This document shows positions 1-64,000 of a stretch of 64,000 nucleotides of DNA, piece by piece. Where the stretch lies: the sequence record LC788711.1; one strand, given 5' to 3'. The DNA is from Escherichia coli phage NG_S8. Below the pieces are notes generated by a model that was not told the DNA's origin, did no database searches, and saw only the letters and a program-made list of their open reading frames with translations. Every line of letters starts with the position of its first letter. Position 1 is the first letter of the stretch. The translations under genes were made by a program, and so were the position numbers.

Positions 1-216
1 TTCATACTTGAGCGTTGATCTTTGAAGTTGTGTTGGTACTACCAACGACCTTTTGTTTTTACGTGTCAGATTAAATGTCTGATGTAATAAACATAATCTC
101 CAATAGATTATACTTTATAGTATGGTCAGCGGTCTTATTTAACCTCGTATTTCAACCGCTGCTGCGAGGTAAGATGCTTGGGCTTTCGTCTACCGATTTA
201 CTAGTCTTTTAAATTA

Positions 217-855
217 TTACTCTACTTCGATAAAAGTAGAGGCGTTGGACTCAGACAGAACAAAGTCAACGTTGGTTGCAAAGTCCTGGTACTCTTCGTC
301 GTGTTGCTTGATCAGCTTTTCCAGCTCCAGCGGATCGATCAGGAACGGAGTGTTCTTGAGTTCCAGCAGGTTAAGCTGCATCTTAACTTCATCCTCGGAA
401 GTCTTCTTGTCACGGGTAGCCATGGTATCCTGCAAACGCTCATACTTGGCATCAAACTGAGCCTTTTGAGTGTTAAACTTAACAGTAGCAGCATGGAACT
501 GCTTACGCATGTTAGCCAGCAACTGAGCTTTGAGTTCCATAGAACGCTTAGCTTCGATTGCTTCCGCAACAGTCATAGAGCGGGAACCGATCTCTACAAC
601 AGTTTCAGCATTGCTCTTGATCAGCGCTGCTTTCAGATGATCACGCTGGGTCATCATATCCAGCAGAGACTGGAAATCAGTTTTAATACGAGTAGACAGA
701 GCATCTACTTCGATTGCAGCACCAACGACAACTTGATTCTTGTCTTTACCTTCACCAACAGCAATCAAAAGCTGTTGTTCAGTAGCTTTACGGATTTTAG
801 CTTCCAGAGACTTGATAGTTGCCAGAGCACGAGTTTTAGAGATACGAGTAGTCAT
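217..855 (-). CDS. hypothetical protein, predicted coiled-coil, Lys/Glu-rich
   Basis: 212 aa ORF in the track; compact spacing with neighbouring minus-strand genes; no recognisable catalytic motif. Confidence 0.55.
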   Translation of the reverse strand: MTTRISKTRALATIKSLEAKIRKATEQQLLIAVGEGKDKNQVVVGAAIEVDALSTRIKTDFQSLLDMMTQRDHLKAALIKSNAETVVEIGSRSMTVAEAIEAKRSMELKAQLLANMRKQFHAATVKFNTQKAQFDAKYERLQDTMATRDKKTSEDEVKMQLNLLELKNTPFLIDPLELEKLIKQHDEEYQDFATNVDFVLSESNASTFIEVE

Positions 856-909
856 TATTTGCTTCCTTATATGAAGTTTGAGATTTGAATTTGTTTTAAA
901 AACGGTCTA

Positions 910-1092
910 TTACAGACCGATTGCGAGCAGAGTGCGCAGAACAGTATCAGAACTGTTATCAATATTCGGATTGGCGCGATTCAGTACGTTAAAGATTTTC
1001 TGGATGCCGGACTGACGTTCAGCCATACGACGCAGACCCAGGTTACGTTTTGCTACTTTACCATTTTTACGGACGTTTTTAGATACTGGCAT
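910..1092 (-). CDS. small basic hypothetical protein
   Basis: 60 aa ORF, Lys/Arg-rich; followed on the minus strand by hairpin 903-919 plus T-run. Confidence 0.4.
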   Translation of the reverse strand: MPVSKNVRKNGKVAKRNLGLRRMAERQSGIQKIFNVLNRANPNIDNSSDTVLRTLLAIGL

Positions 1093-1162
1093 AATTGTTT
1101 TCCTTTTGTTGTTCTCTCAAATTTATGAATATATTATACAGAATTTTGGAGCTGAAAGCAAA

Positions 1163-1864
1163 TCAAATTTTGATTTTTTCGATCATGATGGCTACACAAT
1201 AACTTTCAACTAAAGCATCGAATGCGGGATCATGTTTCACTGGATAGATTCCATAACGAATGGTATCCATCTTTTCCATTTTAGCTTTTGCCCAGCTAGC
1301 ACCTTCGGCTTCTAGATCTTTATAACTATAACCAGCTTGCATCCACTGATTACGGAAAGATCGAACGTTACCTAAGTTCCAGAATTTCCATGGAACTATT
1401 TCTTCATGGGTTCCGGCATGGAATGTATTTGCAGAGTAGATAGTCATATCAAACTCTGGGCCATTGCCGTAGTACAGAGCATTATCTCCTAGAGACAATT
1501 CCATAATGTTCTGAGCCATAGAGAAGGCAGCATAATTAGAGCCTACGTCATTAGTGCAGTGATGCTTACCATCACGGAAGGCAATCAGTTTAGGATTACG
1601 ACCATTTAGAGCCTCCATAATATGGAGCGCAGATGGACTGTTTTTAGCTTGATCCATCCAGAATGCAATAGTAGAGGCAGTTACCTTAGCACCCGCATTA
1701 AGCTGATCTTGAACGTCTAGAGTAACGAATACCAGATCAGGATCTTTATCAATTCCGTGCATCGCTACAAAAGAGAAAGAAGGCATTGCAATATGAGTAG
1801 TACCGCAATTTCCTGGAGTACCTAGAGATTCAATGTCCAGCATACCAAAGGGCTTGAATTTCAT
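1163..1864 (-). CDS. hypothetical protein, possible DEDD/DnaQ-like exonuclease fold
   Basis: 233 aa; N-terminal LDIESLGT resembles the Exo I D-x-E motif of 3'-5' exonucleases; later H/D/Y-containing segments; no P-loop. Confidence 0.5.
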   Translation of the reverse strand: MKFKPFGMLDIESLGTPGNCGTTHIAMPSFSFVAMHGIDKDPDLVFVTLDVQDQLNAGAKVTASTIAFWMDQAKNSPSALHIMEALNGRNPKLIAFRDGKHHCTNDVGSNYAAFSMAQNIMELSLGDNALYYGNGPEFDMTIYSANTFHAGTHEEIVPWKFWNLGNVRSFRNQWMQAGYSYKDLEAEGASWAKAKMEKMDTIRYGIYPVKHDPAFDALVESYCVAIMIEKIKI

Positions 1865-1894
1865 AATTATGTCCTTTATTGTTGTAGAAAACTA

Positions 1895-2107
1895 TTAAAG
1901 AGCTGTCTCTTTAATAGACTCCCACTGTTTGGGGTCTTTCAGAGGAAGTTCCTCTTCTTCAAACAGGTCTGTTCCATTTTCGTTAACATCCCAGTTTTCT
2001 TCCATGATCTCTTCTAGAAGCTCATGTTTAGAAAGACGAGTGTAGTCTCTAGCAGATTTATGAGTGCTAGCACGGTTAAAATCATTCTTTGCAACGAAGT
2101 TACGCAT
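1895..2107 (-). CDS. small acidic hypothetical protein
   Basis: 70 aa ORF, co-oriented and tightly spaced in the early operon. Confidence 0.45.
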   Translation of the reverse strand: MRNFVAKNDFNRASTHKSARDYTRLSKHELLEEIMEENWDVNENGTDLFEEEELPLKDPKQWESIKETAL

Positions 2108-2115
2108 AGTTTCTC

Positions 2116-2138
2116 CAAATAAGAGGGGCTTTCGCCCC
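2116..2138 (-). terminator. hairpin attenuator, second copy
   Basis: GGGGCTTTCGCCCC at 2125-2138 with T-rich minus-strand flank, then RBS and start of the next gene. Confidence 0.5.
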
Positions 2139-2148
2139 CTGATTTAAA

Positions 2149-2364
2149 TTACTTGCCCAGCAGTTTAAGGATATTTTCCTTAATAGTTTGAGCAGATTTT
2201 TCACTCTTATTGGTTTCAGCCAGTTTCAGAGCGAGTTCTTCTTGCTGTTTCTGAATATCAGCAGCAGTTTTCTGGTCAGCTTCAATACGAGCTTGAAGTT
2301 CATCAGTAATAGTGGTAAAGGAAGCAACGATTTCAGTAACGGAACGTGGTTTCTTAGAGAACAT
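2149..2364 (-). CDS. small hypothetical protein, coiled-coil-like
   Basis: 71 aa ORF flanked by GGGGCTTTCGCCCC hairpins. Confidence 0.45.
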   Translation of the reverse strand: MFSKKPRSVTEIVASFTTITDELQARIEADQKTAADIQKQQEELALKLAETNKSEKSAQTIKENILKLLGK

Positions 2365-2394
2365 AAAAATATCCTTAATTAGTCAGAGAAAGAG

Positions 2395-2417
2395 TTAATA
2401 TATGGGGCTTTCGCCCC
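2395..2417 (-). terminator. hairpin attenuator, one of two near-identical copies
   Basis: GGGGCTTTCGCCCC (plus strand 2404-2417); the same 14-mer recurs at 2125-2138. Confidence 0.5.
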
Positions 2418-2425
2418 ATCAATCA

Positions 2426-2941
2426 TTACTTCGCTTTACGCTTACGAGCAGGTTTAGCGGATTTACGATCAGAAGCACCAGTAAACTTAATACCGATACC
2501 ATAGCACAGAGCGCGAACGTTGTCACGGCTGTACTCTACACCGAAGATATTCGGTTTAACGGAGCCAAACTGTCCACGCGATTCACGCATTACGTCAGCC
2601 ATTGGCTTACGCTTCTGATTGACTGCTTTTTCGTAGTCTTTCAGAGCCATACCGTTGCGGGCGAACATCTCAGCACCGCCGTTAAAGCTCAGAGTTACCG
2701 GTACAGACTTATGACCTTCACCCTTGATGAACACAACCTGCTTAGCAGTTGCGCGAGTAGAGTTCTTGGCCTTCGGCTTCTGGCGAACCGGAGCCGGAGA
2801 CTTCAGGGCAGTCTGAGCCTGAGCATCAGTAGGATGCTTACGCAGATGACGTTCCAGACGAGCCTTACGATTGGCTTCGGTCTGAGTGAAAGTTTTAACT
2901 GCCGGAGCTGCCTGAGTTTTTGCGTTTTTCTGCTTAGCCAT
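2426..2941 (-). CDS. basic hypothetical protein, possibly nucleic-acid binding
   Basis: 171 aa, very Lys/Arg/Ala-rich at both termini. Confidence 0.5.
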   Translation of the reverse strand: MAKQKNAKTQAAPAVKTFTQTEANRKARLERHLRKHPTDAQAQTALKSPAPVRQKPKAKNSTRATAKQVVFIKGEGHKSVPVTLSFNGGAEMFARNGMALKDYEKAVNQKRKPMADVMRESRGQFGSVKPNIFGVEYSRDNVRALCYGIGIKFTGASDRKSAKPARKRKAK

Positions 2942-3024
2942 TATTTGTTTTCCTTTTTGTTGATCAATTTATGAGATATATTATACGAAATTTTGAAGCG
3001 TTTAGCAAATGAATTTTTTAAAAA

Positions 3025-3303
3025 TTATCTGCCGATCATCTTAGCTTGTTCCTCACTGGAAACGTACTGATAACCACCCTTGTTATATGCAGGAGCAGTA
3101 CACAGTTTCTTGCGCTCAATTTCTTCTTGAGCTTTGCGTTCCCTTTCGGCTAATTCTTCATCTAGGTAAACTAGACGTTGCTCCGGAGGTGGTGGAAGCC
3201 TAGTTTCTGGCTCACCAATATTTGCCTTTCTGATCTGACGCGGAGATTGTGCGCGTTTTCTCAAAGGTTTAAATCCTAATGAATTTGAGTTGTAAATTCG
3301 CAT
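3025..3303 (-). CDS. hypothetical protein
   Basis: 92 aa ORF with poly-Pro stretch and charged C-terminal half. Confidence 0.45.
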   Translation of the reverse strand: MRIYNSNSLGFKPLRKRAQSPRQIRKANIGEPETRLPPPPEQRLVYLDEELAERERKAQEEIERKKLCTAPAYNKGGYQYVSSEEQAKMIGR

Positions 3304-3379
3304 AAAGCCCTCCTCACTTTCAATACGAATATTATACTAAATTCGAGGGCTTTAAGCAAGTGAATTTTTAAATTATTTA

Positions 3380-3868
3380 TTACATCTCAGCAAGTTCTTG
3401 CTCAGTAATTACAGTATTGCATAGAGCATCAACTTCTTCATTACCACGAATACCTGAGTGACCTTTAACCTTAACAAAGGTTGGATTGGTATCATGGAAG
3501 TTAATATACTGTTGAGTTAGTTTAAATGCTTCTTGCCAGAGTTCTAGATTAAGAGGAGTTTCACCATCTCCCTTCTTCCAGCCTTTCTTCTGCCAAGACC
3601 ACATCCAGCTTTCCATACCATTTTTGCAGTAAGCAGAATCAGTGTAGATAATTACTGGACGATTATCTTTCTTAGTAGACCAACGAAGAACTTCTACAAT
3701 TGCAGTAAGTTCCATTTCGTTATTAGTAGTTTTAGGGCTGAAGCCAGATTTAGAGCCAATACGATCATCATTATCATTATAGACAACGAATCCCCACGCA
3801 CCTAAACCAGGATTGCCTTTACATGCACCATCTGTATATATGTGGAAAACCGACATTATTTGCTCCAA
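3380..3868 (-). CDS. rnh: ribonuclease H (RNase HI family)
   Basis: YTDGACKGNPGLGAWG at the N-terminus, NNEMELTAIVE, IIYTDSAY, KVKGHSG...NEEVDALC: the canonical RNase HI active-site layout. Confidence 0.9.
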   Translation of the reverse strand: MEQIMSVFHIYTDGACKGNPGLGAWGFVVYNDNDDRIGSKSGFSPKTTNNEMELTAIVEVLRWSTKKDNRPVIIYTDSAYCKNGMESWMWSWQKKGWKKGDGETPLNLELWQEAFKLTQQYINFHDTNPTFVKVKGHSGIRGNEEVDALCNTVITEQELAEM

Positions 3869-4125
3869 TCAATTTCAAGCCAAAAACCTTCACGCTGTTC
3901 ATACTTAGCTTCTACAACATAACCTAGTTTGCTAAGTTTTTGCATGACGCTATTTCTAGCGTTTTCTGAGTATTCAGTTAATCCCTGGATGTGACAGTTA
4001 AATTCTTTATCTTTAATAGCTTTGTCAATCTCTACGGCAATAAGTGATTCTAGGTCAATTACTTCCTTTTTAATGCTAGCAATAGTATTTTGTTTTGCTT
4101 CTAAAGCAGATAAAAGAATAGACAT
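3856..4125 (-). CDS. hypothetical protein
   Basis: 89 aa ORF; its stop overlaps the rnh start. Confidence 0.45.
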   Translation of the reverse strand: MSILLSALEAKQNTIASIKKEVIDLESLIAVEIDKAIKDKEFNCHIQGLTEYSENARNSVMQKLSKLGYVVEAKYEQREGFWLEIDWSK

Positions 4126-4127
4126 AT

Positions 4128-4706
4128 TTATTCTCCAATTACTAAAACATCATGTTGGGAAGATACACCACACATATAATCTGCACAATGCGTAAAAGCC
4201 AGATCAATGATTTCAAATATATCATCTACATCTAAATCTGTGGCTCGACAATCCGCAATAGCTAAACCTGTACGAATACTGGAAAGTACATCTTCTCCTC
4301 CACAGCCTACACCGGCATATTCAACTTCTAGAATAGAAGCATTAGATTGGAAAATAAAGATTCTTCCTTTGTAGAGCATAATAAATTGTCCCAGATTAGG
4401 TTCAGCATATTTTTCATTTTTCTTTTCGCCAAAATCTTTCTGGTTAAACATATCACGTAATTTAGGTACTATTTCCGTATATAAATATTTATCATCGGAA
4501 ATATCTGCTAAACGTGGTGGTACAGTAAAGCTATGCTCTAGTAATTGTCCCATGTAGAAGGAACTAGTGTATCCGAAGTACAAATCATCAGAGATTTTGA
4601 ATACTTTCGGATTTTTAACCAGCAGTTTCGTATAGCCATTAGAACCCATACGATCACCAGCTAAGTATACTTTATCTTTATATTTAAATGCTACTATGGC
4701 TGTCAT
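4128..4706 (-). CDS. HslV / proteasome beta-subunit-like N-terminal nucleophile hydrolase
   Basis: Begins MTAIVAF (Thr directly after the initiator Met), AGD motif, Lys about 30 residues in, GVGCGG matching the GSGG region of HslV; 192 aa fits the family size. Confidence 0.55.
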   Translation of the reverse strand: MTAIVAFKYKDKVYLAGDRMGSNGYTKLLVKNPKVFKISDDLYFGYTSSFYMGQLLEHSFTVPPRLADISDDKYLYTEIVPKLRDMFNQKDFGEKKNEKYAEPNLGQFIMLYKGRIFIFQSNASILEVEYAGVGCGGEDVLSSIRTGLAIADCRATDLDVDDIFEIIDLAFTHCADYMCGVSSQHDVLVIGE

Positions 4707-4780
4707 TATTAAATCCTTCTGTCAAATTAGAAGTATATTATATTTGAATTTCACTCAGTAAGCAAATGAAATTTAAATAT

Positions 4781-4800
4781 AATAGCCCCGAAGGGCTATT
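4781..4800 (-). terminator. palindromic hairpin terminator/attenuator
   Basis: AATAGCCC-CGAA-GGGCTATT followed on the minus strand by a T-rich tract. Confidence 0.5.
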
Positions 4801-4804
4801 TGAA

Positions 4805-5158
4805 TTAGATTATAATCAAGATTATTAGGGCGTATGTCAGATAATGCAGTAACTGATCAAATCCTAAAGCTATCCAAAACTTAGCATCGCTTATAGCGTA
4901 TTTACAGCGTTGTGCTTTCCAATAATCTATAATAAAGTGTAGAATTAATTCCATAATAGCTAAAGCTATAGACATTCCTGGTGATGTGAATAGGATTAGA
5001 ATTGCAAATGTTAATCCAGCATGTACTAGCGAATGGGTTAATAATGGAAGTTTCCACCCTATTTTATGCGTCTTTCTTAGCATATATGGTGTTTGGAGTG
5101 GATAATCGGCCATAAAATGTTTTAGAAAGAATATGACAAATAATAGTATAATTAACAT
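4805..5158 (-). CDS. small integral membrane protein
   Basis: 117 aa, three or four hydrophobic helices (LIILLFVIFF, GLTFAILILF, ALIILIII). Confidence 0.55.
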   Translation of the reverse strand: MLIILLFVIFFLKHFMADYPLQTPYMLRKTHKIGWKLPLLTHSLVHAGLTFAILILFTSPGMSIALAIMELILHFIIDYWKAQRCKYAISDAKFWIALGFDQLLHYLTYALIILIII

Positions 5159-5161
5159 ATG

Positions 5162-6016
5162 TTACACCGTAAATGGATATGCAATAGCAGGATGGTGTTC
5201 ATAGCCACGAACAGTAAAATCATCCTTACTTACCCACGTTAATACATCATCCAAAGTTCTAATATTTGGATTGATTTCTAAAGTAGGAGGTGCAAAAGGT
5301 TCACGATCGAATTGCTTGTGCTCCATCAGAACATTATACTGATCTTCATAGATATGAAGATTAATAATCTTTTGACGAGCAATACCTGGCTTAAGACCTG
5401 TAATCTGTGCCATAATAGCTAGAAGTGCATAGCATTGCACCATATTAAATACTTGGCCCAGCAAGAAATCATTAGACCTCTGGAAAGAGTTTAGGTATAG
5501 TGTATCACCTAAAATAGAGAATTGATGGGTATGCATACACGGACGTAGGCATCCTTTACGAAATTCCCCAGGGTTCCAAAAAGTTAAAATTTCTCCACGA
5601 TCGTCAATCCCTCTTTTCAAATTATGATAGACTTTGGCTAACTGATCAAATACCATACCATCAGAATTAGTCCAATGACGTCCTTGAACACCATAGACTC
5701 GTCCCATATCATCCTCGCCTTTACGGAATGGATTACCTAGCCAGGCAATATTTTCATTTGCATTAGCATTCCATGTATTAACACCAATAGCGCGGAATTG
5801 TGCTGCTGAGTCGTACCCACGGAGATATCCGATCATTTCCATTATTGCTTGTTTAGCAAATGCTTTACGAGTAGTTACTAGCGGCAGTTCTCCTGCTCCT
5901 ACGTTAAAGGTAAAGTCTGCATCAATAATGGTTAGGCAACGAACCCCTGTTCTAGGATTCGTTACCCATACACCCTCTTCAAGAATACGTTTTCCAGTTT
6001 CAATATATTGCTTCAT
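5162..6016 (-). CDS. thyA: thymidylate synthase
   Basis: [10 protein letters not shown] with active-site Cys, [13 protein letters not shown], 284 aa. Confidence 0.95.
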
Positions 6017-6543
6017 TTAAATATCACCAATTCTTGTAAGAATGAAAGCGTTTTATCTGCATTCTGTCCTGCCACATAGTCCATTCTAGTTGCCATTGAA
6101 TTAGTTAAAGTAATATGATGATGCAGATGTACATCAGCAGATAATGGTGTGGCTGAAGTAATAGTAGAGATATACGCCATATCTAGATGATTTTTGACAT
6201 ACATTTCAAGAAGCAGAGTTGCTCCCCCTAATACTACAGTTACCTCTTCCTTGAGAAAATCAGGCAGACGGTATCCAATGTTGCTTATGCGTGTAGCTGA
6301 TCTTATAGAGTTCGGTAGTGGTCTATTTGCATAAATAAATAGGTCAGAATCTCCTAGTATTCTTTTTTGCAGAGTCTCAGGGAATGCTAACCAAGTTCCT
6401 GCTCCTACAATAATATTGTCAGGTGCCAGAGAATCCAATGTAGCATAGAAGATATCTAGTTCTTCTTTGAAAGAACCCCAGGGGAGCTTACCATTGAGGC
6501 CGAACTCCCCATTCGGCCCAGTTGCATAGATTGCTGCTATCAT
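6013..6543 (-). CDS. frd: dihydrofolate reductase
   Basis: N-terminal [14 protein letters not shown]...KLPW motif, 176 aa, adjacent to thyA. Confidence 0.8.
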
Positions 6544-7688
6544 TAGAACATATCCTCAAATTCGTTGCCAAGATCTTTCAGAGTATCAGCAGAGGTTTCA
6601 GTTACTTGACCTACACGATATGCTGCACCAATCTGAATCTCTTGCGGAGCAGGTTGTAAAGATGTAGTATCCAACCAGTTCATAATCCACGGAATAGGGT
6701 TCTTAGTAATTACAGGTAAGTGGCTTGGCCATTCTACACCAATGTGCATAAATGCGTTACGTCCTACAAAGTAAAGATATTCTTCAAGCAGTTCTGCGTT
6801 CAAACCAATCAGACTACGGCCTTTAAAGATAAAGTGACCCCATTCAATCTCAGTTTTCAGAGTTTTTAGGAGTTGTGCTGGTGCTTTAGCTAATGCTTCA
6901 TCTACCAGATCTTTATCAAACTGCTGAAACATAATCTGGATGATAGCTTTAGACATTTGAGTGTGCAGAGCTTCATCTTTAGCAATTAGTTGCAGGTTCT
7001 TGGCAATACCTTGCAGAATATCGTTCTCTGCTAGAGCAAAGGTACATGCAAAAGATGCGTAGAACTGCATTGCTTCCAGACCGTAGATTGCAAAGTAAGC
7101 ATCTAACAGCTTAGCTTGAGTTTCACGTTTAACTTCAGGGAACTCAGTTTCTGGATAAGTATTATCACCCTGATGATCACGTACTGCAAGGAAATACTGA
7201 CCTAACAGATACAATTCATCAAACAGTTCAACAGAATCTGCGATACGTGCAAATGCTTCTTGGTTTTTAGTTACAGAATCAATAAATTCTGCTGGGTCAG
7301 TCAGAACGTTACGAATAATGTTACTATACGCACGGCTATGTAGATCTTCGAAGTAGCTCCACTGCTTGAGCATACCTTCCAATTCAGGACGGCTTACAAG
7401 TGGCATAATAGCTGCCTCAGGAGCACGACTAATGAAAGAATCTGTTTGAGTTTGCCATGCTAAGTTCAGGAGAGTAATTTCCTGGATATCACGCGGGAGG
7501 TTTGGCCATTGTTTCTTATCAGCTTCCAGACTGATTTCAGTTTCAGTCCAAAATTGAGAACGTTGCAGAAGTGCTAGACGCTCAAGTTCAGGATGTGCTA
7601 CACGAACGTAATCTGCGATACCAAGAGAATCGCCCAGGAAAAGGTCAGCGTTAGTATGATCCCAATTCAGGTTTAGTAAAGTAGTCAT
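6543..7688 (-). CDS. nrdB: ribonucleotide reductase class Ia beta subunit
   Basis: Di-iron ligand motifs (EALHT, FACTFALAE), 381 aa, adjacent to nrdA. Confidence 0.95.
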   Translation of the reverse strand: MTTLLNLNWDHTNADLFLGDSLGIADYVRVAHPELERLALLQRSQFWTETEISLEADKKQWPNLPRDIQEITLLNLAWQTQTDSFISRAPEAAIMPLVSRPELEGMLKQWSYFEDLHSRAYSNIIRNVLTDPAEFIDSVTKNQEAFARIADSVELFDELYLLGQYFLAVRDHQGDNTYPETEFPEVKRETQAKLLDAYFAIYGLEAMQFYASFACTFALAENDILQGIAKNLQLIAKDEALHTQMSKAIIQIMFQQFDKDLVDEALAKAPAQLLKTLKTEIEWGHFIFKGRSLIGLNAELLEEYLYFVGRNAFMHIGVEWPSHLPVITKNPIPWIMNWLDTTSLQPAPQEIQIGAAYRVGQVTETSADTLKDLGNEFEDMF

Positions 7689-7794
7689 TGATTTTCCTCT
7701 TTCTCACTATTTCAGGAATATTATAGCAAATCTGGTAGCGATTAGCAAGTAAAATTTCAAAGAAAAAGGAGACCCGAAGATCTCCTTGTTTTTA

Positions 7795-10185
7795 TTACAG
7801 GTTACAACCACCTGATGCACAACCTGCTGCTTCTTCACCAGCTCCACCACCATTTTCAGTGTTGAAGTTAGCGTAGTACCAAGTTTTCCAACCGTACTTA
7901 ACAGCAGTCATGAAATCACGAACTACTACTGGACCAGGAATGATTTCATTCTCAAACTTGGTGTAGTCATAGTACATATTCGTACTGATAGACTGACTGA
8001 AAAATTTCTGCATGGTTGCTACCCATTTGATCCACTCGATACGATCTACATCATAAGCCAGTTTATAGCTCATTAATGTATCCCAATCAGTTGCACCTGG
8101 AGCAATTGCAATTACTTTATTCACTGCACTACCCTTGATAGATACGATCTTACGAGGCGGTTCAATAGAGTTAGTAACACCTAGCAGTACAGAGGAACTT
8201 TCACCTGGCATCTGAGCAGTCAGAACAGAGTTACGCATACCATATTTCAGAATATCTGCACGCAGAGATTCCCAATCCATTTCTAGACCTACAGTTACCA
8301 GTTCATCAACAGTTTTCTTATACGTGTCGATTACCAGAGTTCCTTGTGAAGGCTTAGTACGATTAAACCAGTCACATGCACCCTGTTCTTTGGCCAGACG
8401 TACAGAGGCTTTGTGCAGGAAGTAGGACAGCTTTTCAGCTTCACGGTGAATCCAGTTACGTGCTTCAACACCTTCGTAAGCCAAACCTTCTGCTGCCATT
8501 GCACCTGCTGCGTTCATCAGACCAATACCAACGTTACGACGTTTCTTAGCCGTGTATTCCATAGTTGGGAATGGATAATCCTGAATCTCGATGATTGTAT
8601 CAACGAATTTCAGAAGGATGTAGCAAGTTTTCTCCCATTCAGCCAGAGATTCCATGCGGCCTAGTACAACACCACCTAAGTTACACAGAGATACTTCACC
8701 AATATCTTCTGGACGCATATCGTCTAACTGATCTTGGGTTTTATACAGTTCCGTAATGTGATGGAATGGACGGGTTGGCTGAGTAATTTCAACACAAAGG
8801 TTGGTCATACGAATCGGGTCAAGGAAGTTACCATGACGGTTAGATTCACCAATGTGATGAGCATACATACGCCCCGTTTCCATACGGATACGCAACCAAG
8901 TATCTAGGATTTCTTTTGCAGAGATTCTAGGAGCTGCTGGAATTGTTTTTCCTTCGTGGTCGATCTTTGTAAGAGATGCCACACGTTTCTCCGCTGCCAC
9001 GTAGATTTCTTCAAACTTAGCCTCATCTTCGCCATAAAACGCTTCATGAACTTCTGGTGCGTAGAAATAGGACATTAGCGTAATATCTTCGCTTTTCAGG
9101 TAACGTTTTAACAGAAGGTTGTTAAAGCTCAGAGAGTAATCCATTTTATCGATTTTATTCTCGTCTGTAGCACGTTGTTGTTTAACCTGCATCAACTGAA
9201 TGATTTCAGGATCGAAGTATGGATAAGACACAGTAGCAGAACCGCCACGGGTTTGCTGAGTGTTAGCTTTTACTGAACGGTCAATGTGTCGATAATATGG
9301 CAGTTTTCCGGAATGCGGGAATGCCCCATTTCGCACCGGATCAGCAATTGATCGGCTTTCAAGATGATACCCGATTCCCGCTCTGGCTGCGACCATTTTG
9401 AAGACGATGTGCTCGGCTGTGTCGATTGAATCCAGCGTGTCAGTGGAATCCACGAGGCAACAACTAGCAAATCCACGGTCACTAGAGCGCAGGCCAACCA
9501 GTGGCGGCGTAGGAACGTTGATTTTGTGGAGCGACATTGCATTGTAGAGGTCGATTGCATCTAGAATTGTCCAGTTAGGTTGAGATAACATCGCCATTGC
9601 CATACCCATGTAGGCAAACTGCGGGGTTTCATAAATTTCACCAGTTGCAATATTACGACGAGAATACTTGTCGAAGAACTGTTTCAGTCCACCACTGGTG
9701 AATAAACGATCGCGATCATGATCAATAACTTGGTTCAGAGCGTCAAACTGATCATCGCTAATCCATGCACTCATGTCTTCCCAAGCGCCAACACGAACCA
9801 TATGATCGTGGAAGAAACGCAGAGAAGGTGGTTCGAAGGAATCATATAGGCGTTTACGCATCTGCGCAAGACGTAATTCCTTTGCTGGCACATCGTATGC
9901 TGGATTATCTTTGATAAGACCTTCAGCGGCTTTAATTAACGCATCCATTAGGGTATCGGAATCTACAACACCTTTAGGTAGAGTTTTTTGAGCAGACATA
10001 GTGATGGCTGACCAGCTCACATCAACTGTTTTGCAGCCATATACTGCCCAACCATTGAGTTTTTCAGGAGCAAAGTCTTCTACAGTACCGTCACGTTTAA
10101 TTACTTTTGTAATTCTAAAGTCCATTGCGGTTTCCTTTTTATAGTTCTCAGGATTTAGATAGTATTCTACTTTGTTTTGAGTCAT
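7795..10185 (-). CDS. nrdA: ribonucleotide reductase class Ia alpha subunit
   Basis: ATP-cone ITKVIKRDGTVEDF, C-terminal Cys pair (GCASGGC), 796 aa; true start may be the internal Met of MDFRITKV. Confidence 0.95.
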   Translation of the reverse strand: MTQNKVEYYLNPENYKKETAMDFRITKVIKRDGTVEDFAPEKLNGWAVYGCKTVDVSWSAITMSAQKTLPKGVVDSDTLMDALIKAAEGLIKDNPAYDVPAKELRLAQMRKRLYDSFEPPSLRFFHDHMVRVGAWEDMSAWISDDQFDALNQVIDHDRDRLFTSGGLKQFFDKYSRRNIATGEIYETPQFAYMGMAMAMLSQPNWTILDAIDLYNAMSLHKINVPTPPLVGLRSSDRGFASCCLVDSTDTLDSIDTAEHIVFKMVAARAGIGYHLESRSIADPVRNGAFPHSGKLPYYRHIDRSVKANTQQTRGGSATVSYPYFDPEIIQLMQVKQQRATDENKIDKMDYSLSFNNLLLKRYLKSEDITLMSYFYAPEVHEAFYGEDEAKFEEIYVAAEKRVASLTKIDHEGKTIPAAPRISAKEILDTWLRIRMETGRMYAHHIGESNRHGNFLDPIRMTNLCVEITQPTRPFHHITELYKTQDQLDDMRPEDIGEVSLCNLGGVVLGRMESLAEWEKTCYILLKFVDTIIEIQDYPFPTMEYTAKKRRNVGIGLMNAAGAMAAEGLAYEGVEARNWIHREAEKLSYFLHKASVRLAKEQGACDWFNRTKPSQGTLVIDTYKKTVDELVTVGLEMDWESLRADILKYGMRNSVLTAQMPGESSSVLLGVTNSIEPPRKIVSIKGSAVNKVIAIAPGATDWDTLMSYKLAYDVDRIEWIKWVATMQKFFSQSISTNMYYDYTKFENEIIPGPVVVRDFMTAVKYGWKTWYYANFNTENGGGAGEEAAGCASGGCNL

Positions 10186-10248
10186 TATGCAAGTACAATT
10201 TTTCAGATAAAAAGAGCCCGGATATTTTCATACCCAGGCTCGTCTGTC

Positions 10249-10491
10249 TTACCATTTAAGTTTATCGGCTTGATCAAGTAATTGCTGTTGTATTTCTTGG
10301 TTAAAGAGAATATCTACAGAAGTACTTAGTTCATTATAATTGAAAGGCCGATTTGGATTAGAGGCTACAATTTTCCACGCTAGGGTAGTCTTAGGACTTT
10401 CTTCCCCTTCCTTACGTGTAATCATATTAGCAGCGCTCAGTGAAGTACGGTGGATCTTAGTTTTGCGGTGCAGATGTACGACGTTTCCCAT
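10249..10491 (-). CDS. hypothetical protein
   Basis: 80 aa ORF between nrdA and phoH. Confidence 0.4.
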   Translation of the reverse strand: MGNVVHLHRKTKIHRTSLSAANMITRKEGEESPKTTLAWKIVASNPNRPFNYNELSTSVDILFNQEIQQQLLDQADKLKW

Positions 10492-10492
10492 A

Positions 10493-11254
10493 TTACACCT
10501 TCCCCATATCCTTAAAGATATCGTAGAATGCTTTAGACTCTGGTGAGCGAACGTTGTCGATCAGTTCGATCATAGAGAAAGGAGAGTTTTCGTACTTCTC
10601 ATAGACTTCCATAAGAAGTGCTAGACCTGAATCACCCTTGATGTCTTTCTGAGCTATATCCCCACAGATAATTAAACGACAATCTTGTCCTACACGAGTC
10701 AGGAGACAGATCATTGCTTCAACGGAGATATTCTGAGCTTCATCGACAATAACATAGGAGTTGTTGAAAGTTCGACCACGGGCATGTTCGATAGCCAGGA
10801 ATTTGATTTTCTGACGTTCGACATATCCTTTGTAGGCGTGATCACCGATTGCCCATTTCATGCCATCGGCTATTGGTTCCAACCAAGGCTCTAGCTTTTC
10901 TGCCAGATCACCTGGGAGCATACCAAGAGATTTACCTAGAGGTTCGTTCGGACGCACGAGGATCACTTGCTCAATATCTGAGTGAATGTCTACGAGTTCC
11001 TGAGCTGCAAGAACGGATGGAATAAAGGTTTTACCAGTACCTGGTTCACCAATACCCACAGTCACTGTATTGTTCTTGATCATATTGATATATGATTTTT
11101 GCTCACGGTTTTTACCAACTAGGGATTTAGCAACTGGATTGGCGTAATCACCAGAGAAATCTGCTTGAATTACGTTACTCTCATACTTGTTGCCACGCTT
11201 TCTTGAACCATTGCGGTTCTCTCTTTTTTGACGTGCTTTTCCCATAAATAACAC
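10493..11254 (-). CDS. phoH: PhoH-like ATPase
   Basis: Walker A GEPGTGKTF, Walker B VIVDEAQN, 253 aa. Confidence 0.9.
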   Translation of the reverse strand: MLFMGKARQKRENRNGSRKRGNKYESNVIQADFSGDYANPVAKSLVGKNREQKSYINMIKNNTVTVGIGEPGTGKTFIPSVLAAQELVDIHSDIEQVILVRPNEPLGKSLGMLPGDLAEKLEPWLEPIADGMKWAIGDHAYKGYVERQKIKFLAIEHARGRTFNNSYVIVDEAQNISVEAMICLLTRVGQDCRLIICGDIAQKDIKGDSGLALLMEVYEKYENSPFSMIELIDNVRSPESKAFYDIFKDMGKV

Positions 11255-11539
11255 TCCTATAGTGTACTTCGCTAACAGAGGATCAACAAAAAGATCTTGT
11301 TTATCAACTTACAAATATATTATACCAATATATACGGGAGAAAGCAACTACAATTTTAAATAAGCCTATGATATTGCATTTAAATAAAAAATTTGCTTGC
11401 TTTTATTGGGAGATGTATGGTACTAGATAATCATTTTATATCGCGTACACGGGTGCGTGATTATACTATTTTTAGTAGAGGTTGGCAAATAAAATTTTTT
11501 GACTCAGATCATGTTACAGAACTTTATAGTAAAATATTG

Positions 11540-11568
11540 TTGACATCCGCCTTCGAATGAGTTATAAT
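11540..11568 (+). promoter_or_regulatory. consensus sigma70 promoter (TTGACA-17 bp-TATAAT) for nrdD
   Basis: TTGACA 11540-11545, 17 bp spacer, TATAAT 11563-11568; GGAGGG RBS before the ATG at 11598. Confidence 0.75.
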
Positions 11569-11597
11569 AGTAGTCTTAGTTAGAGAAGGAGGGTATA

Positions 11598-13472
11598 ATG
11601 AATCGCAATGAAGAACTAAAGTATAAAGGAATGCAGTCCTTGATTCGAAACTGCAAAGAAATTATCGAAGGTTCAGCAGATGAAGAGCTGCTGTTTAATA
11701 ATGCCAATAAGCCCTCAGAACGTTTCCCTACACAAAGGGATATGCTTGCAGGGGAATTGAGTAAATATCTGATTCTGGAAGAAATGCCAATCCAGATTCG
11801 AAATGCTCACATGATTGGTGATATTCACTTCCATGATGCTGATTACGCTGCGTTAGGTATGACTAACTGTTGCCTGGTTGCTTTGGAAGATATGTTGAAG
11901 AATGGTATGAAGGTTGGTAATGCTGAAATCAGTACACCAAACTCTATTACTACTGCGGCTGCTATCACAGCTCAGATTATCACTCAGGTTAGTTCACATC
12001 AATATGGGGGTACTTCTGTAGACCGATTAGATGAAGTATTGGCTCCTTATGTTCGTAAGTCTTATGATAAGAATCATGCGTTTGCAAAGCGTTGGACTAA
12101 GGATGAAGCTAAAGCATCTGTAATGGCTACGGAAATGACTGAGAAAGAAGTTTACGATGCCTGTCAGGGCCTGGAGTATGAAATCAATACGATGTTCAAC
12201 TCTAATGGTCAAAGTCCGTTTATTACCTTTGGTTTTGGTCTAGGAACTTCTTTGGAAGCACGTCTTGTACAGAAAGCAATACTAGAAGTACGTATGGATG
12301 GTTTGGGTATCAATAAACGTACAGCTATCTTCCCTAAACTGGTATTTGTTTTGCGTGAGGGCGTAAACATGAAACCTGGTGATGTTAACTATGATATCAA
12401 GAAGTTAGCTATGAAATGTACTGCTGAACGTATGTATCCTGACTACATCAGTTATGATAAGGTTGTAGAAGTTACGGGGGACTACAAAGTCTCTATGGGC
12501 TGTCGTTCGTTCCTGGCTGCTGCGGAAGATGGTGAAACTTCTGGTCGTAACAACTTAGGCGTTGTTTCCGTAAACCTTCCTCGAATCGCTATCGAAGCGG
12601 AAGGAAATATTGATCTATTCTTCGATCTGCTTGAGCTGCGTGTGGATACCGCGTTAAAAGCATTGGAGTGGAGGGTTGATCGCTTAAAATACATTCAAGC
12701 TAAAGCTGCGCCCATCCTCTATATGTCAGGAGCCTTTGGATTACGTCTGGGGCCAGATGAATATGTATTTGATCATTTCTACAAGCGTGCTTCTGTATCT
12801 CTAGGGTATATTGGTTGCCACGAAATGTTGCAGCTCATGTTTGGTAAAGATGTAGATACAATGTCTGAGTCTTGTATCAAGTTCGTTCAACGTGTGCTAC
12901 AATACATGCGTGATCGTGCTGATCAGAAGAAGGAAGAGACTCAATTAGGGTATAGTCTGTATGCTACACCATCTGAATCTCTATGTGACCGCTTCTGTCG
13001 CCTAGACCGTGAGTATTTCCCAGAGCATGAAGATATTCTGGCTAAAGGATATTACACTAATTCCCATCACCTTGATGTAGAACGTAAGGTTGCTCCAAAT
13101 GTGAAGTTTGATTATGAGTCTAACTTTACTCCTATTGCTTCTGGTGGGTGCATTTCCTATGTGGAATTACCGGATATGAAACGATTCCCTGATGCACTGG
13201 AATGGGTTATTAACTATGCTGCAAGTAAAGTTCATTACTTCGGTATTAATACTCCAGTAGACTCTTGTGGGGAATGTGGGTTCTTGGGTGAAACTATAGC
13301 TTCTGAGGATGGTTTCAAATGCCCAATTTGTGGCAATCATGATCCTGAGACTCTTGAGGTAACTCGTCGAGTTTGTGGATATCTTGGAAATCCAGGTGCT
13401 CGTCCGTTTAACCCAGGTAAACAACATGAGGTTATGGGTCGAGTGAAACATCAAGACATTCGCGCTAAATAA
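11598..13472 (+). CDS. nrdD: anaerobic ribonucleoside-triphosphate reductase (class III)
   Basis: C-terminal glycyl-radical motif RVCGYLG and Zn ribbon CGECGF...CPICG, 624 aa. Confidence 0.95.
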   Translation: MNRNEELKYKGMQSLIRNCKEIIEGSADEELLFNNANKPSERFPTQRDMLAGELSKYLILEEMPIQIRNAHMIGDIHFHDADYAALGMTNCCLVALEDMLKNGMKVGNAEISTPNSITTAAAITAQIITQVSSHQYGGTSVDRLDEVLAPYVRKSYDKNHAFAKRWTKDEAKASVMATEMTEKEVYDACQGLEYEINTMFNSNGQSPFITFGFGLGTSLEARLVQKAILEVRMDGLGINKRTAIFPKLVFVLREGVNMKPGDVNYDIKKLAMKCTAERMYPDYISYDKVVEVTGDYKVSMGCRSFLAAAEDGETSGRNNLGVVSVNLPRIAIEAEGNIDLFFDLLELRVDTALKALEWRVDRLKYIQAKAAPILYMSGAFGLRLGPDEYVFDHFYKRASVSLGYIGCHEMLQLMFGKDVDTMSESCIKFVQRVLQYMRDRADQKKEETQLGYSLYATPSESLCDRFCRLDREYFPEHEDILAKGYYTNSHHLDVERKVAPNVKFDYESNFTPIASGGCISYVELPDMKRFPDALEWVINYAASKVHYFGINTPVDSCGECGFLGETIASEDGFKCPICGNHDPETLEVTRRVCGYLGNPGARPFNPGKQHEVMGRVKHQDIRAK

Positions 13473-13478
13473 TGAATC

Positions 13479-13512
13479 AGCCAGGTTGCTAGTCGACCTG
13501 GCTTTTATTTTA
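13479..13512 (+). terminator. putative intrinsic terminator after nrdD
   Basis: Short GC hairpin (CAGGT...ACCTG) followed by a T-rich tract. Confidence 0.4.
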
Positions 13513-13513
13513 T

Positions 13514-13542
13514 TTGCTTTCGAGCTAAAACTTATGTATAAT
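13514..13542 (+). promoter_or_regulatory. early sigma70 promoter with conserved leader
   Basis: TTGCTT-17 bp-TATAAT followed by TGATTTATAAATTTGAGAGGAGAAAGCT-ATG. Confidence 0.65.
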
Positions 13543-13570
13543 TGATTTATAAATTTGAGAGGAGAAAGCT

Positions 13571-13852
13571 ATGAGCGAATTGCTTCCGAAAGTAGATGTT
13601 TCCCATCTTGGAGAGCCTAGTGAAGAACGTAAGGCTCTAGATTGGTTGGGCGGATTTGATTATCGTCGTGTTGTTGCAACATGGAATGATAAGAAAGTTA
13701 AGAAGTTTCGGGTACATTATGTAGGTAAAGACAAGTGGCTCTGGATTGATTATGAAGAATCGAAGGGGTCTACTAAGGCTGTGAAAATTTATCGTATGTA
13801 TGGGTATTATTATGCTCACTGTGATAAGAATGAATTTACAGTACAGAACTAA
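13571..13852 (+). CDS. hypothetical protein
   Basis: 93 aa ORF directly downstream of promoter and leader. Confidence 0.55.
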   Translation: MSELLPKVDVSHLGEPSEERKALDWLGGFDYRRVVATWNDKKVKKFRVHYVGKDKWLWIDYEESKGSTKAVKIYRMYGYYYAHCDKNEFTVQN

Positions 13853-13861
13853 GGAATAAGA

Positions 13862-14065
13862 ATGAAAAACGTAAAACATCTTAAATATCGCTTAATTTAC
13901 AACGGACGTATGGAAACAGAAGATCTAGCTCAGCTAGCGATCAATTCAGATGAAGTTACAGTTCGTGCTTTGTCCATCGAGAAGCTGCGTGCTTCTTATG
14001 AAAATCGTATTATGGAATTGGAGGAAAAACTTTATGGACTTCTTGAATCAGAATCTAAAAAGTAA
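13862..14065 (+). CDS. hypothetical protein
   Basis: 67 aa ORF; AGGAAT 5 nt upstream of the ATG. Confidence 0.45.
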   Translation: MKNVKHLKYRLIYNGRMETEDLAQLAINSDEVTVRALSIEKLRASYENRIMELEEKLYGLLESESKK

Positions 14066-14228
14066 TTTAGAAAATATGCTTATGGAGCAGTGGAATGCTG
14101 GGTATAATGCTGGAGTAGCTACCTGTATTGCTGGTTTGGATATGCTTATTAAGCAAGAGAAGGTTCGCCCAGAAGAAGCAATTCTGCTCCAAAATATCAT
14201 CGAAGGATTCAAGCAAGGAATCATATAA
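14034..14228 (+). CDS. hypothetical protein (start uncertain; the track begins this frame at 13950)
   Basis: ATG at 14034 (MDFLNQ...) gives a 64 aa product ending just before the Sir2-like gene; overlaps the previous ORF in another frame. Confidence 0.35.
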   Translation: MDFLNQNLKSNLENMLMEQWNAGYNAGVATCIAGLDMLIKQEKVRPEEAILLQNIIEGFKQGII

Positions 14229-15079
14229 TGCGTAGACTAATCGTTGTTAGTGGTGCAGGTTTGAGTGTAGATAGTGGTGTTCGTGCTTTCCGTACTGATA
14301 CTGCTAGTGGGAAATCCTTGTGGGATGAGTACGATCTAGAGGAAGTATGTAGCTTGCCTAACTTTGAAGCTGGCTTCCGTCGCTTCTGTGGTGAAGATGA
14401 TCCTAACTACTTCAGTGCTCGTTTCCCTGGCATTGATAAAGATGGTAACGATCTGTATCTCAAGACTCATGAGTTCTACAACATGCGTCGTCAGGAATTA
14501 CAGACTGTTGAGCCTAACATTGCCCATCTGCGAATTGCAGAATGGTTCCAGCGTTATGGTGCGGATAGCGTGAAGAACTTCACTACTAACGTTGATGACC
14601 TTCTGGAACGTGCTGGTATCCCTCGTGATGAAATCATTCACGCTCACGGGTACTTGAAAGAGGTGATCTATCGTCAGGGTCGCAACCAAATCATCGAAGA
14701 TGTTGGGTATACTGCGATTGCCCCTGAGGATTACGAATGGGTAAAACCAAACGTAACATTCTTTGGTGAGACGGCTCCGTGGTATATGGGTCAGATTAAC
14801 CTGTTTGATACACTTACTAGCAATGATATGGTTATTGTAGTAGGTTGTAGCAACCAAGTAATCGACTTCAACTGGGAGCTATTTCCTGCTGTATGTCGTG
14901 GAACTAAGATGATGGTTGTTAACCCACAAGTTCGTTATGACGAACAGCTTGAGTATGAGAAACGTGGTGTTACTGTATGGCGTGCTGGAGCTGCCGAAGT
15001 TTTTGGTAATAAACACTTTATTGATCAAGTTGAAGCTTTTATGGAGGGAAATATTTATGTCCCAGAAAAGCATGTGTGA
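14228..15079 (+). CDS. Sir2 (sirtuin)-like NAD-binding protein
   Basis: VVSGAGLSVDSGVRAFR (GAGIS..SGIP.FR), TTNVDDLLERAG (TQNIDGLHERAG), HAHG (catalytic His), VVGCS (VVGTS); no CxxC...CxxC zinc ribbon. Confidence 0.8.
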   Translation: MRRLIVVSGAGLSVDSGVRAFRTDTASGKSLWDEYDLEEVCSLPNFEAGFRRFCGEDDPNYFSARFPGIDKDGNDLYLKTHEFYNMRRQELQTVEPNIAHLRIAEWFQRYGADSVKNFTTNVDDLLERAGIPRDEIIHAHGYLKEVIYRQGRNQIIEDVGYTAIAPEDYEWVKPNVTFFGETAPWYMGQINLFDTLTSNDMVIVVGCSNQVIDFNWELFPAVCRGTKMMVVNPQVRYDEQLEYEKRGVTVWRAGAAEVFGNKHFIDQVEAFMEGNIYVPEKHV

Positions 15080-15239
15080 TCTTTTAGTATGGCCAGACGG
15101 TAGTTGGTGCTACCGTTTCGAATTTGCTACTGATGACTTCTCATGGAAGAGTGATGATTTCTGCGTTATCTATGAGGATACAGCAGAATGGAAAGAGTTC
15201 CTTATTAAGGAGGGAGAATATGGTGAAGAAGATTTTTAA
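15055..15239 (+). CDS. small hypothetical protein
   Basis: ATG at 15055 with GGAGGG 8 nt upstream; 61 aa; overlaps the Sir2-like stop. Confidence 0.4.
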
Positions 15240-15405
15240 GGGTATCTGGAAAGGTCTAGTATGGTTTGTCAACCTAATCGGTATGATTACCATTTATTCT
15301 CTGTTCCTATCTGTTATGTGGGGTAAAGGTGAATTGAAGGTTCCAGTTCCTTTTACTGATGAAGTTAAAGTCTGGACGTGGGATGCTACTGGTGGAAATA
15401 AGTAA
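15220..15405 (+). CDS. small membrane protein
   Basis: ATG at 15220 after AGGAGGGAGA; 61 aa with one hydrophobic helix (GLVWFVNLIGMITIYSLFLSVMW). Confidence 0.45.
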   Translation: MVKKIFKGIWKGLVWFVNLIGMITIYSLFLSVMWGKGELKVPVPFTDEVKVWTWDATGGNK

Positions 15406-15899
15406 TACTCCTGTGATTTTCCTGGATATTGATGGGGTGCTCAATTCGAGCATCTCTCACCATCATGCTCCAGATAGTGAGAAGCTATTCTTTGGGGGTG
15501 ATTGGGTTTACAAGCCATTACTCCAGGCTTTTCAGAACTTTCTTGAGCCATCCCCAATAATGATTGTTGGGGTATCTTCATGGTTTTCTGTACGAAATGA
15601 AATGGAGAACGTTCAGATTATGACCGGACTCGGTTTGATCGATCGTTTTCTTGGTACAACAGATTTTACTGGAGGTGGTTTATCTCGGGGGTAATTCTGT
15701 TTTACGTTTTGTCGAAAAATATAAGCTCAAGCATTGGTGTGTCCTAGATGATGCTGGTGCTATGATGTATCAATTTCCTACTGTTATTGTAAACGGCAGG
15801 ACTGGAATAAACCTTCAAGATTTAAACGCTATCAGCTATATGCTGGAGTTTAGTCCAGATCTTGAAATGTGTAAGGCTCTTCAGAAACTTAAGGTATAA
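15359..15899 (+). pseudogene. HAD-superfamily phosphatase-like gene split by a frameshift at a G5 run (15687-15691)
   Basis: HAD motif I FLDIDGVLNS in frame A (15359-15694), motif-III-like VLDDAG in frame B (15651-15899); removing one G from GGGGG joins the frames into one ORF of about 180 aa. Confidence 0.5.
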
Positions 15900-15901
15900 G
15901 C

Positions 15902-16330
15902 ATGTTCAATAATATTTTCATGAAAGAGGTAAATCCTATGCTTCTCAACTTCTGGCGCTCTCTCCCTAATGGTATGTATAATGAAACCATCAATCTCCTT
16001 AAGATTTGGTGTGAGAATAACGATATCTTCCTGTCTTTTAAAGGCCCGCTAGAGGAAGCTCCGTGTATTGGAGTTAGTGTGGATTTAGGCGAGGGAGTAG
16101 AAGAGATTGTAGACTGGAAAGAACTTGATGAAATGGGTCTGGTTTTTGCCTTGAACCATAAGCTGTTTATGCCTGCAAATCACCGTCTTATTGTAAATTA
16201 TCGCACTGGTGAAGCTCCTGCTTTCCAGGTAAATGAACGTGAGGGCTGGTCATACTCGCCCGGGGAAGTAAATGAGGGGATTCAGAAACTTCGTCGTTTC
16301 GGGTATATGATCCCAGGTTTAACTGCTTAA
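15902..16330 (+). CDS. hypothetical protein, paralog A of a tandem pair
   Basis: 142 aa; C-terminal region aligns to the next ORF (W.EL..MGL..ALN...F.P......TGE.P...V.....W.Y...........L.R.G...PGL). Confidence 0.6.
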   Translation: MFNNIFMKEVNPMLLNFWRSLPNGMYNETINLLKIWCENNDIFLSFKGPLEEAPCIGVSVDLGEGVEEIVDWKELDEMGLVFALNHKLFMPANHRLIVNYRTGEAPAFQVNEREGWSYSPGEVNEGIQKLRRFGYMIPGLTA

Positions 16331-16339
16331 GGAGGCAGA

Positions 16340-16735
16340 ATGGAACAAGTATTTTGGCGTCAGATAGATCCTAGTTTGGTAGAGCGTGCTGAGGGGCTCC
16401 TTGCACGTTGGTTGGGGGTTGACAAGGTTAGTGTAACATTTCCGTTTACTTCTGTAACAGACCCTAGTGTAGGAGTCTTTGTGGATGAAGATGAAGATGA
16501 TGGTTGGGAAGCTGACTGGAATGAATTGTCCAGCATGGGCTTGATTGTTGCCCTCAACTTCTCTATATTCCATCCACGTGGCTTAGCCATTACACGTGAC
16601 CCCGAAACTGGTGAATCCCCTTATCTTTTGCAAGTAGAAGATGATATTTGGGAGTACACCGAAGATATTCTCGAAGAAGCTAAAGGTCACTTAAATCGCA
16701 TTGGGATCTATGTCCCAGGCCTAAATGATGATTGA
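16340..16735 (+). CDS. hypothetical protein, paralog B of a tandem pair
   Basis: 131 aa; shares the motif skeleton of the preceding ORF; GGAGGCAGA RBS before the ATG. Confidence 0.6.
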   Translation: MEQVFWRQIDPSLVERAEGLLARWLGVDKVSVTFPFTSVTDPSVGVFVDEDEDDGWEADWNELSSMGLIVALNFSIFHPRGLAITRDPETGESPYLLQVEDDIWEYTEDILEEAKGHLNRIGIYVPGLNDD

Positions 16736-16759
16736 TTTTCATTAGCCCAATCCTGATTA

Positions 16760-16786
16760 CCGAGTCATTTTGGCTCGGTTTTCTCT
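16760..16786 (+). terminator. intrinsic terminator
   Basis: Hairpin CCGAGTC-ATTTT-GGCTCGG followed by TTTTCTCT. Confidence 0.6.
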
Positions 16787-16826
16787 GTGCTCAAAGACAC
16801 TGATAGCACCTTCGGAAAAATTTTAC

Positions 16827-16855
16827 TTGCAGGATGCTCAAAATCTTGATATAAT
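16827..16855 (+). promoter_or_regulatory. early sigma70 promoter with conserved leader, about 500 nt upstream of the next start codon
   Basis: TTGCAG-17 bp-TATAAT then ATTTATATTGAATTGAGAGACATTAG, resembling the other early leaders. Confidence 0.55.
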
Positions 16856-17351
16856 ATTTATATTGAATTGAGAGACATTAGTAAAAATTGATTTTGCTAA
16901 TTTTTCTTGTTTACAATCCGCAATACGGAACAGTTAGGCTGCCCCATTAAGGGTTGTTTTAACTATTACTAGTGTTTATACTGCATTAGTTAATTATCAA
17001 TTAAGTGATCTGCGTACCCTGAATTCGGAAAGGTAAATCCAAACCGTGCATATTTAGCTCGTTATATAGGCAGAGCTTTATATGGGGGTGCGAACGAAAA
17101 GAGCAGCGAATGGTGACACGTCCAGTAGCCACCTACCAATAGGATAGTGAGGGCAATCAGAATCGGCTTAGCGGCCAATGACCTAGGTTCTGATCTGGAT
17201 AAGAGTTAAGAGAGCGCAGCACTGAGGTATGATAACTTATTCATACTGCTTGATGGTGATTAATGTTTGTGTAAATGGTAGTAATAGTTGTTCTATTCTT
17301 TTGAATAGTCCTAAAGAAAGATATCCGAATAACCAACATAGGAGTATTGTT

Positions 17352-20141
17352 GTGTTCTCAATCCTACAAGGTCACGCAGGATTTTCCAGAGATAAAGCCA
17401 CTGGCATCTGGAAAGAGATCAAAGTGGAAGATTACACCTTTGCAAAGCGATTCTCTAAAGAGCATCCAGAAGGTAAACCAGCTTCCATGCCCTTCAAATT
17501 TGATGTACTTGAAGAACTTGACCCGCAAAACCTTGCTGAAATGTTACCTATCATGCGTCGTCTTACCAAAGACCCGCATATTGTAGCTATTCGGGGTAAG
17601 TGTCTAGCTCCAAAAGATAATGTGCGTCGTACCAGAGGAAACTTTAACGTATCCAATCCTAGTCATATTATTGCTATGGACGTGGATGGTATTGTAGATA
17701 CTGGTGGCTATGACAAGTTTAATCTTGTTGGCATGGCACGTCATATTATTAAGATGTTGAATAGTATTAGTGAGGATATGTTTCCTCTTGATGCAGGGTT
17801 TATTGCCCATGCATCGTCTTCGGCTGGATTAAAACCAGGTATCCGAATGCACTTAATGCTAGAATCTAATGTCAAGGTAACGCAGGGACAGTTAAAGTTC
17901 TTATTTACATCTATCAATGATAGTAGTAAGCAAAAGTACGGCTTTGATATTGCTGACTTAGCTTATTATTCTTCTGTTCAGCTTCACTATTTCGCAGATC
18001 CCTTATTTGATGATGGTATAGTCGATCCGTTTAAAGCGGAGAATAAACCACGTCTTGTGTATGTTAAGGGTTCGAAGGTGAATCTACCTAATAACCTAGT
18101 TGACTTTGAAACAACTAGAGGTGAGTTTAAAGAAGAATTCTACTCCTTACTTGACCAAATTAAAGGCAAGAAGGCTGCATCTGATAAAGTGGAAGAAACC
18201 ATCAGCGAACTAGAAGAAGCTGAGGATGGGGTGTACCTGCGTATTATTCCAAAACTTTACCACAGAGCGTTAGAAGATGGTGTTGACTTTACATGGTTAG
18301 AACGTGAGATTAAACCAGCTTTATCTGAATATATTGCAACTAAAGATAATAGTCGTAATATTCAAGATTACTTTAATAACGGTCGTAAGCAGGCTCTCAA
18401 AGCCTTTGTAAATAACTCCAAACGTGAGATTCCACCAAACTTAAAAGGTGTACCATTAAAACGTCTAGACACAGATTCTCCACCAGAAGTTCCATACCTG
18501 AAAATTAACATTGTACCACCAAAAGGACATTTAACATTTGTTAAGGCAAGTCTTGGTACGGGTAAAACTACAGCAGTAACTAAGTGGCTAGATGCAGGTG
18601 TTCTTCCAGGAAACTTTATTGCAATCACAAATACTAGGGCACTTGTATCTTCTAACGCGAAGAAATTCGGTGCTGGTCAGTATGATAAGTCAGTTGATAT
18701 GCTGAACTTCAAACGTGGTGCCATTGATCGTATGTCTTCAACTATTCACTCTATCCATAAGTTCAAGAGCTTTGTGGGTCAGATTGATACGATCTTTATT
18801 GATGAATGTGACGCAGTAATGAATGATCTGTTATTCGCTCCGGTTGTTAAAAACCGTCGTGAATGTATTCAGGTTCTTCGTGATATCCTTATTACTGCTA
18901 AAACTGTTATCTTATCCGATGGTGATATCAGTGCAGAAACGATTGAAGCCTATGGTTCTTTGATTGATTTTGATAAACCAGTCGCATTTTATAATCACCA
19001 CCGTAAAATGCTGGCGAAAGCTCATGCTTATGAATTCCCTGATGAATCCAGTATTTGGGTTGCACTTCAAACATCTTTAGAGATGGGGGAGAAATCAATC
19101 CTAGTATCTGACTGTGGCCCGGATGAACTGAATGAGAAGGGAATGGCATTACGTCGTAATACTGGTGCGTTAGTTAAAGAAATTCACTCAAACTCTACGT
19201 CTGATGTAGATATCCGACGTATTCTGGATTATACAACTAATGAGCTAATTGATCAACAGATTGATTGTTTATTATGTAGTCCATCTGTAACGAGTGGTGT
19301 TGACTTTAACTATTTTGATAACGTATTCGTAATCACTAGAACCTCAAACCAAGCGCCAAACATGCGTTTTCAAGCAATCAGGCGCGACCGTGGTGCTCAG
19401 AACATTTATTATTTTATTGATAAATCTACGAGTGGATTTTCTGCGGGTTCCGAGCAATATAATATTGACGAAGGTTGGATTGAGTTAGCCCAACAACTGT
19501 ACGCACGTCGTCGTGAGCTGGAATCTAGAAACTATACTAGTACTTTGCGTTATTATCTGCTTGATCAGGGTGCAACTATCGATATTTTCAGCGAAAGCTG
19601 GGGAACTATCGAAGGTGCAGGCAAAGAGTATACAGAAGAGCGAATCAAAGCTATTTTGCACTCAACTCCTGAATATTGTGCACCACGTCATGCAGATGCC
19701 TATGAAGCCAAGTTACTTCTGGTTCGCTATTATCATCTGGATTCTATTAAAGATGTAACAGTGGAACACGTTGAACAGTATATCAAGGATAAACCAAACG
19801 ATAGAGCTGCATTCTTCCATAAGATGCACGACATGTTCTGGGAAGATATTAAAAAGTGTTCAAACGTAACAATCAAACCGTTTATCGAAGCTCTTAAGAA
19901 TAAGAAGAAGGATTTCTTCCTTAAGACAGGTCAGAGCGCTAACCCAAAATATGCTCGTATGTATCTTGGCATGATGGGTATCGGTAAAGATCTGGATACG
20001 GAAAAGATTGTGGACTGGTACAGAACTTACTGTAAGATCGAATGTATGCCGATTCCAGTTAAGTTTATGACAGATGAAGAACGTCAGATGCATGAGGAAG
20101 CTCTTGCTGAATTGGGGGCTAGAAATGACAGCGAAGAATAA
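17352..20141 (+). CDS. SF2-type helicase, replication-origin-binding-protein-like
   Basis: Walker A SLGTGKTT, Walker B IFIDECDAV, helicase motif SPSVTSGVDFN; probable GTG start at 17352 preceded by TAGGAG; the track ORF extends upstream to 17229. Confidence 0.8.
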   Translation: MFSILQGHAGFSRDKATGIWKEIKVEDYTFAKRFSKEHPEGKPASMPFKFDVLEELDPQNLAEMLPIMRRLTKDPHIVAIRGKCLAPKDNVRRTRGNFNVSNPSHIIAMDVDGIVDTGGYDKFNLVGMARHIIKMLNSISEDMFPLDAGFIAHASSSAGLKPGIRMHLMLESNVKVTQGQLKFLFTSINDSSKQKYGFDIADLAYYSSVQLHYFADPLFDDGIVDPFKAENKPRLVYVKGSKVNLPNNLVDFETTRGEFKEEFYSLLDQIKGKKAASDKVEETISELEEAEDGVYLRIIPKLYHRALEDGVDFTWLEREIKPALSEYIATKDNSRNIQDYFNNGRKQALKAFVNNSKREIPPNLKGVPLKRLDTDSPPEVPYLKINIVPPKGHLTFVKASLGTGKTTAVTKWLDAGVLPGNFIAITNTRALVSSNAKKFGAGQYDKSVDMLNFKRGAIDRMSSTIHSIHKFKSFVGQIDTIFIDECDAVMNDLLFAPVVKNRRECIQVLRDILITAKTVILSDGDISAETIEAYGSLIDFDKPVAFYNHHRKMLAKAHAYEFPDESSIWVALQTSLEMGEKSILVSDCGPDELNEKGMALRRNTGALVKEIHSNSTSDVDIRRILDYTTNELIDQQIDCLLCSPSVTSGVDFNYFDNVFVITRTSNQAPNMRFQAIRRDRGAQNIYYFIDKSTSGFSAGSEQYNIDEGWIELAQQLYARRRELESRNYTSTLRYYLLDQGATIDIFSESWGTIEGAGKEYTEERIKAILHSTPEYCAPRHADAYEAKLLLVRYYHLDSIKDVTVEHVEQYIKDKPNDRAAFFHKMHDMFWEDIKKCSNVTIKPFIEALKNKKKDFFLKTGQSANPKYARMYLGMMGIGKDLDTEKIVDWYRTYCKIECMPIPVKFMTDEERQMHEEALAELGARNDSEE

Positions 20142-20358
20142 AAAGTGGGAAACAAGGAAGTTTTCCGTAAAAGAACGGAAAACTTCTGTTTACGATACTG
20201 CGGAGAAACTATGTAGGGTTGTACCACCTCGTCTCGCTGGCATCCCTAACGTCTCCATATGGTTACTTAAACAACGGAAGACTCGTGTGTCTCTTCGCAT
20301 TGGCTTTGAGTTAGATAAAGTCTATGCTGAACTTGCTTCTTTGCTCAAAGAATCGTAA
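20125..20358 (+). CDS. small basic hypothetical protein
   Basis: ATG at 20125 (MTAKNKKW...), 77 aa, overlaps the helicase stop. Confidence 0.4.
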   Translation: MTAKNKKWETRKFSVKERKTSVYDTAEKLCRVVPPRLAGIPNVSIWLLKQRKTRVSLRIGFELDKVYAELASLLKES

Positions 20359-20366
20359 AAATTTAT

Positions 20367-20395
20367 TTGCTTTTAGGAAAATTTTTCTGTATAAT
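20367..20395 (+). promoter_or_regulatory. strong early promoter, near-identical to T5 PN25 as I recall it
   Basis: TTGCTT-17 bp-TATAAT embedded in AAATTTATTTGCTTTTAGGAAAATTTTTCTGTATAATAGATTCATAAATTTGAGAGAGGAGTTTAAAT-ATG. Confidence 0.8.
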
Positions 20396-20426
20396 AGATT
20401 CATAAATTTGAGAGAGGAGTTTAAAT

Positions 20427-21131
20427 ATGGCTGGTTCTCGTAGAAAGAAACTTATCCATGAAATCCCTGATGAAACCTTTAAAAAGGTTATTGAACATCT
20501 GGAGAATGGTGGTACTAAGAAAGCAGCATGTGAAATGCTCGGTGTTTCTTCTAACCCAACTATGGAACGAATGATCGAAGAATGGAGAGATCGTCAGGTT
20601 CAAGTTGCGGAAATGAAAAAGAAGAAGCGTGGAACACTGATTGAGGGTGTTGAGCTTGCAAACGTAATTGAACAGTATCTTTCTGGTGATTCTTTTGAAG
20701 AAATTGCTGATCGTAACTATCGTTCTGTAGCGATGATTAAATCTGTTCTGGAACGTTATGGTGCTCTGCTTCGTTTAAACGATATTGTTGATCCATTGAA
20801 TCCTCCGTTGATTCCTGATGATGCAATGGCAGAAGAATTTGAAGTTGGTGAACTTGTTTGGGTTCCTGGCTATCAGTGTATTGGTGAAATCAAGAAAGCA
20901 ATGACTAACCCAGTTGGCTGCTACCGTGTTTGGTTGTTATCAGAAGGTAAACAACAGAACGTTCACTATATGCACTACGAATTAGCTTCTGTTAAACATC
21001 TGGAAAAGCTGGGTGTTGATGTTAAGGCTCTGGGCTTTAAGTGGAGTCGTGAAGAAGTTATCACGTTGGTTAATGAAGCTGTTAAAGCTGCCCTGAAACT
21101 AGATAAAGAGAAAGGAAAACGTCGTGAGTAA
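20427..21131 (+). CDS. putative helix-turn-helix DNA-binding protein
   Basis: 234 aa; N-terminal HTH-like segment TKKAACEMLGVSSNPTMERMIEEW; Lys-rich C-terminus. Confidence 0.65.
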   Translation: MAGSRRKKLIHEIPDETFKKVIEHLENGGTKKAACEMLGVSSNPTMERMIEEWRDRQVQVAEMKKKKRGTLIEGVELANVIEQYLSGDSFEEIADRNYRSVAMIKSVLERYGALLRLNDIVDPLNPPLIPDDAMAEEFEVGELVWVPGYQCIGEIKKAMTNPVGCYRVWLLSEGKQQNVHYMHYELASVKHLEKLGVDVKALGFKWSREEVITLVNEAVKAALKLDKEKGKRRE

Positions 21132-21360
21132 ACTAACTGATCTGTTAAAAGCTGGAGACGTAAAATATCTCCAGCGAACTAGTTGGGAAAATAATAAAGA
21201 TTACACAGTAATCCTGAAATTCTTTGTAGATAGCAATACCGTACGCCAGTACGTGTGGATGCCTTTTGATACATCATTATTCCCAAGTGATGAAGTGTGT
21301 GAACTAACCCTAGAAGAAGCCCTGGCCGACGATTGGGAGATCGTTGAACTAGATGTGTAG
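21124..21360 (+). CDS. hypothetical protein
   Basis: 78 aa, start overlaps the previous stop. Confidence 0.5.
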   Translation: MSKLTDLLKAGDVKYLQRTSWENNKDYTVILKFFVDSNTVRQYVWMPFDTSLFPSDEVCELTLEEALADDWEIVELDV

Positions 21361-21380
21361 CAGTTACTGAAAAATTTCAG

Positions 21381-21409
21381 TTGCTTAATCCTGTAATTCT
21401 TGATATAAT
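21381..21409 (+). promoter_or_regulatory. early sigma70 promoter
   Basis: TTGCTT-17 bp-TATAAT. Confidence 0.6.
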
Positions 21410-21467
21410 ATTCTCATAGTTTGAAAGAACTATTCTGTTTAATTCTTAATTAAGGAAATCGAAAAAT

Positions 21468-21878
21468 ATGACTACTCCAACTCAGTGGACTGATGAACTG
21501 TTCGAAAAAATGTCTTCCGACTACGTTGCTCGTATGGAGCAATTCCCAGAAGATGAGCGTCCGGGCGTTAGCATGGAAATTGTTAGCGAAATTGCTCAGG
21601 AAAATGGTGTAACTCCGAACGGTTTCCGTATGAAGCTGACCAAAGCAGGTCTGTATATCAAGAAAGCTGCTGGCTCTACTTCTAAATCAAGCGCATCTAC
21701 TGGAGAAAAAGCTTCTGGTGGTTCTCGTACTTCCAAAGCTCAGGCTCACTCCGATCTTCGCTCCGCATTCTCTGATGCTGGCTTAGCCCCGGACTTCCTG
21801 GACGACGCAATCATCGACAAGCTGACCGGTAAAGCAGCTGCTCATCTGGCAGAAGCTATCCGAGCTATCACTAAGTAA
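21468..21878 (+). CDS. hypothetical protein
   Basis: 136 aa; GGAAATCGAAAAAT-ATG. Confidence 0.55.
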   Translation: MTTPTQWTDELFEKMSSDYVARMEQFPEDERPGVSMEIVSEIAQENGVTPNGFRMKLTKAGLYIKKAAGSTSKSSASTGEKASGGSRTSKAQAHSDLRSAFSDAGLAPDFLDDAIIDKLTGKAAAHLAEAIRAITK

Positions 21879-21914
21879 TTCTTAGATAAATCCACCAACA
21901 CAAGGAATACAGTT

Positions 21915-22211
21915 ATGAATAAAGCTGAAATTATTGCTCAATGCGAAAAATTTGGTGAGTTTTATCTTCATTACGAAAAACTTCGTCAGAAAGGAACCAC
22001 GTACCTTCAGGGTACGATGGAATTTGATCCAGCTCAGGATAAATACCTGGCTGAGCGTATTAAACGTGAGCGCATCCGTAAGCCGAAAGAAGATGAAATC
22101 CTCGTTTTCTCTCGTACTAACGATAGCTTCCGTTTCATTCCTGTTGCGAAAGTTCGCCGTGTGACGAGCCTCCAGTCAGAGTTAGATCGTGCTTCTCCAG
22201 TAGGCCGATAA
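21915..22211 (+). CDS. hypothetical protein
   Basis: 98 aa; followed by the terminator at 22222-22245. Confidence 0.55.
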   Translation: MNKAEIIAQCEKFGEFYLHYEKLRQKGTTYLQGTMEFDPAQDKYLAERIKRERIRKPKEDEILVFSRTNDSFRFIPVAKVRRVTSLQSELDRASPVGR

Positions 22212-22221
22212 GAAACCAATT

Positions 22222-22245
22222 AGCCCCTATATGGGGCTTTTTGTG
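22222..22245 (+). terminator. intrinsic terminator
   Basis: AGCCCC-TATAT-GGGGCT followed by TTTTTGTGTATTT. Confidence 0.7.
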
Positions 22246-22261
22246 TATTTGGGATATGTAA

Positions 22262-22570
22262 ATGAGCGATCAGGTAAATCAAAACTATGAAGGACACGTT
22301 GACGACCAGTCCATCATGCTTTGGGAGAAGGAGGGGGAACAAGTAAGACTAACCGTATCTGAATTTCGTGGGAATCTATACATGGGAATTCGTTACTGGC
22401 TCCAAGATATTACTGGAGAGTGGTTTCCAACGAAATCCGGCTTCTCTTTTCCTTATACCCTAGAAACTACATCACAGCTATTCTACGCTTTTACGCAAAT
22501 CCTCAGTGAATCCGAGGTCTTGCATGAAGTACAGAAACGAGCTGAAGAACTCAAAGCCAAGAATGCCTAG
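22262..22570 (+). CDS. PC4-like single-stranded DNA-binding protein
   Basis: RLTVSEFRGNLYMGIRYW...GEWFPTKSGFSF matches the PC4/Sub1 C-terminal ssDNA-binding fold pattern; a PC4 homolog is described for T5. Confidence 0.65.
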   Translation: MSDQVNQNYEGHVDDQSIMLWEKEGEQVRLTVSEFRGNLYMGIRYWLQDITGEWFPTKSGFSFPYTLETTSQLFYAFTQILSESEVLHEVQKRAEELKAKNA

Positions 22571-22588
22571 TTCTTGGCTTTTTCTTTA
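22555..22588 (+). terminator. intrinsic terminator overlapping the PC4-like stop
   Basis: GCCAAGAA-TGCCTAG-TTCTTGGC then TTTTTCTTT. Confidence 0.7.
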
Positions 22589-22597
22589 TAAATGTAC

Positions 22598-22626
22598 TTG
22601 CTTTCGACTCAGTTTTCATATATAAT
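22598..22626 (+). promoter_or_regulatory. early sigma70 promoter with conserved leader
   Basis: TTGCTT-17 bp-TATAAT then ATTTATATAAATTGATGAGAGGATCAATT-ATG. Confidence 0.7.
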
Positions 22627-22655
22627 ATTTATATAAATTGATGAGAGGATCAATT

Positions 22656-22856
22656 ATGGCAATGACAATAACACTTCCAAAGATTCAAGCAAAACTTAAT
22701 TTGCTCTCCATAGCAAGAATCAATTACCAGGATAGTATCGGCACTCCAAACCAGAAAGCGTACAAAGATGCGTGGTTGAAAGAAGCTGCTGATTTAGCTG
22801 GTATGGCTGCTCAGTATAATAAAGAACTCAAAATGGAAATCGCAGACGATGAATAA
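22656..22856 (+). CDS. small hypothetical protein
   Basis: ATG at 22656 after the GAGAGGA RBS (the track start at 22638 lies inside the leader); 66 aa. Confidence 0.5.
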   Translation: MAMTITLPKIQAKLNLLSIARINYQDSIGTPNQKAYKDAWLKEAADLAGMAAQYNKELKMEIADDE

Positions 22857-23820
22857 TGTAAAAGACTTTATCAAACGTTGTCAAGAAGCGTACTACCAGG
22901 GAATGAGTCTTATTTCCGATGAAGAATATGATCGTCTGATTAAAAGATTCCCACTAGAGGAAGAAATCGGACCGAAAGGTGATATCCCTCATTTGTATCG
23001 TATGTATTCTTTACAGAAAGTCTATTACGATCGTGGTGATAAAGCTCCATTTAACCCATTAGGTCAGGTTGAAACTGATAAGTTAGATGGTTGTGCGATT
23101 TCTCTATTATATATTAATGGTGAATTTGTTCAAGCGTTAACTCGTGGTAACGGTATTCTAGGGAATGATGTAACGCATAATGTTAAAATGCTGAACATTC
23201 CCAAAACTATTTCCCAAAAAGTACCAACTCAAATCACTGGTGAAGTTCTCATTACTAAAGAAGTAGAGAACAAACGTAACTACGCTTCGGGTGCTATTAA
23301 CCTGAAAGATAGTGATGATTTCATGCAACGTATTGGTGAAGGTGGTTTAATCTTCGTTGCATATGGTATCCAGTGTTCAGCGGAAACAGTCGGTATTACA
23401 GAAGCCTATTTAAAAGATATGCTTTGGCTAGAGAATGAGAACTTCTTGACAGTTATTAATGTTCGTTCCTTCTTTAAATGGATTCCGACAGATGGTAAAG
23501 TTGTTCGCATTAACGACAACAATAAATTCTTCCGTGAAGGTTGGACTAATAAATTTCCTCGTGGTGCATTTGCTATTAAAGAGGATGAAGAAGGCGAAAT
23601 TACCACACTTGTTAAAGTTGAATGGCAAGTAGGGGCTTCTGGTAAAGTAACTCCAGTTGGTTATTTCGAACCGGTGATTATTGATGATGCCACAATCGTT
23701 AAAGCAACTCTTAATAACGTTGATTATATTAACGCTCTCGATTTAGAGATCGGTTGCCAGATTCGAGTGATTCGTGCTGGTGGTGTAATCCCTTGTATAG
23801 TAGAGCGAGTATACGACTAA
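22849..23820 (+). CDS. lig: NAD-dependent DNA ligase, N-terminal adenylation/OB part (separate polypeptide)
   Basis: KLDG adenylation lysine motif (TDKLDGCAISLLY), RGNG...DVT; 323 aa; the Zn-finger/HhH/BRCT part is encoded by the next gene. Confidence 0.9.
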   Translation: MNNVKDFIKRCQEAYYQGMSLISDEEYDRLIKRFPLEEEIGPKGDIPHLYRMYSLQKVYYDRGDKAPFNPLGQVETDKLDGCAISLLYINGEFVQALTRGNGILGNDVTHNVKMLNIPKTISQKVPTQITGEVLITKEVENKRNYASGAINLKDSDDFMQRIGEGGLIFVAYGIQCSAETVGITEAYLKDMLWLENENFLTVINVRSFFKWIPTDGKVVRINDNNKFFREGWTNKFPRGAFAIKEDEEGEITTLVKVEWQVGASGKVTPVGYFEPVIIDDATIVKATLNNVDYINALDLEIGCQIRVIRAGGVIPCIVERVYD

Positions 23821-23870
23821 TTCGTAACCCTTTGCTACCCGTTTACCATGTCGGAATTATAAAGTGGTTA

Positions 23871-23899
23871 TTGACATTTTCGCCGCTTAGGTATATACT
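23871..23899 (+). promoter_or_regulatory. sigma70 promoter in the ligase spacer
   Basis: TTGACA-17 bp-TATACT. Confidence 0.6.
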
Positions 23900-23963
23900 A
23901 TTATCATTCAGTTGAGGGATAGAAAGTTATGGCGAGGGTAAGCAAAGTTAGTTAAAATTGTAG

Positions 23964-23992
23964 TTGCTAAATGCTTAAATACTTGCTATAAT
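23964..23992 (+). promoter_or_regulatory. early sigma70 promoter with conserved leader
   Basis: TTGCTA-17 bp-TATAAT then ATTTATATAAATTGATAAGGAAGAAATTTG-ATG. Confidence 0.65.
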
Positions 23993-24022
23993 ATTTATAT
24001 AAATTGATAAGGAAGAAATTTG

Positions 24023-24802
24023 ATGAAAATCGAAATTCCAACACAATGTCCCTCTTGTGGTTCTAAGCTAGATCTTGTCAACGGGCAATTATTCTGTAGG
24101 AATAAGTCCAACTGTCCAGCGCAATCAAGTAAGTTAATCGAGAACTTCTGCACAAAAATGAAGTTAAAGGGCTTTGGCCCGAAAACTATTGAGAAGCTGG
24201 AGCTGACTAAGATCTCAGAACTGTTTTACCTGACCGAAGAAGATTTGGTCGGAGCTGTGGGTAGCAAGGTTGCCGCTAAATTGATTAGCGAGTTAAATAC
24301 TAAGGTTCGCGGAGACATTAACTTTGGTTCAGTTCTCGGTTCTTTAGGAATTCCTCTTATTGGAGAGGTTGCAGCAAAGAAACTGTCCCAAAATTGCACT
24401 AGCTTCCACGATGTGAAGGCTGACGGCAAGGCTGGAGAAAATTACAAAACCTGGCTAAATTCCCCACAAGGCAAGGATGTTATTGAATTACCGTGGAAAT
24501 TCTCAACGGGTATTCGAGGTGCTAAAGCGGATATCATCATTACAGATGATTTAGTTGCCCAGCCAAATGGAATCACGGTCTGTATTACCGGATCTTTGCA
24601 AGATTTTGCAAATCGAACGGATGCAACAAACTATTTAGAAAGTCTAGGATATACGGTTAAGAAGTCCGTTACCAAAGACGTCAAATACCTAATCTGTGAG
24701 GATGAATCAAAACGTTCTTCCTCATCTTATAAGAAAGCCGAAACGAATGGGATAGAAATCCTGTCGATTAAAGAACTATTGGAGAAAAATAATAATGTCT
24801 AA
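24023..24802 (+). CDS. lig: NAD-dependent DNA ligase, C-terminal Zn-finger/HhH/BRCT part (separate polypeptide)
   Basis: Cys4 finger CPSCGS...CRNKSNC, GIPLIGEVAAKKL helix-hairpin-helix, BRCT-like VCITGSL; 259 aa from the ATG at 24023. Confidence 0.85.
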   Translation: MKIEIPTQCPSCGSKLDLVNGQLFCRNKSNCPAQSSKLIENFCTKMKLKGFGPKTIEKLELTKISELFYLTEEDLVGAVGSKVAAKLISELNTKVRGDINFGSVLGSLGIPLIGEVAAKKLSQNCTSFHDVKADGKAGENYKTWLNSPQGKDVIELPWKFSTGIRGAKADIIITDDLVAQPNGITVCITGSLQDFANRTDATNYLESLGYTVKKSVTKDVKYLICEDESKRSSSSYKKAETNGIEILSIKELLEKNNNV

Positions 24803-25562
24803 ACTGAACTGGAACGTAGAAGGTGTAACCGAGTCTCTGAAAGCAAAAGCCACTGCTCTGGGTGTTGCTGTAATCTCTCAAGAACAAGTAGCTGCTATCG
24901 CTGCTGAACTGGCTACCGAGACTGGTAAAGACGTTACCGCTCGCTCTGTTGGCTCTAAGCTGCGTAAAGAAGGTTTCGAAGTACAGAAAGCAAACGAAGT
25001 ACAGAAATCCCCGTGGACTCCTGAGCAGGAAGCTGAACTGGTTGATTTCCTGAACGCTCATGCTGGTCAGTATACTTACGCTGAAATCGCTGCTGCTGTA
25101 GCTGGTGGTCAGTTCGGTGCTAAGCAGGTACAAGGTAAGATCCTGAGTCTGGAAATGACTGCTTCTGTTAAGCCAACCGAAAAAGCTGCTGCTGTTCGTT
25201 CCTTTACTCCTGACGAAGAAACTGATTTCGTTAATCAGGTTGTTGCTGGTGCTACTATTGAAGCTATCGCTGCTCACTTCGGTCGCAATATTAAGCAGAT
25301 CCGTGGTAAAGCTCTGAGTCTGCTTCGTGAAGGTCGTATCGCTGCTATGCCGGTACAGGAAACTTCAAGTGCTAAAACTCGTGAAGATCTGTTAGAAGGT
25401 CTGGATCTGGCTAACATGACTGTTGCTGAGATCGCTGAGAAAACTGGTAAGTCTGAGCGCGGTGTTAAATCTATGCTGTCTCGTCGTGGTCTGGTTGCTA
25501 AGGACTATGATGGTGCCGCTAAGCGTGCTAAACTGGATGCAAAAGCTGCGGCTGCTGAATAA
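24795..25562 (+). CDS. Ala/Lys-rich DNA-binding protein, probably the T5 D5-type early DNA-binding protein
   Basis: 255 aa, internally repetitive HTH-like segments; position upstream of helicase, primase and polymerase matches the T5 D5 locus. Confidence 0.5.
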   Translation: MSKLNWNVEGVTESLKAKATALGVAVISQEQVAAIAAELATETGKDVTARSVGSKLRKEGFEVQKANEVQKSPWTPEQEAELVDFLNAHAGQYTYAEIAAAVAGGQFGAKQVQGKILSLEMTASVKPTEKAAAVRSFTPDEETDFVNQVVAGATIEAIAAHFGRNIKQIRGKALSLLREGRIAAMPVQETSSAKTREDLLEGLDLANMTVAEIAEKTGKSERGVKSMLSRRGLVAKDYDGAAKRAKLDAKAAAAE

Positions 25563-25578
25563 TCTGGTAAATTAAACC

Positions 25579-25613
25579 TAAGGGGAGGGGGCTATGCTCC
25601 TTCCCCTTTTTGC
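25579..25613 (+). terminator. intrinsic terminator
   Basis: GC-rich hairpin AAGGGGAGGGGGCTATGCTCCTTCCCCTT then TTTTGCATTT. Confidence 0.6.
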
Positions 25614-25644
25614 ATTTAGAAGGCACGAAAGCGTGCAAAGGAGA

Positions 25645-27117
25645 ATGACCTTGTTTAACGTGCAAGCTGTAGTGTTGAAGATGCTTCTCGCTTCTGGACA
25701 GAAGCAAATAGCATTGGAAACATTCTCAAAACTGCATAAAGATCATTTTAATGACGCTTTCTCCTCAATTTACCAAGCCGTCCAGAATTATTATAAGAAA
25801 TATAACGCAATGCCGTCCATTGACGCACTGATGCTTGAGGCCAATAGGAACGCCCGCCTTTCTCAAGCTCTTGTCGTCTTAGCTAACACTCAAATTCCAG
25901 AAGTGAGCATGGAACAGGCGCTTGAAGTCCTAGAAGCCGAATATACACAGGATCTATTCCTGAAACTTCTAGAAACAGACGTGCTTCAAGATTTAACAAT
26001 GCTGGATCAGGGAGAAATTCTCAACCGAGTTGCCTCCCTTCACTTAAAATTAGAAGAGAAAGTAACGAATACTGGAAAGGTATTCAACGCAGACACAATG
26101 CGTATTTTCCAGAGAGAAGAAGATACCAAACTGAACTTGATCGCTCTTGGTATTTGTAATGAGTTCGACGCTCAAATTGGTTTAGCTCGCACAGAAACGT
26201 TACTGCTTGGTGGTTGGCGTGGTACTGGTAAATCCATTATCTGTTCAAACATACAGGTTCAGCAATATTTGAATGGAGACATTGCTCCATATTTCTCAAT
26301 TGAGATGAAAGAGCACGAAGTGTTTAGACGTAATCTGGCTATGTTAGCTGGAGTATCTGCATTAGCAATGCGTAACAACACTCTTGAAGGTGCTGCTCTG
26401 TTGAGATTAGCCAGAACTAGGGCTAGGATGTTTAATGGTGGTGAAGAGCTTTTCGATAACTTCGTTAAGCAATACACTATGGCTAAAATGAGTGACTTCT
26501 ATGATATGGAAAGTAAACTCCTTGAAGGCTATGAGCTTCACACTCCTATGATCATCGTTTACGATCCTGAACTGTCTATTACGACGGTTGACGTAGAATT
26601 AAATAAACTAGTTGCTAAGTATGGTGATAAGGTTACTGTAGCTCTTCTAGACTATATTAACCAAACAAGACTTCCAGATTCAAAGACCATTGATATGTAT
26701 GACTGGAAAGAACAGATGGTTGTTAGTTCATCTTTCAAATCTATCTGCCAGAAACATAACGTGGCTGGTGTTGCCCCTTACCAGATTGACCAAGATGGTA
26801 GAACGCGTATGTCTAAAGGGATTCTTGATTCCGCAGATATGGCTGCTAATCTTAATGCTGCAAAAGCTGATAACGGTCAAGGTGCTATTATGTTTGACTT
26901 CGTTAAGACTCGTTCCTCTGATAGTGTGAAGTTTATGCCTAAGATGAACTGGGAAACTCTACGAATGGATAACACTACCAACCTAGCAATGGAAGATATT
27001 GCGCAAATGGAAGCTGAGTTCGTTATTCCTATTGAAAAGGATAAACCAGCTCAACCTAAACGTGCTAAGAAAGACAAAGCTGAAAATTCAACAGGTGAAC
27101 AGGCCAGCGATATATGA
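25645..27117 (+). CDS. DnaB-like replicative helicase
   Basis: Walker A LGGWRGTGKS; ATG at 25645 after AAGGAGA (the track ORF starts upstream at 25594); about 490 aa. Confidence 0.75.
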   Translation: MTLFNVQAVVLKMLLASGQKQIALETFSKLHKDHFNDAFSSIYQAVQNYYKKYNAMPSIDALMLEANRNARLSQALVVLANTQIPEVSMEQALEVLEAEYTQDLFLKLLETDVLQDLTMLDQGEILNRVASLHLKLEEKVTNTGKVFNADTMRIFQREEDTKLNLIALGICNEFDAQIGLARTETLLLGGWRGTGKSIICSNIQVQQYLNGDIAPYFSIEMKEHEVFRRNLAMLAGVSALAMRNNTLEGAALLRLARTRARMFNGGEELFDNFVKQYTMAKMSDFYDMESKLLEGYELHTPMIIVYDPELSITTVDVELNKLVAKYGDKVTVALLDYINQTRLPDSKTIDMYDWKEQMVVSSSFKSICQKHNVAGVAPYQIDQDGRTRMSKGILDSADMAANLNAAKADNGQGAIMFDFVKTRSSDSVKFMPKMNWETLRMDNTTNLAMEDIAQMEAEFVIPIEKDKPAQPKRAKKDKAENSTGEQASDI

Positions 27118-28004
27118 GTAGAATAACAGAACTACTTGATCTGAAAGGCATTGAATACAAAGACACAGGTGGGGACATCCTCATCTGTTGTCTCAATCCA
27201 GATCATGATGATAAACACCCAAGCTTGCGTATTGACCCTGAATCAGGTATTATGCATTGCTTGAGCTGTGGCTTCGGTAGAGGAATACCGAGCATTTACC
27301 ATTATTTTAATGAGACTCAGTACAGACAGTCACCAAGATTGTCACAAGTACGTAAAAAGATTTCAGAGATTAGGAATGGATCTACGAATCTTGCAATTCC
27401 TGAATCTGCTTACCTTTTCGAAGGTGATTTCCGAGGTATCAGTTCTAAGACCTTGAAGAAATATTTTGCTTTCCAACATCAAGCAGACTGGGAAGGCAGA
27501 ATTGTATTCCCAATAACAGATGCTGTTGGACGCAATATCCTATTTCTGGGACGTTCTATAAACAGTTCTGCCCCTCCTAAATACTTAGTAAAACCAAAAC
27601 AAGTTTCACCACCGATTTTCCCTGTACGATATAATACACCAGTTCTTGTTCTAGTTGAAGGTATCTTTGATATGTTAAATCTAGAAGATAACGGTGTGGA
27701 TTATGCTTCTTGCTGCTTTGGTACACATCAGTTTACATCTGATAACATTGCTGATAAGTTCAGTCCTTACATTATTGCTGGGGTAAGAGTAGTAGTTATC
27801 CTATTAGATAATGATGCCTCTGGTAATAAAGCTGCTCAAGCACTAGCGAAGCTAATTCGTACAAAAACACGTTTAACACCTGTAGTTGGTAACTTCCTTC
27901 TTCCAGAAGGCAAAGACCCAGGTGATTTAAATAAAGAAGAGATCGATATGTTGGCTCAACGTATTGAAATTTTAGTTGCCGAATCGCTCAAAGATTTGGT
28001 ATAA
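27114..28004 (+). CDS. DNA primase (zinc-finger plus TOPRIM)
   Basis: CCLNPDHDDKHPS...HCLSCGFG zinc-binding motif, 296 aa, translationally coupled to the helicase. Confidence 0.8.
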   Translation: MSRITELLDLKGIEYKDTGGDILICCLNPDHDDKHPSLRIDPESGIMHCLSCGFGRGIPSIYHYFNETQYRQSPRLSQVRKKISEIRNGSTNLAIPESAYLFEGDFRGISSKTLKKYFAFQHQADWEGRIVFPITDAVGRNILFLGRSINSSAPPKYLVKPKQVSPPIFPVRYNTPVLVLVEGIFDMLNLEDNGVDYASCCFGTHQFTSDNIADKFSPYIIAGVRVVVILLDNDASGNKAAQALAKLIRTKTRLTPVVGNFLLPEGKDPGDLNKEEIDMLAQRIEILVAESLKDLV

Positions 28005-28005
28005 T
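27976..28005 (+). promoter_or_regulatory. putative sigma70 promoter upstream of the polymerase gene
   Basis: TTGCCG-18 bp-TATAAT overlapping the primase 3' end. Confidence 0.45.
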
Positions 28006-28066
28006 ATATTGGTAAGTTAGAGAAGAAACACTGAAGTTATACTTACTTACCAAAAGGAGACTAAAT

Positions 28067-30634
28067 TTGAAAATTGCAGTAGTTGATAAAGCTCTAAATA
28101 ACACTCGTTATGATAAACACTTCCAGCTTTACGGTGAGGAAGTTGATGTATTCCATATGTGTAACGAGAAGTTATCTGGCCGTTTGCTGAAAAAGCATAT
28201 TACAATCGGAACTCCAGATAACCCGTTCGATCCGAACGATTACGATTTTGTTGTACTAGTTGGTGCTGAACCTTTCCTGTATTTCGCAGGTAAGAAAGGT
28301 ATCGGTGATTATACTGGTAAACGTGTAGAGCATGGCGGCTATGCCAATTGGATTGCAAGTATTAGTCCAGCTCAGTTACACTTTAAACCTGAAATGAAAC
28401 CAGTTTTCGATGCAACTGTAGAAAGTATTCACGATATTATTAATGGTCGTGAGAAGATTGCAAAAGCTGGTGATTATCGTCCTATTACTGATCCAGATGA
28501 AGCTGAAGAATACATCAAGATGGTGTATAACATGGTTATCGGTCCTATCGCATTCGACTCCGAAACCTCAGCTTTGTACGCTCGTGATGGTTATCTGCTT
28601 GGTGTTTCTATATCTCACCAAGAGTACCAGGGTGTTTATATTGACTCTGACAGCATAACCGAAGTAGCTGTACATTATCTCCAGAAAATTCTGGATAGCA
28701 AGAATCATCAGATCGTTTTTCATAACTTGAAGTTCGATATGCACTTTTATTCCTATCACTTAGGACTTTCCTTTGAGAAAGCACATAAAGAGCGTAGACT
28801 TCATGATACCATGTTACAACACTATGTTCTCGATGAACGTCGTGGTACTCACGGCTTGAAATCTCTGGCTATGAAGTATACTGACATGGGCGATTACGAC
28901 TTTGAACTGGATAAGTTCAAGGATGATTATTGCAAAGCACATAAAATCAAGAAAGAAGATTTCAGCTATGATCTGATTCCATTTGATATTATGTGGCCTT
29001 ATGCTGCAAAAGATACCGATGCTACTCTGCGTCTGCATAACTTCTTCTTACCGAAAATTGAGAAGAATGAAAAACTTTGCAGTCTATACTATGATGTTCT
29101 GATGCCTGGTTGCGTATTCCTGCAACGTGTTGAAGATCGTGGTGTACCAATTTCTGTTGATCGCTTGAAAGAAGCTCAGTATCAGTTAACTCACAACCTG
29201 AGCAAGGCTCGTGAAAAGCTGTATACTTATCCAGAAGTCGTTCAGCTAGAGAAAGATCAGAACGAAGCGTTTAACCCGAACTCTGTTAAGCAACTTCGTG
29301 TTCTTCTGTTTGATTATGTTGGTCTGACTCCAACGGGTAAATTGACGGATACAGGTGCAGATTCTACAAACGCAGAAGCTCTGAATGAATTGGCTACTCA
29401 GCACCCGATTGCGAAAACTCTGCTAGAGATTCGTAAGCTGACTAAGCTGATCTCTACTTATGTTGAGAAGATTCTTCTGAGCATCGATGCAGATGGTTAC
29501 ATTCGTACTGGTTTCCACGAACACATGACTACTTCTGGTCGTCTGAGTTCTTCTGGTAAGCTAAACCTGCAACAGTTACCGCGTGATGAATCTATTATCA
29601 AGGGTTGTGTAGTAGCTCCCCCTGGATATCGTGTAATCGCATGGGACTTAACAACTGCGGAAGTTTATTACGCTGCTGTACTGTCTGGTGACAGAAACAT
29701 GCAACAAGTATTTATCAACATGAAGAATGAGCCTGATAAATACCCTGACTTCCACTCAAACATCGCACACATGGTATTTAAACTGACCTGTGAACCACGT
29801 GATGTTAAGAAGCTGTTCCCAGCTCTGCGTCAGGCTGCTAAGGCAATTACCTTCGGTATTCTGTATGGTTCTGGCCCAGCTAAAGTAGCTCATTCTGTTA
29901 ACGAAGCTCTTCTGGAACAGGCTGCTAAGACAGGCGAACCGTTTGTTGAATGTACCGTTGCAGATGCGAAGGACTATATCGAAACTTACTTCGGTCAGTT
30001 CCCTCAGCTTAAGCGTTGGATTGATAAGTGCCACGATCAGATCAAGAACTTTGGATTCATCTATAGTCACTTTGGTCGTAAGCGTCGTCTGCACAACATC
30101 CATTCCGAAGATCGTGGTGTTCAGGGTGAAGAAATCCGTTCTGGATTTAACGCAATCATTCAGTCTGCATCTTCTGATAGCCTGCTGTTAGGTGCTATTG
30201 ATGCTGATGAAGAAATCCTATCCCTGGGTCTAGGAAAAGAGATGAAGATCGTCATGTTGGTTCACGACTCCGTGGTTGCTATTGTACGTGAAGATCTGAT
30301 TGATCAATATAACGAGATTCTGATTCGTAACATCCAGAAGGATCGTGGTATTAGTATCCCTGGCTGCCCAATCGGTATTGATTCTGATTCTGAGAAAGGT
30401 GGTTCTCGTGACTACTCTTGTGGTAAGATGAAGAAACAGCACCCATCAATCGCTTGTATTGATGATGATGAGTATACTCGTTATGTTAAGGGTGTATTAC
30501 TCGATGCAGATTTCGAGTATAAGAAGTTAGCTGCAATGGATAAAGAGCATCCAGACCACAGCAAGTACAAGGATGATAAGTTTATTGCTGTATGTAAAGA
30601 TCTGGATAATGTGAAAAGGATTTTAGGTGCTTGA
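28067..30634 (+). CDS. DNA polymerase, family A (T5 type), with 3'-5' exonuclease domain
   Basis: 855 aa, the length I recall for T5 DNA polymerase; TTG start after AAGGAGA; polymerase palm motifs in the C-terminal half. Confidence 0.9.
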   Translation: MKIAVVDKALNNTRYDKHFQLYGEEVDVFHMCNEKLSGRLLKKHITIGTPDNPFDPNDYDFVVLVGAEPFLYFAGKKGIGDYTGKRVEHGGYANWIASISPAQLHFKPEMKPVFDATVESIHDIINGREKIAKAGDYRPITDPDEAEEYIKMVYNMVIGPIAFDSETSALYARDGYLLGVSISHQEYQGVYIDSDSITEVAVHYLQKILDSKNHQIVFHNLKFDMHFYSYHLGLSFEKAHKERRLHDTMLQHYVLDERRGTHGLKSLAMKYTDMGDYDFELDKFKDDYCKAHKIKKEDFSYDLIPFDIMWPYAAKDTDATLRLHNFFLPKIEKNEKLCSLYYDVLMPGCVFLQRVEDRGVPISVDRLKEAQYQLTHNLSKAREKLYTYPEVVQLEKDQNEAFNPNSVKQLRVLLFDYVGLTPTGKLTDTGADSTNAEALNELATQHPIAKTLLEIRKLTKLISTYVEKILLSIDADGYIRTGFHEHMTTSGRLSSSGKLNLQQLPRDESIIKGCVVAPPGYRVIAWDLTTAEVYYAAVLSGDRNMQQVFINMKNEPDKYPDFHSNIAHMVFKLTCEPRDVKKLFPALRQAAKAITFGILYGSGPAKVAHSVNEALLEQAAKTGEPFVECTVADAKDYIETYFGQFPQLKRWIDKCHDQIKNFGFIYSHFGRKRRLHNIHSEDRGVQGEEIRSGFNAIIQSASSDSLLLGAIDADEEILSLGLGKEMKIVMLVHDSVVAIVREDLIDQYNEILIRNIQKDRGISIPGCPIGIDSDSEKGGSRDYSCGKMKKQHPSIACIDDDEYTRYVKGVLLDADFEYKKLAAMDKEHPDHSKYKDDKFIAVCKDLDNVKRILGA

Positions 30635-31124
30635 TTTCAAATTGCCCGTATATGCTTTACGGGCGTTTGTATCAATTGAGCAGGAAGGTGATTATTCCGT
30701 AATTACAACAAGATATAATAAATATGTGCTAGATAACAGGGAGTTGCCTGGCACATTCTCTCAACGTAGGTTAGCCTTATTTGAGAAGCGGAAAGAATTA
30801 CCTTATAAGCTCTATCCTATTCGTGGTAGAATATCAATGTTGTCCCAATTAGTTGGGTCAAAGCGTAGCCAGTTCATAGATTCTGATGGAAATCTCATTA
30901 ACTGGAAGAAAACTACGTTCTATGATGTTATCACGTCTAAAGTTCTGCATTCTGCAAGAATTTATAATGGAAAGTATCAATGCTATGTGGCTAAAGTCCC
31001 GTATCCATTCGTGCTATCCTATGTTCCAGCTTATATAAGCTATATTCTGGTAAATAATAGCCCTGTTATTTATCAAGTCCATCAAGAGGAGCCTGAAATT
31101 CCTAGACTTAGAATAAAATTATGA
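30627..31124 (+). CDS. hypothetical protein
   Basis: 165 aa, overlaps the polymerase stop and is coupled to the next helicase. Confidence 0.5.
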   Translation: MLDFKLPVYALRAFVSIEQEGDYSVITTRYNKYVLDNRELPGTFSQRRLALFEKRKELPYKLYPIRGRISMLSQLVGSKRSQFIDSDGNLINWKKTTFYDVITSKVLHSARIYNGKYQCYVAKVPYPFVLSYVPAYISYILVNNSPVIYQVHQEEPEIPRLRIKL

Positions 31125-32473
31125 AGGTTGTTATATCTAATAAAGCCTATTTCAAGCCCGATGATGAACTCTGGGATTATTGTAGTAAGCAAACCACTTA
31201 TCACATCGAGACAATGACTAGTAAATACCCTATTATGTATAAGAATAGTGGTGTTGTTGCTAAAGAGATTAAGTGGATTCCCATTACGCGCCTGGATTTA
31301 CTAGATGCTAAGGGAGTAAAATACGAATTAGTTGATAAACGCACATTAGCTCCGGTAGAAATACCAGAACCTCAGTTCAAGCTACGTGAAGAAGATCAGC
31401 TTCCTATATATGAAGAGTGCGATGATACCTGTATTATTAATGGTAAGCCTGGATTTGGTAAAACTATCCTAGCTCTAGCTCTTGCATATAAGTTTGGCCA
31501 GAAAACTCTGGTAATCTGCACTAACACATCCATTCGTGAAATGTGGGCTGCAGAAGTTCGTAAATGGTTTGGATTCGAGCCGGGTATTATAGGTTCTGGA
31601 AAGTATAACATTGATCCACCAATCGTGGTCAGTAATATACAAACAGTGAACAAACATGCGAATAATCTTTCTAAGGTATTCGGTACTGTTATAGTTGATG
31701 AAGTTCACCACTGTGTAGCTACAACTTTCACTAATTTCCTAGAGATCTCATGTGCTCGCTACAAGATCGGTCTATCAGGTACATTAAAACGTAAAGATGG
31801 GCTACAAGTTATGTTCAAAGATTTCTTTGGATATAAGATCTTTAGTCCCCCTGTTAATAACACTGTTCCACCCACAATCCATAGGTACTCCGTACCTGTC
31901 GAGTTATCAGGAAACCAGAACGTACCATGGGCACTACGTGCTAATGATGTATATAATCATCCTGAATATCGGGAAACTATTATAAACCTAGCACATTTAT
32001 ATGTGTCTATGGGGCATAAGGTTCTCTTTGTAAGTGATAGGACGGAACTAATCCAAACAATATTAGAAGCTCTCGCACAACGTGGTGTTACAACCTATGA
32101 GATTATAGGTGCAACTCCTTTGGATGACCGATTGAGAATCCAGAAAGATGTAGCGGAGGGCGGACCCTGTGTGCTTGCAGCAGCTCAGAGTATCTTCTCA
32201 GAAGGTATTTCTCTTAACGAGCTGTCTTGTTTAATAATGGGAAGTCTCATTAATAATGAATCTCTCATAGAACAGTTAGCAGGCCGCGTTCAACGTATTG
32301 TTGACGGAAAGCTAGATCCGATTGTTGTAGATTTAATTATGAAAGGAGGTACTGGTTTAAGACAGGCTTCTGGACGTATGGCCGTGTATCGCAATAATGC
32401 ATGGAAAACTATTACTATGACTCCGGAGAAAGCAGTACAATTAGCTAAAATTGCATTTGGCAACTACTCATAA
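31121..32473 (+). CDS. SF2 DNA helicase (T5 D10-like)
   Basis: Walker A NGKPGFGKT, DEAH-like box VDEVHH, 450 aa. Confidence 0.85.
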   Translation: MKVVISNKAYFKPDDELWDYCSKQTTYHIETMTSKYPIMYKNSGVVAKEIKWIPITRLDLLDAKGVKYELVDKRTLAPVEIPEPQFKLREEDQLPIYEECDDTCIINGKPGFGKTILALALAYKFGQKTLVICTNTSIREMWAAEVRKWFGFEPGIIGSGKYNIDPPIVVSNIQTVNKHANNLSKVFGTVIVDEVHHCVATTFTNFLEISCARYKIGLSGTLKRKDGLQVMFKDFFGYKIFSPPVNNTVPPTIHRYSVPVELSGNQNVPWALRANDVYNHPEYRETIINLAHLYVSMGHKVLFVSDRTELIQTILEALAQRGVTTYEIIGATPLDDRLRIQKDVAEGGPCVLAAAQSIFSEGISLNELSCLIMGSLINNESLIEQLAGRVQRIVDGKLDPIVVDLIMKGGTGLRQASGRMAVYRNNAWKTITMTPEKAVQLAKIAFGNYS

Positions 32474-32485
32474 TTATTGTATAAT
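32457..32485 (+). promoter_or_regulatory. early sigma70 promoter, first of a tandem pair
   Basis: TTGGCA-17 bp-TATAAT then conserved leader CATAAATTTGAGAGAG. Confidence 0.55.
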
Positions 32486-32556
32486 ATATACATAAATTTG
32501 AGAGAGAAAGTTTCGGATTGATAAGAAAGTCCGAAGCAGAAAAATAAAAATTGTAC

Positions 32557-32586
32557 TTGTCAAATCCTCCCGATTTAATGTATAAT
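32557..32586 (+). promoter_or_regulatory. early sigma70 promoter, second of a tandem pair
   Basis: TTGTCA-18 bp-TATAAT then ATATACATAAATTGATGAGAGACAAAA-ATG. Confidence 0.6.
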
Positions 32587-32613
32587 ATATACATAAATTG
32601 ATGAGAGACAAAA

Positions 32614-32976
32614 ATGAAATTCTTTGATTACGAGAGAATTTACCTCTTAGCTAGAGGAAACTCCGACCTGATTGTCAAGCTATTTAATAGAATGCTTGCA
32701 GAGCCTGATGCTTACCAACTACTGGTCGGTTCTTCATTCATCTTGAATGAATCAACTATTGTTGATAACCCTTACAAATTGTCTAATAGACAACTGGCAG
32801 AATATCTAGGAATTCTAAGTCTACGAAATTATGCCGAATATAAGTTTACAAACGATCCGAGTTTGGACATGCAATATGTCCCCATATGGATACCACGTTC
32901 TGTAATCGACACTAACCCACTAATTGCAATCAATAAATCGAAGATAATCTTTAAAGAGGAAATAAAATATGGCTAA
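32614..32976 (+). CDS. hypothetical protein
   Basis: 120 aa downstream of the tandem promoters. Confidence 0.55.
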   Translation: MKFFDYERIYLLARGNSDLIVKLFNRMLAEPDAYQLLVGSSFILNESTIVDNPYKLSNRQLAEYLGILSLRNYAEYKFTNDPSLDMQYVPIWIPRSVIDTNPLIAINKSKIIFKEEIKYG

Positions 32977-33742
32977 GTCTTGGGGCGAAACTACTGGCGG
33001 TTCTAACGATAAAATCGACTTCCTGAAATTCAACAACGGTGTAACTCGTGTTCGTATCGTTTCTGGTGTTCTTCCACGTTATGTATACTGGCTGACTAAC
33101 AAAGATGGTAATGCAGCTCCGTTTGAGTGCCTGCGTTTCAACCGTACTAAAGAGAGCTTCGTTCGCGGTAAAGCTGACCCGATTCACGAAATGGGTTTCT
33201 TCGAGAAAGAGCTGGACAAAGATGGTAATCGTGTTCCGCTGAAACCGAAGAAAAACTACATCGCTTTCGTTATCGACCGTTCTGATAACAAACTGAAAGT
33301 TATGGAAGTTAAAGCTACGATCCTGAAAGGCATCCAGTCTATCATGAAGCAGCTTGAACTGGCAGATCCATTCGATATCGATATTTCTATCGAGAAGAAA
33401 GGTAAAGGCTTCGATACTGAGTACGATGTACAGCAGATCGCAGCAATGCAGTTCCAGATGAAACTGAAAGATCCTACCAGTGCTGAGTCTAAACTGCACG
33501 CCGCTGATGTTGATATCCTCGGTGAAGCTATGTGTGATGATACTGGTGAGTTCATCAAGTTCGAAAAAGTTCCTTCTCTGGAAGAAACCTACCCGGTTCC
33601 GTCCTATGAAGAGCAGAAAGAAGCTATTCTCGCCTTCATGGAAGGTCGTGAGAAGCAAGAAGGCGGTGACGCTAAGTCTGGTGGAGATGCTGGTTCTCAG
33701 AAAGGCATCGACGCTGAAGCTGCTAGCGATCTGGACGACTAA
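32969..33742 (+). CDS. putative single-stranded DNA-binding protein with acidic C-terminal tail
   Basis: 257 aa; C-terminus EAASDLDD is acidic like SSB tails; sits in the replication/recombination cluster. Confidence 0.4.
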   Translation: MAKSWGETTGGSNDKIDFLKFNNGVTRVRIVSGVLPRYVYWLTNKDGNAAPFECLRFNRTKESFVRGKADPIHEMGFFEKELDKDGNRVPLKPKKNYIAFVIDRSDNKLKVMEVKATILKGIQSIMKQLELADPFDIDISIEKKGKGFDTEYDVQQIAAMQFQMKLKDPTSAESKLHAADVDILGEAMCDDTGEFIKFEKVPSLEETYPVPSYEEQKEAILAFMEGREKQEGGDAKSGGDAGSQKGIDAEAASDLDD

Positions 33743-33748
33743 TAAACC

Positions 33749-33777
33749 AAGGGGAGCTACGGCTCCCTTTCTTTTTA
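33749..33777 (+). terminator. intrinsic terminator
   Basis: GGGAGC-TACG-GCTCCC followed by TTTCTTTTT. Confidence 0.7.
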
Positions 33778-33781
33778 ACTT

Positions 33782-34759
33782 ATGAGAATACTATTTAGTG
33801 CTGATCATCATATCAAATTAGGACAAGATAAAGTTCCAAAGGAATGGCAGAAGCGTCGCTTCCTGATGCTAGGAGAACGGTTAAATGACGTATTCCATAA
33901 TCATAACTGTGATCTGCATATTGCTGGTGGTGATATTCTTGATGTTGCCGACCCATCGTCGGAAGAAATAGAACTTCTTGAACAGTTCATGTCAAGACTT
34001 GACCATCCAGGCAAGATCTTCACAGGGAACCATGAAATGTTAACTAAAACTATTTCATGTCTGTATCACTATGCAGGAGTTATTAATAAAGTAACAAACG
34101 GAAATTGGGAAGTCATTACTAAACCATATCGTTCTCCTGAATTTGATATTGTCCCTTATGATGAGATCCACAAACCAAAGTGGAAACCATCTGAGTCAAA
34201 ACTATGTTTCACGCATGTTCGTGGTGAAATCCCTCCACATGTAAAACCAGAGATTGATCTAACGAGGTATAACTGTTATGACACTGTAATTGCTGGCGAT
34301 TTACATTCTTATACTAATAGTCAAACTGTTGGTTCTACTAGACTTCTTTATCCAGGATCTCCATTAACTACATCGTTCCACAGAGAACGCACAAAAGGTA
34401 CAAATGGTTGTTTTATCATTGATACCGACACATTAAAAGTAGAATGGATTGAACTCGGTGACTTACCACAGCTGATTCGTAAAACAATCGGAGTTGGTGA
34501 GGAAATGGAGCCTAGTGACTATGACCGTGTAATTTATGAAGTCACTGGTGACGTCGTTCAGTTAAAGTCTATTAAAGATTCCGATCTCTTAGATAAAAAG
34601 ATTAACCATCGAGTTACTAAAGATGCTAAGTTAAATCTTGTTGATCTTGATATGTTAGGCGAACTTGAACTTTACTTCCGTGAAGTTGAAAAGCTGTCTC
34701 AAGACGACATTGATAGAATCTTAGCTAGAGCTGCTAAATATGTCAAAGATTATAATTAA
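33782..34759 (+). CDS. SbcD/Mre11-like nuclease (T5 D12-like)
   Basis: Calcineurin-like phosphoesterase motifs ILFSADHH, GGDILD, GNHE; 325 aa. Confidence 0.9.
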   Translation: MRILFSADHHIKLGQDKVPKEWQKRRFLMLGERLNDVFHNHNCDLHIAGGDILDVADPSSEEIELLEQFMSRLDHPGKIFTGNHEMLTKTISCLYHYAGVINKVTNGNWEVITKPYRSPEFDIVPYDEIHKPKWKPSESKLCFTHVRGEIPPHVKPEIDLTRYNCYDTVIAGDLHSYTNSQTVGSTRLLYPGSPLTTSFHRERTKGTNGCFIIDTDTLKVEWIELGDLPQLIRKTIGVGEEMEPSDYDRVIYEVTGDVVQLKSIKDSDLLDKKINHRVTKDAKLNLVDLDMLGELELYFREVEKLSQDDIDRILARAAKYVKDYN

Positions 34760-36578
34760 GACACTAAAATTCAGCAACGTTATGTCTTACGGTAAGGATA
34801 TTGTAATTCATTTCGATAAGAATCCAGTTACTCAGTTAATCGGAGGAAACGGTCTAGGGAAGTCCACTATTGCTACTGTTATTGAGGAATTGTTTTATAA
34901 CAAGAACTCACGTGGTATCAAGAAGGACGCCCTATTCTCTTGGGGTTCTCCGAAGAAAGAGTACGATATGCACGCTTACTTCTCGAAAGATGAAGATGAG
35001 TATGAGTTGCATAAAGTAGTTAAATCAACTGCTAAGGTTACACTGATTAAGAATGGAGAAGATATCAGTGGACACACAGCAACTCAAACGTATAAGATGA
35101 TTGAAGAGATTATGGGTGGTGACTTCCAAACATTCACTAAACTGATCTATCAATCTGTAGGTTCCAACCTAGACTTCCTCAAAGCAACTGATGCGACACG
35201 TAAAGCTTTTCTTGTTAATCTGTTCAATCAGGAACAGTATAAAGAGATGTCAGAAACTATTAAGGCTGATCGTAAAGAAGTGGCAAGTACGTTAAGTAAC
35301 TTGCAAGGCCAGATGGCCGTAATTACGAAGATCCTCAATGGAAAAGGTAATCTCGGAAGTTTACAAGAGCCAGTTGAAGTTCCAGAGTTTGATGAAGAAC
35401 CGTTAGCACAAGAACTTACTGAGTCGAAAATTAAGGCGGCATTAGCCAAATCACAAGAGGCTAATATTACTAAACTCCGTAATTTGGACAAAGCTGTACA
35501 AGTTGCCGAACAATCTTTCGAGCCTTTCAAAAATTTCCCTGCGCCCACTGACCAATCTGAAGAGATCTCAAGTGTTACGCGTGACCTAACGATTGTTACC
35601 TCACGTGCGGGAGAAGTCAAGAAACGTTATCAGAAGTTCAAGCAAGAGGCTTCAAATACTGAATGTCCTACTTGTGGCACTCATCTTGATACAACTGCTG
35701 CTCAAAAAGCAATGGATATGGCTAGAACAGAGTATGATCCTCTATTTAAAGAGAAGCAATCTCTTGAAGCTACGCTAGAGCAGTTGAAGAAAGAACAAGT
35801 CGAGTACACTGCGTATACTAGAGCTAAGGATGCTTTGGATAAGGCAATAGCAGCTAGGGACGAGTTCAAAAATTCAATGAGTGATGCTTCTTTTGAAGAA
35901 CTCAATGTGCAAATCCTACAGGTGCAAATCCGACAATTAGAACAGGAAATCGCAGATGGACGTTCTAAAGTTGCAATTGCCAAAGAGCATAATGCAAATG
36001 TCGAGTTAGCCAATGCAAAGTATAAAGCGAAACTAGAACAGATTGAGAAAGCTGAGGCAGAAATGTCTGAGATAACGTCCAAACTGGATGGAGTATCAGA
36101 AGCTGTCGCTGATCTTGATATTCTGATAGCTGCATTGAAAAATCTGGTAGGATATAAACTAGAGCATAGTGTGAAAGTATTTGAGGAATTGATTAATAAA
36201 TATCTTTCTATTATGACTGGTGGTAAGTTCGCACTTGGATTTGAGCTTGATGAAACTAAATTACAAGTAGTAATCTTCAATGATGGAAACCGTACCAGTA
36301 TGGAGAACTGCTCTACTGGTCAGCAGAGTAGAATTAACCTAGCAACTCTGTTGGCAATTCGAATGCTGTTAACATCTATCAGCAAAGTTAATATTAATCT
36401 TCTATTCCTTGACGAAGTTATTAGCTTTATTGATACGAAAGGACTTGATACTCTTGTTGAACTATTAAATGAGGAAGATAGTCTGAACTCTATCATTGTT
36501 TCTCATGGGCATACGCATCCATTAGCCCATAAGATTACTGTCAAAAAAGATGCAGAAGGATTTTCCTACTTAGAATAA
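34740..36578 (+). CDS. SbcC/Rad50-like ATPase (T5 D13-like)
   Basis: Walker A GGNGLGKST, long coiled-coil with CPTCG zinc hook, Walker B/D-loop LLFLDEVISFID; 612 aa. Confidence 0.9.
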   Translation: MSKIIIKTLKFSNVMSYGKDIVIHFDKNPVTQLIGGNGLGKSTIATVIEELFYNKNSRGIKKDALFSWGSPKKEYDMHAYFSKDEDEYELHKVVKSTAKVTLIKNGEDISGHTATQTYKMIEEIMGGDFQTFTKLIYQSVGSNLDFLKATDATRKAFLVNLFNQEQYKEMSETIKADRKEVASTLSNLQGQMAVITKILNGKGNLGSLQEPVEVPEFDEEPLAQELTESKIKAALAKSQEANITKLRNLDKAVQVAEQSFEPFKNFPAPTDQSEEISSVTRDLTIVTSRAGEVKKRYQKFKQEASNTECPTCGTHLDTTAAQKAMDMARTEYDPLFKEKQSLEATLEQLKKEQVEYTAYTRAKDALDKAIAARDEFKNSMSDASFEELNVQILQVQIRQLEQEIADGRSKVAIAKEHNANVELANAKYKAKLEQIEKAEAEMSEITSKLDGVSEAVADLDILIAALKNLVGYKLEHSVKVFEELINKYLSIMTGGKFALGFELDETKLQVVIFNDGNRTSMENCSTGQQSRINLATLLAIRMLLTSISKVNINLLFLDEVISFIDTKGLDTLVELLNEEDSLNSIIVSHGHTHPLAHKITVKKDAEGFSYLE

Positions 36579-36581
36579 AAC

Positions 36582-37064
36582 ATGGCCGTAGATAGTAGAG
36601 AGAAAGGTAAACGTGGTGAATATCAGGTAAGAGATATACTGCGTGAACGTACAGGTCTTGAGTGGGAACGTGTTCCAGGCTCTGGTGCTTTTGGCCAGAG
36701 CCATGGACTGAAGGGTGACATCTACCTTCCACCACAAAGCGGACACATTAGTAAATACTGCTTCGAAGTTAAGTGGTATAAAGATGATAACATATCAAGT
36801 AATTTATTTAACGTTGGTGAATCCACTCTAGAGAAGTGGTGGCAGCAGTGTTCCCGTGAAGGTGAACAGATGAACTCCAAACCAGCCTTAATATTCAAGA
36901 AAGACAGAGGACAGTGGTTAATTGCTTTGGATAGCTCAGACCCGATGGTTGACAACTTAATGAGTCGCACCCATATGGTATTAAATAAGAAAGACATGGA
37001 AATCGTAATCGGGTTATTCGAACCGTGGTTACATCACGCATCTGTTGAGGACTTAATTAAATAA
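36582..37064 (+). CDS. putative PD-(D/E)xK nuclease, possible Holliday-junction resolvase (T5 D14 position)
   Basis: 160 aa; GKRGEY...GDIY...FEVKW fits a D...E.K nuclease core. Confidence 0.45.
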   Translation: MAVDSREKGKRGEYQVRDILRERTGLEWERVPGSGAFGQSHGLKGDIYLPPQSGHISKYCFEVKWYKDDNISSNLFNVGESTLEKWWQQCSREGEQMNSKPALIFKKDRGQWLIALDSSDPMVDNLMSRTHMVLNKKDMEIVIGLFEPWLHHASVEDLIK

Positions 37065-37939
37065 TGAGTAAATCCTGGGGAAAATTTATTGAAGAGGAAG
37101 AAGCTGAGCTGGCTTCTCGTCGCAACCTAATGATTGTTGATGGAACTAACTTGGGCTTCCGCTTCAAACATAATAATAGTAAGAAACCTTTTGCTTCTAG
37201 TTATGTATCAACGATTCAATCTTTGGCGAAATCTTATTCTGCTAGAACTACAATTGTTCTTGGCGATAAAGGAAAGTCTGTATTCCGTTTAGAGCATCTT
37301 CCTGATTATAAGGGCAACCGTGATGAAAAGTATGCTCAACGTACAGAAGAAGAGAAAGCACTAGATGAACAGTTCTTTGAATACCTTCGTGATGCTTTCG
37401 AGTTGTGTGAAACCACATTCCCAACCTTCACTATTCGTGGCGTAGAAGCAGATGATATGGCAGCTTATATTGTTAAGCTCATTGGTCATTTATATGATCA
37501 CGTTTGGCTGATCTCTACTGATGGTGACTGGGATACTCTATTAACTGATCGAGTTTCTCGCTTCTCCTTCACCACACGTCGTGAGTACCATCTTCGTGAT
37601 ATGTATGAACATCATAACGTTGACGATGTAGATCAGTTTATCTCTTTGAAAGCAATTATGGGAGATCTCGGTGATAACATCCGTGGTGTTGAAGGCATCG
37701 GTGCAAAACGTGGTTATAATATTATCCGTGAATTTGGTAATGTTCTGGATATTATTGATCAACTCCCTCTGCCTGGGAAACAGAAATATATACAGAATCT
37801 GAACGCATCGGAGGAGTTGCTTTTCCGAAACTTGATTCTAGTTGATTTACCGACCTATTGTGTAGATGCTATTGCTGCTGTGGGTCAAGACGTATTAGAT
37901 AAGTTTACGAAAGATATTTTGGAGATCGCAGGACAATGA
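37064..37939 (+). CDS. flap endonuclease / 5'-3' exonuclease (T5 D15-like)
   Basis: 291 aa, the length I recall for T5 D15; N-terminal LMIVDGTNLGFRF motif; C-terminal H3TH region. Confidence 0.9.
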   Translation: MSKSWGKFIEEEEAELASRRNLMIVDGTNLGFRFKHNNSKKPFASSYVSTIQSLAKSYSARTTIVLGDKGKSVFRLEHLPDYKGNRDEKYAQRTEEEKALDEQFFEYLRDAFELCETTFPTFTIRGVEADDMAAYIVKLIGHLYDHVWLISTDGDWDTLLTDRVSRFSFTTRREYHLRDMYEHHNVDDVDQFISLKAIMGDLGDNIRGVEGIGAKRGYNIIREFGNVLDIIDQLPLPGKQKYIQNLNASEELLFRNLILVDLPTYCVDAIAAVGQDVLDKFTKDILEIAGQ

Positions 37940-38382
37940 TTAAAATTAAACTAACTCATCCAGATTGCATGCCGAAAATTGGTTCTGATGATGCCGCAGG
38001 TATGGATCTGCGTGCATTCTTTGGTACTAACCTTGCGGCAGATTTACGTGCTATTGCACCAGGCAAATCCCTTATGATCGACACCGGTGTCGCGGTGGAA
38101 ATTCCGCGAGGTTGGTTTGGTTTGGTAGTTCCTCGCAGCTCTTTAGGTAAGCGTAAACTGATGATCGCAAACACCGCAGGAGTGATCGACTCAGACTACC
38201 GTGGTACTATTAAGATGAACCTGTTTAACTACGGTTCTGAAATGCAAACTCTGGAGAATTTCGAGAGACTTTGTCAGCTAGTGGTACTACCACACTACTC
38301 AACCCATCATTTTGAAATCGTTGACGAACTAGAGGAGACTGATCGTGGAGAAGGCGGCTTTGGAAGCTCAGGAAGTAAGTAA
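37936..38382 (+). CDS. dut: dUTPase
   Basis: AAGMDL, VIDSDYRG, C-terminal GGFGSSG; 148 aa. Confidence 0.9.
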   Translation: MIKIKLTHPDCMPKIGSDDAAGMDLRAFFGTNLAADLRAIAPGKSLMIDTGVAVEIPRGWFGLVVPRSSLGKRKLMIANTAGVIDSDYRGTIKMNLFNYGSEMQTLENFERLCQLVVLPHYSTHHFEIVDELEETDRGEGGFGSSGSK

Positions 38383-38611
38383 TTTTGCTGATCCTAATAT
38401 GGTAGGGGTAGATGTAGACCAACCTAATTTTTGCAAGATTGATATTAAATACGTTGAACCTGAGAAAATAGTATTGAGGGTTGATGTATCTGGTGTAGTA
38501 GAACAGTGGGATGAAGAAGGATTTATCGCACTTTGCACTGAATCTCAAGATCATATGCTTAAAGCCATGCTAGCAGTATATAACTTAGGTAGTATTGCAG
38601 GTAGTAGATAA
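38345..38611 (+). CDS. hypothetical protein (start uncertain)
   Basis: 88 aa track ORF overlapping the dut 3' end; last plus-strand ORF before the convergent terminator. Confidence 0.35.
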   Translation: MEKAALEAQEVSNFADPNMVGVDVDQPNFCKIDIKYVEPEKIVLRVDVSGVVEQWDEEGFIALCTESQDHMLKAMLAVYNLGSIAGSR

Positions 38612-38618
38612 TAATAAA

Positions 38619-38650
38619 CCCCAGTGGACAATCCACTGGGGTTTTCTCTT
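38619..38650. terminator. bidirectional intrinsic terminator between convergent early and late transcription
   Basis: CCCCAGTGGA-CAA-TCCACTGGGG followed by TTTTCTCTT on the plus strand and by TTTATTATTAT on the minus strand. Confidence 0.8.
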
Positions 38651-38694
38651 ATTTAGTAAGGAGTTGTTTTACTAATTCCTTTATTTTATTAATC

Positions 38695-38710
38695 TTTTTT
38701 TTTTTTTTTT
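38695..38710. repeat. T16 homopolymer tract
   Basis: 16 consecutive T on the plus strand in the non-coding region. Confidence 0.95.
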
Positions 38711-38734
38711 GAGAGGATGCAAAACGAACCTCTT

Positions 38735-38762
38735 GCATTTTGCATTTTGCATTTTGCGTTTT
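38735..38762. repeat. tandem heptamer repeat (TGCATTT) x4, last copy degenerate
   Basis: TGCATTT TGCATTT TGCATTT TGCGTTT; an upstream ATGCAAAA forms an inverted repeat with the array. Confidence 0.9.
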
Positions 38763-38898
38763 CATATTGTACATAAGAACAGCCTAAGAATCAGCGAACT
38801 GTTAACATAGCAGAACACGCGTTGCGTTGCTAGGATAATCAATGTTCAGGCTTGTTTCGCAGCAATATTTTTCAGTGACAGATTGCACTCCACTTATA

Positions 38899-41850
38899 TT
38901 ACGGTAGTTCTGTAATTGTTGGAGCATTTCCGTTAAGCATTGATTTTACAAGATTTTTCAGTTCATATAACTCATTGCGTAATACGTTAATTTCCTCCTG
39001 TTGATTATCAATCTTTGCTTTTTGCTCTTTGAATGCGTTAACAAGAAGTGCGACAACACCATTATAGTTAATGCCTTTGATTGCCTCGCCTTTTGGGTCT
39101 AGCTGACCATCGTTATTCAAAGAATGAACCGCTTCCGGCAAAACCCTTTCAACATCTTGTGCGATCAATCCAGCCTCAATACTATAAACGCTGTTTTCAT
39201 CTTCAATTAGATTGTTGCGCTTGTAGTAAGTATAACCAGTTAGATAATCAATTTTGTCGGATGCCGTTTCGATCTCTTTTAGATGTGCTTTTAATCTAAT
39301 GTCAGACCTGCTAACCCAATTTGATGCGCTACCATTTCCAGCACTATCAAAAATAAATTCAGCGCCCTTAACATAAAGATGTGTTTCAGCGCCGCCAGAA
39401 GTCCACGGAACAACATCCATGCCAGCTATCCAATCTTTCCCCCAATAAACAGATTTAAATATGGCAACCGCAGAATCAAATCCAATGTGCTCAACAAGCA
39501 ATCCAGACGCACGACTACGCCAGTCGGCAAATGAACCACCCTCAACTTGACCAGCAATAAGAGCGTTTGGATCACCGCGCCTAACTCCATTTACATACAT
39601 ACCCCTTGCGTTATCATCAACATAAGATGATATGACCCTGTAAGTGTTTATTCCTGATGGAGTCCATGCAAATATTCTCGCTGAATCAGCAAACGCGCTT
39701 ATGTGACCATCACGATCCCATTTAAGACCTGAATCATAATCCCCAATTGCTATAGAGTAATCACCAAGAGCCGATTGAGCATCCGGACTTAATAACATCA
39801 ATTGCCTATCAGATCTTGCTATCCTGTACCATCCACCCCAAGAGCCAGCACTGCAAATGATACCCCATTTATTACCGTTCATTGTGGTTGCAACAATATT
39901 TCCATACTCAACATGACCGTTTGCATTTTTACCGTGAACATGCAATTCATACATCCACCAACCAGAGGCTTCAGGTGGTTGATATGTAACAAGTTCTCCA
40001 CTTGAGTAATAACCGCTTTCTGCGTATGTTGACATAAACCCAAGAATGTTTGAATTATCAGGAATAATAATTGCTTGACCACCAACAGGAGTATTTAAGT
40101 TCTTTCTTGCTCCAACTTCAGTATTAGATCCAGTGCCGCCAGCATCAATTGAAAGAGGAATCCATCTTCCAGTTTCATCAGTCCAAACACCCCACGCCGC
40201 ATCAGGTCTAATTGTGATTCGATAAGGTGAGTTACTCCCTGGTGCATACATCATAGTTTCTGTTTCTGTTTGCTTTAAACGATCAATGCCAAAGTTTATT
40301 TTTGCGCCCTCAACGTTTTCAGCACCAGTACCGCCAGCACCAATAGAAAGCGCAGATGTGCTGTTATTGTCATTACGCGCAACGCGCCATTCCCCATTGT
40401 TAGCGATCCGTAATTCATAAGTCCATGCAGGATTACGAAAAGAATTATAAGCGCCAGCATATTGATCTTTTACAGAATTAACAGCCTCAACTTTTAGCGC
40501 CTCCCTTGCAAGGTCTTTGTTTGCAAGATCATTAAGGTTCTGATCCTTCTTTAACGACGCTTGCATAACCTGTTCTGCTGATGCAGCCGCTGTCTCCGCT
40601 CTATCTGCTGCACTGGTGGCATTAGTAGCTTTCTCTCCTGCTATTGTAGCGCTACCAGCGGCCTCCAGGGCCTTGTCTGTTGCTGTCGTTGCAGCAGTAG
40701 TGGCGGTATTTTTAAATACCTCTGCTTCGTCTCTGTAGCCTTTGGTTGTGGTCATCGCTTGCGTAGCTGTATTCGCACTACCTGATGCACTTTGCTGAGC
40801 TAGCTTAGCAGCGTCTTCACTAGCTTTTGAGTTAATTTCACTAGTCTTTGTATTAGTTTCTGAGTTTTTTGCTGCTAATGCTGATGTGGAGGCTTGTGCA
40901 GCGAATGCTTCTGCTTCATCCCTGAATCCTTTGGAGTCAGAAGCAGAGGCAGCGGAATCAGCAGCATTAGTCTCACTAGTTTTTGTTGCTGCTGCATATG
41001 CTGCTGCATTAGTCTCACTAGTTTTTGCATTAGTCTCACTAGTTTTTGCATTAATCTCACTAGTTTTTGCTGCAGCTGATGATTCTATAGCAGTAGTTTC
41101 ACTAATTTTTGCTGCAGCTGATGATTCTGCAGCTTTAGTAGCGGATGCAGCAGATTGAGAAGCAGAAATAGCAGACTGAGAAGCAGAAGCTTCAGAAGCT
41201 TCAGCAGAAATAGCAGATTCATTCTCAGAATTCTTAGCATTAAGTTCTGAAGTCTTAGCAGCTATCTCGGAGTCTTTTGCAGTAGTAGCGTATTCTCCCG
41301 CCTCTGTAGCAGAACCAGCAGCAGCAATAGCCTGATTGGTAGACTCAGTAGCAGATGTAGCAGCATTTTGTTCAGAAGTAGCAGCAGCAGTCTTAGCAGC
41401 CTCAGCGTCCTTCTTAGCTTGTTCAGCTAATAGACGACTCTGTTCAGCATTTTGTGCAGCAAGTTCAGCAGAATCACGGAATCCTTTGGATTCCTCAGCT
41501 GACGTAGCAGAGGCATCAGCACTATCTTTAGATAAACCAGCTTGTCTCTCCGCTTCAGTAGCAGAAGCAGCAGATTGAGTTGCAGAAGTTTCTGAAGAGT
41601 TAGCGTAAATTGCAGCTAGGTTCTCCGAGTCCTTAGCATTTGTTTCAGATTCTTTTGCTGCAATTTCAGAATCTTTTGCTGCCGCAGCAGAAGCAGCAGA
41701 GGCCTCAACAGCCCCTGTTAGTTCACTAGCAGTAATAGAACTAATAGAAGTACCTAAAACTACCGTATACTTAGGATATTTACTAGCAGTAGTTGTAGTG
41801 TCATCTATGTTCAGAATCTGCTGTACAATAATTTTAGTTTTAAGTGCCAT
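38899..41850 (-). CDS. ltf: L-shaped (side) tail fibre with C-terminal intramolecular chaperone domain
   Basis: 983 aa; Ala/Ser/Thr-rich repetitive N-terminal shaft; C-terminal SDIRLKAHLKEIE...GLIAQDVERVLPEAV matches the auto-cleaving peptidase S74 chaperone domain. Confidence 0.85.
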   Translation of the reverse strand: MALKTKIIVQQILNIDDTTTTASKYPKYTVVLGTSISSITASELTGAVEASAASAAAAKDSEIAAKESETNAKDSENLAAIYANSSETSATQSAASATEAERQAGLSKDSADASATSAEESKGFRDSAELAAQNAEQSRLLAEQAKKDAEAAKTAAATSEQNAATSATESTNQAIAAAGSATEAGEYATTAKDSEIAAKTSELNAKNSENESAISAEASEASASQSAISASQSAASATKAAESSAAAKISETTAIESSAAAKTSEINAKTSETNAKTSETNAAAYAAATKTSETNAADSAASASDSKGFRDEAEAFAAQASTSALAAKNSETNTKTSEINSKASEDAAKLAQQSASGSANTATQAMTTTKGYRDEAEVFKNTATTAATTATDKALEAAGSATIAGEKATNATSAADRAETAAASAEQVMQASLKKDQNLNDLANKDLAREALKVEAVNSVKDQYAGAYNSFRNPAWTYELRIANNGEWRVARNDNNSTSALSIGAGGTGAENVEGAKINFGIDRLKQTETETMMYAPGSNSPYRITIRPDAAWGVWTDETGRWIPLSIDAGGTGSNTEVGARKNLNTPVGGQAIIIPDNSNILGFMSTYAESGYYSSGELVTYQPPEASGWWMYELHVHGKNANGHVEYGNIVATTMNGNKWGIICSAGSWGGWYRIARSDRQLMLLSPDAQSALGDYSIAIGDYDSGLKWDRDGHISAFADSARIFAWTPSGINTYRVISSYVDDNARGMYVNGVRRGDPNALIAGQVEGGSFADWRSRASGLLVEHIGFDSAVAIFKSVYWGKDWIAGMDVVPWTSGGAETHLYVKGAEFIFDSAGNGSASNWVSRSDIRLKAHLKEIETASDKIDYLTGYTYYKRNNLIEDENSVYSIEAGLIAQDVERVLPEAVHSLNNDGQLDPKGEAIKGINYNGVVALLVNAFKEQKAKIDNQQEEINVLRNELYELKNLVKSMLNGNAPTITELP
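41006..41068 (-). repeat. 3 tandem copies of a 21 bp unit inside ltf, plus a second 23 bp direct repeat at 41064-41086 and 41106-41128
   Basis: GCATTAGTCTCACTAGTTTTT x3 (third copy with one change); encodes TSETNAK heptad repeats. Confidence 0.9.
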
Positions 41851-42272
41851 TATTGAGTTACTCCATCGCTGATGTATACTTTACCTTCCATAATACGGAA
41901 AGAATTGACTTCAGAGCCAATTACATCACGAGTCATTAGGATATCATAATAACCAGCAAAACGTTGTCTTGGGTTATACTTATCACGTTCTTTAGATGCT
42001 TTTTCACCAATATTAGTAGTGTCTGCAATGGAAAGACTAATTGCAGCAGCACCTTGAGCAGCATCAATAACATGAGTTTTAAAATTAGCTAGAACCTCGG
42101 CGTTCTCATCTAAACTAGATTTAATAGTTCCTCTGAGTGAATACCCTGTCAAGTTAACAGGAAATTCTGTTGGCGGATATACGCTATCATCAACATCCAT
42201 AAATTGCATGATAAGACTATAAGGCACTTTCTCATCAACAACAATATCAATAACTCGGTTTTCTGTACTCAT
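41850..42272 (-). CDS. tail collar protein (T5 p132-like)
   Basis: 140 aa (T5 p132 is 140 aa as I recall), between ltf and pb4. Confidence 0.7.
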
Positions 42273-42277
42273 TATAA

Positions 42278-44335
42278 TTACCTTATATGGATATACCCAC
42301 TATTTAGGTCTATCTTCATCTTGTAGTATGCTTCAGGGTTTCCTGATAACGCAGCATTTCTATCATAGATTATATTAACACCTATTTGTGATAAGAAGGC
42401 ATTTCCTGCCACAATCTTATCAGCAGTTACAGTTCCATTAACAATCATGTTGCCATGAAGAACCATTGCAGGGTTAATCCATCCAGCCCCGTTCCATTGA
42501 CGGGTAAATGCTGTTTGTGGAGCATTACTGTTAAATTGTGTTAGAACATCGTATTTAACCGGAGGTTTTCCAAAGTTATTTTGAAAGAATGCGTTAGCTT
42601 GTCCATCATCCCAACCGCCTAATCCAGGAATACCCATGGAGTACATCCCAGGACCACGCTGTCCATCATGTCCTATAGTACCTTCAGTACCACTCCATTG
42701 AACCACATCAGACCAGCTAGTACCTTCAAGAAGTTTGTTAGTAACTGGATCAAGTGTACCTGTAGTCGCATAGATATTTTGTGTCATATCTGTACGATTA
42801 GGTGGAGTTTTTGACCAACCAGGAGGTGGATAATCTTGTTCTAACGGTTTGGCCGGTAAAGATGTTGCTAACTTATAAACAAATACTGTTTGCTTACCTT
42901 GTAAACCAGTTCCAATATCTACGTCACCATTTGGTGTTCCAATTACTACACCACTAGAAATACGCAGAGTAGTACCATCATAACGTATCCATTGTGTAGC
43001 ATTACCAATGTCTAACTTAGCTTTGGCAGAGGTATTATCCATACCCATCCAAATACCAGAGTTATTATCTCCCCAAGATTTACCTTGAGTATAAATTGCT
43101 GGATTATCTTTACCAGATAAGTTAGTCATGATAAAGTTCGCAGCATTAATATCTCTAGTAATTACTTTACCATCGACGTTAACAACACGATTTATAGGGT
43201 CGAAAGAAATAGGTGCTTTTCCTTCTTCATCTAGCAGACCAATGTTAATAGCACCAGTAGCTGCATCAATTAAGAATGTCTGTCTCCAGATTTCTCCATC
43301 TTTCATACTACCCTTAATAAAGGCATAGTTAACATCAATACCAGTCTCATTGACAAAACTATTATCTAGAGGAGTATCTTCATTCAATATAAATGTTACA
43401 GGAGCTGATTCTGTTATATCTTGCTTATTTGGTCCCCAGGCAATTGATGAAACCTTAAAGGTATGTTCAACTTTCCATGGGAATGATATAATCGTTGCAG
43501 CTCTAGCAGCACCCACGTTTATCTTTTGAGCTTTAGCCCATCCGGTTTTAGCGTATTCCTCGGAGTTTATATAAGTAACCAAGAACTCACGAACGTTAGC
43601 ACCAGCACCACGTTCCCATTCCCACTCAATTCTAACATCATATCGTTCTTTACCATCAGCAATTCGTGCAGCTTTAAAAACAATATCGATAGGTGCAGTA
43701 GGTGGAACAAAGTTATAAGCTACAGTTAGAATATTAGGAAACTCGTAGTATCCTGAAGAATCAACTGTAACACCATCAGGCATAGTTACTTGACCAGATA
43801 TTCTGATCTTATAGTCTCCGATAGGAACTCCACCAAATTTAATAGTAGAACCTAAAGCCCCAATATAATATTTAGTCCAAGGACTGTCTTCAGTGGCTGT
43901 ACTTTTTAACTCAATAGTACAGTAACTTGCTTCACCAGTTGTTTCCACAACAACTATCGGTGCGCCCACCCCAACATCCACAGGTTCTGACTCAGATCTT
44001 GCTGCGACAATTATTGGCTTCTCTTTTGTTTTAAAGTTAGTTTCATTAGAGAGGTTAATACCAATTTTTGCATTTAAAAGTTCTGAGTCAATAATCGAGT
44101 CATAAAAAGCTCCCTGAACCTGATAGGTAGTTGAGGGAGTTAAATTATTGATCATAACAAAGAAAGTGTCGATTCCAGTGAAATCTCTTCTATCCACTTC
44201 TTCGCCAAGTTTAAGCCAGAATGATCTACCGATAACATCGTAGTCGGTATAGATAGAATGCTGGATATACGCCATCGTATACCCAGTCATAATACTATTT
44301 AAGACCATCTTGGCTGGTGCATTATTCGAAATCAT
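42278..44335 (-). CDS. baseplate/central fibre protein (T5 pb4-like)
   Basis: 685 aa, synteny collar-pb4-pb3. Confidence 0.75.
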
Positions 44336-47185
44336 TTAAATAGATGCCCAATCCACAGATTGCTCGCCATTATCACCTTCTGCTCTTATACGGAAGCGTA
44401 ACTTCCTATTAATACCTAGAGCATCCTCGTTATGAAGAGCATAGTCTGCCTTATTGTATATCAGTAGATAATCGTAGACATACTGATCTTCAATTCGTAC
44501 ACTTCTTAATAAACGATCTAGGTTATCGTAGATTTCGAGAGTGTAGAAGATTCCATCAATGATATCTTCTTCTGGAATTCTATCCCAGGCCAACTTAACG
44601 TCTGGTCCTACAAACTCCGATGCATCTCCTGAAGCTGTGTTAGTAACCCTGAAATTACTAACGACGCTTAAGTTTTTAGCAGAGTTAAGTTCTACTGATA
44701 GTGTTACAGGAGAACTTCGTCTACCATTAATATCTACAGCTCTAATCTCAAAGACTGCTAAACCAGCAGGTTCTCCAATAATTTCTTGGATCATTCGTAG
44801 ATTTGGATTAGTTTCTAGTTGCTGTACTATATAAGGATCAGCATGCCCAGAGTGAACGATGGAGTAATAAACAACGTTATTAGTTAAGCTAGGAAGCCAA
44901 GATAGCTCACCATTCTTACCAATAGATCCTACTTGTCCACCCGGTGTTGGTGTATACATAAAGTCTCTAGGAGGCAGTACGTTATTACTAACATCAGGGA
45001 TATCGTTACCACTATTATCAACCTGCTCGGAGTTAATGAATACATCCTCACCGTACTCTTGCAGTGTAATATTAATCTTACCTTCTCTAGAGTTTTCAAC
45101 TTCATCAACTAGGAAGTACTTCTTATCCCAACCATAACGACCATATGTAAAAGCAATTGGATCGTTAGGCTCAATGCCTATGAAATGATATGGTAATGAG
45201 AATGTGAGAGTTCGTGAGTAACGAGACTTTTTCAGTTCTCTATCTGCAAAGCTACGCGCAGTATAGTAGTTAGTGATGTTTGCAAAAGAAAGCTGAAGTT
45301 TTTTATCTAACCCTTTATCTTGTTCTTTAAATACAGAATTAAAGAATGTGATAGAGTTAGTTTTCCAACTTAATGCAGGATCTAATATAGAGGCTTGTAC
45401 TGAGTTGAATTTATTTCTGCCAGTAGTATCTGACAATTCCAGATCACCATAGGTATCTAAGAAGTCAATCTCCAGTGGAGTATTCGAGAACTTCTCAACA
45501 GTTATTCTATACTGACCAGATAAGTTGTTGATAGCACCCCCATAAGACTCTATTAATCCCTGCACGTTTTTAAATACTGACTCAGAGGTATCGAGAATAG
45601 TGTTCATTTGAACTATTTGTCTATTCTCTCCTACAGCATCAGTCCATCCAACGTATCTCCAGTAGGGTTGCCAAGAAACCTGATAGGATTCATCAATTAT
45701 ATCCAGAATAGCTGCTTCTTGAATAAGTTGCTGGAGAGGGAACTGATCAATAGTGATATTAGCACCATAGCGATTAGAGGTTAGGTAGTCCAGAGTTTGC
45801 CAGATACCATTTAAGCTAGTCTTATCAGCAGTTACTTTACCATCTGAATGATAGATCTTAATCTTCTTACCTTGAACTTCAGCGCTAACTTCTGGAATTT
45901 CTGTTCTGTTTTCATTAATAGTAAAGCGAACAATAGCGTAAGCAGTATCTAACAGTTTATAACGAGAGTCCCAGTATTCTGGTCCATTCTCATTCATGTT
46001 CTGTAGATAGAAACCTTTCTCTTTTGCAATGTTAACTAGAACATCAGCAGCAGATTGATCAGCCTTACCATGATAAGTCCAGATACGGATATCGCCATTA
46101 CCATCATTATACTTATATTCCTGTCCATGAACAGAAGGTTCAGAGCTTGGTTGACCAGAAGCAATACGTTGCATGGTATCACCAGCTACTTTCTTAGTAC
46201 CAAAGCAAGTACGAGACTTACTATCATTAGGATCAATACAGATCATTGGTACATCACCAAAGTAAAAATCTAGGAACCCATCAATCTCACCCTCACAGAA
46301 AGCGTATACTACATATACGATATTAGGATTATGCAGTTCAGTATCTGCAAATACTGGGATTCCAGGAATTTTCTGAACTCCATATACTACTGGCAGGAAT
46401 TTAGCAGCTAAGTTAAAATCAAGATCTACTTCCTTAGTTACAGTCTCATAATATTTCTTTAGACTATAGCTTCTAGAAAGACCAAATAATTTTTTCTTAG
46501 ATTGTAACTTATAACGTTCTTCCTGAACCTGATACTTAGCAAGAATAGAGATACTCTTGTTAGCGTGGAAGAACCCGTAGTCTTCTTGATATTCAGGTCG
46601 CTTAGCACCATTAGACGGAACTAATTGGCCGGCAACAATCTCAAGCCCTCTATGGTCAGCATCATCTGTGAAACGTCCATTTACTCTATCAAAGTCATAG
46701 AATTGGTTTGAACAGTTCCATGTAATAACGGATGTACTAACTCCAGAAGTACCAATGTTATCCTTAATACCACCACCAGTAATTTTACCACGGAAGTAAA
46801 GTAAAGGACCATTAGTGTCTGGATCTACAGGAAGAATATTACCTTCTTCATCAATAACCGCTTGATGGATTGAAATAGATCTATCTAGGAAGGATACACC
46901 ATTTTGGACTAGTTTTAATACTTCATCCTCAGCAGTACCTGTGATAGTAAAAGAAAGGCTACCAATGGAAAGTTTTCTATTTTGTTTATGTGTTGTTATA
47001 GACTTAACTTTACCGGATGTGTAAAGAATACCATTATAAATTACATCCCTAAAATAGTCTGTAAGATAAATGTACGCAGAACTTGATCCGGTAGAGCTTG
47101 GCAATTCAAGAGTAATAAGGCATGCAGTTTTTATTTTATTATTGGTTCTTAAATACTCTCTTGCACTGTCAAGAATTTTCTTCAT
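44336..47185 (-). CDS. baseplate hub protein (T5 pb3-like)
   Basis: 949 aa, the length I recall for T5 pb3; synteny. Confidence 0.8.
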   Translation of the reverse strand: MKKILDSAREYLRTNNKIKTACLITLELPSSTGSSSAYIYLTDYFRDVIYNGILYTSGKVKSITTHKQNRKLSIGSLSFTITGTAEDEVLKLVQNGVSFLDRSISIHQAVIDEEGNILPVDPDTNGPLLYFRGKITGGGIKDNIGTSGVSTSVITWNCSNQFYDFDRVNGRFTDDADHRGLEIVAGQLVPSNGAKRPEYQEDYGFFHANKSISILAKYQVQEERYKLQSKKKLFGLSRSYSLKKYYETVTKEVDLDFNLAAKFLPVVYGVQKIPGIPVFADTELHNPNIVYVVYAFCEGEIDGFLDFYFGDVPMICIDPNDSKSRTCFGTKKVAGDTMQRIASGQPSSEPSVHGQEYKYNDGNGDIRIWTYHGKADQSAADVLVNIAKEKGFYLQNMNENGPEYWDSRYKLLDTAYAIVRFTINENRTEIPEVSAEVQGKKIKIYHSDGKVTADKTSLNGIWQTLDYLTSNRYGANITIDQFPLQQLIQEAAILDIIDESYQVSWQPYWRYVGWTDAVGENRQIVQMNTILDTSESVFKNVQGLIESYGGAINNLSGQYRITVEKFSNTPLEIDFLDTYGDLELSDTTGRNKFNSVQASILDPALSWKTNSITFFNSVFKEQDKGLDKKLQLSFANITNYYTARSFADRELKKSRYSRTLTFSLPYHFIGIEPNDPIAFTYGRYGWDKKYFLVDEVENSREGKINITLQEYGEDVFINSEQVDNSGNDIPDVSNNVLPPRDFMYTPTPGGQVGSIGKNGELSWLPSLTNNVVYYSIVHSGHADPYIVQQLETNPNLRMIQEIIGEPAGLAVFEIRAVDINGRRSSPVTLSVELNSAKNLSVVSNFRVTNTASGDASEFVGPDVKLAWDRIPEEDIIDGIFYTLEIYDNLDRLLRSVRIEDQYVYDYLLIYNKADYALHNEDALGINRKLRFRIRAEGDNGEQSVDWASI

Positions 47186-47796
47186 AGACTTTCCCTCAAG
47201 GAAAGTGAAATACCAGTATATGTACCATTACTATTTAACGTAGAGCCAAAACTGTCTCCGTTCATTAATTTAGTTCTAAACAGAATACCATTAAATACCG
47301 GTTTCTCACTACCCGTAGTAGTAATGAATAGATCAGGATAAACACTTATATTCCAAGTATTTCCTACTGTGTTGATAGAAGTGATTTTATACACTTTTGG
47401 ATGATTGGACAACTTAAATAAATCGCCTGGTTTAGGCAGTCCACGAAGTGTACCTTTAGTGTCCATAATAACTGTTGAACCTTTTTGTCCAGCAGGAATA
47501 TTTACAGCACTAGTATCACCACGAACTCGGAAGGCTTCATATTGTGGTAATAACACATCAATATAGCTACCTGTTCTTTTATAATCTAGAATGAATGAGT
47601 CTAATTTAGCAAATTCATCTGGGAACAATTCTGGATAAGAGATATTAATACCCCAATATTGAGCAGACACCTTAACCTCCCTAACTTTACCATTAGGTAA
47701 TTCATCACGAATCATAGGGTCATTGTCTACTAAGTTAACGCTTTCAAAACCTAACCCTGATAGCTCTGGGTTCGTGTATGGGTCTGGTAGTCTCAT
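47182..47796 (-). CDS. distal tail protein, Dit (T5 pb9-like)
   Basis: 204 aa, the length I recall for T5 pb9; immediately downstream of the tape measure gene. Confidence 0.75.
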   Translation of the reverse strand: MRLPDPYTNPELSGLGFESVNLVDNDPMIRDELPNGKVREVKVSAQYWGINISYPELFPDEFAKLDSFILDYKRTGSYIDVLLPQYEAFRVRGDTSAVNIPAGQKGSTVIMDTKGTLRGLPKPGDLFKLSNHPKVYKITSINTVGNTWNISVYPDLFITTTGSEKPVFNGILFRTKLMNGDSFGSTLNSNGTYTGISLSLRESL

Positions 47797-47822
47797 AGTT
47801 AATTTCTCCTCTTAATAACAAT

Positions 47823-47851
47823 ATTATAATAGGATTGGAAAATTTTATCAA
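47823..47851 (-). promoter_or_regulatory. sigma70-like promoter on the minus strand upstream of pb9
   Basis: Minus strand reads TTGATA-17 bp-TATAAT, then AGGAG 9 nt before the pb9 ATG. Confidence 0.5.
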
Positions 47852-47859
47852 GAAATTTT

Positions 47860-47897
47860 TATTTTTCCATAAAGAAAAGGAGGACATAAAGTCCTCC
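47860..47897 (-). terminator. intrinsic terminator/attenuator after the tape measure gene
   Basis: Minus strand: GGAGGAC-TTTAT-GTCCTCC followed by TTTTCTTTATGG. Confidence 0.6.
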
Positions 47898-47904
47898 TCC
47901 AGTA

Positions 47905-50900
47905 TTAAGAATTACCAAGTGATTTCAGGGTGGTTCCATTCTCATTAAGAGCCTGTTCCACGGCATCCCTGAAAGCAGCACTGTTGCTCGAAGCAAAGTC
48001 TCGGAAGCTAGCCGCATCCATCGTACTGATGTTCAGCACAATAGGTCTACCCGATGTACCCTTTGAAGATCCTTTGAGTTCATCAGTAGGAGTAGCCTTC
48101 ATCGGAACCATAGGAGTGATTACTTCGGTACCATGCTCACCCATCTGGTAACTAACTCCAGGATACATATTACCACCTTCTGCACGAGGTACGAAAGAGT
48201 TAGCATTACCAATCCCTTGATCCCCTCGAATATAAGAAAGTTCTCCTGCGTTAGCCGACATAGAAACGTCTACGTTCTTCTGGCGCTCTCCAAGAGTTAA
48301 GTAACCAGCTGTCTCAGCACCAGAGTCCCCAATAGAAGACATACCAGATGCAGAGGATGCTTGAGCAAGAGCCATAGCACCTGCTAAACCAGCCGCAACC
48401 ATCAGAGGAATAGAAAATGGGTATGGAACAGCTGTTGCTGCTTGCATCACCGCTACTGCCGTCTGGATAATGATTTGCTTCTTAGCTGCATCTTGCTGGA
48501 TCTTGAGCTTTTCAGCCTCTAACTTCTTGATCTTAGCTTTGGATTGCTCAGATTTACCATCACGTTTCTGTTCTGCTGCAATAGCTGCATCAATAGCACT
48601 TACCTGTTGACCAACACTATACTGAATCATTGAAGACACAGTTTGCATACCAGCAGCAACTAAAGATGTAGTATCCAGAGATCCCTGAGAGAACTGAATC
48701 ATAGCATTAGTTAGGTTACCCATACTTTGTGCCACTGCAGTTGCTTCAGAGTTCAGCTCGGATAGTTTAGAGATAGCCTGGTCATAGGATGCCATTCTAT
48801 TCTGCATATCCGCGAAAGCTTTGTCATCTCCAGATAGTCCAGTTGTAGGTGTATATGTAGCTCCTACAGATGAACCTACTTGTTGTTGCATTTGAGCATT
48901 TCTTTGGGCTGCTAATGCGGACATTTGTGCTTGAGTTTTTGATATCTCAGAATTCCATCGCATCTGTTCATCCGCATTACCTTTAGTAAACTCTTTCATT
49001 TGTTTATAGAATTCTAACTGCATTTCCATCTTTTGCATTTCCCCTGCTAGAGGGTACATGCCAGTTAATGTATTCTCAAATGCTTCCTGTCTTTTTGCTG
49101 CAACTCTGGATATATTATCTAACCTAGCTTTCCAGATTTCACGCTCAATCTGTGCCTGAGCACGTCTTGATTGTTCAGCTTCCTTCTGCTTATCAATCTG
49201 CTTGGAGTACCACACATACTTCTCTTTCTCGATAGTCAGTTCAAGGTTCAACTGAGCTAAACGATATTGAGTATCTGTCATAGTACGGTTATTCAGGAGA
49301 GCTATTTCACGATCAACACCAAGAATCTTATCCGTATAGTCCTTAACTTTCTTCTGAGCTTCCATGTCCTGGTTAGTAATTTTTATACGTTCTAACTGAA
49401 CCTTAGCTATTTCATTCTCAATTGCCTTGTTACCCTTGTTAGTTTCTAGGACACGCTTAAGAGCTGCTTCCTGTTCTTCTAACTGTTGGATTTCTAGACG
49501 TCTACCCGCTTCCTGTGCTTTCTCTTTATCCTTGGTCTGGTTGTACACTTCGGCAATCTTCTGCTGAACTTCTAACTGATTCTTAGTCTCATTACCAGTT
49601 AATTTTACGTAACCAGCAAGAGCTTGTGAAGCAGTCTTCATCTCACTAAGAGTATTATACCCTAAGTTCAGGCTCTTAACATACTCATCAGCATTTTTAC
49701 CAGTACCCGCAGAAAGAGACTCAATAGTCTTAATCGTATCTGATAGGGATGCACTAGTTTTAGCCGCAGTATTAGTATTCTGAGCGATGTTCTGGATATC
49801 GTTAGCTAAGTCACTGGCAGTTTTCTTAGCTTGGTCATACGCTTTCTGCTGTTCTGTCAATCCTTTCAGAGTTGCAGAGTTAAAGTCATAAACCGCATCC
49901 GGGTCATTTGCATCTTTCTGTAGGTTAATTTGCTTCTGGAATGCTGTATTAGATTTGGCTGCGGCAGCACCAGCAGCTTGGTATGCCGATTTCCATGCAT
50001 TAAGATTGCCAGTTGAATCCTCTACTTCCTTATCAAGACGCTCTACCTGGAGAGCTAATGCAGCAGTATCTGCAATGAATTTCTGGTTTTCTTCAGAAGA
50101 TCCTATGCGAACTCCTCCTACTTCAAAACCTCCTGCAGCTAACCCTACCGGTGCACCTTGAGCAACTAAACGAATAGCCCCTGCTGTAGATGCATCTGCT
50201 TGCTGCATACGCTTGTCTAGATCAGCTTTTAACTTATTACGCTTTTCTAGAGATTCTTTGTACATATCAAGAGCTTTATTATATCCTTCCTCAGAAGCGG
50301 AAAGACTTAAAGCTACAGCACCAACGTTAGCTGGGTCAATCTGGCGGTTAGTTTCTTCCTGTGCTCTAGCAGCAGAGGCCGAGATAGATGCTTGAGAAGT
50401 ATAGAACACTGCGTTGATAGAATCAATTACTGGCCCTAAATACTTAGCAGCAGCCTGTTGAACCTTTCTCAGTGCAGCATCAGCATTAGCAGCAAACTGT
50501 TCCCAGGGGGTTGCACGAAGTACATCATCAAGATAGCCGAAACGTTTAGTAGATTCAGCGATAACTGCGTTAGCATATGCTTGTTGCTTCTGGAAAGTAG
50601 AGAGACTATTAACGTTATATGTAATACCTGTGTTAGCAGCATTTAACTGTTTAACGTAGTCTGCGTAAGCATCGTTAAGACGAATAGTAACACCAAGTTC
50701 GTCCAGAAGTTCGATTTCTTGTTTAGATACACCCTTGATTACACGGTTAAGTGCATCAGTCATATCAACACCAAGAACAGCAGCAGCACGACGAGCTACT
50801 AGACCAAATTTATTAAGTTGTTCAGCATCGAATCCATATGCAGAAGCAGAGGATGCCTGTCTCATTGCTTCTTCGAAGGAGATTGCATAACCAGCAGCCT

Positions 50901-51615
50901 CTTGTAGAGATCTAGCTAGAGTTTGTACAGGAGTACCTGTTTGAGTACCAACAATAGTACCAAACTTCTCAAGACGGTTTAACTGGTCACCCATCTTAAG
51001 TTGTTCGAATGCAGATTGTAGAACGAACACGTTAGACGCGATAGCAGCATACATAAGAGGTAAACTACCACCCACTTTAGCCATTGCTGCGAAGTCACGA
51101 GTAGCACCACGTGCTGAACCAGAAGTATTACCAATTGCACGACTAGCACGTCCTGCGGAGGTAGTTGTATCGTTAAAGCCTCTAGCAGTATTGCCTAGTG
51201 CTCGGTTAGTATCATATAATCTATCTTGAACTTTTTCGGTTGCAGCAGCTACATCGTTACCCATAGCCTTAACAGATTTACCCACATGTGTAAATCCAGA
51301 CTCTAGCTTCTCAGATACTTCGATCATAGCAAGGGCAAGATCATCTAGCTTATCACCAATACCTTCAATGGATTTAGTGATACCAGCCATACCTCTACTA
51401 GCCTGCATTTTAGTTAGACTTTTAGCTGCTCTATCCGCCGCCCTCTCAATGGAGTAAAGAGTTTTGGGCATTTTTCCTAACTGCTCATTAGTCAGTTCGG
51501 AAGCGGCAGCAGCATTTTCTAACGCATCGGAAACGTTCTCGATAGATTTTGCAGTACGGGTTGCCCCTTTCTGCTTTACATCTATAAGTAGTTCTCGTAT
51601 TAGCTTATCAGTCAT
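47905..51615 (-). CDS. tail tape measure protein (T5 pb2-like)
   Basis: 1236 aa, mostly predicted coiled-coil, Gly-rich C-terminal region; position between chaperones and Dit. Confidence 0.9.
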   Translation of the reverse strand: MTDKLIRELLIDVKQKGATRTAKSIENVSDALENAAAASELTNEQLGKMPKTLYSIERAADRAAKSLTKMQASRGMAGITKSIEGIGDKLDDLALAMIEVSEKLESGFTHVGKSVKAMGNDVAAATEKVQDRLYDTNRALGNTARGFNDTTTSAGRASRAIGNTSGSARGATRDFAAMAKVGGSLPLMYAAIASNVFVLQSAFEQLKMGDQLNRLEKFGTIVGTQTGTPVQTLARSLQEAAGYAISFEEAMRQASSASAYGFDAEQLNKFGLVARRAAAVLGVDMTDALNRVIKGVSKQEIELLDELGVTIRLNDAYADYVKQLNAANTGITYNVNSLSTFQKQQAYANAVIAESTKRFGYLDDVLRATPWEQFAANADAALRKVQQAAAKYLGPVIDSINAVFYTSQASISASAARAQEETNRQIDPANVGAVALSLSASEEGYNKALDMYKESLEKRNKLKADLDKRMQQADASTAGAIRLVAQGAPVGLAAGGFEVGGVRIGSSEENQKFIADTAALALQVERLDKEVEDSTGNLNAWKSAYQAAGAAAAKSNTAFQKQINLQKDANDPDAVYDFNSATLKGLTEQQKAYDQAKKTASDLANDIQNIAQNTNTAAKTSASLSDTIKTIESLSAGTGKNADEYVKSLNLGYNTLSEMKTASQALAGYVKLTGNETKNQLEVQQKIAEVYNQTKDKEKAQEAGRRLEIQQLEEQEAALKRVLETNKGNKAIENEIAKVQLERIKITNQDMEAQKKVKDYTDKILGVDREIALLNNRTMTDTQYRLAQLNLELTIEKEKYVWYSKQIDKQKEAEQSRRAQAQIEREIWKARLDNISRVAAKRQEAFENTLTGMYPLAGEMQKMEMQLEFYKQMKEFTKGNADEQMRWNSEISKTQAQMSALAAQRNAQMQQQVGSSVGATYTPTTGLSGDDKAFADMQNRMASYDQAISKLSELNSEATAVAQSMGNLTNAMIQFSQGSLDTTSLVAAGMQTVSSMIQYSVGQQVSAIDAAIAAEQKRDGKSEQSKAKIKKLEAEKLKIQQDAAKKQIIIQTAVAVMQAATAVPYPFSIPLMVAAGLAGAMALAQASSASGMSSIGDSGAETAGYLTLGERQKNVDVSMSANAGELSYIRGDQGIGNANSFVPRAEGGNMYPGVSYQMGEHGTEVITPMVPMKATPTDELKGSSKGTSGRPIVLNISTMDAASFRDFASSNSAAFRDAVEQALNENGTTLKSLGNS

Positions 51616-51621
51616 TTATTT

Positions 51622-51660
51622 TTCCCAATAAAAAAGGCTCTGGGCAAATCACCCAGAGCC
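51622..51660 (-). terminator. intrinsic terminator immediately upstream of the tape measure start
   Basis: Minus strand: GGCTCTGGG-TGATTTG-CCCAGAGCC then TTTTTTATTGGGAAAAATAA-ATG. Confidence 0.7.
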
Positions 51661-51695
51661 AAGCCTCATCGTGGAACGCCCATTGGAGGAAACTT

Positions 51696-52064
51696 TTACT
51701 GAGCTCGAGATCTAGCATGCGGTTTAATGTTCGGAGTACGACCATTAGGTTTACTATGCTTCTCGGCTCTCTTACGAGCTGCATCTACAGCTTTCGAATC
51801 AAATATATTGATGATGTGTAGAACAAACTCTTTCTCTATAGGATCAGTAATCCCATAGATATCAAATAAAACACCTAGTGCACTTTTGTCTTTTCCTATA
51901 AAGATAGGAAAGTCACCTGGTATGAAACAGTCAATAAGACTGTTATAAATATTCATACTAGTAGATACAATAGGTGGAAAATCTTCGAGTTCAACAGGCA
52001 TTGCCTTAGGATCAGGTTCAATACCTAGTGACTCACAAAGCATTAAATATTGTTGTTTTGTCAT
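51696..52064 (-). CDS. putative tail assembly chaperone, distal part
   Basis: 122 aa directly upstream of the tape measure gene; its frame stays open 29 codons upstream of the Met and overlaps the previous gene's end. Confidence 0.5.
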   Translation of the reverse strand: MTKQQYLMLCESLGIEPDPKAMPVELEDFPPIVSTSMNIYNSLIDCFIPGDFPIFIGKDKSALGVLFDIYGITDPIEKEFVLHIINIFDSKAVDAARKRAEKHSKPNGRTPNIKPHARSRAQ

Positions 52065-52125
52065 TTTAGATGCTGAGGATTTAATGCATTTATCTGCAAA
52101 ATCGGCAACAGCATCTAGTAACTGC

Positions 52126-52530
52126 TTACGCTTTTGAGCTACGAAAAGTGTCTAAGTGGAACACTGTCTGGTTGATCCAAGAATCAAACGCAGCAGAGTT
52201 CTGCATAAGCATGATAGCATTATCGCGGCTAAATGGAACTTCAGTAGTAGGATCAGCTTCAGTTTCGATAAGCATCAGCTTCTCAACATCTCCAATCGTC
52301 AAGCCAGTCCAGCCAGCAATTGCAGTATCAACGAAAGCTTCAATAAACTTATCATCATCCTGAACCTGAATCATAGTACCGTTAACCCACTCATCACGCT
52401 TAGCGGAAGAGATAACACGCTTAGATGCAGCACGAGACATGTAGTTCAGTTGCAGCTTGAAGTTAGGCATACCTGGATAAGCCAGCTCAATAGTACGAGT
52501 TTCAAGGGTAATATCTTTTAAATTGATCAT
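52126..52530 (-). CDS. putative tail assembly chaperone
   Basis: 134 aa, acidic, located between the tail tube genes and the tape measure gene. Confidence 0.55.
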   Translation of the reverse strand: MINLKDITLETRTIELAYPGMPNFKLQLNYMSRAASKRVISSAKRDEWVNGTMIQVQDDDKFIEAFVDTAIAGWTGLTIGDVEKLMLIETEADPTTEVPFSRDNAIMLMQNSAAFDSWINQTVFHLDTFRSSKA

Positions 52531-53426
52531 TTCTTTATTTCTCCAAAGAAGTCGATTCTTACCGGATCAGAGTCTGCAGTAGGGATTACATCCCATTCAA
52601 CTCTGTATACATCCGAGAATTGTAGGCGTTTTGTTATACGTGCTGAAGGAAAGTCAATCGAAATATGTTCATTTCGGATGGTTAATGGTATGTCAGTTTC
52701 GGGTTCAATATTATAAAACATATCACCAGCAAATCGCTTAGTGTAGTAAAATGCAATTGTTGCCGAAGCATTCATCTCATTAACATAAGCTCTCTTATTA
52801 TTATATATTTTGTTTATGTCAAATACGCTTTTATCTTCTCTCCAAGAACATTGTTGCTGGAATGACATAGAAGCGGATAAAAGAGCCGGTAAAACGTTAC
52901 TGTTAGTAGATACTCTAGGAGGACTATATGACATAACTTCACCCTGAACAATAGAACCAGCAGGAGTAAAAGTAGACACCTCAGAGAACTTACCAGATTC
53001 AATTCCTACGTTTAGAATAGGAACGCTTTTATCTAGAGAAAAGTCTACAGTAGATACATAGCAATTCTCAAAATACACACAGTTATTATCTTTATTAACT
53101 ATGTATATATTAAACATTGTTGGCTCAATATTTGTACTATAAAGTGGTAGTAGGAATGTGTTACCCTCTCGGTCAAAGCCCATCCATTCAAAGAAGTTAG
53201 CTTCAGTAAGGGTATTACTAAAATTTATAGCCAGCGATATTGAAGATGGAGTTTGTGCATTAATAATAGAGTCAGCATAGTTGGTTCTACGATGGATAGT
53301 CCTACGAAGAGTTTTAAATTCCTCATAGGACGTATTGATATCGTAATTTGACAGGGCATCAAAATGATAAGCCCTGCCATCATACTCAACTATAACTTTT
53401 GACTCCCTCATTAGAGAGTAGTACAT
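52527..53426 (-). CDS. tail protein (T5 p140-like)
   Basis: 299 aa (T5 p140 is 299 aa as I recall); synteny. Confidence 0.65.
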   Translation of the reverse strand: MYYSLMRESKVIVEYDGRAYHFDALSNYDINTSYEEFKTLRRTIHRRTNYADSIINAQTPSSISLAINFSNTLTEANFFEWMGFDREGNTFLLPLYSTNIEPTMFNIYIVNKDNNCVYFENCYVSTVDFSLDKSVPILNVGIESGKFSEVSTFTPAGSIVQGEVMSYSPPRVSTNSNVLPALLSASMSFQQQCSWREDKSVFDINKIYNNKRAYVNEMNASATIAFYYTKRFAGDMFYNIEPETDIPLTIRNEHISIDFPSARITKRLQFSDVYRVEWDVIPTADSDPVRIDFFGEIKK

Positions 53427-53430
53427 TTAA

Positions 53431-54840
53431 TTAGCCACCAGAAGCAGTAACTGTAATGCTCTTAGTACCTTCTACACCAGAACCATCTTTAGCTACAGCT
53501 TTCACAGTAACTGCACCAGTCTTAGAAGCATCAGCGGTCAGTAAACCAGAAGTTGCATCAATAGTAGCAGCAGTACCAGAGGAAATAGACCAAGTTACTT
53601 CCTTATTAGTAGCTTCAGCAGGTAAAACGTCTACAGTCATCTGAAGAGTTGCGCTATTCTCAACGGAAGTTGCATCGCCCGCAGATTTAACAGTAATACC
53701 TGTTACCTTAACCGGAGCTGCTTTACCACCGTCACCAGTTGCAATCAGATTTGCAATAGTAGTTTTGGTGTACTTATTAGAGAAACCAAGATAACCTTCA
53801 TCACCAGTATCCAGATCAGTAGGAATTGCTTTGAACTCTACAGAAGTACCAAGTACATCGTCAGTCTCAATAGTTGGGATGTTAACGTGAGCTTGCTTAG
53901 CAACTAGAACAGCGGCTGGGCGCTCATCGTCATATTCACCGCCAAGTACTAGAGCGATTTCGAAACGGTTAACTACCTTCAGGGTCTTAATCAGATCTTT
54001 ATACAGATCCATAGAACCTAGAGCTTTATCGTTAAGATAAGCGGTCAGAGAACCAGTTAATTCGAATGCACCAGTAAATGAACCGATTGGGATGTTAACA
54101 CGGGACATGACGTTAGGAGTCAGATAGGTGATGTTGTTGTTAATTGTAAAGCTACCACCAGTGATCGGAATGTCATATGCCTTACCAGTATCCATATCCT
54201 TAATTTTGAGGATAGTCAGTTTGTTCTTGATGTAAGAACCCTGGATAGTCATGTAAGTTTCATCATCAATACCCACAGTATCAGGATCAAAGGGAGCAGC
54301 GTCCAGAGGGATCAGCTGGTTACCATTACCCGACCAAGTTACACGACCGATATCTTCGATATCAACGTTTACTTCAGCCTGGTTGATCTGACAGGAATCG
54401 ATGTAGCTCCATGCTTTATCAGTAAGGATGTAAATATGTAGCATTGCCAGCTCGTGGTATGCGTTATCCTTAAAGTTAACCATGAAGTTAGTTTCGTTAG
54501 TGTGAGCACCTGTATCACCATCTAGGTTGATAGGCTTACCACTAGAAAGAGCATGCCACAGCATGTAGTCCGGAACGATCTGCTTACTAGTAGTCTTATC
54601 TAAGTAAGGCAGGATGTAAGTAGAGAAACTCCACTCAGCTGCGTTCAGGGAGTCGTTGAAACGTTTTGAACCACGAGTTGGACGCGGACCAGCTTCGTTA
54701 ACAGTAATATCGGTTGAGTTACTGTCCTGACCCCAAGAAATATCATCTTGAACTAGAATCTCTTGCGTGTTGGTCTTATCGTGACCAGTCTTAACCGTAG
54801 ACACGAAGATTCGAGTATTACGTAATAGTTGTAAAGACAT
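53431..54840 (-). CDS. major tail tube protein with C-terminal Ig-like domain (T5 pb6-like)
   Basis: 469 aa; C-terminal Big_2-like segment (VTVKAVAKDGSGVEGTKSITVTASGG); strong RBS GGAGAA. Confidence 0.85.
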   Translation of the reverse strand: MSLQLLRNTRIFVSTVKTGHDKTNTQEILVQDDISWGQDSNSTDITVNEAGPRPTRGSKRFNDSLNAAEWSFSTYILPYLDKTTSKQIVPDYMLWHALSSGKPINLDGDTGAHTNETNFMVNFKDNAYHELAMLHIYILTDKAWSYIDSCQINQAEVNVDIEDIGRVTWSGNGNQLIPLDAAPFDPDTVGIDDETYMTIQGSYIKNKLTILKIKDMDTGKAYDIPITGGSFTINNNITYLTPNVMSRVNIPIGSFTGAFELTGSLTAYLNDKALGSMDLYKDLIKTLKVVNRFEIALVLGGEYDDERPAAVLVAKQAHVNIPTIETDDVLGTSVEFKAIPTDLDTGDEGYLGFSNKYTKTTIANLIATGDGGKAAPVKVTGITVKSAGDATSVENSATLQMTVDVLPAEATNKEVTWSISSGTAATIDATSGLLTADASKTGAVTVKAVAKDGSGVEGTKSITVTASGG

Positions 54841-54866
54841 TTATTTATATTCTCCTAATCTGTAAC

Positions 54867-55352
54867 TTATCTGCGAAGTGCCCTACGAGGTGGCTGATAC
54901 CTCACTGTTACATTTATTTCCGCTAAACCATATGGGGCCAGTAGACCCTCATCTGTAGCTACTGAGGTGATGCTCATATCAGTTGCCTCACATGGGAAGG
55001 TCGATCCATTAGGTTTACTAACAGTATATTCTAAATTTCCACCTGTGTCAATGACGGTTTTTATGTCAGCTACGAGTTTTTCAAGTTGCTCTTGAATATC
55101 TGTTTTCTCTTTGTCATACACGAAGATTGGAAGTTCTAAAAACATCCACTGTTGGCCTGAAGGAAGATACTGCCCAGTTTCAGTTCCGATATGAACTGCC
55201 ACGAAAGGAAATTCTCGGATTTCCTCGAATTTATAAGTTTGACGAGAAACGTTTCCATAAAGGTTATTGAAATACTCGTCAGGTTGTGAACCATCCATTT
55301 GTGTGGCGATTCGGTCAACCACTGCTTGTGCAATACTTGTTCTGTGATCCAT
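54867..55352 (-). CDS. tail terminator protein (T5 p142-like)
   Basis: 161 aa (T5 p142 is 161 aa as I recall); synteny. Confidence 0.65.
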   Translation of the reverse strand: MDHRTSIAQAVVDRIATQMDGSQPDEYFNNLYGNVSRQTYKFEEIREFPFVAVHIGTETGQYLPSGQQWMFLELPIFVYDKEKTDIQEQLEKLVADIKTVIDTGGNLEYTVSKPNGSTFPCEATDMSITSVATDEGLLAPYGLAEINVTVRYQPPRRALRR

Positions 55353-55355
55353 TTA

Positions 55356-56123
55356 TTAGGTTCCTTGATTAACCTTGATTTTATATCTAGAGTGAATCAG
55401 GTCTCTTGCAGCTTTTGCGATTGCCTCCCCAATAAGTTTTTGAGGGTTTCGAGCGCCAGGGTAAGGTCGTAGAGAAAGTCTTCGATATGTAGAAACTGCG
55501 GGGTTGAACACAGAGTAAGGACGAACCATATAGTTATACGTCACATTCAGCTCTGGAGCACCTTTACTAGTTTCTGCATCACGTAGCATAACGTCTTTAA
55601 TCTTTAAGGAGTTAGCAAAGCGACCAGTTCTGAACTTCAATGGTGCCCCTGCTTTTTTCATATCCTTGATTAAATATTCCTTAGCAACTATCTCAAGAAT
55701 AGCACGCATGTTACTGTTCGATACGAAACGACCGGAAGCACCTGTTACTGCACCAGAATAGCCATCTTCAGTATCTCTAGGATCTCCAAAGTTTACCTGA
55801 ACTCTACCGGTAGAACGTTTTTTACCAGCAGCAGAACGTTTACCTGCTGTTGCTTGAATTAAATTCTCTAGAGCGCCTAAATCACCAGAAAGATCTAAAT
55901 TAGAAGAAACAGCCTTCAGTATAGATGCTGTCCTAACATTTAATAAGTCTTGAGATACTGGTTTTGAGAATTTGAAAGATACCTGTGCAACTGTACCATC
56001 TCTTGTAGGATCTTTCAAACCTGTCTCAACTGTATACACAACAGTATTCTTATTATTCTCAGATCGTCCTGCAGTATCTAGCTGCTCTTTAATAATTTGT
56101 CTAGCTAGATCAGAAAGAGCCAT
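55356..56123 (-). CDS. neck / tail completion protein (T5 p143-like)
   Basis: 255 aa; synteny between head completion and tail terminator genes. Confidence 0.55.
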   Translation of the reverse strand: MALSDLARQIIKEQLDTAGRSENNKNTVVYTVETGLKDPTRDGTVAQVSFKFSKPVSQDLLNVRTASILKAVSSNLDLSGDLGALENLIQATAGKRSAAGKKRSTGRVQVNFGDPRDTEDGYSGAVTGASGRFVSNSNMRAILEIVAKEYLIKDMKKAGAPLKFRTGRFANSLKIKDVMLRDAETSKGAPELNVTYNYMVRPYSVFNPAVSTYRRLSLRPYPGARNPQKLIGEAIAKAARDLIHSRYKIKVNQGT

Positions 56124-56635
56124 TATACTCTCCTGTAGACTTCGATGATTGTACGAATATGCTCTGGAATACCAGACTTAGTATTGTTAAACGTAACTGT
56201 CTCACCACCAATAGTCTTGGCTTGACGATAATCTTGCTTATGCCAGTGGTCTACTAACAGACATGCTGCCAGTTTAAGATCTTCAGGCATTGGATTGAAA
56301 CCACCTTGAGTATACTCTACATCCATATACCCTTCAGGAGGATTAAACTTAAGAAGAATAACACCATCAGGATACAGTTTAAACTGTTCCGGGTCTATTT
56401 CATTCTCGTTAATAGTCATCTTTGTAATAGATGTGGCTGAGGGAGAACTCAGGAAATATTTCCTACGGCTAGGTTTAGTAGTGATTAATTGATCTACCGC
56501 ATCCGCGTCGTCCATACCTAAAAGGCTAGTAATCAGCGTATTGGCAGATTTAATCATCATATCTACTTGAGTTTCAATTTCAGGACGTTTTGCGTTAGCA
56601 TATAGTCTGTAATCTTCAACAGTGATGATTTGCAT
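56123..56635 (-). CDS. head completion / head-tail adaptor protein (T5 p144-like)
   Basis: 170 aa; immediately downstream of the capsid gene and its terminator. Confidence 0.55.
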   Translation of the reverse strand: MQIITVEDYRLYANAKRPEIETQVDMMIKSANTLITSLLGMDDADAVDQLITTKPSRRKYFLSSPSATSITKMTINENEIDPEQFKLYPDGVILLKFNPPEGYMDVEYTQGGFNPMPEDLKLAACLLVDHWHKQDYRQAKTIGGETVTFNNTKSGIPEHIRTIIEVYRRV

Positions 56636-56644
56636 TTATTTTTT

Positions 56645-56676
56645 CCCAATAAAAAAGGAGAGCCGAAGCTCTCCTT
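56645..56676 (-). terminator. intrinsic terminator after the major capsid gene
   Basis: Minus strand: AAGGAGAGC-TTCG-GCTCTCCTT then TTTTTTATTGGGAAAAAATAA-ATG. Confidence 0.7.
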
Positions 56677-56695
56677 ATCGGCTGAAAAGCCTGTA

Positions 56696-58072
56696 TTAAG
56701 CGGCAGCGTAAGCACCAGATACAACGCCGTTTTCGAAGTAACGTTGCAGGTTAACACGCTGGGTAACGTAGTATGCGTCACGCTGTTTGCCAGCTTGGCG
56801 CTCACGTTCAACAGTAACGGCACGCTGACGCGGCATTACAAAGTTATCTTTATAAACAATAACTGCGAATTCAGCGGAAGCAGCTTTAGCTGGGAAGTAC
56901 TCAGAAACTACAACCGGCAGACCGTAAATACGACCAACCTGACCCTGCAGTTTAACAGCATCGTTACCAACCTGGGCAACATCCTGCCATTCTTCATCTT
57001 CCAGCAGATCGTAGTAAGCATCCATAGATACGATCAGTACCAGTTTGCTCAGTTTCAGACCGTGACGGCCCAGTTTACGACGCAGCTTGGAGATAGTCTT
57101 AGCAGTTACCAGAACAGAACCGTCAGCTTTAGCTTCGGTAACAACCTTAGCACCATCATCAGCAGCCAGTTTCAGCAGACCCTTAGGCTGACCAGTACCA
57201 TTACCGGACATGAAAGCTTCTTCGATAGAAACAGCGTGTGCTTCGATCAGACGCTTACGCAGCAGAGGCAGCAGGGAGAAGATTGCATCTTCTTCAGTTT
57301 CATCAGTGATGAAGGACTTAGCAGCCAGCTTGTAAGTTTTGAAGCTGATTTCAGTCAGTTGACCTTTAACTTCGTCACCAACAGTTTCGTCAGTACCGAA
57401 TTTGGAAGCATCTACCCAAGTAGCACGACCAGCTTCTGGTTCAACGAGCATAGTAAGGATTTTGCTGGACATTGGCAGTTCATCGAACAGTGCACCAACT
57501 ACCAGTTCCTTCTGCAGGTCACGGATAATACGGGTAGAGAAGATAGTTTCGTATGCTTCGCTAGACATGGAAACGGAAGAAGAACCGTTAACAGCTTTAA
57601 CGTGAGCCTTACCATGTTCAGTTTCGAATACGTCTTTCTCCATCATATAAGACAGAAGAACCAGTTTCTCAACTTCATCTTCGAAAGCATCCTGAGTGCC
57701 ATAAAGAGCTTTAGCTACGCTATCACCAACGAAGGAACGACCTTCACGAGCTGCCAACAGAGACTTGATTTCGTCCTGAAGACCAACGATGGTTTCCTGC
57801 TGCTTTTCTACAGTCTGTGCAAACAGTTCTGCGCTCTTCTTAGACTTCTCGTCCAGGTTCTTAACCAGATCCAGAGCCTCTTCCAGACGCTTACGGTCTT
57901 CACCAACAGCTTTAGATACTAGGTCATTCATACGAGACAGTTCTTTTTCTTCCTGCTCTTCACGCAGACGCTTAGCTTCCGCAGCTTTCTGAGCAGCAGT
58001 CAGACCTTCCAGAGATTTAGCCAGATCACCCAGACCAAGTTCTTCCTTCAGCTTATTAATATCAATAGTCAT
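56696..58072 (-). CDS. major capsid protein (T5 pb8-like, HK97 fold expected)
   Basis: 458 aa, the length I recall for T5 pb8; N-terminal coiled-coil delta-like domain; follows the protease gene. Confidence 0.85.
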   Translation of the reverse strand: MTIDINKLKEELGLGDLAKSLEGLTAAQKAAEAKRLREEQEEKELSRMNDLVSKAVGEDRKRLEEALDLVKNLDEKSKKSAELFAQTVEKQQETIVGLQDEIKSLLAAREGRSFVGDSVAKALYGTQDAFEDEVEKLVLLSYMMEKDVFETEHGKAHVKAVNGSSSVSMSSEAYETIFSTRIIRDLQKELVVGALFDELPMSSKILTMLVEPEAGRATWVDASKFGTDETVGDEVKGQLTEISFKTYKLAAKSFITDETEEDAIFSLLPLLRKRLIEAHAVSIEEAFMSGNGTGQPKGLLKLAADDGAKVVTEAKADGSVLVTAKTISKLRRKLGRHGLKLSKLVLIVSMDAYYDLLEDEEWQDVAQVGNDAVKLQGQVGRIYGLPVVVSEYFPAKAASAEFAVIVYKDNFVMPRQRAVTVERERQAGKQRDAYYVTQRVNLQRYFENGVVSGAYAAA

Positions 58073-58089
58073 TTTTAAATAATTCTCCG

Positions 58090-58722
58090 TTATTCTTTAA
58101 CGTAGCCTAAAGCTATCGCAAGTTTTTCTAGTTCAGAAAGATTACGTTCTTGAGCTGGGACAGCCTTAGAACTTGTTGCAGTAAAAGATTTGCGCCATTC
58201 AGTGTAATCATGGCCATTCATACTCTTAGCGAGGTTGAACGTTGAGTCCTGATTACAGGGTACAGAAACTACCGAAACTTCGTATAGTTCTAAATCTTTA
58301 ATAATAAATATGTCAGTAGCTTCATCCCATTCTGCGTCTAGGCAGCGGAATCCGATACTGAAGGTTTTCAGTACACCGTTTTTAATTAGTGAAAAGATAG
58401 CTGGATCAGAACTTTCATAAATCTCGCATTCAATTTCGAGACCCATTTCAGTAGGGTTAAGATCAATACACTTGCCGATTGGACGACGATGGTCGTGGCC
58501 GAAAAGAATAATCGGGTTTTTCATGTAGTTAGCAAGTGCATTAGACGTTTTCCATGCCGAAGCAGGAATTACGTCACCAGCGCGATCTTTACTAATTGTA
58601 TTAGCGAATCCACGGATTTTTACAACACCCTCTTTGGATTCGCTATCAATAGACTTAATGTAAGCGTCTAAATGAACCGGTGCTGATTTTAACTTGTTAT
58701 AGTCAATAGCAGCATTTGTCAT
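58090..58722 (-). CDS. prohead maturation protease (T5 pb11-like)
   Basis: 210 aa, the length I recall for T5 pb11; between decoration and capsid genes. Confidence 0.75.
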   Translation of the reverse strand: MTNAAIDYNKLKSAPVHLDAYIKSIDSESKEGVVKIRGFANTISKDRAGDVIPASAWKTSNALANYMKNPIILFGHDHRRPIGKCIDLNPTEMGLEIECEIYESSDPAIFSLIKNGVLKTFSIGFRCLDAEWDEATDIFIIKDLELYEVSVVSVPCNQDSTFNLAKSMNGHDYTEWRKSFTATSSKAVPAQERNLSELEKLAIALGYVKE

Positions 58723-58725
58723 TTA

Positions 58726-59208
58726 TTAAACCTCCGGCGCAGGGTTGATAGTTGTTACACACTCATTAGAAGTAATGGAAGTAGATTTACTATCCGTTAC
58801 AACAACTTTGTAAGTACCAGAGTCTTCTGCAGCAGCTGTAGCTTTGTTGAAATTAGGGCCAGTAACACCACTTAGTGGAGAACCGTCTTTAGTCCAAGCA
58901 TAAGTATATGGTGCAGTACCACCAGTAACTGTTACGCCCAGATTAATTGCTGCACCAGTATCAACAGCTAGAGTTTTAGCCAGATTCTTCGTGAAAGCTA
59001 GAGCCGGAACAACCGGAACAGTAACTTCGTATGCTTCTTTGAACTTATTCCAAACCTTGCGGTTGGTATGTGCAGTGGTCATTCCAAACTCTTTACGTAG
59101 AGTAGCGTAGTTTGGAACGAACTTGTGTGCTGCAACCGTAGCAAAGAAGATATGAGATTCTGGCAGCTTTTCACCAAAAATGGCCTTTAGACCATCATAA
59201 TCAATCAT
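58726..59208 (-). CDS. capsid decoration protein with Ig-like domain (T5 pb10-like)
   Basis: 160 aa; C-terminal Ig-like segment (GTAPYTYAWTKDGSPL...SGTYKVVVTD). Confidence 0.7.
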   Translation of the reverse strand: MIDYDGLKAIFGEKLPESHIFFATVAAHKFVPNYATLRKEFGMTTAHTNRKVWNKFKEAYEVTVPVVPALAFTKNLAKTLAVDTGAAINLGVTVTGGTAPYTYAWTKDGSPLSGVTGPNFNKATAAAEDSGTYKVVVTDSKSTSITSNECVTTINPAPEV

Positions 59209-60422
59209 TCTTTATCCCCATCGGCAGTGCCTTGCGGTCTACCACCTTCTTGACCAGATACACCTGTTGCAGAACCAGCAACGTTAGCAGGAATACGAAT
59301 CTTATTCATCTGCTCATCATCTAAAGGTTCAAGGTTAAGCTCTTCACGAGCCTCGTTACCAGTCATGATACCGTTATTAACCAAAGAGGTTAAATGTTTA
59401 GCCTCAGCTTCTTTATCTGGCGTCAGTGCAGCTACTTCCTTAGTATTAGGAGTAACCTTGTAGCCAAAGAAGAAAGTAAGAGAACTAGTCAGCTTGTTCA
59501 GCATAGGAATGATAGTCATGTAATAGAACAATTCGATGTTTGGTCGAATGTTAGCATTATTACCACCATCAAGTAACACTTGCGGAACACCAAAGGCAAG
59601 ACAGATGGATTTATTAAATCCTTCGATATCTTCCTTGAAGTCTAGATCTTTAAAAGAGGATATTTGGGAGTACGGTTTTGCTTTCATACCACCATCTAGA
59701 ATCAGGACAGTAGACTGACCAGTACTAGGATTATAATCGAGTTGTAATTCTTCTTGTTTACGCTCACGCAATTTCTTGTTCAGGATTTCATCCGTCTCAA
59801 GAATAAGACCAATCACAGTGCCGTTATCGAGGAACTTCTCTTTAAAGTTAAGCATTTTAGAACGCTTCTCAAGAGAGTCAATAACTGTAGCAACACGAGA
59901 TTGTCCAGAAATTTGGGAGTTTGTGCCACACACGTAACTGTTATCCTTTATAAAGATAATCTCATCTACGCGATAGTCTATCTGGTTATTAAATATGAAT
60001 TTTTTGATAAACTTATTGGCATCTGCCTCTACTTGCATTAGTGCAGCAGGGACATGGTAAAGTGCTGTGCCATCCCAATAGATGTATGCACAACCCTCAA
60101 AAAGTAGGTCAGTGACTACAAGTCTACGGAATGTGCTTATATCCATGAATGGATTAGGTCGTACATTTAAGAGAGTGTCTAGAGTCTTTGCCTTGACGCC
60201 ATTAGCGTACGTGACAATATTATATTTATCTCCGACAGTATAAGAACACTCCGCCGCACTATCGATAACCATGTTAGCAGTTCGGTTGAGAATCTCAATC
60301 TTACTGTAGGCTTGTCCAGTGGTAAATGGCTTACGGTTAGTGCGATGACTAACTGGTTCCATGTCTCTTATAATACGTTGACCCGGATTTAGCTTTTCAG
60401 TAATCCAGCTTTTTAAACCCAT
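59205..60422 (-). CDS. portal protein (T5 pb7-like)
   Basis: 405 aa; follows the terminase and HNH genes. Confidence 0.8.
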   Translation of the reverse strand: MGLKSWITEKLNPGQRIIRDMEPVSHRTNRKPFTTGQAYSKIEILNRTANMVIDSAAECSYTVGDKYNIVTYANGVKAKTLDTLLNVRPNPFMDISTFRRLVVTDLLFEGCAYIYWDGTALYHVPAALMQVEADANKFIKKFIFNNQIDYRVDEIIFIKDNSYVCGTNSQISGQSRVATVIDSLEKRSKMLNFKEKFLDNGTVIGLILETDEILNKKLRERKQEELQLDYNPSTGQSTVLILDGGMKAKPYSQISSFKDLDFKEDIEGFNKSICLAFGVPQVLLDGGNNANIRPNIELFYYMTIIPMLNKLTSSLTFFFGYKVTPNTKEVAALTPDKEAEAKHLTSLVNNGIMTGNEAREELNLEPLDDEQMNKIRIPANVAGSATGVSGQEGGRPQGTADGDKE

Positions 60423-60946
60423 TATAAGAACCTTGCGAATCCTGATTTAGTTTCAGTCTTGACTTGTGTCTTTTCTTGAGGATTCTGTAGCTTTTCCTTT
60501 TGTTTAAGAACCCATGCCTTCTGCTTATTAGCAGAAAAAAGGGGAGGTTCCTTAGTGTACACCTTATGTAATAGTTGGTGATGGTGGACACAAAGGGTAA
60601 CAGTGTCATCTACTAGCTCATGCCTATATCTTTCATAGAATGCCGTCCTATTTGAGAGGACTGTTTCTTCGTCAGTGAAATCCAATTGGAGTTCTTTAGC
60701 AAATTTTTTAACTAGTAGAGACACTGTATGGTAATGATGAAGCTCTAATTCTTCACCACAACCACAGATTTCGCAGCGATCGGCTTTTTTATATTGACTT
60801 TTTATACCGTCTCGCATGAGTGATATAGCATCACGTTTATATTTTACATTTCCTGCCACAGTATTCTCCTCAACTGTATGAATATAGTATACATAATCAT
60901 GTCGAATTTGTAAAGGGGATTTTAAAATGCAGGAATGGGATACCAA
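60422..60946 (-). CDS. HNH endonuclease
   Basis: CEICGCGEELELHHYH...N...LCVHHHQLLH: HNH motif with Zn-binding Cys/His pairs; 174 aa. Confidence 0.8.
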   Translation of the reverse strand: MVSHSCILKSPLQIRHDYVYYIHTVEENTVAGNVKYKRDAISLMRDGIKSQYKKADRCEICGCGEELELHHYHTVSLLVKKFAKELQLDFTDEETVLSNRTAFYERYRHELVDDTVTLCVHHHQLLHKVYTKEPPLFSANKQKAWVLKQKEKLQNPQEKTQVKTETKSGFARFL

Positions 60947-60973
60947 CTGAGTAGTATCCCATCCTATACTTAT

Positions 60974-62290
60974 TTATTTCCCACGGGAAATTGAGTAAAT
61001 TCCATAACGCAGTGCGTCACAAAGGTGAGAGTTTGCATCATGACGTGGTTTTTCACGTGATAATTTCTCTTCGCCTTCCTGGAAGTCCCACTTGTAGTTC
61101 GCTAGGGCGTGGATCAATGAGGTACATGAAGCATCTACGATAATCTTACCTTGCTGGAACAGTGCTTGTAGGCATGCCAGACCATCTAGGACAGATTTCT
61201 TAGCAGGAGCAGAAGCGATTTCATGTTCATATGCTAAGTCCTGACGGAACTGAGCAGCAGCGGAGTCTACAAATATACGATCAACATTATAACGATCTAT
61301 GCAGTGTTGGATATAAGCAGCGTGTTGAGCTGTAGTCTTTTCAGCTTGCTGATATTCTTCCAGTACGTAATAAACATCAGTATCATAGTGATACTTGATA
61401 GTAAGAACTGCTGTAGGGTCACGATAACCAACGTCGATACCAAGTAATGTTTCGAAAGCCTCATCATCTTTAAAGAAGTGGCGCATACCTTTGAGGTCTT
61501 TAACATGTTCGATAGCATTGAAGGTGTCAAAGATCTGACCTTCGAATACAGAGAAGTCAGCCTCATATTCTTGACGGAAGTAGTTTTTACTAACAGTACG
61601 ACGCGCTTCTTCGATATCGTTCAGATCAGCACGTGGGTTATCACGATATGTACCATGAATAGATACCCAGTTAGGTAGAGTTTCGTTAAATCCTTTCTCA
61701 TAGAACTCTTTAAACCAGTTACCACCACGAGGTGTGGAAATAAACAGAGCTTTAGAGTTTGGCTTATCTAGAGTAGGACGTAACTGAATATCGAAAGCTG
61801 CACCACCAACGTCGGAAATCGCTGCTTCGTCAAAAATGATGAAGTCATATGAACGACCAACCGCGGAGTCAGCCTGCGCCGCAGAAGCCAGCTTAAAGAG
61901 AGAACCATTCGCTAGTTCAATCTCTTTATCTTTTGCGTTCTCACGTTCAGTCTGTAATCCATACTTCTTAATAAGACCACGAATCTGTGACCAACCTATG
62001 TTAGCCAGTGAGTAGTTAGGTGCAACTACCAGCACCTTCACATTGGGTTCCAGAAGTTTTAGGAACCCAAGTGTATATGCGATGAATGACTTACCTACAC
62101 GACGTGATACACATGCAGTCACGAAGCGGTGTCTTGGGTCTCCCAGCGCATTAATGATTGCAATCTGAGGGGCATTAGGTGTAATTCCCTCTTGAGCTAG
62201 AATGCTAGAGACTGGCAGACGGAAGAATCGTTTGTCAATACCAAAGTCAATAACATCTGTGGTGTTAATATAGTCTCTAGAGACTTTCAT
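60974..62290 (-). CDS. terL: terminase large subunit
   Basis: Walker A RRVGKSF, Walker B DFIIFDEAA, C-terminal nuclease region; 438 aa, the length I recall for T5 TerL. Confidence 0.9.
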   Translation of the reverse strand: MKVSRDYINTTDVIDFGIDKRFFRLPVSSILAQEGITPNAPQIAIINALGDPRHRFVTACVSRRVGKSFIAYTLGFLKLLEPNVKVLVVAPNYSLANIGWSQIRGLIKKYGLQTERENAKDKEIELANGSLFKLASAAQADSAVGRSYDFIIFDEAAISDVGGAAFDIQLRPTLDKPNSKALFISTPRGGNWFKEFYEKGFNETLPNWVSIHGTYRDNPRADLNDIEEARRTVSKNYFRQEYEADFSVFEGQIFDTFNAIEHVKDLKGMRHFFKDDEAFETLLGIDVGYRDPTAVLTIKYHYDTDVYYVLEEYQQAEKTTAQHAAYIQHCIDRYNVDRIFVDSAAAQFRQDLAYEHEIASAPAKKSVLDGLACLQALFQQGKIIVDASCTSLIHALANYKWDFQEGEEKLSREKPRHDANSHLCDALRYGIYSISRGK

Positions 62291-62772
62291 TATCTCTTAC
62301 CTCCTCCTGCTAGAGCGGTAATAAGATTCATATAGTTTTCGTCACCACTTCCAGCAATAATATTATTCTGAATATTAGTCTGGTTAGCCGGAGTACGGGC
62401 TGCTGCCTTCACTTTCTCCAGTTCTACCATCATTTTCATTTCTTCCATCTTCATCTTGTGCGCCTTCCAGAGAATATCCATGATATCCTGGTCAGAACCC
62501 ATGCCAGTTTCTTCGAGTTCTTCCAACTTGCGCTTGATAACTTCATCAAGAACTCCGAATAAGCGGTCACGATTACGGAAGCCGCTTTCCATAAAGATAT
62601 CGTTAAGATAGTTTTTAACTTCCCCACGATTCATTATATCACGGAATGCAATCTCGGACATTCCAAGACTACGAGCGGCGGCAGGAACATCACTACCGCA
62701 CTGTAAATAGGCTTCAATAACATCCATGCCTTCGGGAGACATGAGATCGGGAACTAATACATCATTTGCCAT
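62290..62772 (-). CDS. putative terminase small subunit
   Basis: 160 aa; HTH-like [17 protein letters not shown]; immediately upstream of and coupled to terL. Confidence 0.65.
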
Positions 62773-62782
62773 ATATCCTCCT

Positions 62783-64000
62783 TTAGGTTAGGCGTTGAAC
62801 TGTTACACGTAGTCTTGGCAAGAAAACAGCTGCCGCTTCTGCAGCGTGAATGATAACACCCAACTCAACGTTGCCATTACCAAGGTTTTTAATAGTATAA
62901 ATATATCCGTTCCTACGGAAAGCAAACTCATCAGGCCTACTAGCCCAAGTTTGTGTATAACTATAGGAAGTTGTACTGTGATAAGGTACTAGATATCCAG
63001 GTGGCAGAGTAAGAATCTGGTGGAATACACCATCACCAGCTGTATAACTTTGTTGACGTCTACCCTGTACCTGCCAAGCGCTACCGCCGTAAGTACGCAC
63101 AGGCATTCCAGCAGTATTAAGATTACCCATAATAACTTCAGTAGTTAATATAACAGTAGAGTGAGCATTTGGTAATCCCAACCAAACTGTGGCCAAAGGT
63201 GTGTAGAAGTCACCAGCACCAGGGTAGGATGGAGTTATATCGTCCCCTACATAAGTACTTGCAACGTTGCCTGGGAATAACCTGAGGGGTACAGTACTAG
63301 GACTCCACACAGGTCCATGTTCATTACCAATGGAGTTGGTATTAGTATCTACATACCATTGTTTACCTACACCAAATTTATATAAGCTAATTTGAGAAGC
63401 TGCACCACCATAGTTAACAGGAGACCACAACCCGCCATTACTAGAGCCGATAAATTCACATCGTGCAGTATTATCACCAAAAACTCCGGTATACGCAGCG
63501 TTATTACCAACATACTCCATATCAGGGCGATAGCCTAAGTTTCCGAAAGCATTCTGGTTAATGAATTTATATCCTGTATTTGGTAAACTAACACCTTTAA
63601 TAGTAAAGTTAGATGGAGATATTAGGATATCTGAACCGGTAAATGGATTACCAGAAACTCCCATACTACCATTAGAATAGCGCAGATTTAGCACATACCA
63701 AATAACCTTAGTTGGCGTAACGTTATACCAGTCCTGTACATATACCTTTCTAGCAGACTGAGCAGCCATATTAGAAGTAGAACCTCTACAAACATATATT
63801 TTTTCTGGGTATGCAGGAGATTGGTAAAGAACGTTTACGTTATCTGGTAGTACGCCTTTTTTACCTGCGAAGCCACGAATATTAGAACTACAAACATAAA
63901 ACCAATCATGGCCTCTACCAGCAGAACCAATAGGCGCCTGCCAGTTAGGTTCCCAATAATCTGCGTTACCACCATCTAAAGGAACAGTAGAGACACCAGT
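62783..64000 (-). CDS. Gly/Asn/Thr/Tyr-rich structural protein, 5'-truncated at the window edge (possible receptor-binding or fibre protein)
   Basis: Minus-strand frame is open from 62783 through 64000 (the track Met at 63769 is internal); composition typical of fibre/receptor-binding proteins. Confidence 0.5.

What the first reader, a model, noticed from the sequence alone, without database searches (positions are those of the whole stretch)
47858..56676. Terminator-leader module repeated three times in the late operon
The plus-strand sequences at 47858-47897, 51616-51660 and 56635-56676 share ATTTATTTTT(T)CC(C/A)(A/T)ATAAA(A/G)AAAAGG followed by a GC-rich hairpin. On the coding (minus) strand this is hairpin, then CCTTTTTTATTGGGAAAAATAA, then ATG for the tape measure and head-completion genes. 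The conservation extends beyond the hairpin into the A/T-rich tract. That suggests a shared element for attenuation, translation initiation or late promoter recognition rather than three independent terminators.
Basis: seen in the sequence. Interest (0 to 1): 0.45.

Follow-up and report, generated by a model that had tools for sequence, protein, structure and literature searches.

The report
Three terminators abutting start signals
The repeated motif is three ordinary transcription stop signals in the late operon of a T5-like phage, two running straight into the next gene's ribosome-binding site and one into a long-known T5 promoter, so it is compact phage gene punctuation and not a new shared control element.

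Summary
The window is a T5-like phage, 100% identical to Salmonella phage BD13. All three sites are strong intrinsic terminators on the minus strand. They lie after the major capsid gene (site 3), the tail-assembly chaperone genes (site 2) and the tape-measure gene (site 1).

Sites 2 and 3 share a 23/24-nt tail: T6ATT, GGGA, A5-6TAA, ATG. This reads as U-tract, weak Shine-Dalgarno, A-rich spacer and start codon. It occurs exactly twice in the BD13 genome.

Site 1 only resembles them. Its A/T block is the AT-rich -43 block of a sigma-70 promoter (TTGATA-17-TATAAT). T5 record AY692264 annotates that promoter as "P-G 25". Seventeen other promoters in the window carry the same block.

All three terminators keep their positions across Demerecviridae, out to Vibrio and Aeromonas phages, with compensatory stem changes. 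In those relatives the Shine-Dalgarno motif varies, as expected for a ribosome-binding site. Public records of related phages (VAH1, Slocum) already annotate them as terminators, Slocum also marking the adjacent ribosome-binding sites.

The idea of one shared element is not supported.

One item stays unexplained. A roughly 35-nt non-coding block upstream of the site-2 hairpin is conserved in nearly every lineage sampled; its UUUC(C)UCCA core is in all of them.

The parts
56657..56674 (-). Site 3 terminator hairpin GGAGAGC-UUCG-GCUCUCC. AA:UU extends it to 56655-56676. It starts 22 nt after the major capsid gene stop codon (56696-56698).
   Evidence: -12.0 kcal/mol. Identical in T5, Klebsiella KPN4 and Proteus PM135. 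Compensatory variants in L010, AAS21 and the Vibrio and Aeromonas phages.
56648..56656 (-). Site 3 U-tract TTTTTTATT.
   Evidence: The same 9-mer follows the site-2 hairpin and a third terminator at BD13 position 101746.
56633..56647 (-). Site 3 translation-initiation region: GGGA (56644-56647), spacer AAAAATAA (56636-56643) and the ATG (56633-56635) of the head completion protein gene 56123-56635.
   Evidence: anti-SD duplex -4.2 kcal/mol, spacing 8. Pfam HCP, 1.8e-77. An RBS is annotated at the same place in Serratia phage Slocum.
56680..56691 (-). Small hairpin GGCU-UUUC-AGCC just after the capsid gene stop. It is followed by the invariant GCCGA.
   Evidence: GGC...GCC is kept with variable loops in L010, L032, KPN4, Kamaji and AAS21. 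Function not established.
51636..51660 (-). Site 2 terminator hairpin GGCUCUGGG-UGAUUUG-CCCAGAGCC.
   Evidence: -19.1 kcal/mol, 10 bp. Compensatory stem variants in KPN4 (GGCCUAGGG/CCCUAGGCC), PM135, phi3 and Akh-2.
51627..51635 (-). Site 2 U-tract TTTTTTATT.
51613..51626 (-). Site 2 translation-initiation region: GGGA (51623-51626), spacer AAAATAA (51616-51622) and the ATG (51613-51615) of the tape measure gene 47905-51615.
   Evidence: -4.2 kcal/mol, spacing 7. Terminator plus RBS annotated at the same place in Slocum and listed for Spivey.
51661..51695 (-). Conserved non-coding block AAGUUUCCUCCAAUGGGCGUUCCACGAUGAGGCUU, between the chaperone stop codon (51696-51698) and the site-2 hairpin. 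Function unknown.
   Evidence: Conserved from Salmonella and E. coli phages to Klebsiella, Serratia, Proteus, Pantoea and Vibrio phi3/ABurr phages. The UUUC(C)UCCA core is also kept in Aeromonas Akh-2 and Vibrio 70E35-3. 1-nt indels between close relatives rule out coding. Single copy in the genome. No Rfam match.
47879..47897 (-). Site 1 terminator hairpin GGAGGAC-UUUAU-GUCCUCC. G-U pairs extend it to 47876-47900. It starts 7 nt after the tape measure stop codon (47905-47907).
   Evidence: -12.1 kcal/mol. Ten different but always complementary stems across the family. Annotated as a terminator in VAH1 and Slocum.
47869..47878 (-). Site 1 U-tract TTTTCTTTAT.
   Evidence: The same TTTTCTTTAT follows the orthologous hairpin in Aeromonas phage Akh-2 and Pantoea AAS21.
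47852..47868 (-). A/T block GGAAAAATAAAAATTTC. This is the AT-rich '-43' upstream block of the promoter, not an RBS.
   Evidence: It lies directly 5' of the -35 hexamer. It falls inside the feature annotated 'promoter P-G 25' in T5 AY692264. The same block precedes 17 other TTGCTT-type promoters in the window, with a twin GAAAAATAAAAATT at 32557+. AAAAATT at -43 is reported for T5-like promoters (PMC3326045).
47823..47851 (-). Sigma-70 promoter core: TTGATA (47846-47851), 17-bp spacer, TATAAT (47823-47828). It is the orthologue of T5 P-G25.
   Evidence: 11 of 12 consensus positions.. Conserved as a TTGA/TTTACA...TATAAT promoter in KPN4, Kamaji, PM135, AAS21 and Vibrio phages.
47794..47811 (-). 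RBS GAGGAG (47806-47811), spacer AAATTAACT and the ATG (47794-47796) of the distal tail protein pb9 gene 47182-47796.
   Evidence: Pfam DTP-pb9 domains, 4e-44.

Best explanation
These are three separate Rho-independent terminators that punctuate the late (virion) operon of a T5-like phage. Each is packed directly against the start signal of the next transcription or translation unit.

Sites 3 and 2 are leaky terminators. Site 3 follows the major capsid gene. Site 2 follows the tube, minor tail and chaperone genes. The 20-21 nt between hairpin and ATG hold only the U-tract (UUUUUUAUU), a weak Shine-Dalgarno (GGGA) and an A-rich spacer. Polymerases that stop there would yield abundant capsid and tail-tube messages ending in a stable hairpin. 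The fraction that reads through supplies the low-copy head-completion and tape-measure proteins, translated from the weak site just past the U-tract.

Site 1 ends the tape-measure unit. It is followed at once by a full sigma-70 promoter, the orthologue of T5 P-G25, which restarts transcription for the baseplate and fibre genes. Its 'A/T tract' is that promoter's upstream AT-rich block.

Shown here: the sequence anatomy, the gene context, the conservation and covariation, and identity with annotated features in relatives. Inferred: actual termination efficiencies, read-through, and the link to protein stoichiometry.
For: Identity and gene map: (100% to BD13, Epseptimavirus).

Terminators: searches give hairpins of about -12, -19 and -11 to -12 kcal/mol, each followed by a T-run, all downstream of stop codons and on the transcribed strand.

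Tails at sites 2 and 3: across 12-13 lineages the distance from hairpin to ATG stays 17-24 nt. A G-cluster complementary to the anti-SD always lies 5-10 nt before the ATG. Its sequence changes between lineages (GGGA, GGA, GGGU, AGGUGA, AGGAG, GGAGG), as expected of a ribosome-binding site.

Stems: they change by compensatory substitutions at all three sites.

Public annotation: terminators at all three junctions in VAH1; terminator immediately followed by an RBS at sites 2 and 3 in Slocum; terminator and ribosome_binding_site listed for Spivey and an RBS for Stubb at site 2.

Site 1: TTGATA-17-TATAAT matches 11 of 12 consensus positions. It lies within the 'promoter P-G 25' feature of T5 AY692264, and the sequence is the same apart from 2 differences. 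The same AAAAATT-type block precedes 17 other promoters in the window and is described for T5-like promoters (PMC3326045). T5 late genes are known to have strong sigma-70 promoters (PMC7472727).

Other terminators in this genome fall into the same two classes. Some are followed by an RBS and ATG (2124-, 22239+, 33768+, and BD13 93615). Others are followed by an AT block and a -35 hexamer (7767-, 10215-, 13503+, 22579+, and BD13 101746).
Against: No transcript-end data for T5-like late mRNAs were found in the library searches. Termination and read-through are therefore inferred.

Generic terminator and RBS constraints do not by themselves force 23-24 identical nucleotides at two sites. Other terminator-RBS junctions in the same genome look different.

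The same 23-mer, TTTTTTATTGGGTAAAATAAATG, turns up at site 3 in Proteus PM135 and at site 2 in Serratia Kamaji and Pantoea AAS21. That points to unusually strong purifying selection on this exact sequence, or to an ancient shared origin. The simple model does not explain this.

The conserved block upstream of the site-2 hairpin is also unexplained.
Confidence: 0.8

Rival explanations
1. The tail at sites 2 and 3 is also one strand of a long-range helix. Sequences just upstream of each terminator hairpin (UCCAAUG and GUUU at site 2; CCGAUA and UUUUC at site 3) would pair with UAUUGGG and GAAAA in the tail. This would hide the Shine-Dalgarno in read-through transcripts. A ribosome finishing the upstream gene would open the helix, coupling tape-measure translation to chaperone translation. 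This would add to the terminator-RBS reading, not replace it.
For: The minimum-free-energy folds of the window sequence draw exactly these helices around both terminator hairpins. Flank-to-tail duplexes beat shuffled flanks in the window (p = 0.01 with the 28-nt flank; p = 0.09 with the CCUCC segment). They also do so in L099, KPN4 and L032 (p = 0.03-0.1). Combining ten lineages by Fisher's method gives about p = 0.02. That figure is my own arithmetic, and the lineages are not independent. A conserved anti-SD-like CCUCC lies upstream of a gene that needs low, chaperone-linked expression.
Against: The pairing is not significant in Kamaji, PM135, phi3, ABurr or Akh-2, nor at site 3 in any relative. 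Changes such as CCAAU to CCACU, or GGGA to GGGU, are not compensated on the other strand. Any CU-rich stretch will pair with any purine-rich RBS.
Confidence: 0.2
2. One sequence-specific trans-acting factor recognises the common motif UUAU(U)GG(G)AAAAAUAAA at all three sites as a single regulatory signal. Candidates are a phage late regulator, an antiterminator or an RNA-binding protein.
For: The tails are conserved far beyond the flanking coding DNA. The T5 site-3 module differs from the window by a single A, while the genomes are about 83% identical over this region. The only megablast match to Proteus phage VTCCBPA139 is the site-3 module (H85). How T5 switches to late transcription is unresolved (PMC7472727).
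Against: Site 1 belongs to a different sequence class, shared with about 17 early and late promoters. The supposed motif drifts freely in other genera while its position and the SD-to-ATG geometry are kept. The three sites do not change together within a lineage. There are no further copies in the genome.
Confidence: 0.06
3. The tails at sites 2 and 3 are late promoters or promoter-recognition elements.
For: AAUAAAUG loosely recalls AT-rich -10-like or T4-late-like motifs.
Against: Only 20-21 nt separate hairpin and ATG. There is no -35/-10 pair and no room for a leader. T5-type promoters in this genome have a clear, different architecture: AAAAATT block, TTGCTT, 17 bp, TATAAT. T5 late genes use sigma-70 promoters.
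Confidence: 0.02
4. The identity of the site 2 and site 3 tails is historical only. It would be a recent duplication, gene conversion or small mobile cassette.
For: Two near-identical 23/24-mers sit 5 kb apart. In T5 st0 an extra ORF is inserted exactly after the T6ATT of site 2, so this junction does undergo insertions.
Against: The hairpins next to the tails are unrelated in sequence. Both junctions already have the same architecture in Vibrio and Aeromonas phages. The two tails diverge independently within lineages, so there is no concerted evolution.
Confidence: 0.05

Closest known systems
Bacteriophage T5 promoter P-G25 (feature 'promoter P-G 25' in GenBank AY692264, upstream of pb9), with the terminator that precedes it
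   Same: Site 1 is its orthologue. From the hairpin through the U-tract, AT block, TTGATA-17-TATAAT and leader to the RBS and ATG there are only 2 differences in about 110 nt. From my own knowledge, P-G25 is one of the strong T5 promoters characterised by Gentz and Bujard in 1985, and its leader AAAGAGGAGAAATTAACTATGAGA equals the RBSII of the pDS/pQE vectors.
   Different: Nothing of substance. The window has C for A in the spacer and one A fewer before the RBS.
Terminator and RBS features annotated in related phage records: E. coli phage VAH1 (MK373792), Serratia phage Slocum (MN095770), Klebsiella phage Spivey (MK630230)
   Same: The same three gene junctions, the same hairpins or compensated variants, and at sites 2 and 3 an RBS annotated directly after the terminator.
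   Different: Those are computational annotations. None remarks on the near-identity of the two tails.
Leaky intrinsic terminator after a phage major capsid gene, such as T7 T-phi after gene 10
   Same: A hairpin terminator placed just after the most abundant structural gene, with essential genes downstream that depend on read-through. The T7 terminator is described as naturally inefficient, about 62% (PMC9157156 abstract).
   Different: T7 uses its own polymerase. Here host sigma-70 RNA polymerase is used, and the next gene's RBS starts immediately after the U-tract.
AT-rich upstream ('-43', UP-like) block of T5-type sigma-70 promoters
   Same: GGAAAAATAAAAATTTC lies directly 5' of the -35 hexamer. 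The same AAAAATT pattern is seen at 17 other promoters in the window and is reported for T5-like phage AKFV33 (PMC3326045). An UP element is drawn for T5 early and late promoters in PMC7472727 Fig. S5.
   Different: Binding of the RNA polymerase alpha subunit C-terminal domain to this block was not tested here.
Classical transcription attenuators with alternative antiterminator and terminator folds (trp or pyrBI type)
   Same: A terminator lies between two genes of one operon. RNAalifold drew an alternative pairing between the upstream block and the 5' arm of the site-2 terminator.
   Different: There is no leader peptide. The alternative pairing is short, is far weaker than the -19 kcal/mol terminator, and is not consistently kept in KPN4 or PM135.

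Membership tests
Rho-independent (intrinsic) terminator | G+C-rich stem-loop (5-11 bp, loop 3-8 nt) on the transcribed strand | tested here: met
   Stems of 7, 10 and 7 bp, at about -12.1, -19.1 and -11 to -12 kcal/mol for sites 1, 2 and 3.
Rho-independent (intrinsic) terminator | A U-rich tract of about 8-9 nt directly after the stem | tested here: met
   TTTTCTTTAT, TTTTTTATT and TTTTTTATT.
Rho-independent (intrinsic) terminator | Located after a stop codon; stem kept by compensatory change in relatives | tested here: met
   The hairpins start 7, 35 and 22 nt after the stop codons of the tape measure, chaperone and capsid genes. Ten or eleven different complementary stems per site across the family.
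Rho-independent (intrinsic) terminator | RNA 3' ends form there in vivo or in vitro | not testable with these tools
   No transcript-end data for T5-like late mRNAs were found.
Shine-Dalgarno ribosome-binding site (sites 2 and 3) | Purine-rich motif complementary to the 16S rRNA 3' end, 5-10 nt upstream of the start codon of a real gene | tested here: met
   GGGA, -4.2 kcal/mol, spacing 7 and 8. In relatives the motif varies up to GGAGG (-10 to -12 kcal/mol), with spacing kept at 5-10 nt. The genes are confirmed.
Sigma-70 promoter of the T5 type, P-G25 (site 1) | -35 and -10 hexamers with a 17-bp spacer | tested here: met
   TTGATA-17-TATAAT, 11 of 12 consensus positions.
Sigma-70 promoter of the T5 type, P-G25 (site 1) | AT-rich block (AAAAATT) around -43 | tested here: met
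   GGAAAAATAAAAATTTC abuts the -35 hexamer. The same block is found at 17 other promoters. Described in the literature.
Sigma-70 promoter of the T5 type, P-G25 (site 1) | Orthology to the T5 sequence annotated as P-G25 | tested here: met
   same position upstream of pb9, 2 differences.
Sigma-70 promoter of the T5 type, P-G25 (site 1) | Transcription starts there late in infection | not testable with these tools
   This rests on earlier work on T5 (my own knowledge of Gentz and Bujard 1985; paper not held).
Single repeated regulatory element common to all three sites | The same sequence class at all copies, distinct from other genomic signals | tested here: not met
   The site-1 block groups with promoter AT blocks, with its twin at 32557+. 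It is followed by a promoter, not an ATG.
Single repeated regulatory element common to all three sites | Motif sequence itself conserved in relatives | tested here: inconclusive
   T6ATTGG is kept in most enterobacterial lineages at sites 2 and 3. The rest drifts, and in Vibrio and Aeromonas phages only the architecture remains.
Attenuator or riboswitch-like alternative-structure switch (site 2) | Mutually exclusive antiterminator helix supported by covariation | tested here: inconclusive
   A candidate pairing exists, but only one pair shows a double change. It is mismatched in KPN4 and PM135. The upstream hairpin is no more stable than shuffles. No Rfam family matches.

The most novel reading that the evidence does not exclude
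Site 2 may be more than a terminator plus an RBS. The family-wide conserved non-coding block (UUUCCUCCA...GGGCGUUCCACGA, 51661-51695), together with the hairpin and the conserved tail, could form an uncharacterised cis-regulatory RNA. Such an RNA would set tape-measure expression, for example by chaperone-coupled unmasking of the RBS or by modulated read-through. Alternatively it could be the body of a 3'UTR-derived small RNA with an anti-SD-like seed.
Probability: 0.15. Interest if true: 0.55.

Novelty: already known. Interest (0 to 1): 0.15.

Why it matters
As it stands, this is a clear example of how a T5-like phage sets protein ratios. Leaky terminators follow the high-copy capsid and tail-tube genes. 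Weak ribosome-binding sites start right after the U-tract for low-copy proteins. A strong internal promoter restarts transcription for the baseplate genes. This is useful for annotation and for phage engineering, since these junctions should not be cut. It does not change how we understand such phages.

The one piece that could matter more is the deeply conserved non-coding block before the tape-measure gene. If it is a regulatory RNA, it would be a new conserved control point of tail assembly in Demerecviridae.

Tried and rejected
1. Late-promoter reading of sites 2 and 3. Rejected: there is no room and there are no hexamers.

2. Coding or read-through extension of the chaperone across the site-2 hairpin (ORF 51608-51784). 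Rejected: close relatives differ by 1-nt indels (GGGC versus GGGGC; CGATGAGG versus CGTGAGG).

3. Bidirectional terminator. Rejected: no T-run follows the hairpins on the plus strand.

4. Shine-Dalgarno-sequestering helices. Tested by duplex energies against shuffled flanks. Weak and not consistent, so kept only as a minor rival.

5. Antiterminator pairing of the block with the 5' arm of the terminator. Not consistently conserved.

6. Stable hairpin within the block. No better than shuffles.

7. Rfam scan of 47-58.5 kb at E up to 5. Only noise.

8. Trans targets for the CCUCC motif in the window. 7 matches against 5.1 expected.

9. Metagenome scan for more copies of the block. The viral-contig scan returned only the lineages already seen plus chance hits.

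10. DNA nick site or other repeated DNA signal for the block. Unlikely, because it is single-copy in the genome.

11. Literature searches for T5-like late transcript maps. Nothing held. Gentz and Bujard 1985 and Nakayama 1994 are not in the library.

Full report
**What the window is.** The 10.5 kb around the finding is 100% identical to Salmonella phage BD13 (Epseptimavirus, Demerecviridae). It is about 83% identical to T5-type Tequintavirus genomes.

On the minus strand the gene order is: terminase, portal, decoration protein, protease, major capsid protein (56696-58072), head completion protein (56123-56635), neck and tail-terminator proteins, major tail protein, minor tail protein, two tail-assembly-chaperone ORFs (52126-52530 and 51696-52064), tape measure protein (47905-51615), distal tail protein pb9 (47182-47796), then baseplate and fibre genes.

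- Site 3, minus strand: GGAGAGC-TTCG-GCTCTCC, then TTTTTTATT GGGA AAAAATAA ATG.
- Site 2, minus strand: GGCTCTGGG-TGATTTG-CCCAGAGCC, then TTTTTTATT GGGA AAAATAA ATG.

The tails are identical apart from one A. The 23-mer had no match in 100 shuffles. It occurs nowhere else in the window or in the remaining 57 kb of BD13.

Site 1 reads GGAGGAC-TTTAT-GTCCTCC, then TTTTCTTTAT GGAAAAATAAAAATTTC. This resembles the other tails, matching 17 of 21 positions by hand alignment of the sequences. All three are among the five best terminator-like hits in 44-64 kb.

**What sites 2 and 3 are.** Between hairpin and ATG there are only 20-21 nt. These are a 9-nt U-tract, GGGA placed 7-8 nt before the ATG, and an A-rich spacer. 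There is no room for a promoter.

I compared the same two gene junctions in 12-13 lineages. These covered Tequintavirus and Epseptimavirus, Klebsiella KPN4, Serratia Kamaji and Slocum, Proteus PM135, Pantoea AAS21, an unnamed IMG/VR lineage, three Vibrio phage groups and Aeromonas Akh-2.

- Every lineage has a hairpin plus T-run there. The stems differ by compensatory changes, for example GGCTCTGGG/CCCAGAGCC, GGCCTAGGG/CCCTAGGCC, GCTCTGAGG/CCTCAGAGC and GCCTCGAAG/CTTCGAGGC at site 2.
- The distance to the ATG stays 17-24 nt.
- A G-cluster complementary to the anti-SD always sits 5-10 nt before the ATG. Its sequence varies (GGGA, GGA, GGGU, AGGUGA, AGGAG, GGAGG).

This is the behaviour of a U-tract plus a ribosome-binding site, not of a fixed recognition motif. 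Public records already annotate it this way. VAH1 marks all three as terminators. Slocum marks a terminator immediately followed by an RBS at sites 3 and 2. The Spivey and Stubb records list equivalent features at site 2.

The head-completion and tape-measure genes have no promoter of their own, so they must be transcribed by read-through. The terminators therefore have to be leaky. This is an inference from the layout. It fits the usual layout, as in T7 T-phi after gene 10. It also fits the weak GGGA sites (-4.2 kcal/mol) serving low-copy proteins; the copy numbers are from my own knowledge.

**What site 1 is.** Directly after the U-tract comes GGAAAAATAAAAATTTC, then TTGATA-17-TATAAT (11 of 12 consensus positions). 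A leader follows, with a strong GAGGAG RBS and the pb9 ATG.

The T5 record AY692264 annotates this stretch as 'promoter P-G 25', and the sequence differs at 2 positions only.

A scan for TTGnnn-N16-18-TATAAT found 21 sites in the window. About 18 of them, including site 1, are T5-type promoters. These carry an AAAAATT-type block just before TTGCTT. One at 32557+ has GAAAAATAAAAATT, the closest twin of the site-1 block.

The AKFV33 genome paper describes the AT-rich region (AAAAATT) upstream of -43 in T5-like promoters (PMC3326045). PMC7472727 notes strong sigma-70 promoters, with an UP element, before early and late T5 genes.

The terminator-then-promoter layout at the tape measure/pb9 junction is kept in Klebsiella, Serratia, Proteus, Pantoea, Vibrio and Aeromonas phages. 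Other terminators in this genome follow the same two designs: terminator plus RBS, or terminator plus AT block plus -35 hexamer.

**Why the two tails are so alike.** This is not fully explained. The two sites do not change together within a lineage, so recent copying is unlikely. Both are under strong purifying selection:

- The T5 site-3 module differs from the window by one A over 42 nt, against about 17% background divergence. A binomial estimate gives roughly 0.004; this is my own arithmetic.
- The site-3 module is the only megablast match to a Proteus phage (H85).
- The same 23-mer, TTTTTTATTGGGTAAAATAAATG, sits at site 3 in PM135 and at site 2 in Kamaji and AAS21.

An ancestral common sequence held near a joint optimum for termination and initiation is the simplest reading. 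An added function cannot be excluded.

**Tests of added functions.** RNAfold draws helices that pair the segment just upstream of each hairpin with UAUUGGG and GAAAA of the tail, hiding the Shine-Dalgarno. Duplex energies against shuffled flanks were suggestive in the window and in three relatives. They were not significant in five others, nor at site 3 in relatives. Sequence changes are not compensated. I keep this reading as a 20% add-on.

RNAalifold also proposed pairing between the upstream block and the terminator's 5' arm. This pairing is short and not consistently kept.

**An unexplained conserved block.** Between the chaperone stop codon and the site-2 hairpin lies AAGUUUCCUCCAAUGGGCGUUCCACGAUGAGGCUU (51661-51695).

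- It is non-coding, because there are 1-nt indels among close relatives.
- It is nevertheless conserved in nearly every lineage examined. TCCTC(C)A...GGGCRTT(T)CCACGA is present in Vibrio phi3 and ABurr. The UUUC(C)UCCA core is also present in Aeromonas Akh-2 and Vibrio 70E35-3.
- It is single-copy and has no Rfam match.
- It does not fold better than shuffles.
- It shows no excess of complementary targets in the window.

Its function is unknown. It is the basis of the novel case.

**Verdict.** The features are ordinary, and terminators, ribosome-binding sites or the promoter are annotated at the orthologous positions in T5 and related phage records: three independent intrinsic terminators, two fused to ribosome-binding sites and one fused to the classical promoter P-G25.

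Noticed in passing
window 51661-51695 (minus strand): A roughly 35-nt non-coding block, AAGTTTCCTCCAATGGGCGTTCCACGATGAGGCTT, lies between the chaperone stop codon and the site-2 terminator. It is conserved in nearly all Demerecviridae lineages sampled, including Vibrio phages phi3 and ABurr, and its UUUC(C)UCCA core is in all of them. It contains an anti-SD-like CCUCC, is single-copy in the genome and has no Rfam match. Function unknown.
   Followed up: partly
window 52064-52151 (minus strand): The second chaperone ORF (51696-52064) has no Shine-Dalgarno. Its frame is open upstream to 52151 and overlaps the end of the first chaperone ORF (stop at 52126) by 24-26 nt in the +1 (or -2) frame. Pantoea phage AAS21 annotates overlapping CDSs there. 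This looks like the G/GT-type programmed frameshift of tail-assembly chaperones, but not in the usual -1 frame.
   Followed up: partly
L038 (T5 st0, AY692264) 15490-16272; L039 17048-17803; L040 10145-10882; L041 17016-17777: In T5 st0 an extra roughly 250-aa ORF (T5p137; Pfam CapR-homology and treble-clef zinc-finger domains) is inserted exactly after the T6ATT of site 2. It replaces the GGGAAAAAT tail and brings its own RBS for pb2. Vibrio phages also carry an unrelated roughly 250-aa ORF between this terminator and the tape measure gene.
   Followed up: partly
window 56680-56691 and 56677-56681 (minus strand): A small hairpin, GGCU-UUUC-AGCC, and an invariant GCCGA sit between the capsid gene stop and the site-3 terminator. 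GGC...GCC is kept with varying loops in five other lineages.
   Followed up: partly
window 55023-55051 (minus strand): A strong promoter-like site, TTGACA-17-TATACT, lies inside the tail-terminator protein gene, upstream of the major tail protein gene. It corresponds in position to the 'promoter P-J 5' feature of T5 AY692264.
   Followed up: partly
window 20345-20440 (plus strand): The promoter and leader GTAAAAATTTATTTGCTTttaggaaaatttttctgTATAATagattcataaatttgagagaggagttt closely resemble, from memory, the T5 P-N25 promoter used in pQE-type expression vectors. About 17 promoters of this TTGCTT/TATAAT type with an AAAAATT block are in the window.
   Followed up: no
window 38619-38641 (both strands): A perfect hairpin, CCCCAGTGGA-TTG-TCCACTGGGG (-18.2 kcal/mol), has T-runs on both strands. 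It lies between the end of the late operon and the convergent early genes, and is a likely bidirectional terminator.
   Followed up: no
window 60933-60964 and 60886-60914 (minus strand): A 13-bp hairpin without a clean T-run is followed by a TTTACA-17-TATACT promoter-like site, between the large terminase gene and the next ORF. T5 annotates a putative promoter at the equivalent place.
   Followed up: no

What the first reader, a model, noticed from the sequence alone, without database searches (positions are those of the whole stretch)
60422..60946. HNH endonuclease wedged between portal and large terminase genes
A complete HNH motif with Cys/His zinc ligands sits between terL and the portal gene and overlaps the portal start. 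In several phages a terminase-adjacent HNH protein is needed for genome end processing. Alternatively it is a free-standing homing endonuclease. T5 DNA is known to carry site-specific single-strand nicks, so a nicking role is also possible.
Basis: partly seen in the sequence, partly recalled or inferred. Interest (0 to 1): 0.4.

Follow-up and report, generated by a model that had tools for sequence, protein, structure and literature searches.

The report
T5 SciA genome-nicking endonuclease orthologue
The small gene between the large terminase and portal genes is the counterpart of phage T5's SciA, a known enzyme whose structure has been solved and which cuts one DNA strand at GCGC sites, so the finding is real but not new.

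Summary
The window comes from a T5-like phage (Demerecviridae, Epseptimavirus; 99.8% identical to Salmonella phage BSP22A over this locus). The ORF exists, but its real start is almost certainly the GTG at 60859 (145 aa, GAGGAG ribosome-binding site), not the TTG at 60946. Its stop shares one base with the portal ATG (TAATG).

The protein is 81% identical over its full length to T5 SciA. Crystal structures of T5 SciA on GCGC DNA are public (PDB 9QGV and 9QGX, released 2026-03-25). The catalytic His42 and the zinc ligands Cys29, Cys32, Cys90 and His93 are invariant in the family.

It is a core gene, not a mobile one: 900 phage records carry it and 904 carry the neighbouring portal. The terL–sciA–portal order holds in Vibrio T5-like phages at about 47% identity. 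The mobile element at this locus is a different, GIY-YIG-like gene (T5p150). T5 has it and this window does not.

The window also holds the counterpart of T5's major 64.8% nick site (G^GCGCAGG, minus strand, 35538–35545). That site is kept in all 28 close relatives examined and in T5, Salmonella phage GSW6 and Klebsiella phage Sugarland.

The packaging-cofactor and homing readings do not. Already known; low interest.

The parts
60422..60859 (-). sciA orthologue: 145-aa divergent HNH-type, zinc-finger, site-specific nicking endonuclease (GTG start, TAA stop)
   Evidence: 81% identity over 145/145 residues to the T5 SciA crystal construct. A profile of the family matches PDB 9qgv/9qgx at E 7e-66. 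The AF2 model (pLDDT 85) superposes on 9qgv with TM 0.97 and rmsd 1.2. Annotated 'nicking endonuclease' or 'sciA' in close relatives.
60860..60946 (-). Non-coding 5' extension of the mechanical ORF. It includes the RBS GAGGAG (60871-60866) and a promoter-like TTTACA-17-TATACT site (60914-60886).
   Evidence: Sequence read and promoter scan. The block is conserved with T5, where it lies upstream of the inserted T5p150 gene. No homologue has this extension.
60933..60964 (-). Terminator-like hairpin (13 pairs) just after the terL stop
   Evidence: Conserved in T5.
60420..60424 (-). TAATG junction: the sciA stop and the portal start share one base, an arrangement that allows translational coupling
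   Evidence: The same abutment is annotated in GreteKellenberger, DT571/2 and T5.
35538..35545 (-). Predicted major SciA target: 5'-G^GCGCAGG-3' on the minus strand, inside the D13 (SbcC-like) gene at 34740..36578(+). Nick expected between 35545 and 35544.
   Evidence: Pattern match. It aligns base for base with the T5 'major DNA single-chain interruption' annotated at AY543070 78573^78574, minus strand. All four distinct T5 major sites read R^GCGCRGG. The site is kept in all 28 close relatives examined, and in T5, GSW6 and Klebsiella phage Sugarland.
61873..61880 (-). Second minus-strand match, G^GCGCAGG, inside terL: a candidate additional (minor) nick site
   Evidence: An identical match lies at the same offset in T5 terL. 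T5 does not annotate it as a major nick, so this is inference only.
60974..62290 (-). Large terminase subunit (context)
   Evidence: Pfam Terminase_6N and Terminase_6C.
59205..60422 (-). Portal protein (context)
   Evidence: Pfam Phage_portal, 2e-51.
62290..62772 (-). Small terminase subunit. Its T5 counterpart was annotated 'probable sciB protein', involved in forming single-chain interruptions (context).

Best explanation
This is the orthologue of phage T5 SciA, a late-expressed, 145-residue, zinc-stabilised nuclease of divergent HNH type. It recognises short GCGC-containing sites and cuts one strand, just 5' of GCGC (R^GCGCRGG read on the minus strand). This produces the fixed single-strand interruptions typical of virion DNA in T5-like phages.

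Shown here: orthology to the structurally characterised T5 enzyme; conservation of the mutated catalytic His42 and of the Cys/His metal ligands; a conserved position between terL and the portal gene throughout the family; and the counterpart of a T5 major nick site in the window.

Inferred: that this particular phage's DNA is actually nicked at 35545/35544; that His42 acts as general base in a beta-beta-alpha-metal site; and that expression comes from the promoter-like site in the terL-sciA spacer or from read-through of the terS-terL transcript, with the portal gene translationally coupled downstream.
For: Identity and structure:
- The window is a T5-like Epseptimavirus.
- The protein is 81% identical over its full length to the T5 SciA construct.
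- PDB 9QGV and 9QGX are titled 'SciA(H42Q/H42A) endonuclease from Escherichia phage T5 in complex with 10 bp DNA (GCGC sequence)'.
- The AF2 model matches 9qgv at TM 0.97.
- C29, C32, H41, H42, C90, H93, H94 and H98 are invariant in 43 diverse homologues.
- Weaker fold matches are to HNH nucleases such as Cap5 and viral HNHc proteins, and one PHROG HNH family matches at 9e-6.

Distribution:
- The gene is in 900 phage records against 904 for the portal, with near-identical host breakdown.
- The gene order is kept in Vibrio phage D138.

Target:
- The T5 major nick annotated at 78573^78574 has an exact counterpart at window 35538-35545(-).
- That site is conserved while neighbouring third codon positions vary.

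Literature: T5 and BF23 carry nicks in one strand (PMC10644984). The genes sciA and sciB were mapped to the late region, and the major-nick consensus is R/GCGCRGG (PMC3517423). Nicks are introduced before encapsidation (PMC13250531).
Against: - I could not read a primary paper linking sciA genetically to this ORF or describing its biochemistry. The link rests on PDB entry titles, UniRef and GenBank names and homology.
- In the older T5 record AY692264 the gene is only 'hypothetical protein'.
- The 8-base consensus also occurs twice on the un-nicked strand of the window, and its total count (4) is not above chance (mean 2.0 in shuffles; 13 of 100 shuffles reach 4). The motif alone therefore neither proves nicking nor explains strand choice.
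- No data show nicks in this phage's own DNA.
Confidence: 0.9

Rival explanations
1. A terminase-associated HNH cofactor (HK97 gp74 type) that stimulates terminase cleavage of concatemers and is needed to make genome ends.
For: It lies directly next to terL and is coupled to the portal gene. The T5 terS was annotated 'probable sciB', which hints at some link between nicking and the packaging machinery. Many phages encode an HNH next to terminase genes (abstract of PMC3592412).
Against: T5-type genomes end in ~10 kb direct terminal repeats, not cos ends. Viable mutants lacking nicks are reported (PMC3517423). There is no significant sequence match to canonical HNH families such as those of gp74-type proteins. 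The solved T5 protein is bound to internal GCGC nick-site DNA, not to end sequences.
Confidence: 0.05
2. A free-standing homing endonuclease that spreads by cutting genomes lacking it.
For: It is a small stand-alone nuclease gene in a phage family rich in homing HNH genes (T5 hegA-G; PMC10644984).
Against: It is present in essentially all T5-like genomes (900 records against 904 with the portal) at one fixed position. Divergence runs down to ~47% in the most distant relatives (Vibrio phages), where the portal reaches a similar ~51%. The truly patchy gene at this locus is the unrelated T5orf172/GIY-YIG-like T5p150, found in 158 records, with several copies per genome and a decayed remnant in DT571/2. 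The window lacks it.
Confidence: 0.02
3. A SciA-derived protein that has lost nicking activity in this lineage and serves only as a DNA-binding or structural partner.
For: No direct evidence of nicks in Epseptimavirus DNA was found here.
Against: All catalytic and metal-binding residues are intact, and the cognate site in D13 is retained.
Confidence: 0.03

Closest known systems
Phage T5 SciA nicking endonuclease (T5p149 / ORF142; PDB 9QGV, 9QGX; Pfam PF26848 as precomputed in the protein database)
   Same: Same length (145 aa), 81% identity, same invariant His/Cys residues, same predicted fold and same position between terL and the portal gene. The same R^GCGCRGG site lies at the orthologous place in D13.
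   Different: 28 substitutions, none at invariant positions. In T5 a GIY-YIG-like gene (T5p150) is inserted between the upstream promoter block and sciA; here the spacer is only 114 bp.
Canonical HNH (beta-beta-alpha-metal) nucleases with a CxxC...CxxH/C zinc finger
   Same: A CxxC ... HH ... CxxH ... H arrangement and a strand / strand+helix core. Weak fold and profile matches to HNH proteins.
   Different: No conserved Asn. A ~45-residue three-helix insert splits the hairpin. No Pfam or NCBIfam HNH model is significant.
HK97 gp74-type terminase-adjacent HNH packaging factors
   Same: A small metal-finger nuclease encoded next to the terminase genes.
   Different: This phage type packages genomes with long direct terminal repeats rather than cos ends. 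Nick-less mutants are reported viable. The target is internal GCGC sites.
Nicking systems of phiKMV-like and tf-like Pseudomonas phages
   Same: Site-specific, strand-specific nicks in virion DNA (PMC3517423).
   Different: Different consensus sequences (for example TACTGTGAC in tf). No relation between the enzymes was examined here.

Membership tests
T5 SciA nicking endonuclease family | Full-length sequence homology to T5 SciA | tested here: met
   117/145 identical, E 2e-90. Profile against PDB 9qgv/9qgx, E 7e-66.
T5 SciA nicking endonuclease family | Catalytic His42 (the residue mutated in the deposited structures) and the Cys/His metal ligands are present | tested here: met
   H41, H42, C29, C32, C90, H93 and H98 are invariant in 43 sequences and present in the window protein.
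T5 SciA nicking endonuclease family | Same three-dimensional fold as solved SciA | tested here: met
   AF2 model with pLDDT 85.4. Foldseek to 9qgv_A gives E 3e-16, TM 0.97 (normalised by target) and rmsd 1.2 A. This is a predicted structure, not an experimental one.
T5 SciA nicking endonuclease family | Conserved position between terL and the portal gene in Demerecviridae | tested here: met
T5 SciA nicking endonuclease family | Cognate R^GCGCRGG site on the nicked strand at the place of a known T5 nick | tested here: met
   Window 35538-35545(-) aligns with the T5 nick at 78573^78574. The site is conserved in relatives.
T5 SciA nicking endonuclease family | Demonstrated strand-specific nicking by this protein, or nicks in this phage's DNA | not testable with these tools
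   Needs nick mapping or an enzyme assay.
Canonical HNH endonuclease (Pfam HNH clan) | Significant match to an HNH family model | tested here: not met
   No Pfam hit at E<=0.01 for the protein. Across 43 members only sub-threshold hits appear, for example AI2M-like_HNH in 6 members at best 0.072. NCBIfam gives none. PHROG 8048 'HNH endonuclease' matches at 9e-6 over residues 26-99.
Canonical HNH endonuclease (Pfam HNH clan) | Conserved His ... Asn ... His triad | tested here: not met
   Both His positions are invariant, but there is no invariant or near-invariant Asn in the alignment.
Canonical HNH endonuclease (Pfam HNH clan) | Beta-beta-alpha-metal core with a zinc-finger scaffold | tested here: inconclusive
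   The predicted strands at 38-42 and 86-90 plus the helix at 91-101 carry the conserved residues. Fold matches to HNH proteins are weak: Cap5 at E~1, and viral HNH proteins at E 0.02-0.2.
HK97 gp74-type terminase cofactor HNH | Phage with cos-type ends, and a gene required for end formation | tested here: not met
   T5 and BF23 have ~10 kb direct terminal repeats. Nick-less mutants are viable according to PMC3517423. The requirement itself was not tested experimentally.
Free-standing homing endonuclease | Sporadic presence/absence among otherwise syntenic genomes | tested here: not met
   900 records with the gene against 904 with the portal. Compare T5p150: 158 records, multiple copies and a remnant.

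The most novel reading that the evidence does not exclude
The most novel reading not excluded is that SciA works in physical or kinetic coupling with the packaging machinery. GCGC is a palindrome, and the 8-base consensus also occurs on the un-nicked strand. Strand choice could therefore come from the direction in which terminase threads the DNA, rather than from sequence alone.

Three observations would fit this: the fixed position between terL and the portal gene, the one-base stop/start overlap with the portal gene, and the old annotation of terS as 'probable sciB'. This is speculation from context. The deposited SciA-DNA structures may already explain strand choice through the asymmetric flank (RGG).
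Probability: 0.12. Interest if true: 0.55.

Novelty: already known. Interest (0 to 1): 0.12.

Why it matters
It matters little as a discovery. The gene is a routine orthologue of a named enzyme with a solved structure, and many GenBank records already call it 'nicking endonuclease'.

Three practical points follow:
- **Annotation:** the correct start is 60859, and many close relatives still list the gene as 'hypothetical protein'.
- **Testable prediction:** a specific nick position (35545/35544, minus strand) can be checked in Epseptimavirus DNA.
- **Locus polymorphism:** the variable element at this locus is the GIY-YIG-like neighbour, not sciA.

According to the 2012 paper I could read (PMC3517423), the biological purpose of the T5 nicks was still unexplained. 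That question is not advanced here.

Tried and rejected
- **Family libraries.** Pfam and NCBIfam scans of the protein gave nothing. The local Pfam copy lacks PF26848, which the protein database lists for every homologue.
- **Literature.** Ten full-text searches found no primary paper on the identification or structure of T5 SciA (one search failed on term length). The 1979/1984 Rhoades papers and Zivanovic 2014 are not held. The T5 'nickase' papers that did turn up concern a different protein, the pre-early Ung-dependent gp015.
- **Motif statistics.** The R GCGC RGG count in the window is not above chance (4 against a mean of 2.0). GCGC itself is neither enriched nor depleted (63 observed, 69 expected). 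I therefore relied on positional orthology with annotated T5 nicks rather than on counts.
- **Family breadth.** A search of 1.84 billion cluster representatives gave only 163 hits, many of them fragments. The family is narrow, and I did not pursue the few distant hits.
- **Rejected readings.** Homing endonuclease, on distribution. Terminase cofactor, on genome-end type and reported viability of nick-less mutants.

Full report
**What is there.** ORF listing gives a 174-aa minus-strand ORF at 60422..60946 with a TTG start. It lies between a 438-aa protein (60974..62290) and a 405-aa protein (59205..60422). Pfam identifies these as a large terminase (Terminase_6N and Terminase_6C) and a portal protein (Phage_portal, 2e-51). 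The ORF itself has no Pfam hit. Megablast places the locus in T5-like phages of the genus Epseptimavirus: 99.8% to Salmonella phage BSP22A, with 447 matching records. Several of those records call the middle gene 'nicking endonuclease' or 'putative nicking site-specific endonuclease'. Phage DT571/2 names it 'sciA ... (T5p149, ORF142)'.

**Gene limits.** Annotated homologues are 438 nt. All 43 aligned homologues begin M-A-x-N, as does the crystallised T5 protein. In the window this start is the GTG at 60859-60857, with GAGGAG at 60871-60866.
- The mechanical extension to 60946 runs over a promoter-like site (TTTACA-17-TATACT, 60914-60886) and a 13-pair hairpin (60964-60933) that follows the terL stop.
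- Both elements are conserved in T5.
- The TAA stop and the portal ATG share base 60422, reading TAATG.

**What the protein is.** A profile of 43 homologues matches exactly two PDB sequences, 9qgv_A and 9qgx_A, both named 'Nicking endonuclease', at E 7e-66. Foldseek gives their titles as 'SciA(H42Q)/(H42A) endonuclease from Escherichia phage T5 in complex with 10 bp DNA (GCGC sequence 2/1)', released 2026-03-25.
- The window protein is 81% identical to that construct over all 145 residues.
- An AlphaFold2 model (pLDDT 85.4) superposes on 9qgv at TM 0.97 and rmsd 1.2 Å.
- Invariant residues include C29, C32, H41, H42, C90, H93, H94 and H98. H42 is the residue mutated in the deposited structures.

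The layout is CxxC, then a strand carrying HH, then three helices of about 45 residues, then a strand, CxxH and a helix ending in H98. This is an HNH-like ββα-metal arrangement, but a divergent one:
- No Asn is conserved.
- No Pfam or NCBIfam HNH model is significant.
- One PHROG HNH family matches at 9e-6.
- Fold matches to other HNH nucleases, such as Cap5 and viral HNHc proteins, are weak.

**Core gene or mobile gene?** tblastn finds the protein in 900 phage records and the adjacent portal in 904. The host breakdown is nearly identical: Vibrio 356/356, Salmonella 267/268, Escherichia 129/129, Klebsiella 82/81, Proteus 10/10. In Vibrio phage D138, at about 47% identity, the order terL–homologue–portal is unchanged. 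This is the pattern of a vertically inherited core gene, so the homing-endonuclease reading fails.

The polymorphism at this locus belongs to another gene. T5 carries T5p150 between the conserved promoter block and sciA. It is a 277-aa protein with T5orf172/MUG113 (GIY-YIG-like) and treble-clef zinc-finger domains. It occurs in only 158 records, often in several copies, and survives as a remnant in DT571/2. The window lacks it, and its terL–sciA spacer is 114 bp.

**Target sites.** The T5 record AY543070 annotates major single-chain interruptions on the minus strand at 9748^9749, 22336^22337, 39746^39747 and 78573^78574. Read on the minus strand, all four are R^GCGCRGG(G/C). This agrees with the consensus quoted in PMC3517423.

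The window has four matches to RGCGCRGG, two on each strand. That count is not above chance: the shuffle mean is 2.0, and 13 of 100 shuffles reach 4.
- The minus-strand match at 35538-35545 lies in the D13 (SbcC-like) gene and aligns base for base with the T5 64.8% nick. It is retained in all 28 close relatives examined, and in T5, GSW6 and Klebsiella phage Sugarland, while neighbouring third codon positions vary.
- The other minus-strand match, in terL at 61873-61880, is also present at the same offset in T5. T5 does not annotate it as a major nick.
- Of the two plus-strand matches, the one at 58736 has no counterpart in the T5 segment examined. The one at 9486 was not compared with T5.

The window therefore encodes both the enzyme and at least one conserved cognate site. 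As PMC3517423 already noted, the short consensus alone does not explain why only one strand is cut.

**Mechanism and rivals.** The best-supported account is as follows. SciA is made late. It binds GCGC-containing sites with an asymmetric flank and uses the His42 ββα-metal site to hydrolyse one strand 5' of GCGC. This gives the fixed nicks found in packaged DNA.

The literature I could read supports the outline:
- T5 and BF23 virion DNA carries nicks in one strand (PMC10644984).
- sciA and sciB were mapped to the late region, and nick-less mutants are viable (PMC3517423).
- Nicks are introduced before encapsidation (PMC13250531).

The terminase-cofactor rival is disfavoured for three reasons. 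T5-type genomes have ~10 kb direct terminal repeats rather than cos ends. Nick-less mutants are viable. The solved complexes contain nick-site DNA.

I found no primary paper describing the assignment of sciA to this ORF or the structures. That link therefore rests on PDB titles, database names and homology.

**Novelty.** Already known. The family is narrow, with 163 cluster representatives among 1.84 billion, but it is named, and the T5 enzyme's structure has been solved. The only open angle is how strand specificity and any coupling to packaging arise. The old annotation of terS as 'probable sciB' and the tight terL–sciA–portal arrangement leave room for a packaging-coupled model, which I rate as unlikely and untested.

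Noticed in passing
window 61873-61880 (-), inside terL: A second minus-strand match to the T5 nick consensus (G^GCGCAGG). It sits at exactly the same offset in T5 terL (L004 6476-6483) but is not among T5's annotated major nicks. It could be a minor nick site.
   Followed up: partly
window 9486-9493 (+) and 58736-58743 (+): The same 8-base consensus occurs twice on the strand that is not nicked in T5. The 58736 copy has no counterpart in the T5 segment examined; the 9486 copy was not compared. The short motif alone cannot explain strand specificity.
   Followed up: partly
window 60860-60973; T5 locus L004 4732-5565: T5 carries a 277-aa T5orf172/MUG113 (GIY-YIG-like) protein with a treble-clef zinc finger (T5p150), inserted between the conserved promoter block and sciA. 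The window lacks it. It is patchy across T5-like phages (158 records, multiple copies, a remnant in DT571/2), as expected of a homing element.
   Followed up: yes
window 60933-60964 (-) and 60886-60914 (-): A 13-pair terminator-like hairpin after terL is followed by a good sigma-70-like promoter (TTTACA-17-TATACT) ahead of sciA. Both are conserved in T5. This suggests the sciA-portal-head genes can be transcribed separately from terS-terL.
   Followed up: partly
window 35580-35605 (+), in D13: A block GAGTGTTACGCGTGACCTAACG about 40 bases from the nick site is conserved in T5 and GSW6, and differs at one base in Klebsiella phage Sugarland, although surrounding sequence diverges. It may simply reflect protein constraint.
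   Followed up: no
protein P0092 (database hit, not in the window): A 117-aa 'PhoH family protein, partial [Enterococcus faecalis]' on a 351-nt contig contains SciA residues 8-67. It is probably a chimeric or contaminant assembly.
   Followed up: no
UniProt B2I4K2 (Escherichia phage Eps7): The EPS7 entry for this gene is a 100-aa protein that is 100% identical to the window protein over the aligned part, so EPS7's annotation appears truncated. Many close relatives still list the gene as 'hypothetical protein'.
   Followed up: no
window 1-64000: ARAGORN finds no tRNA genes, so the T5-type tRNA cluster lies outside this window.
   Followed up: no
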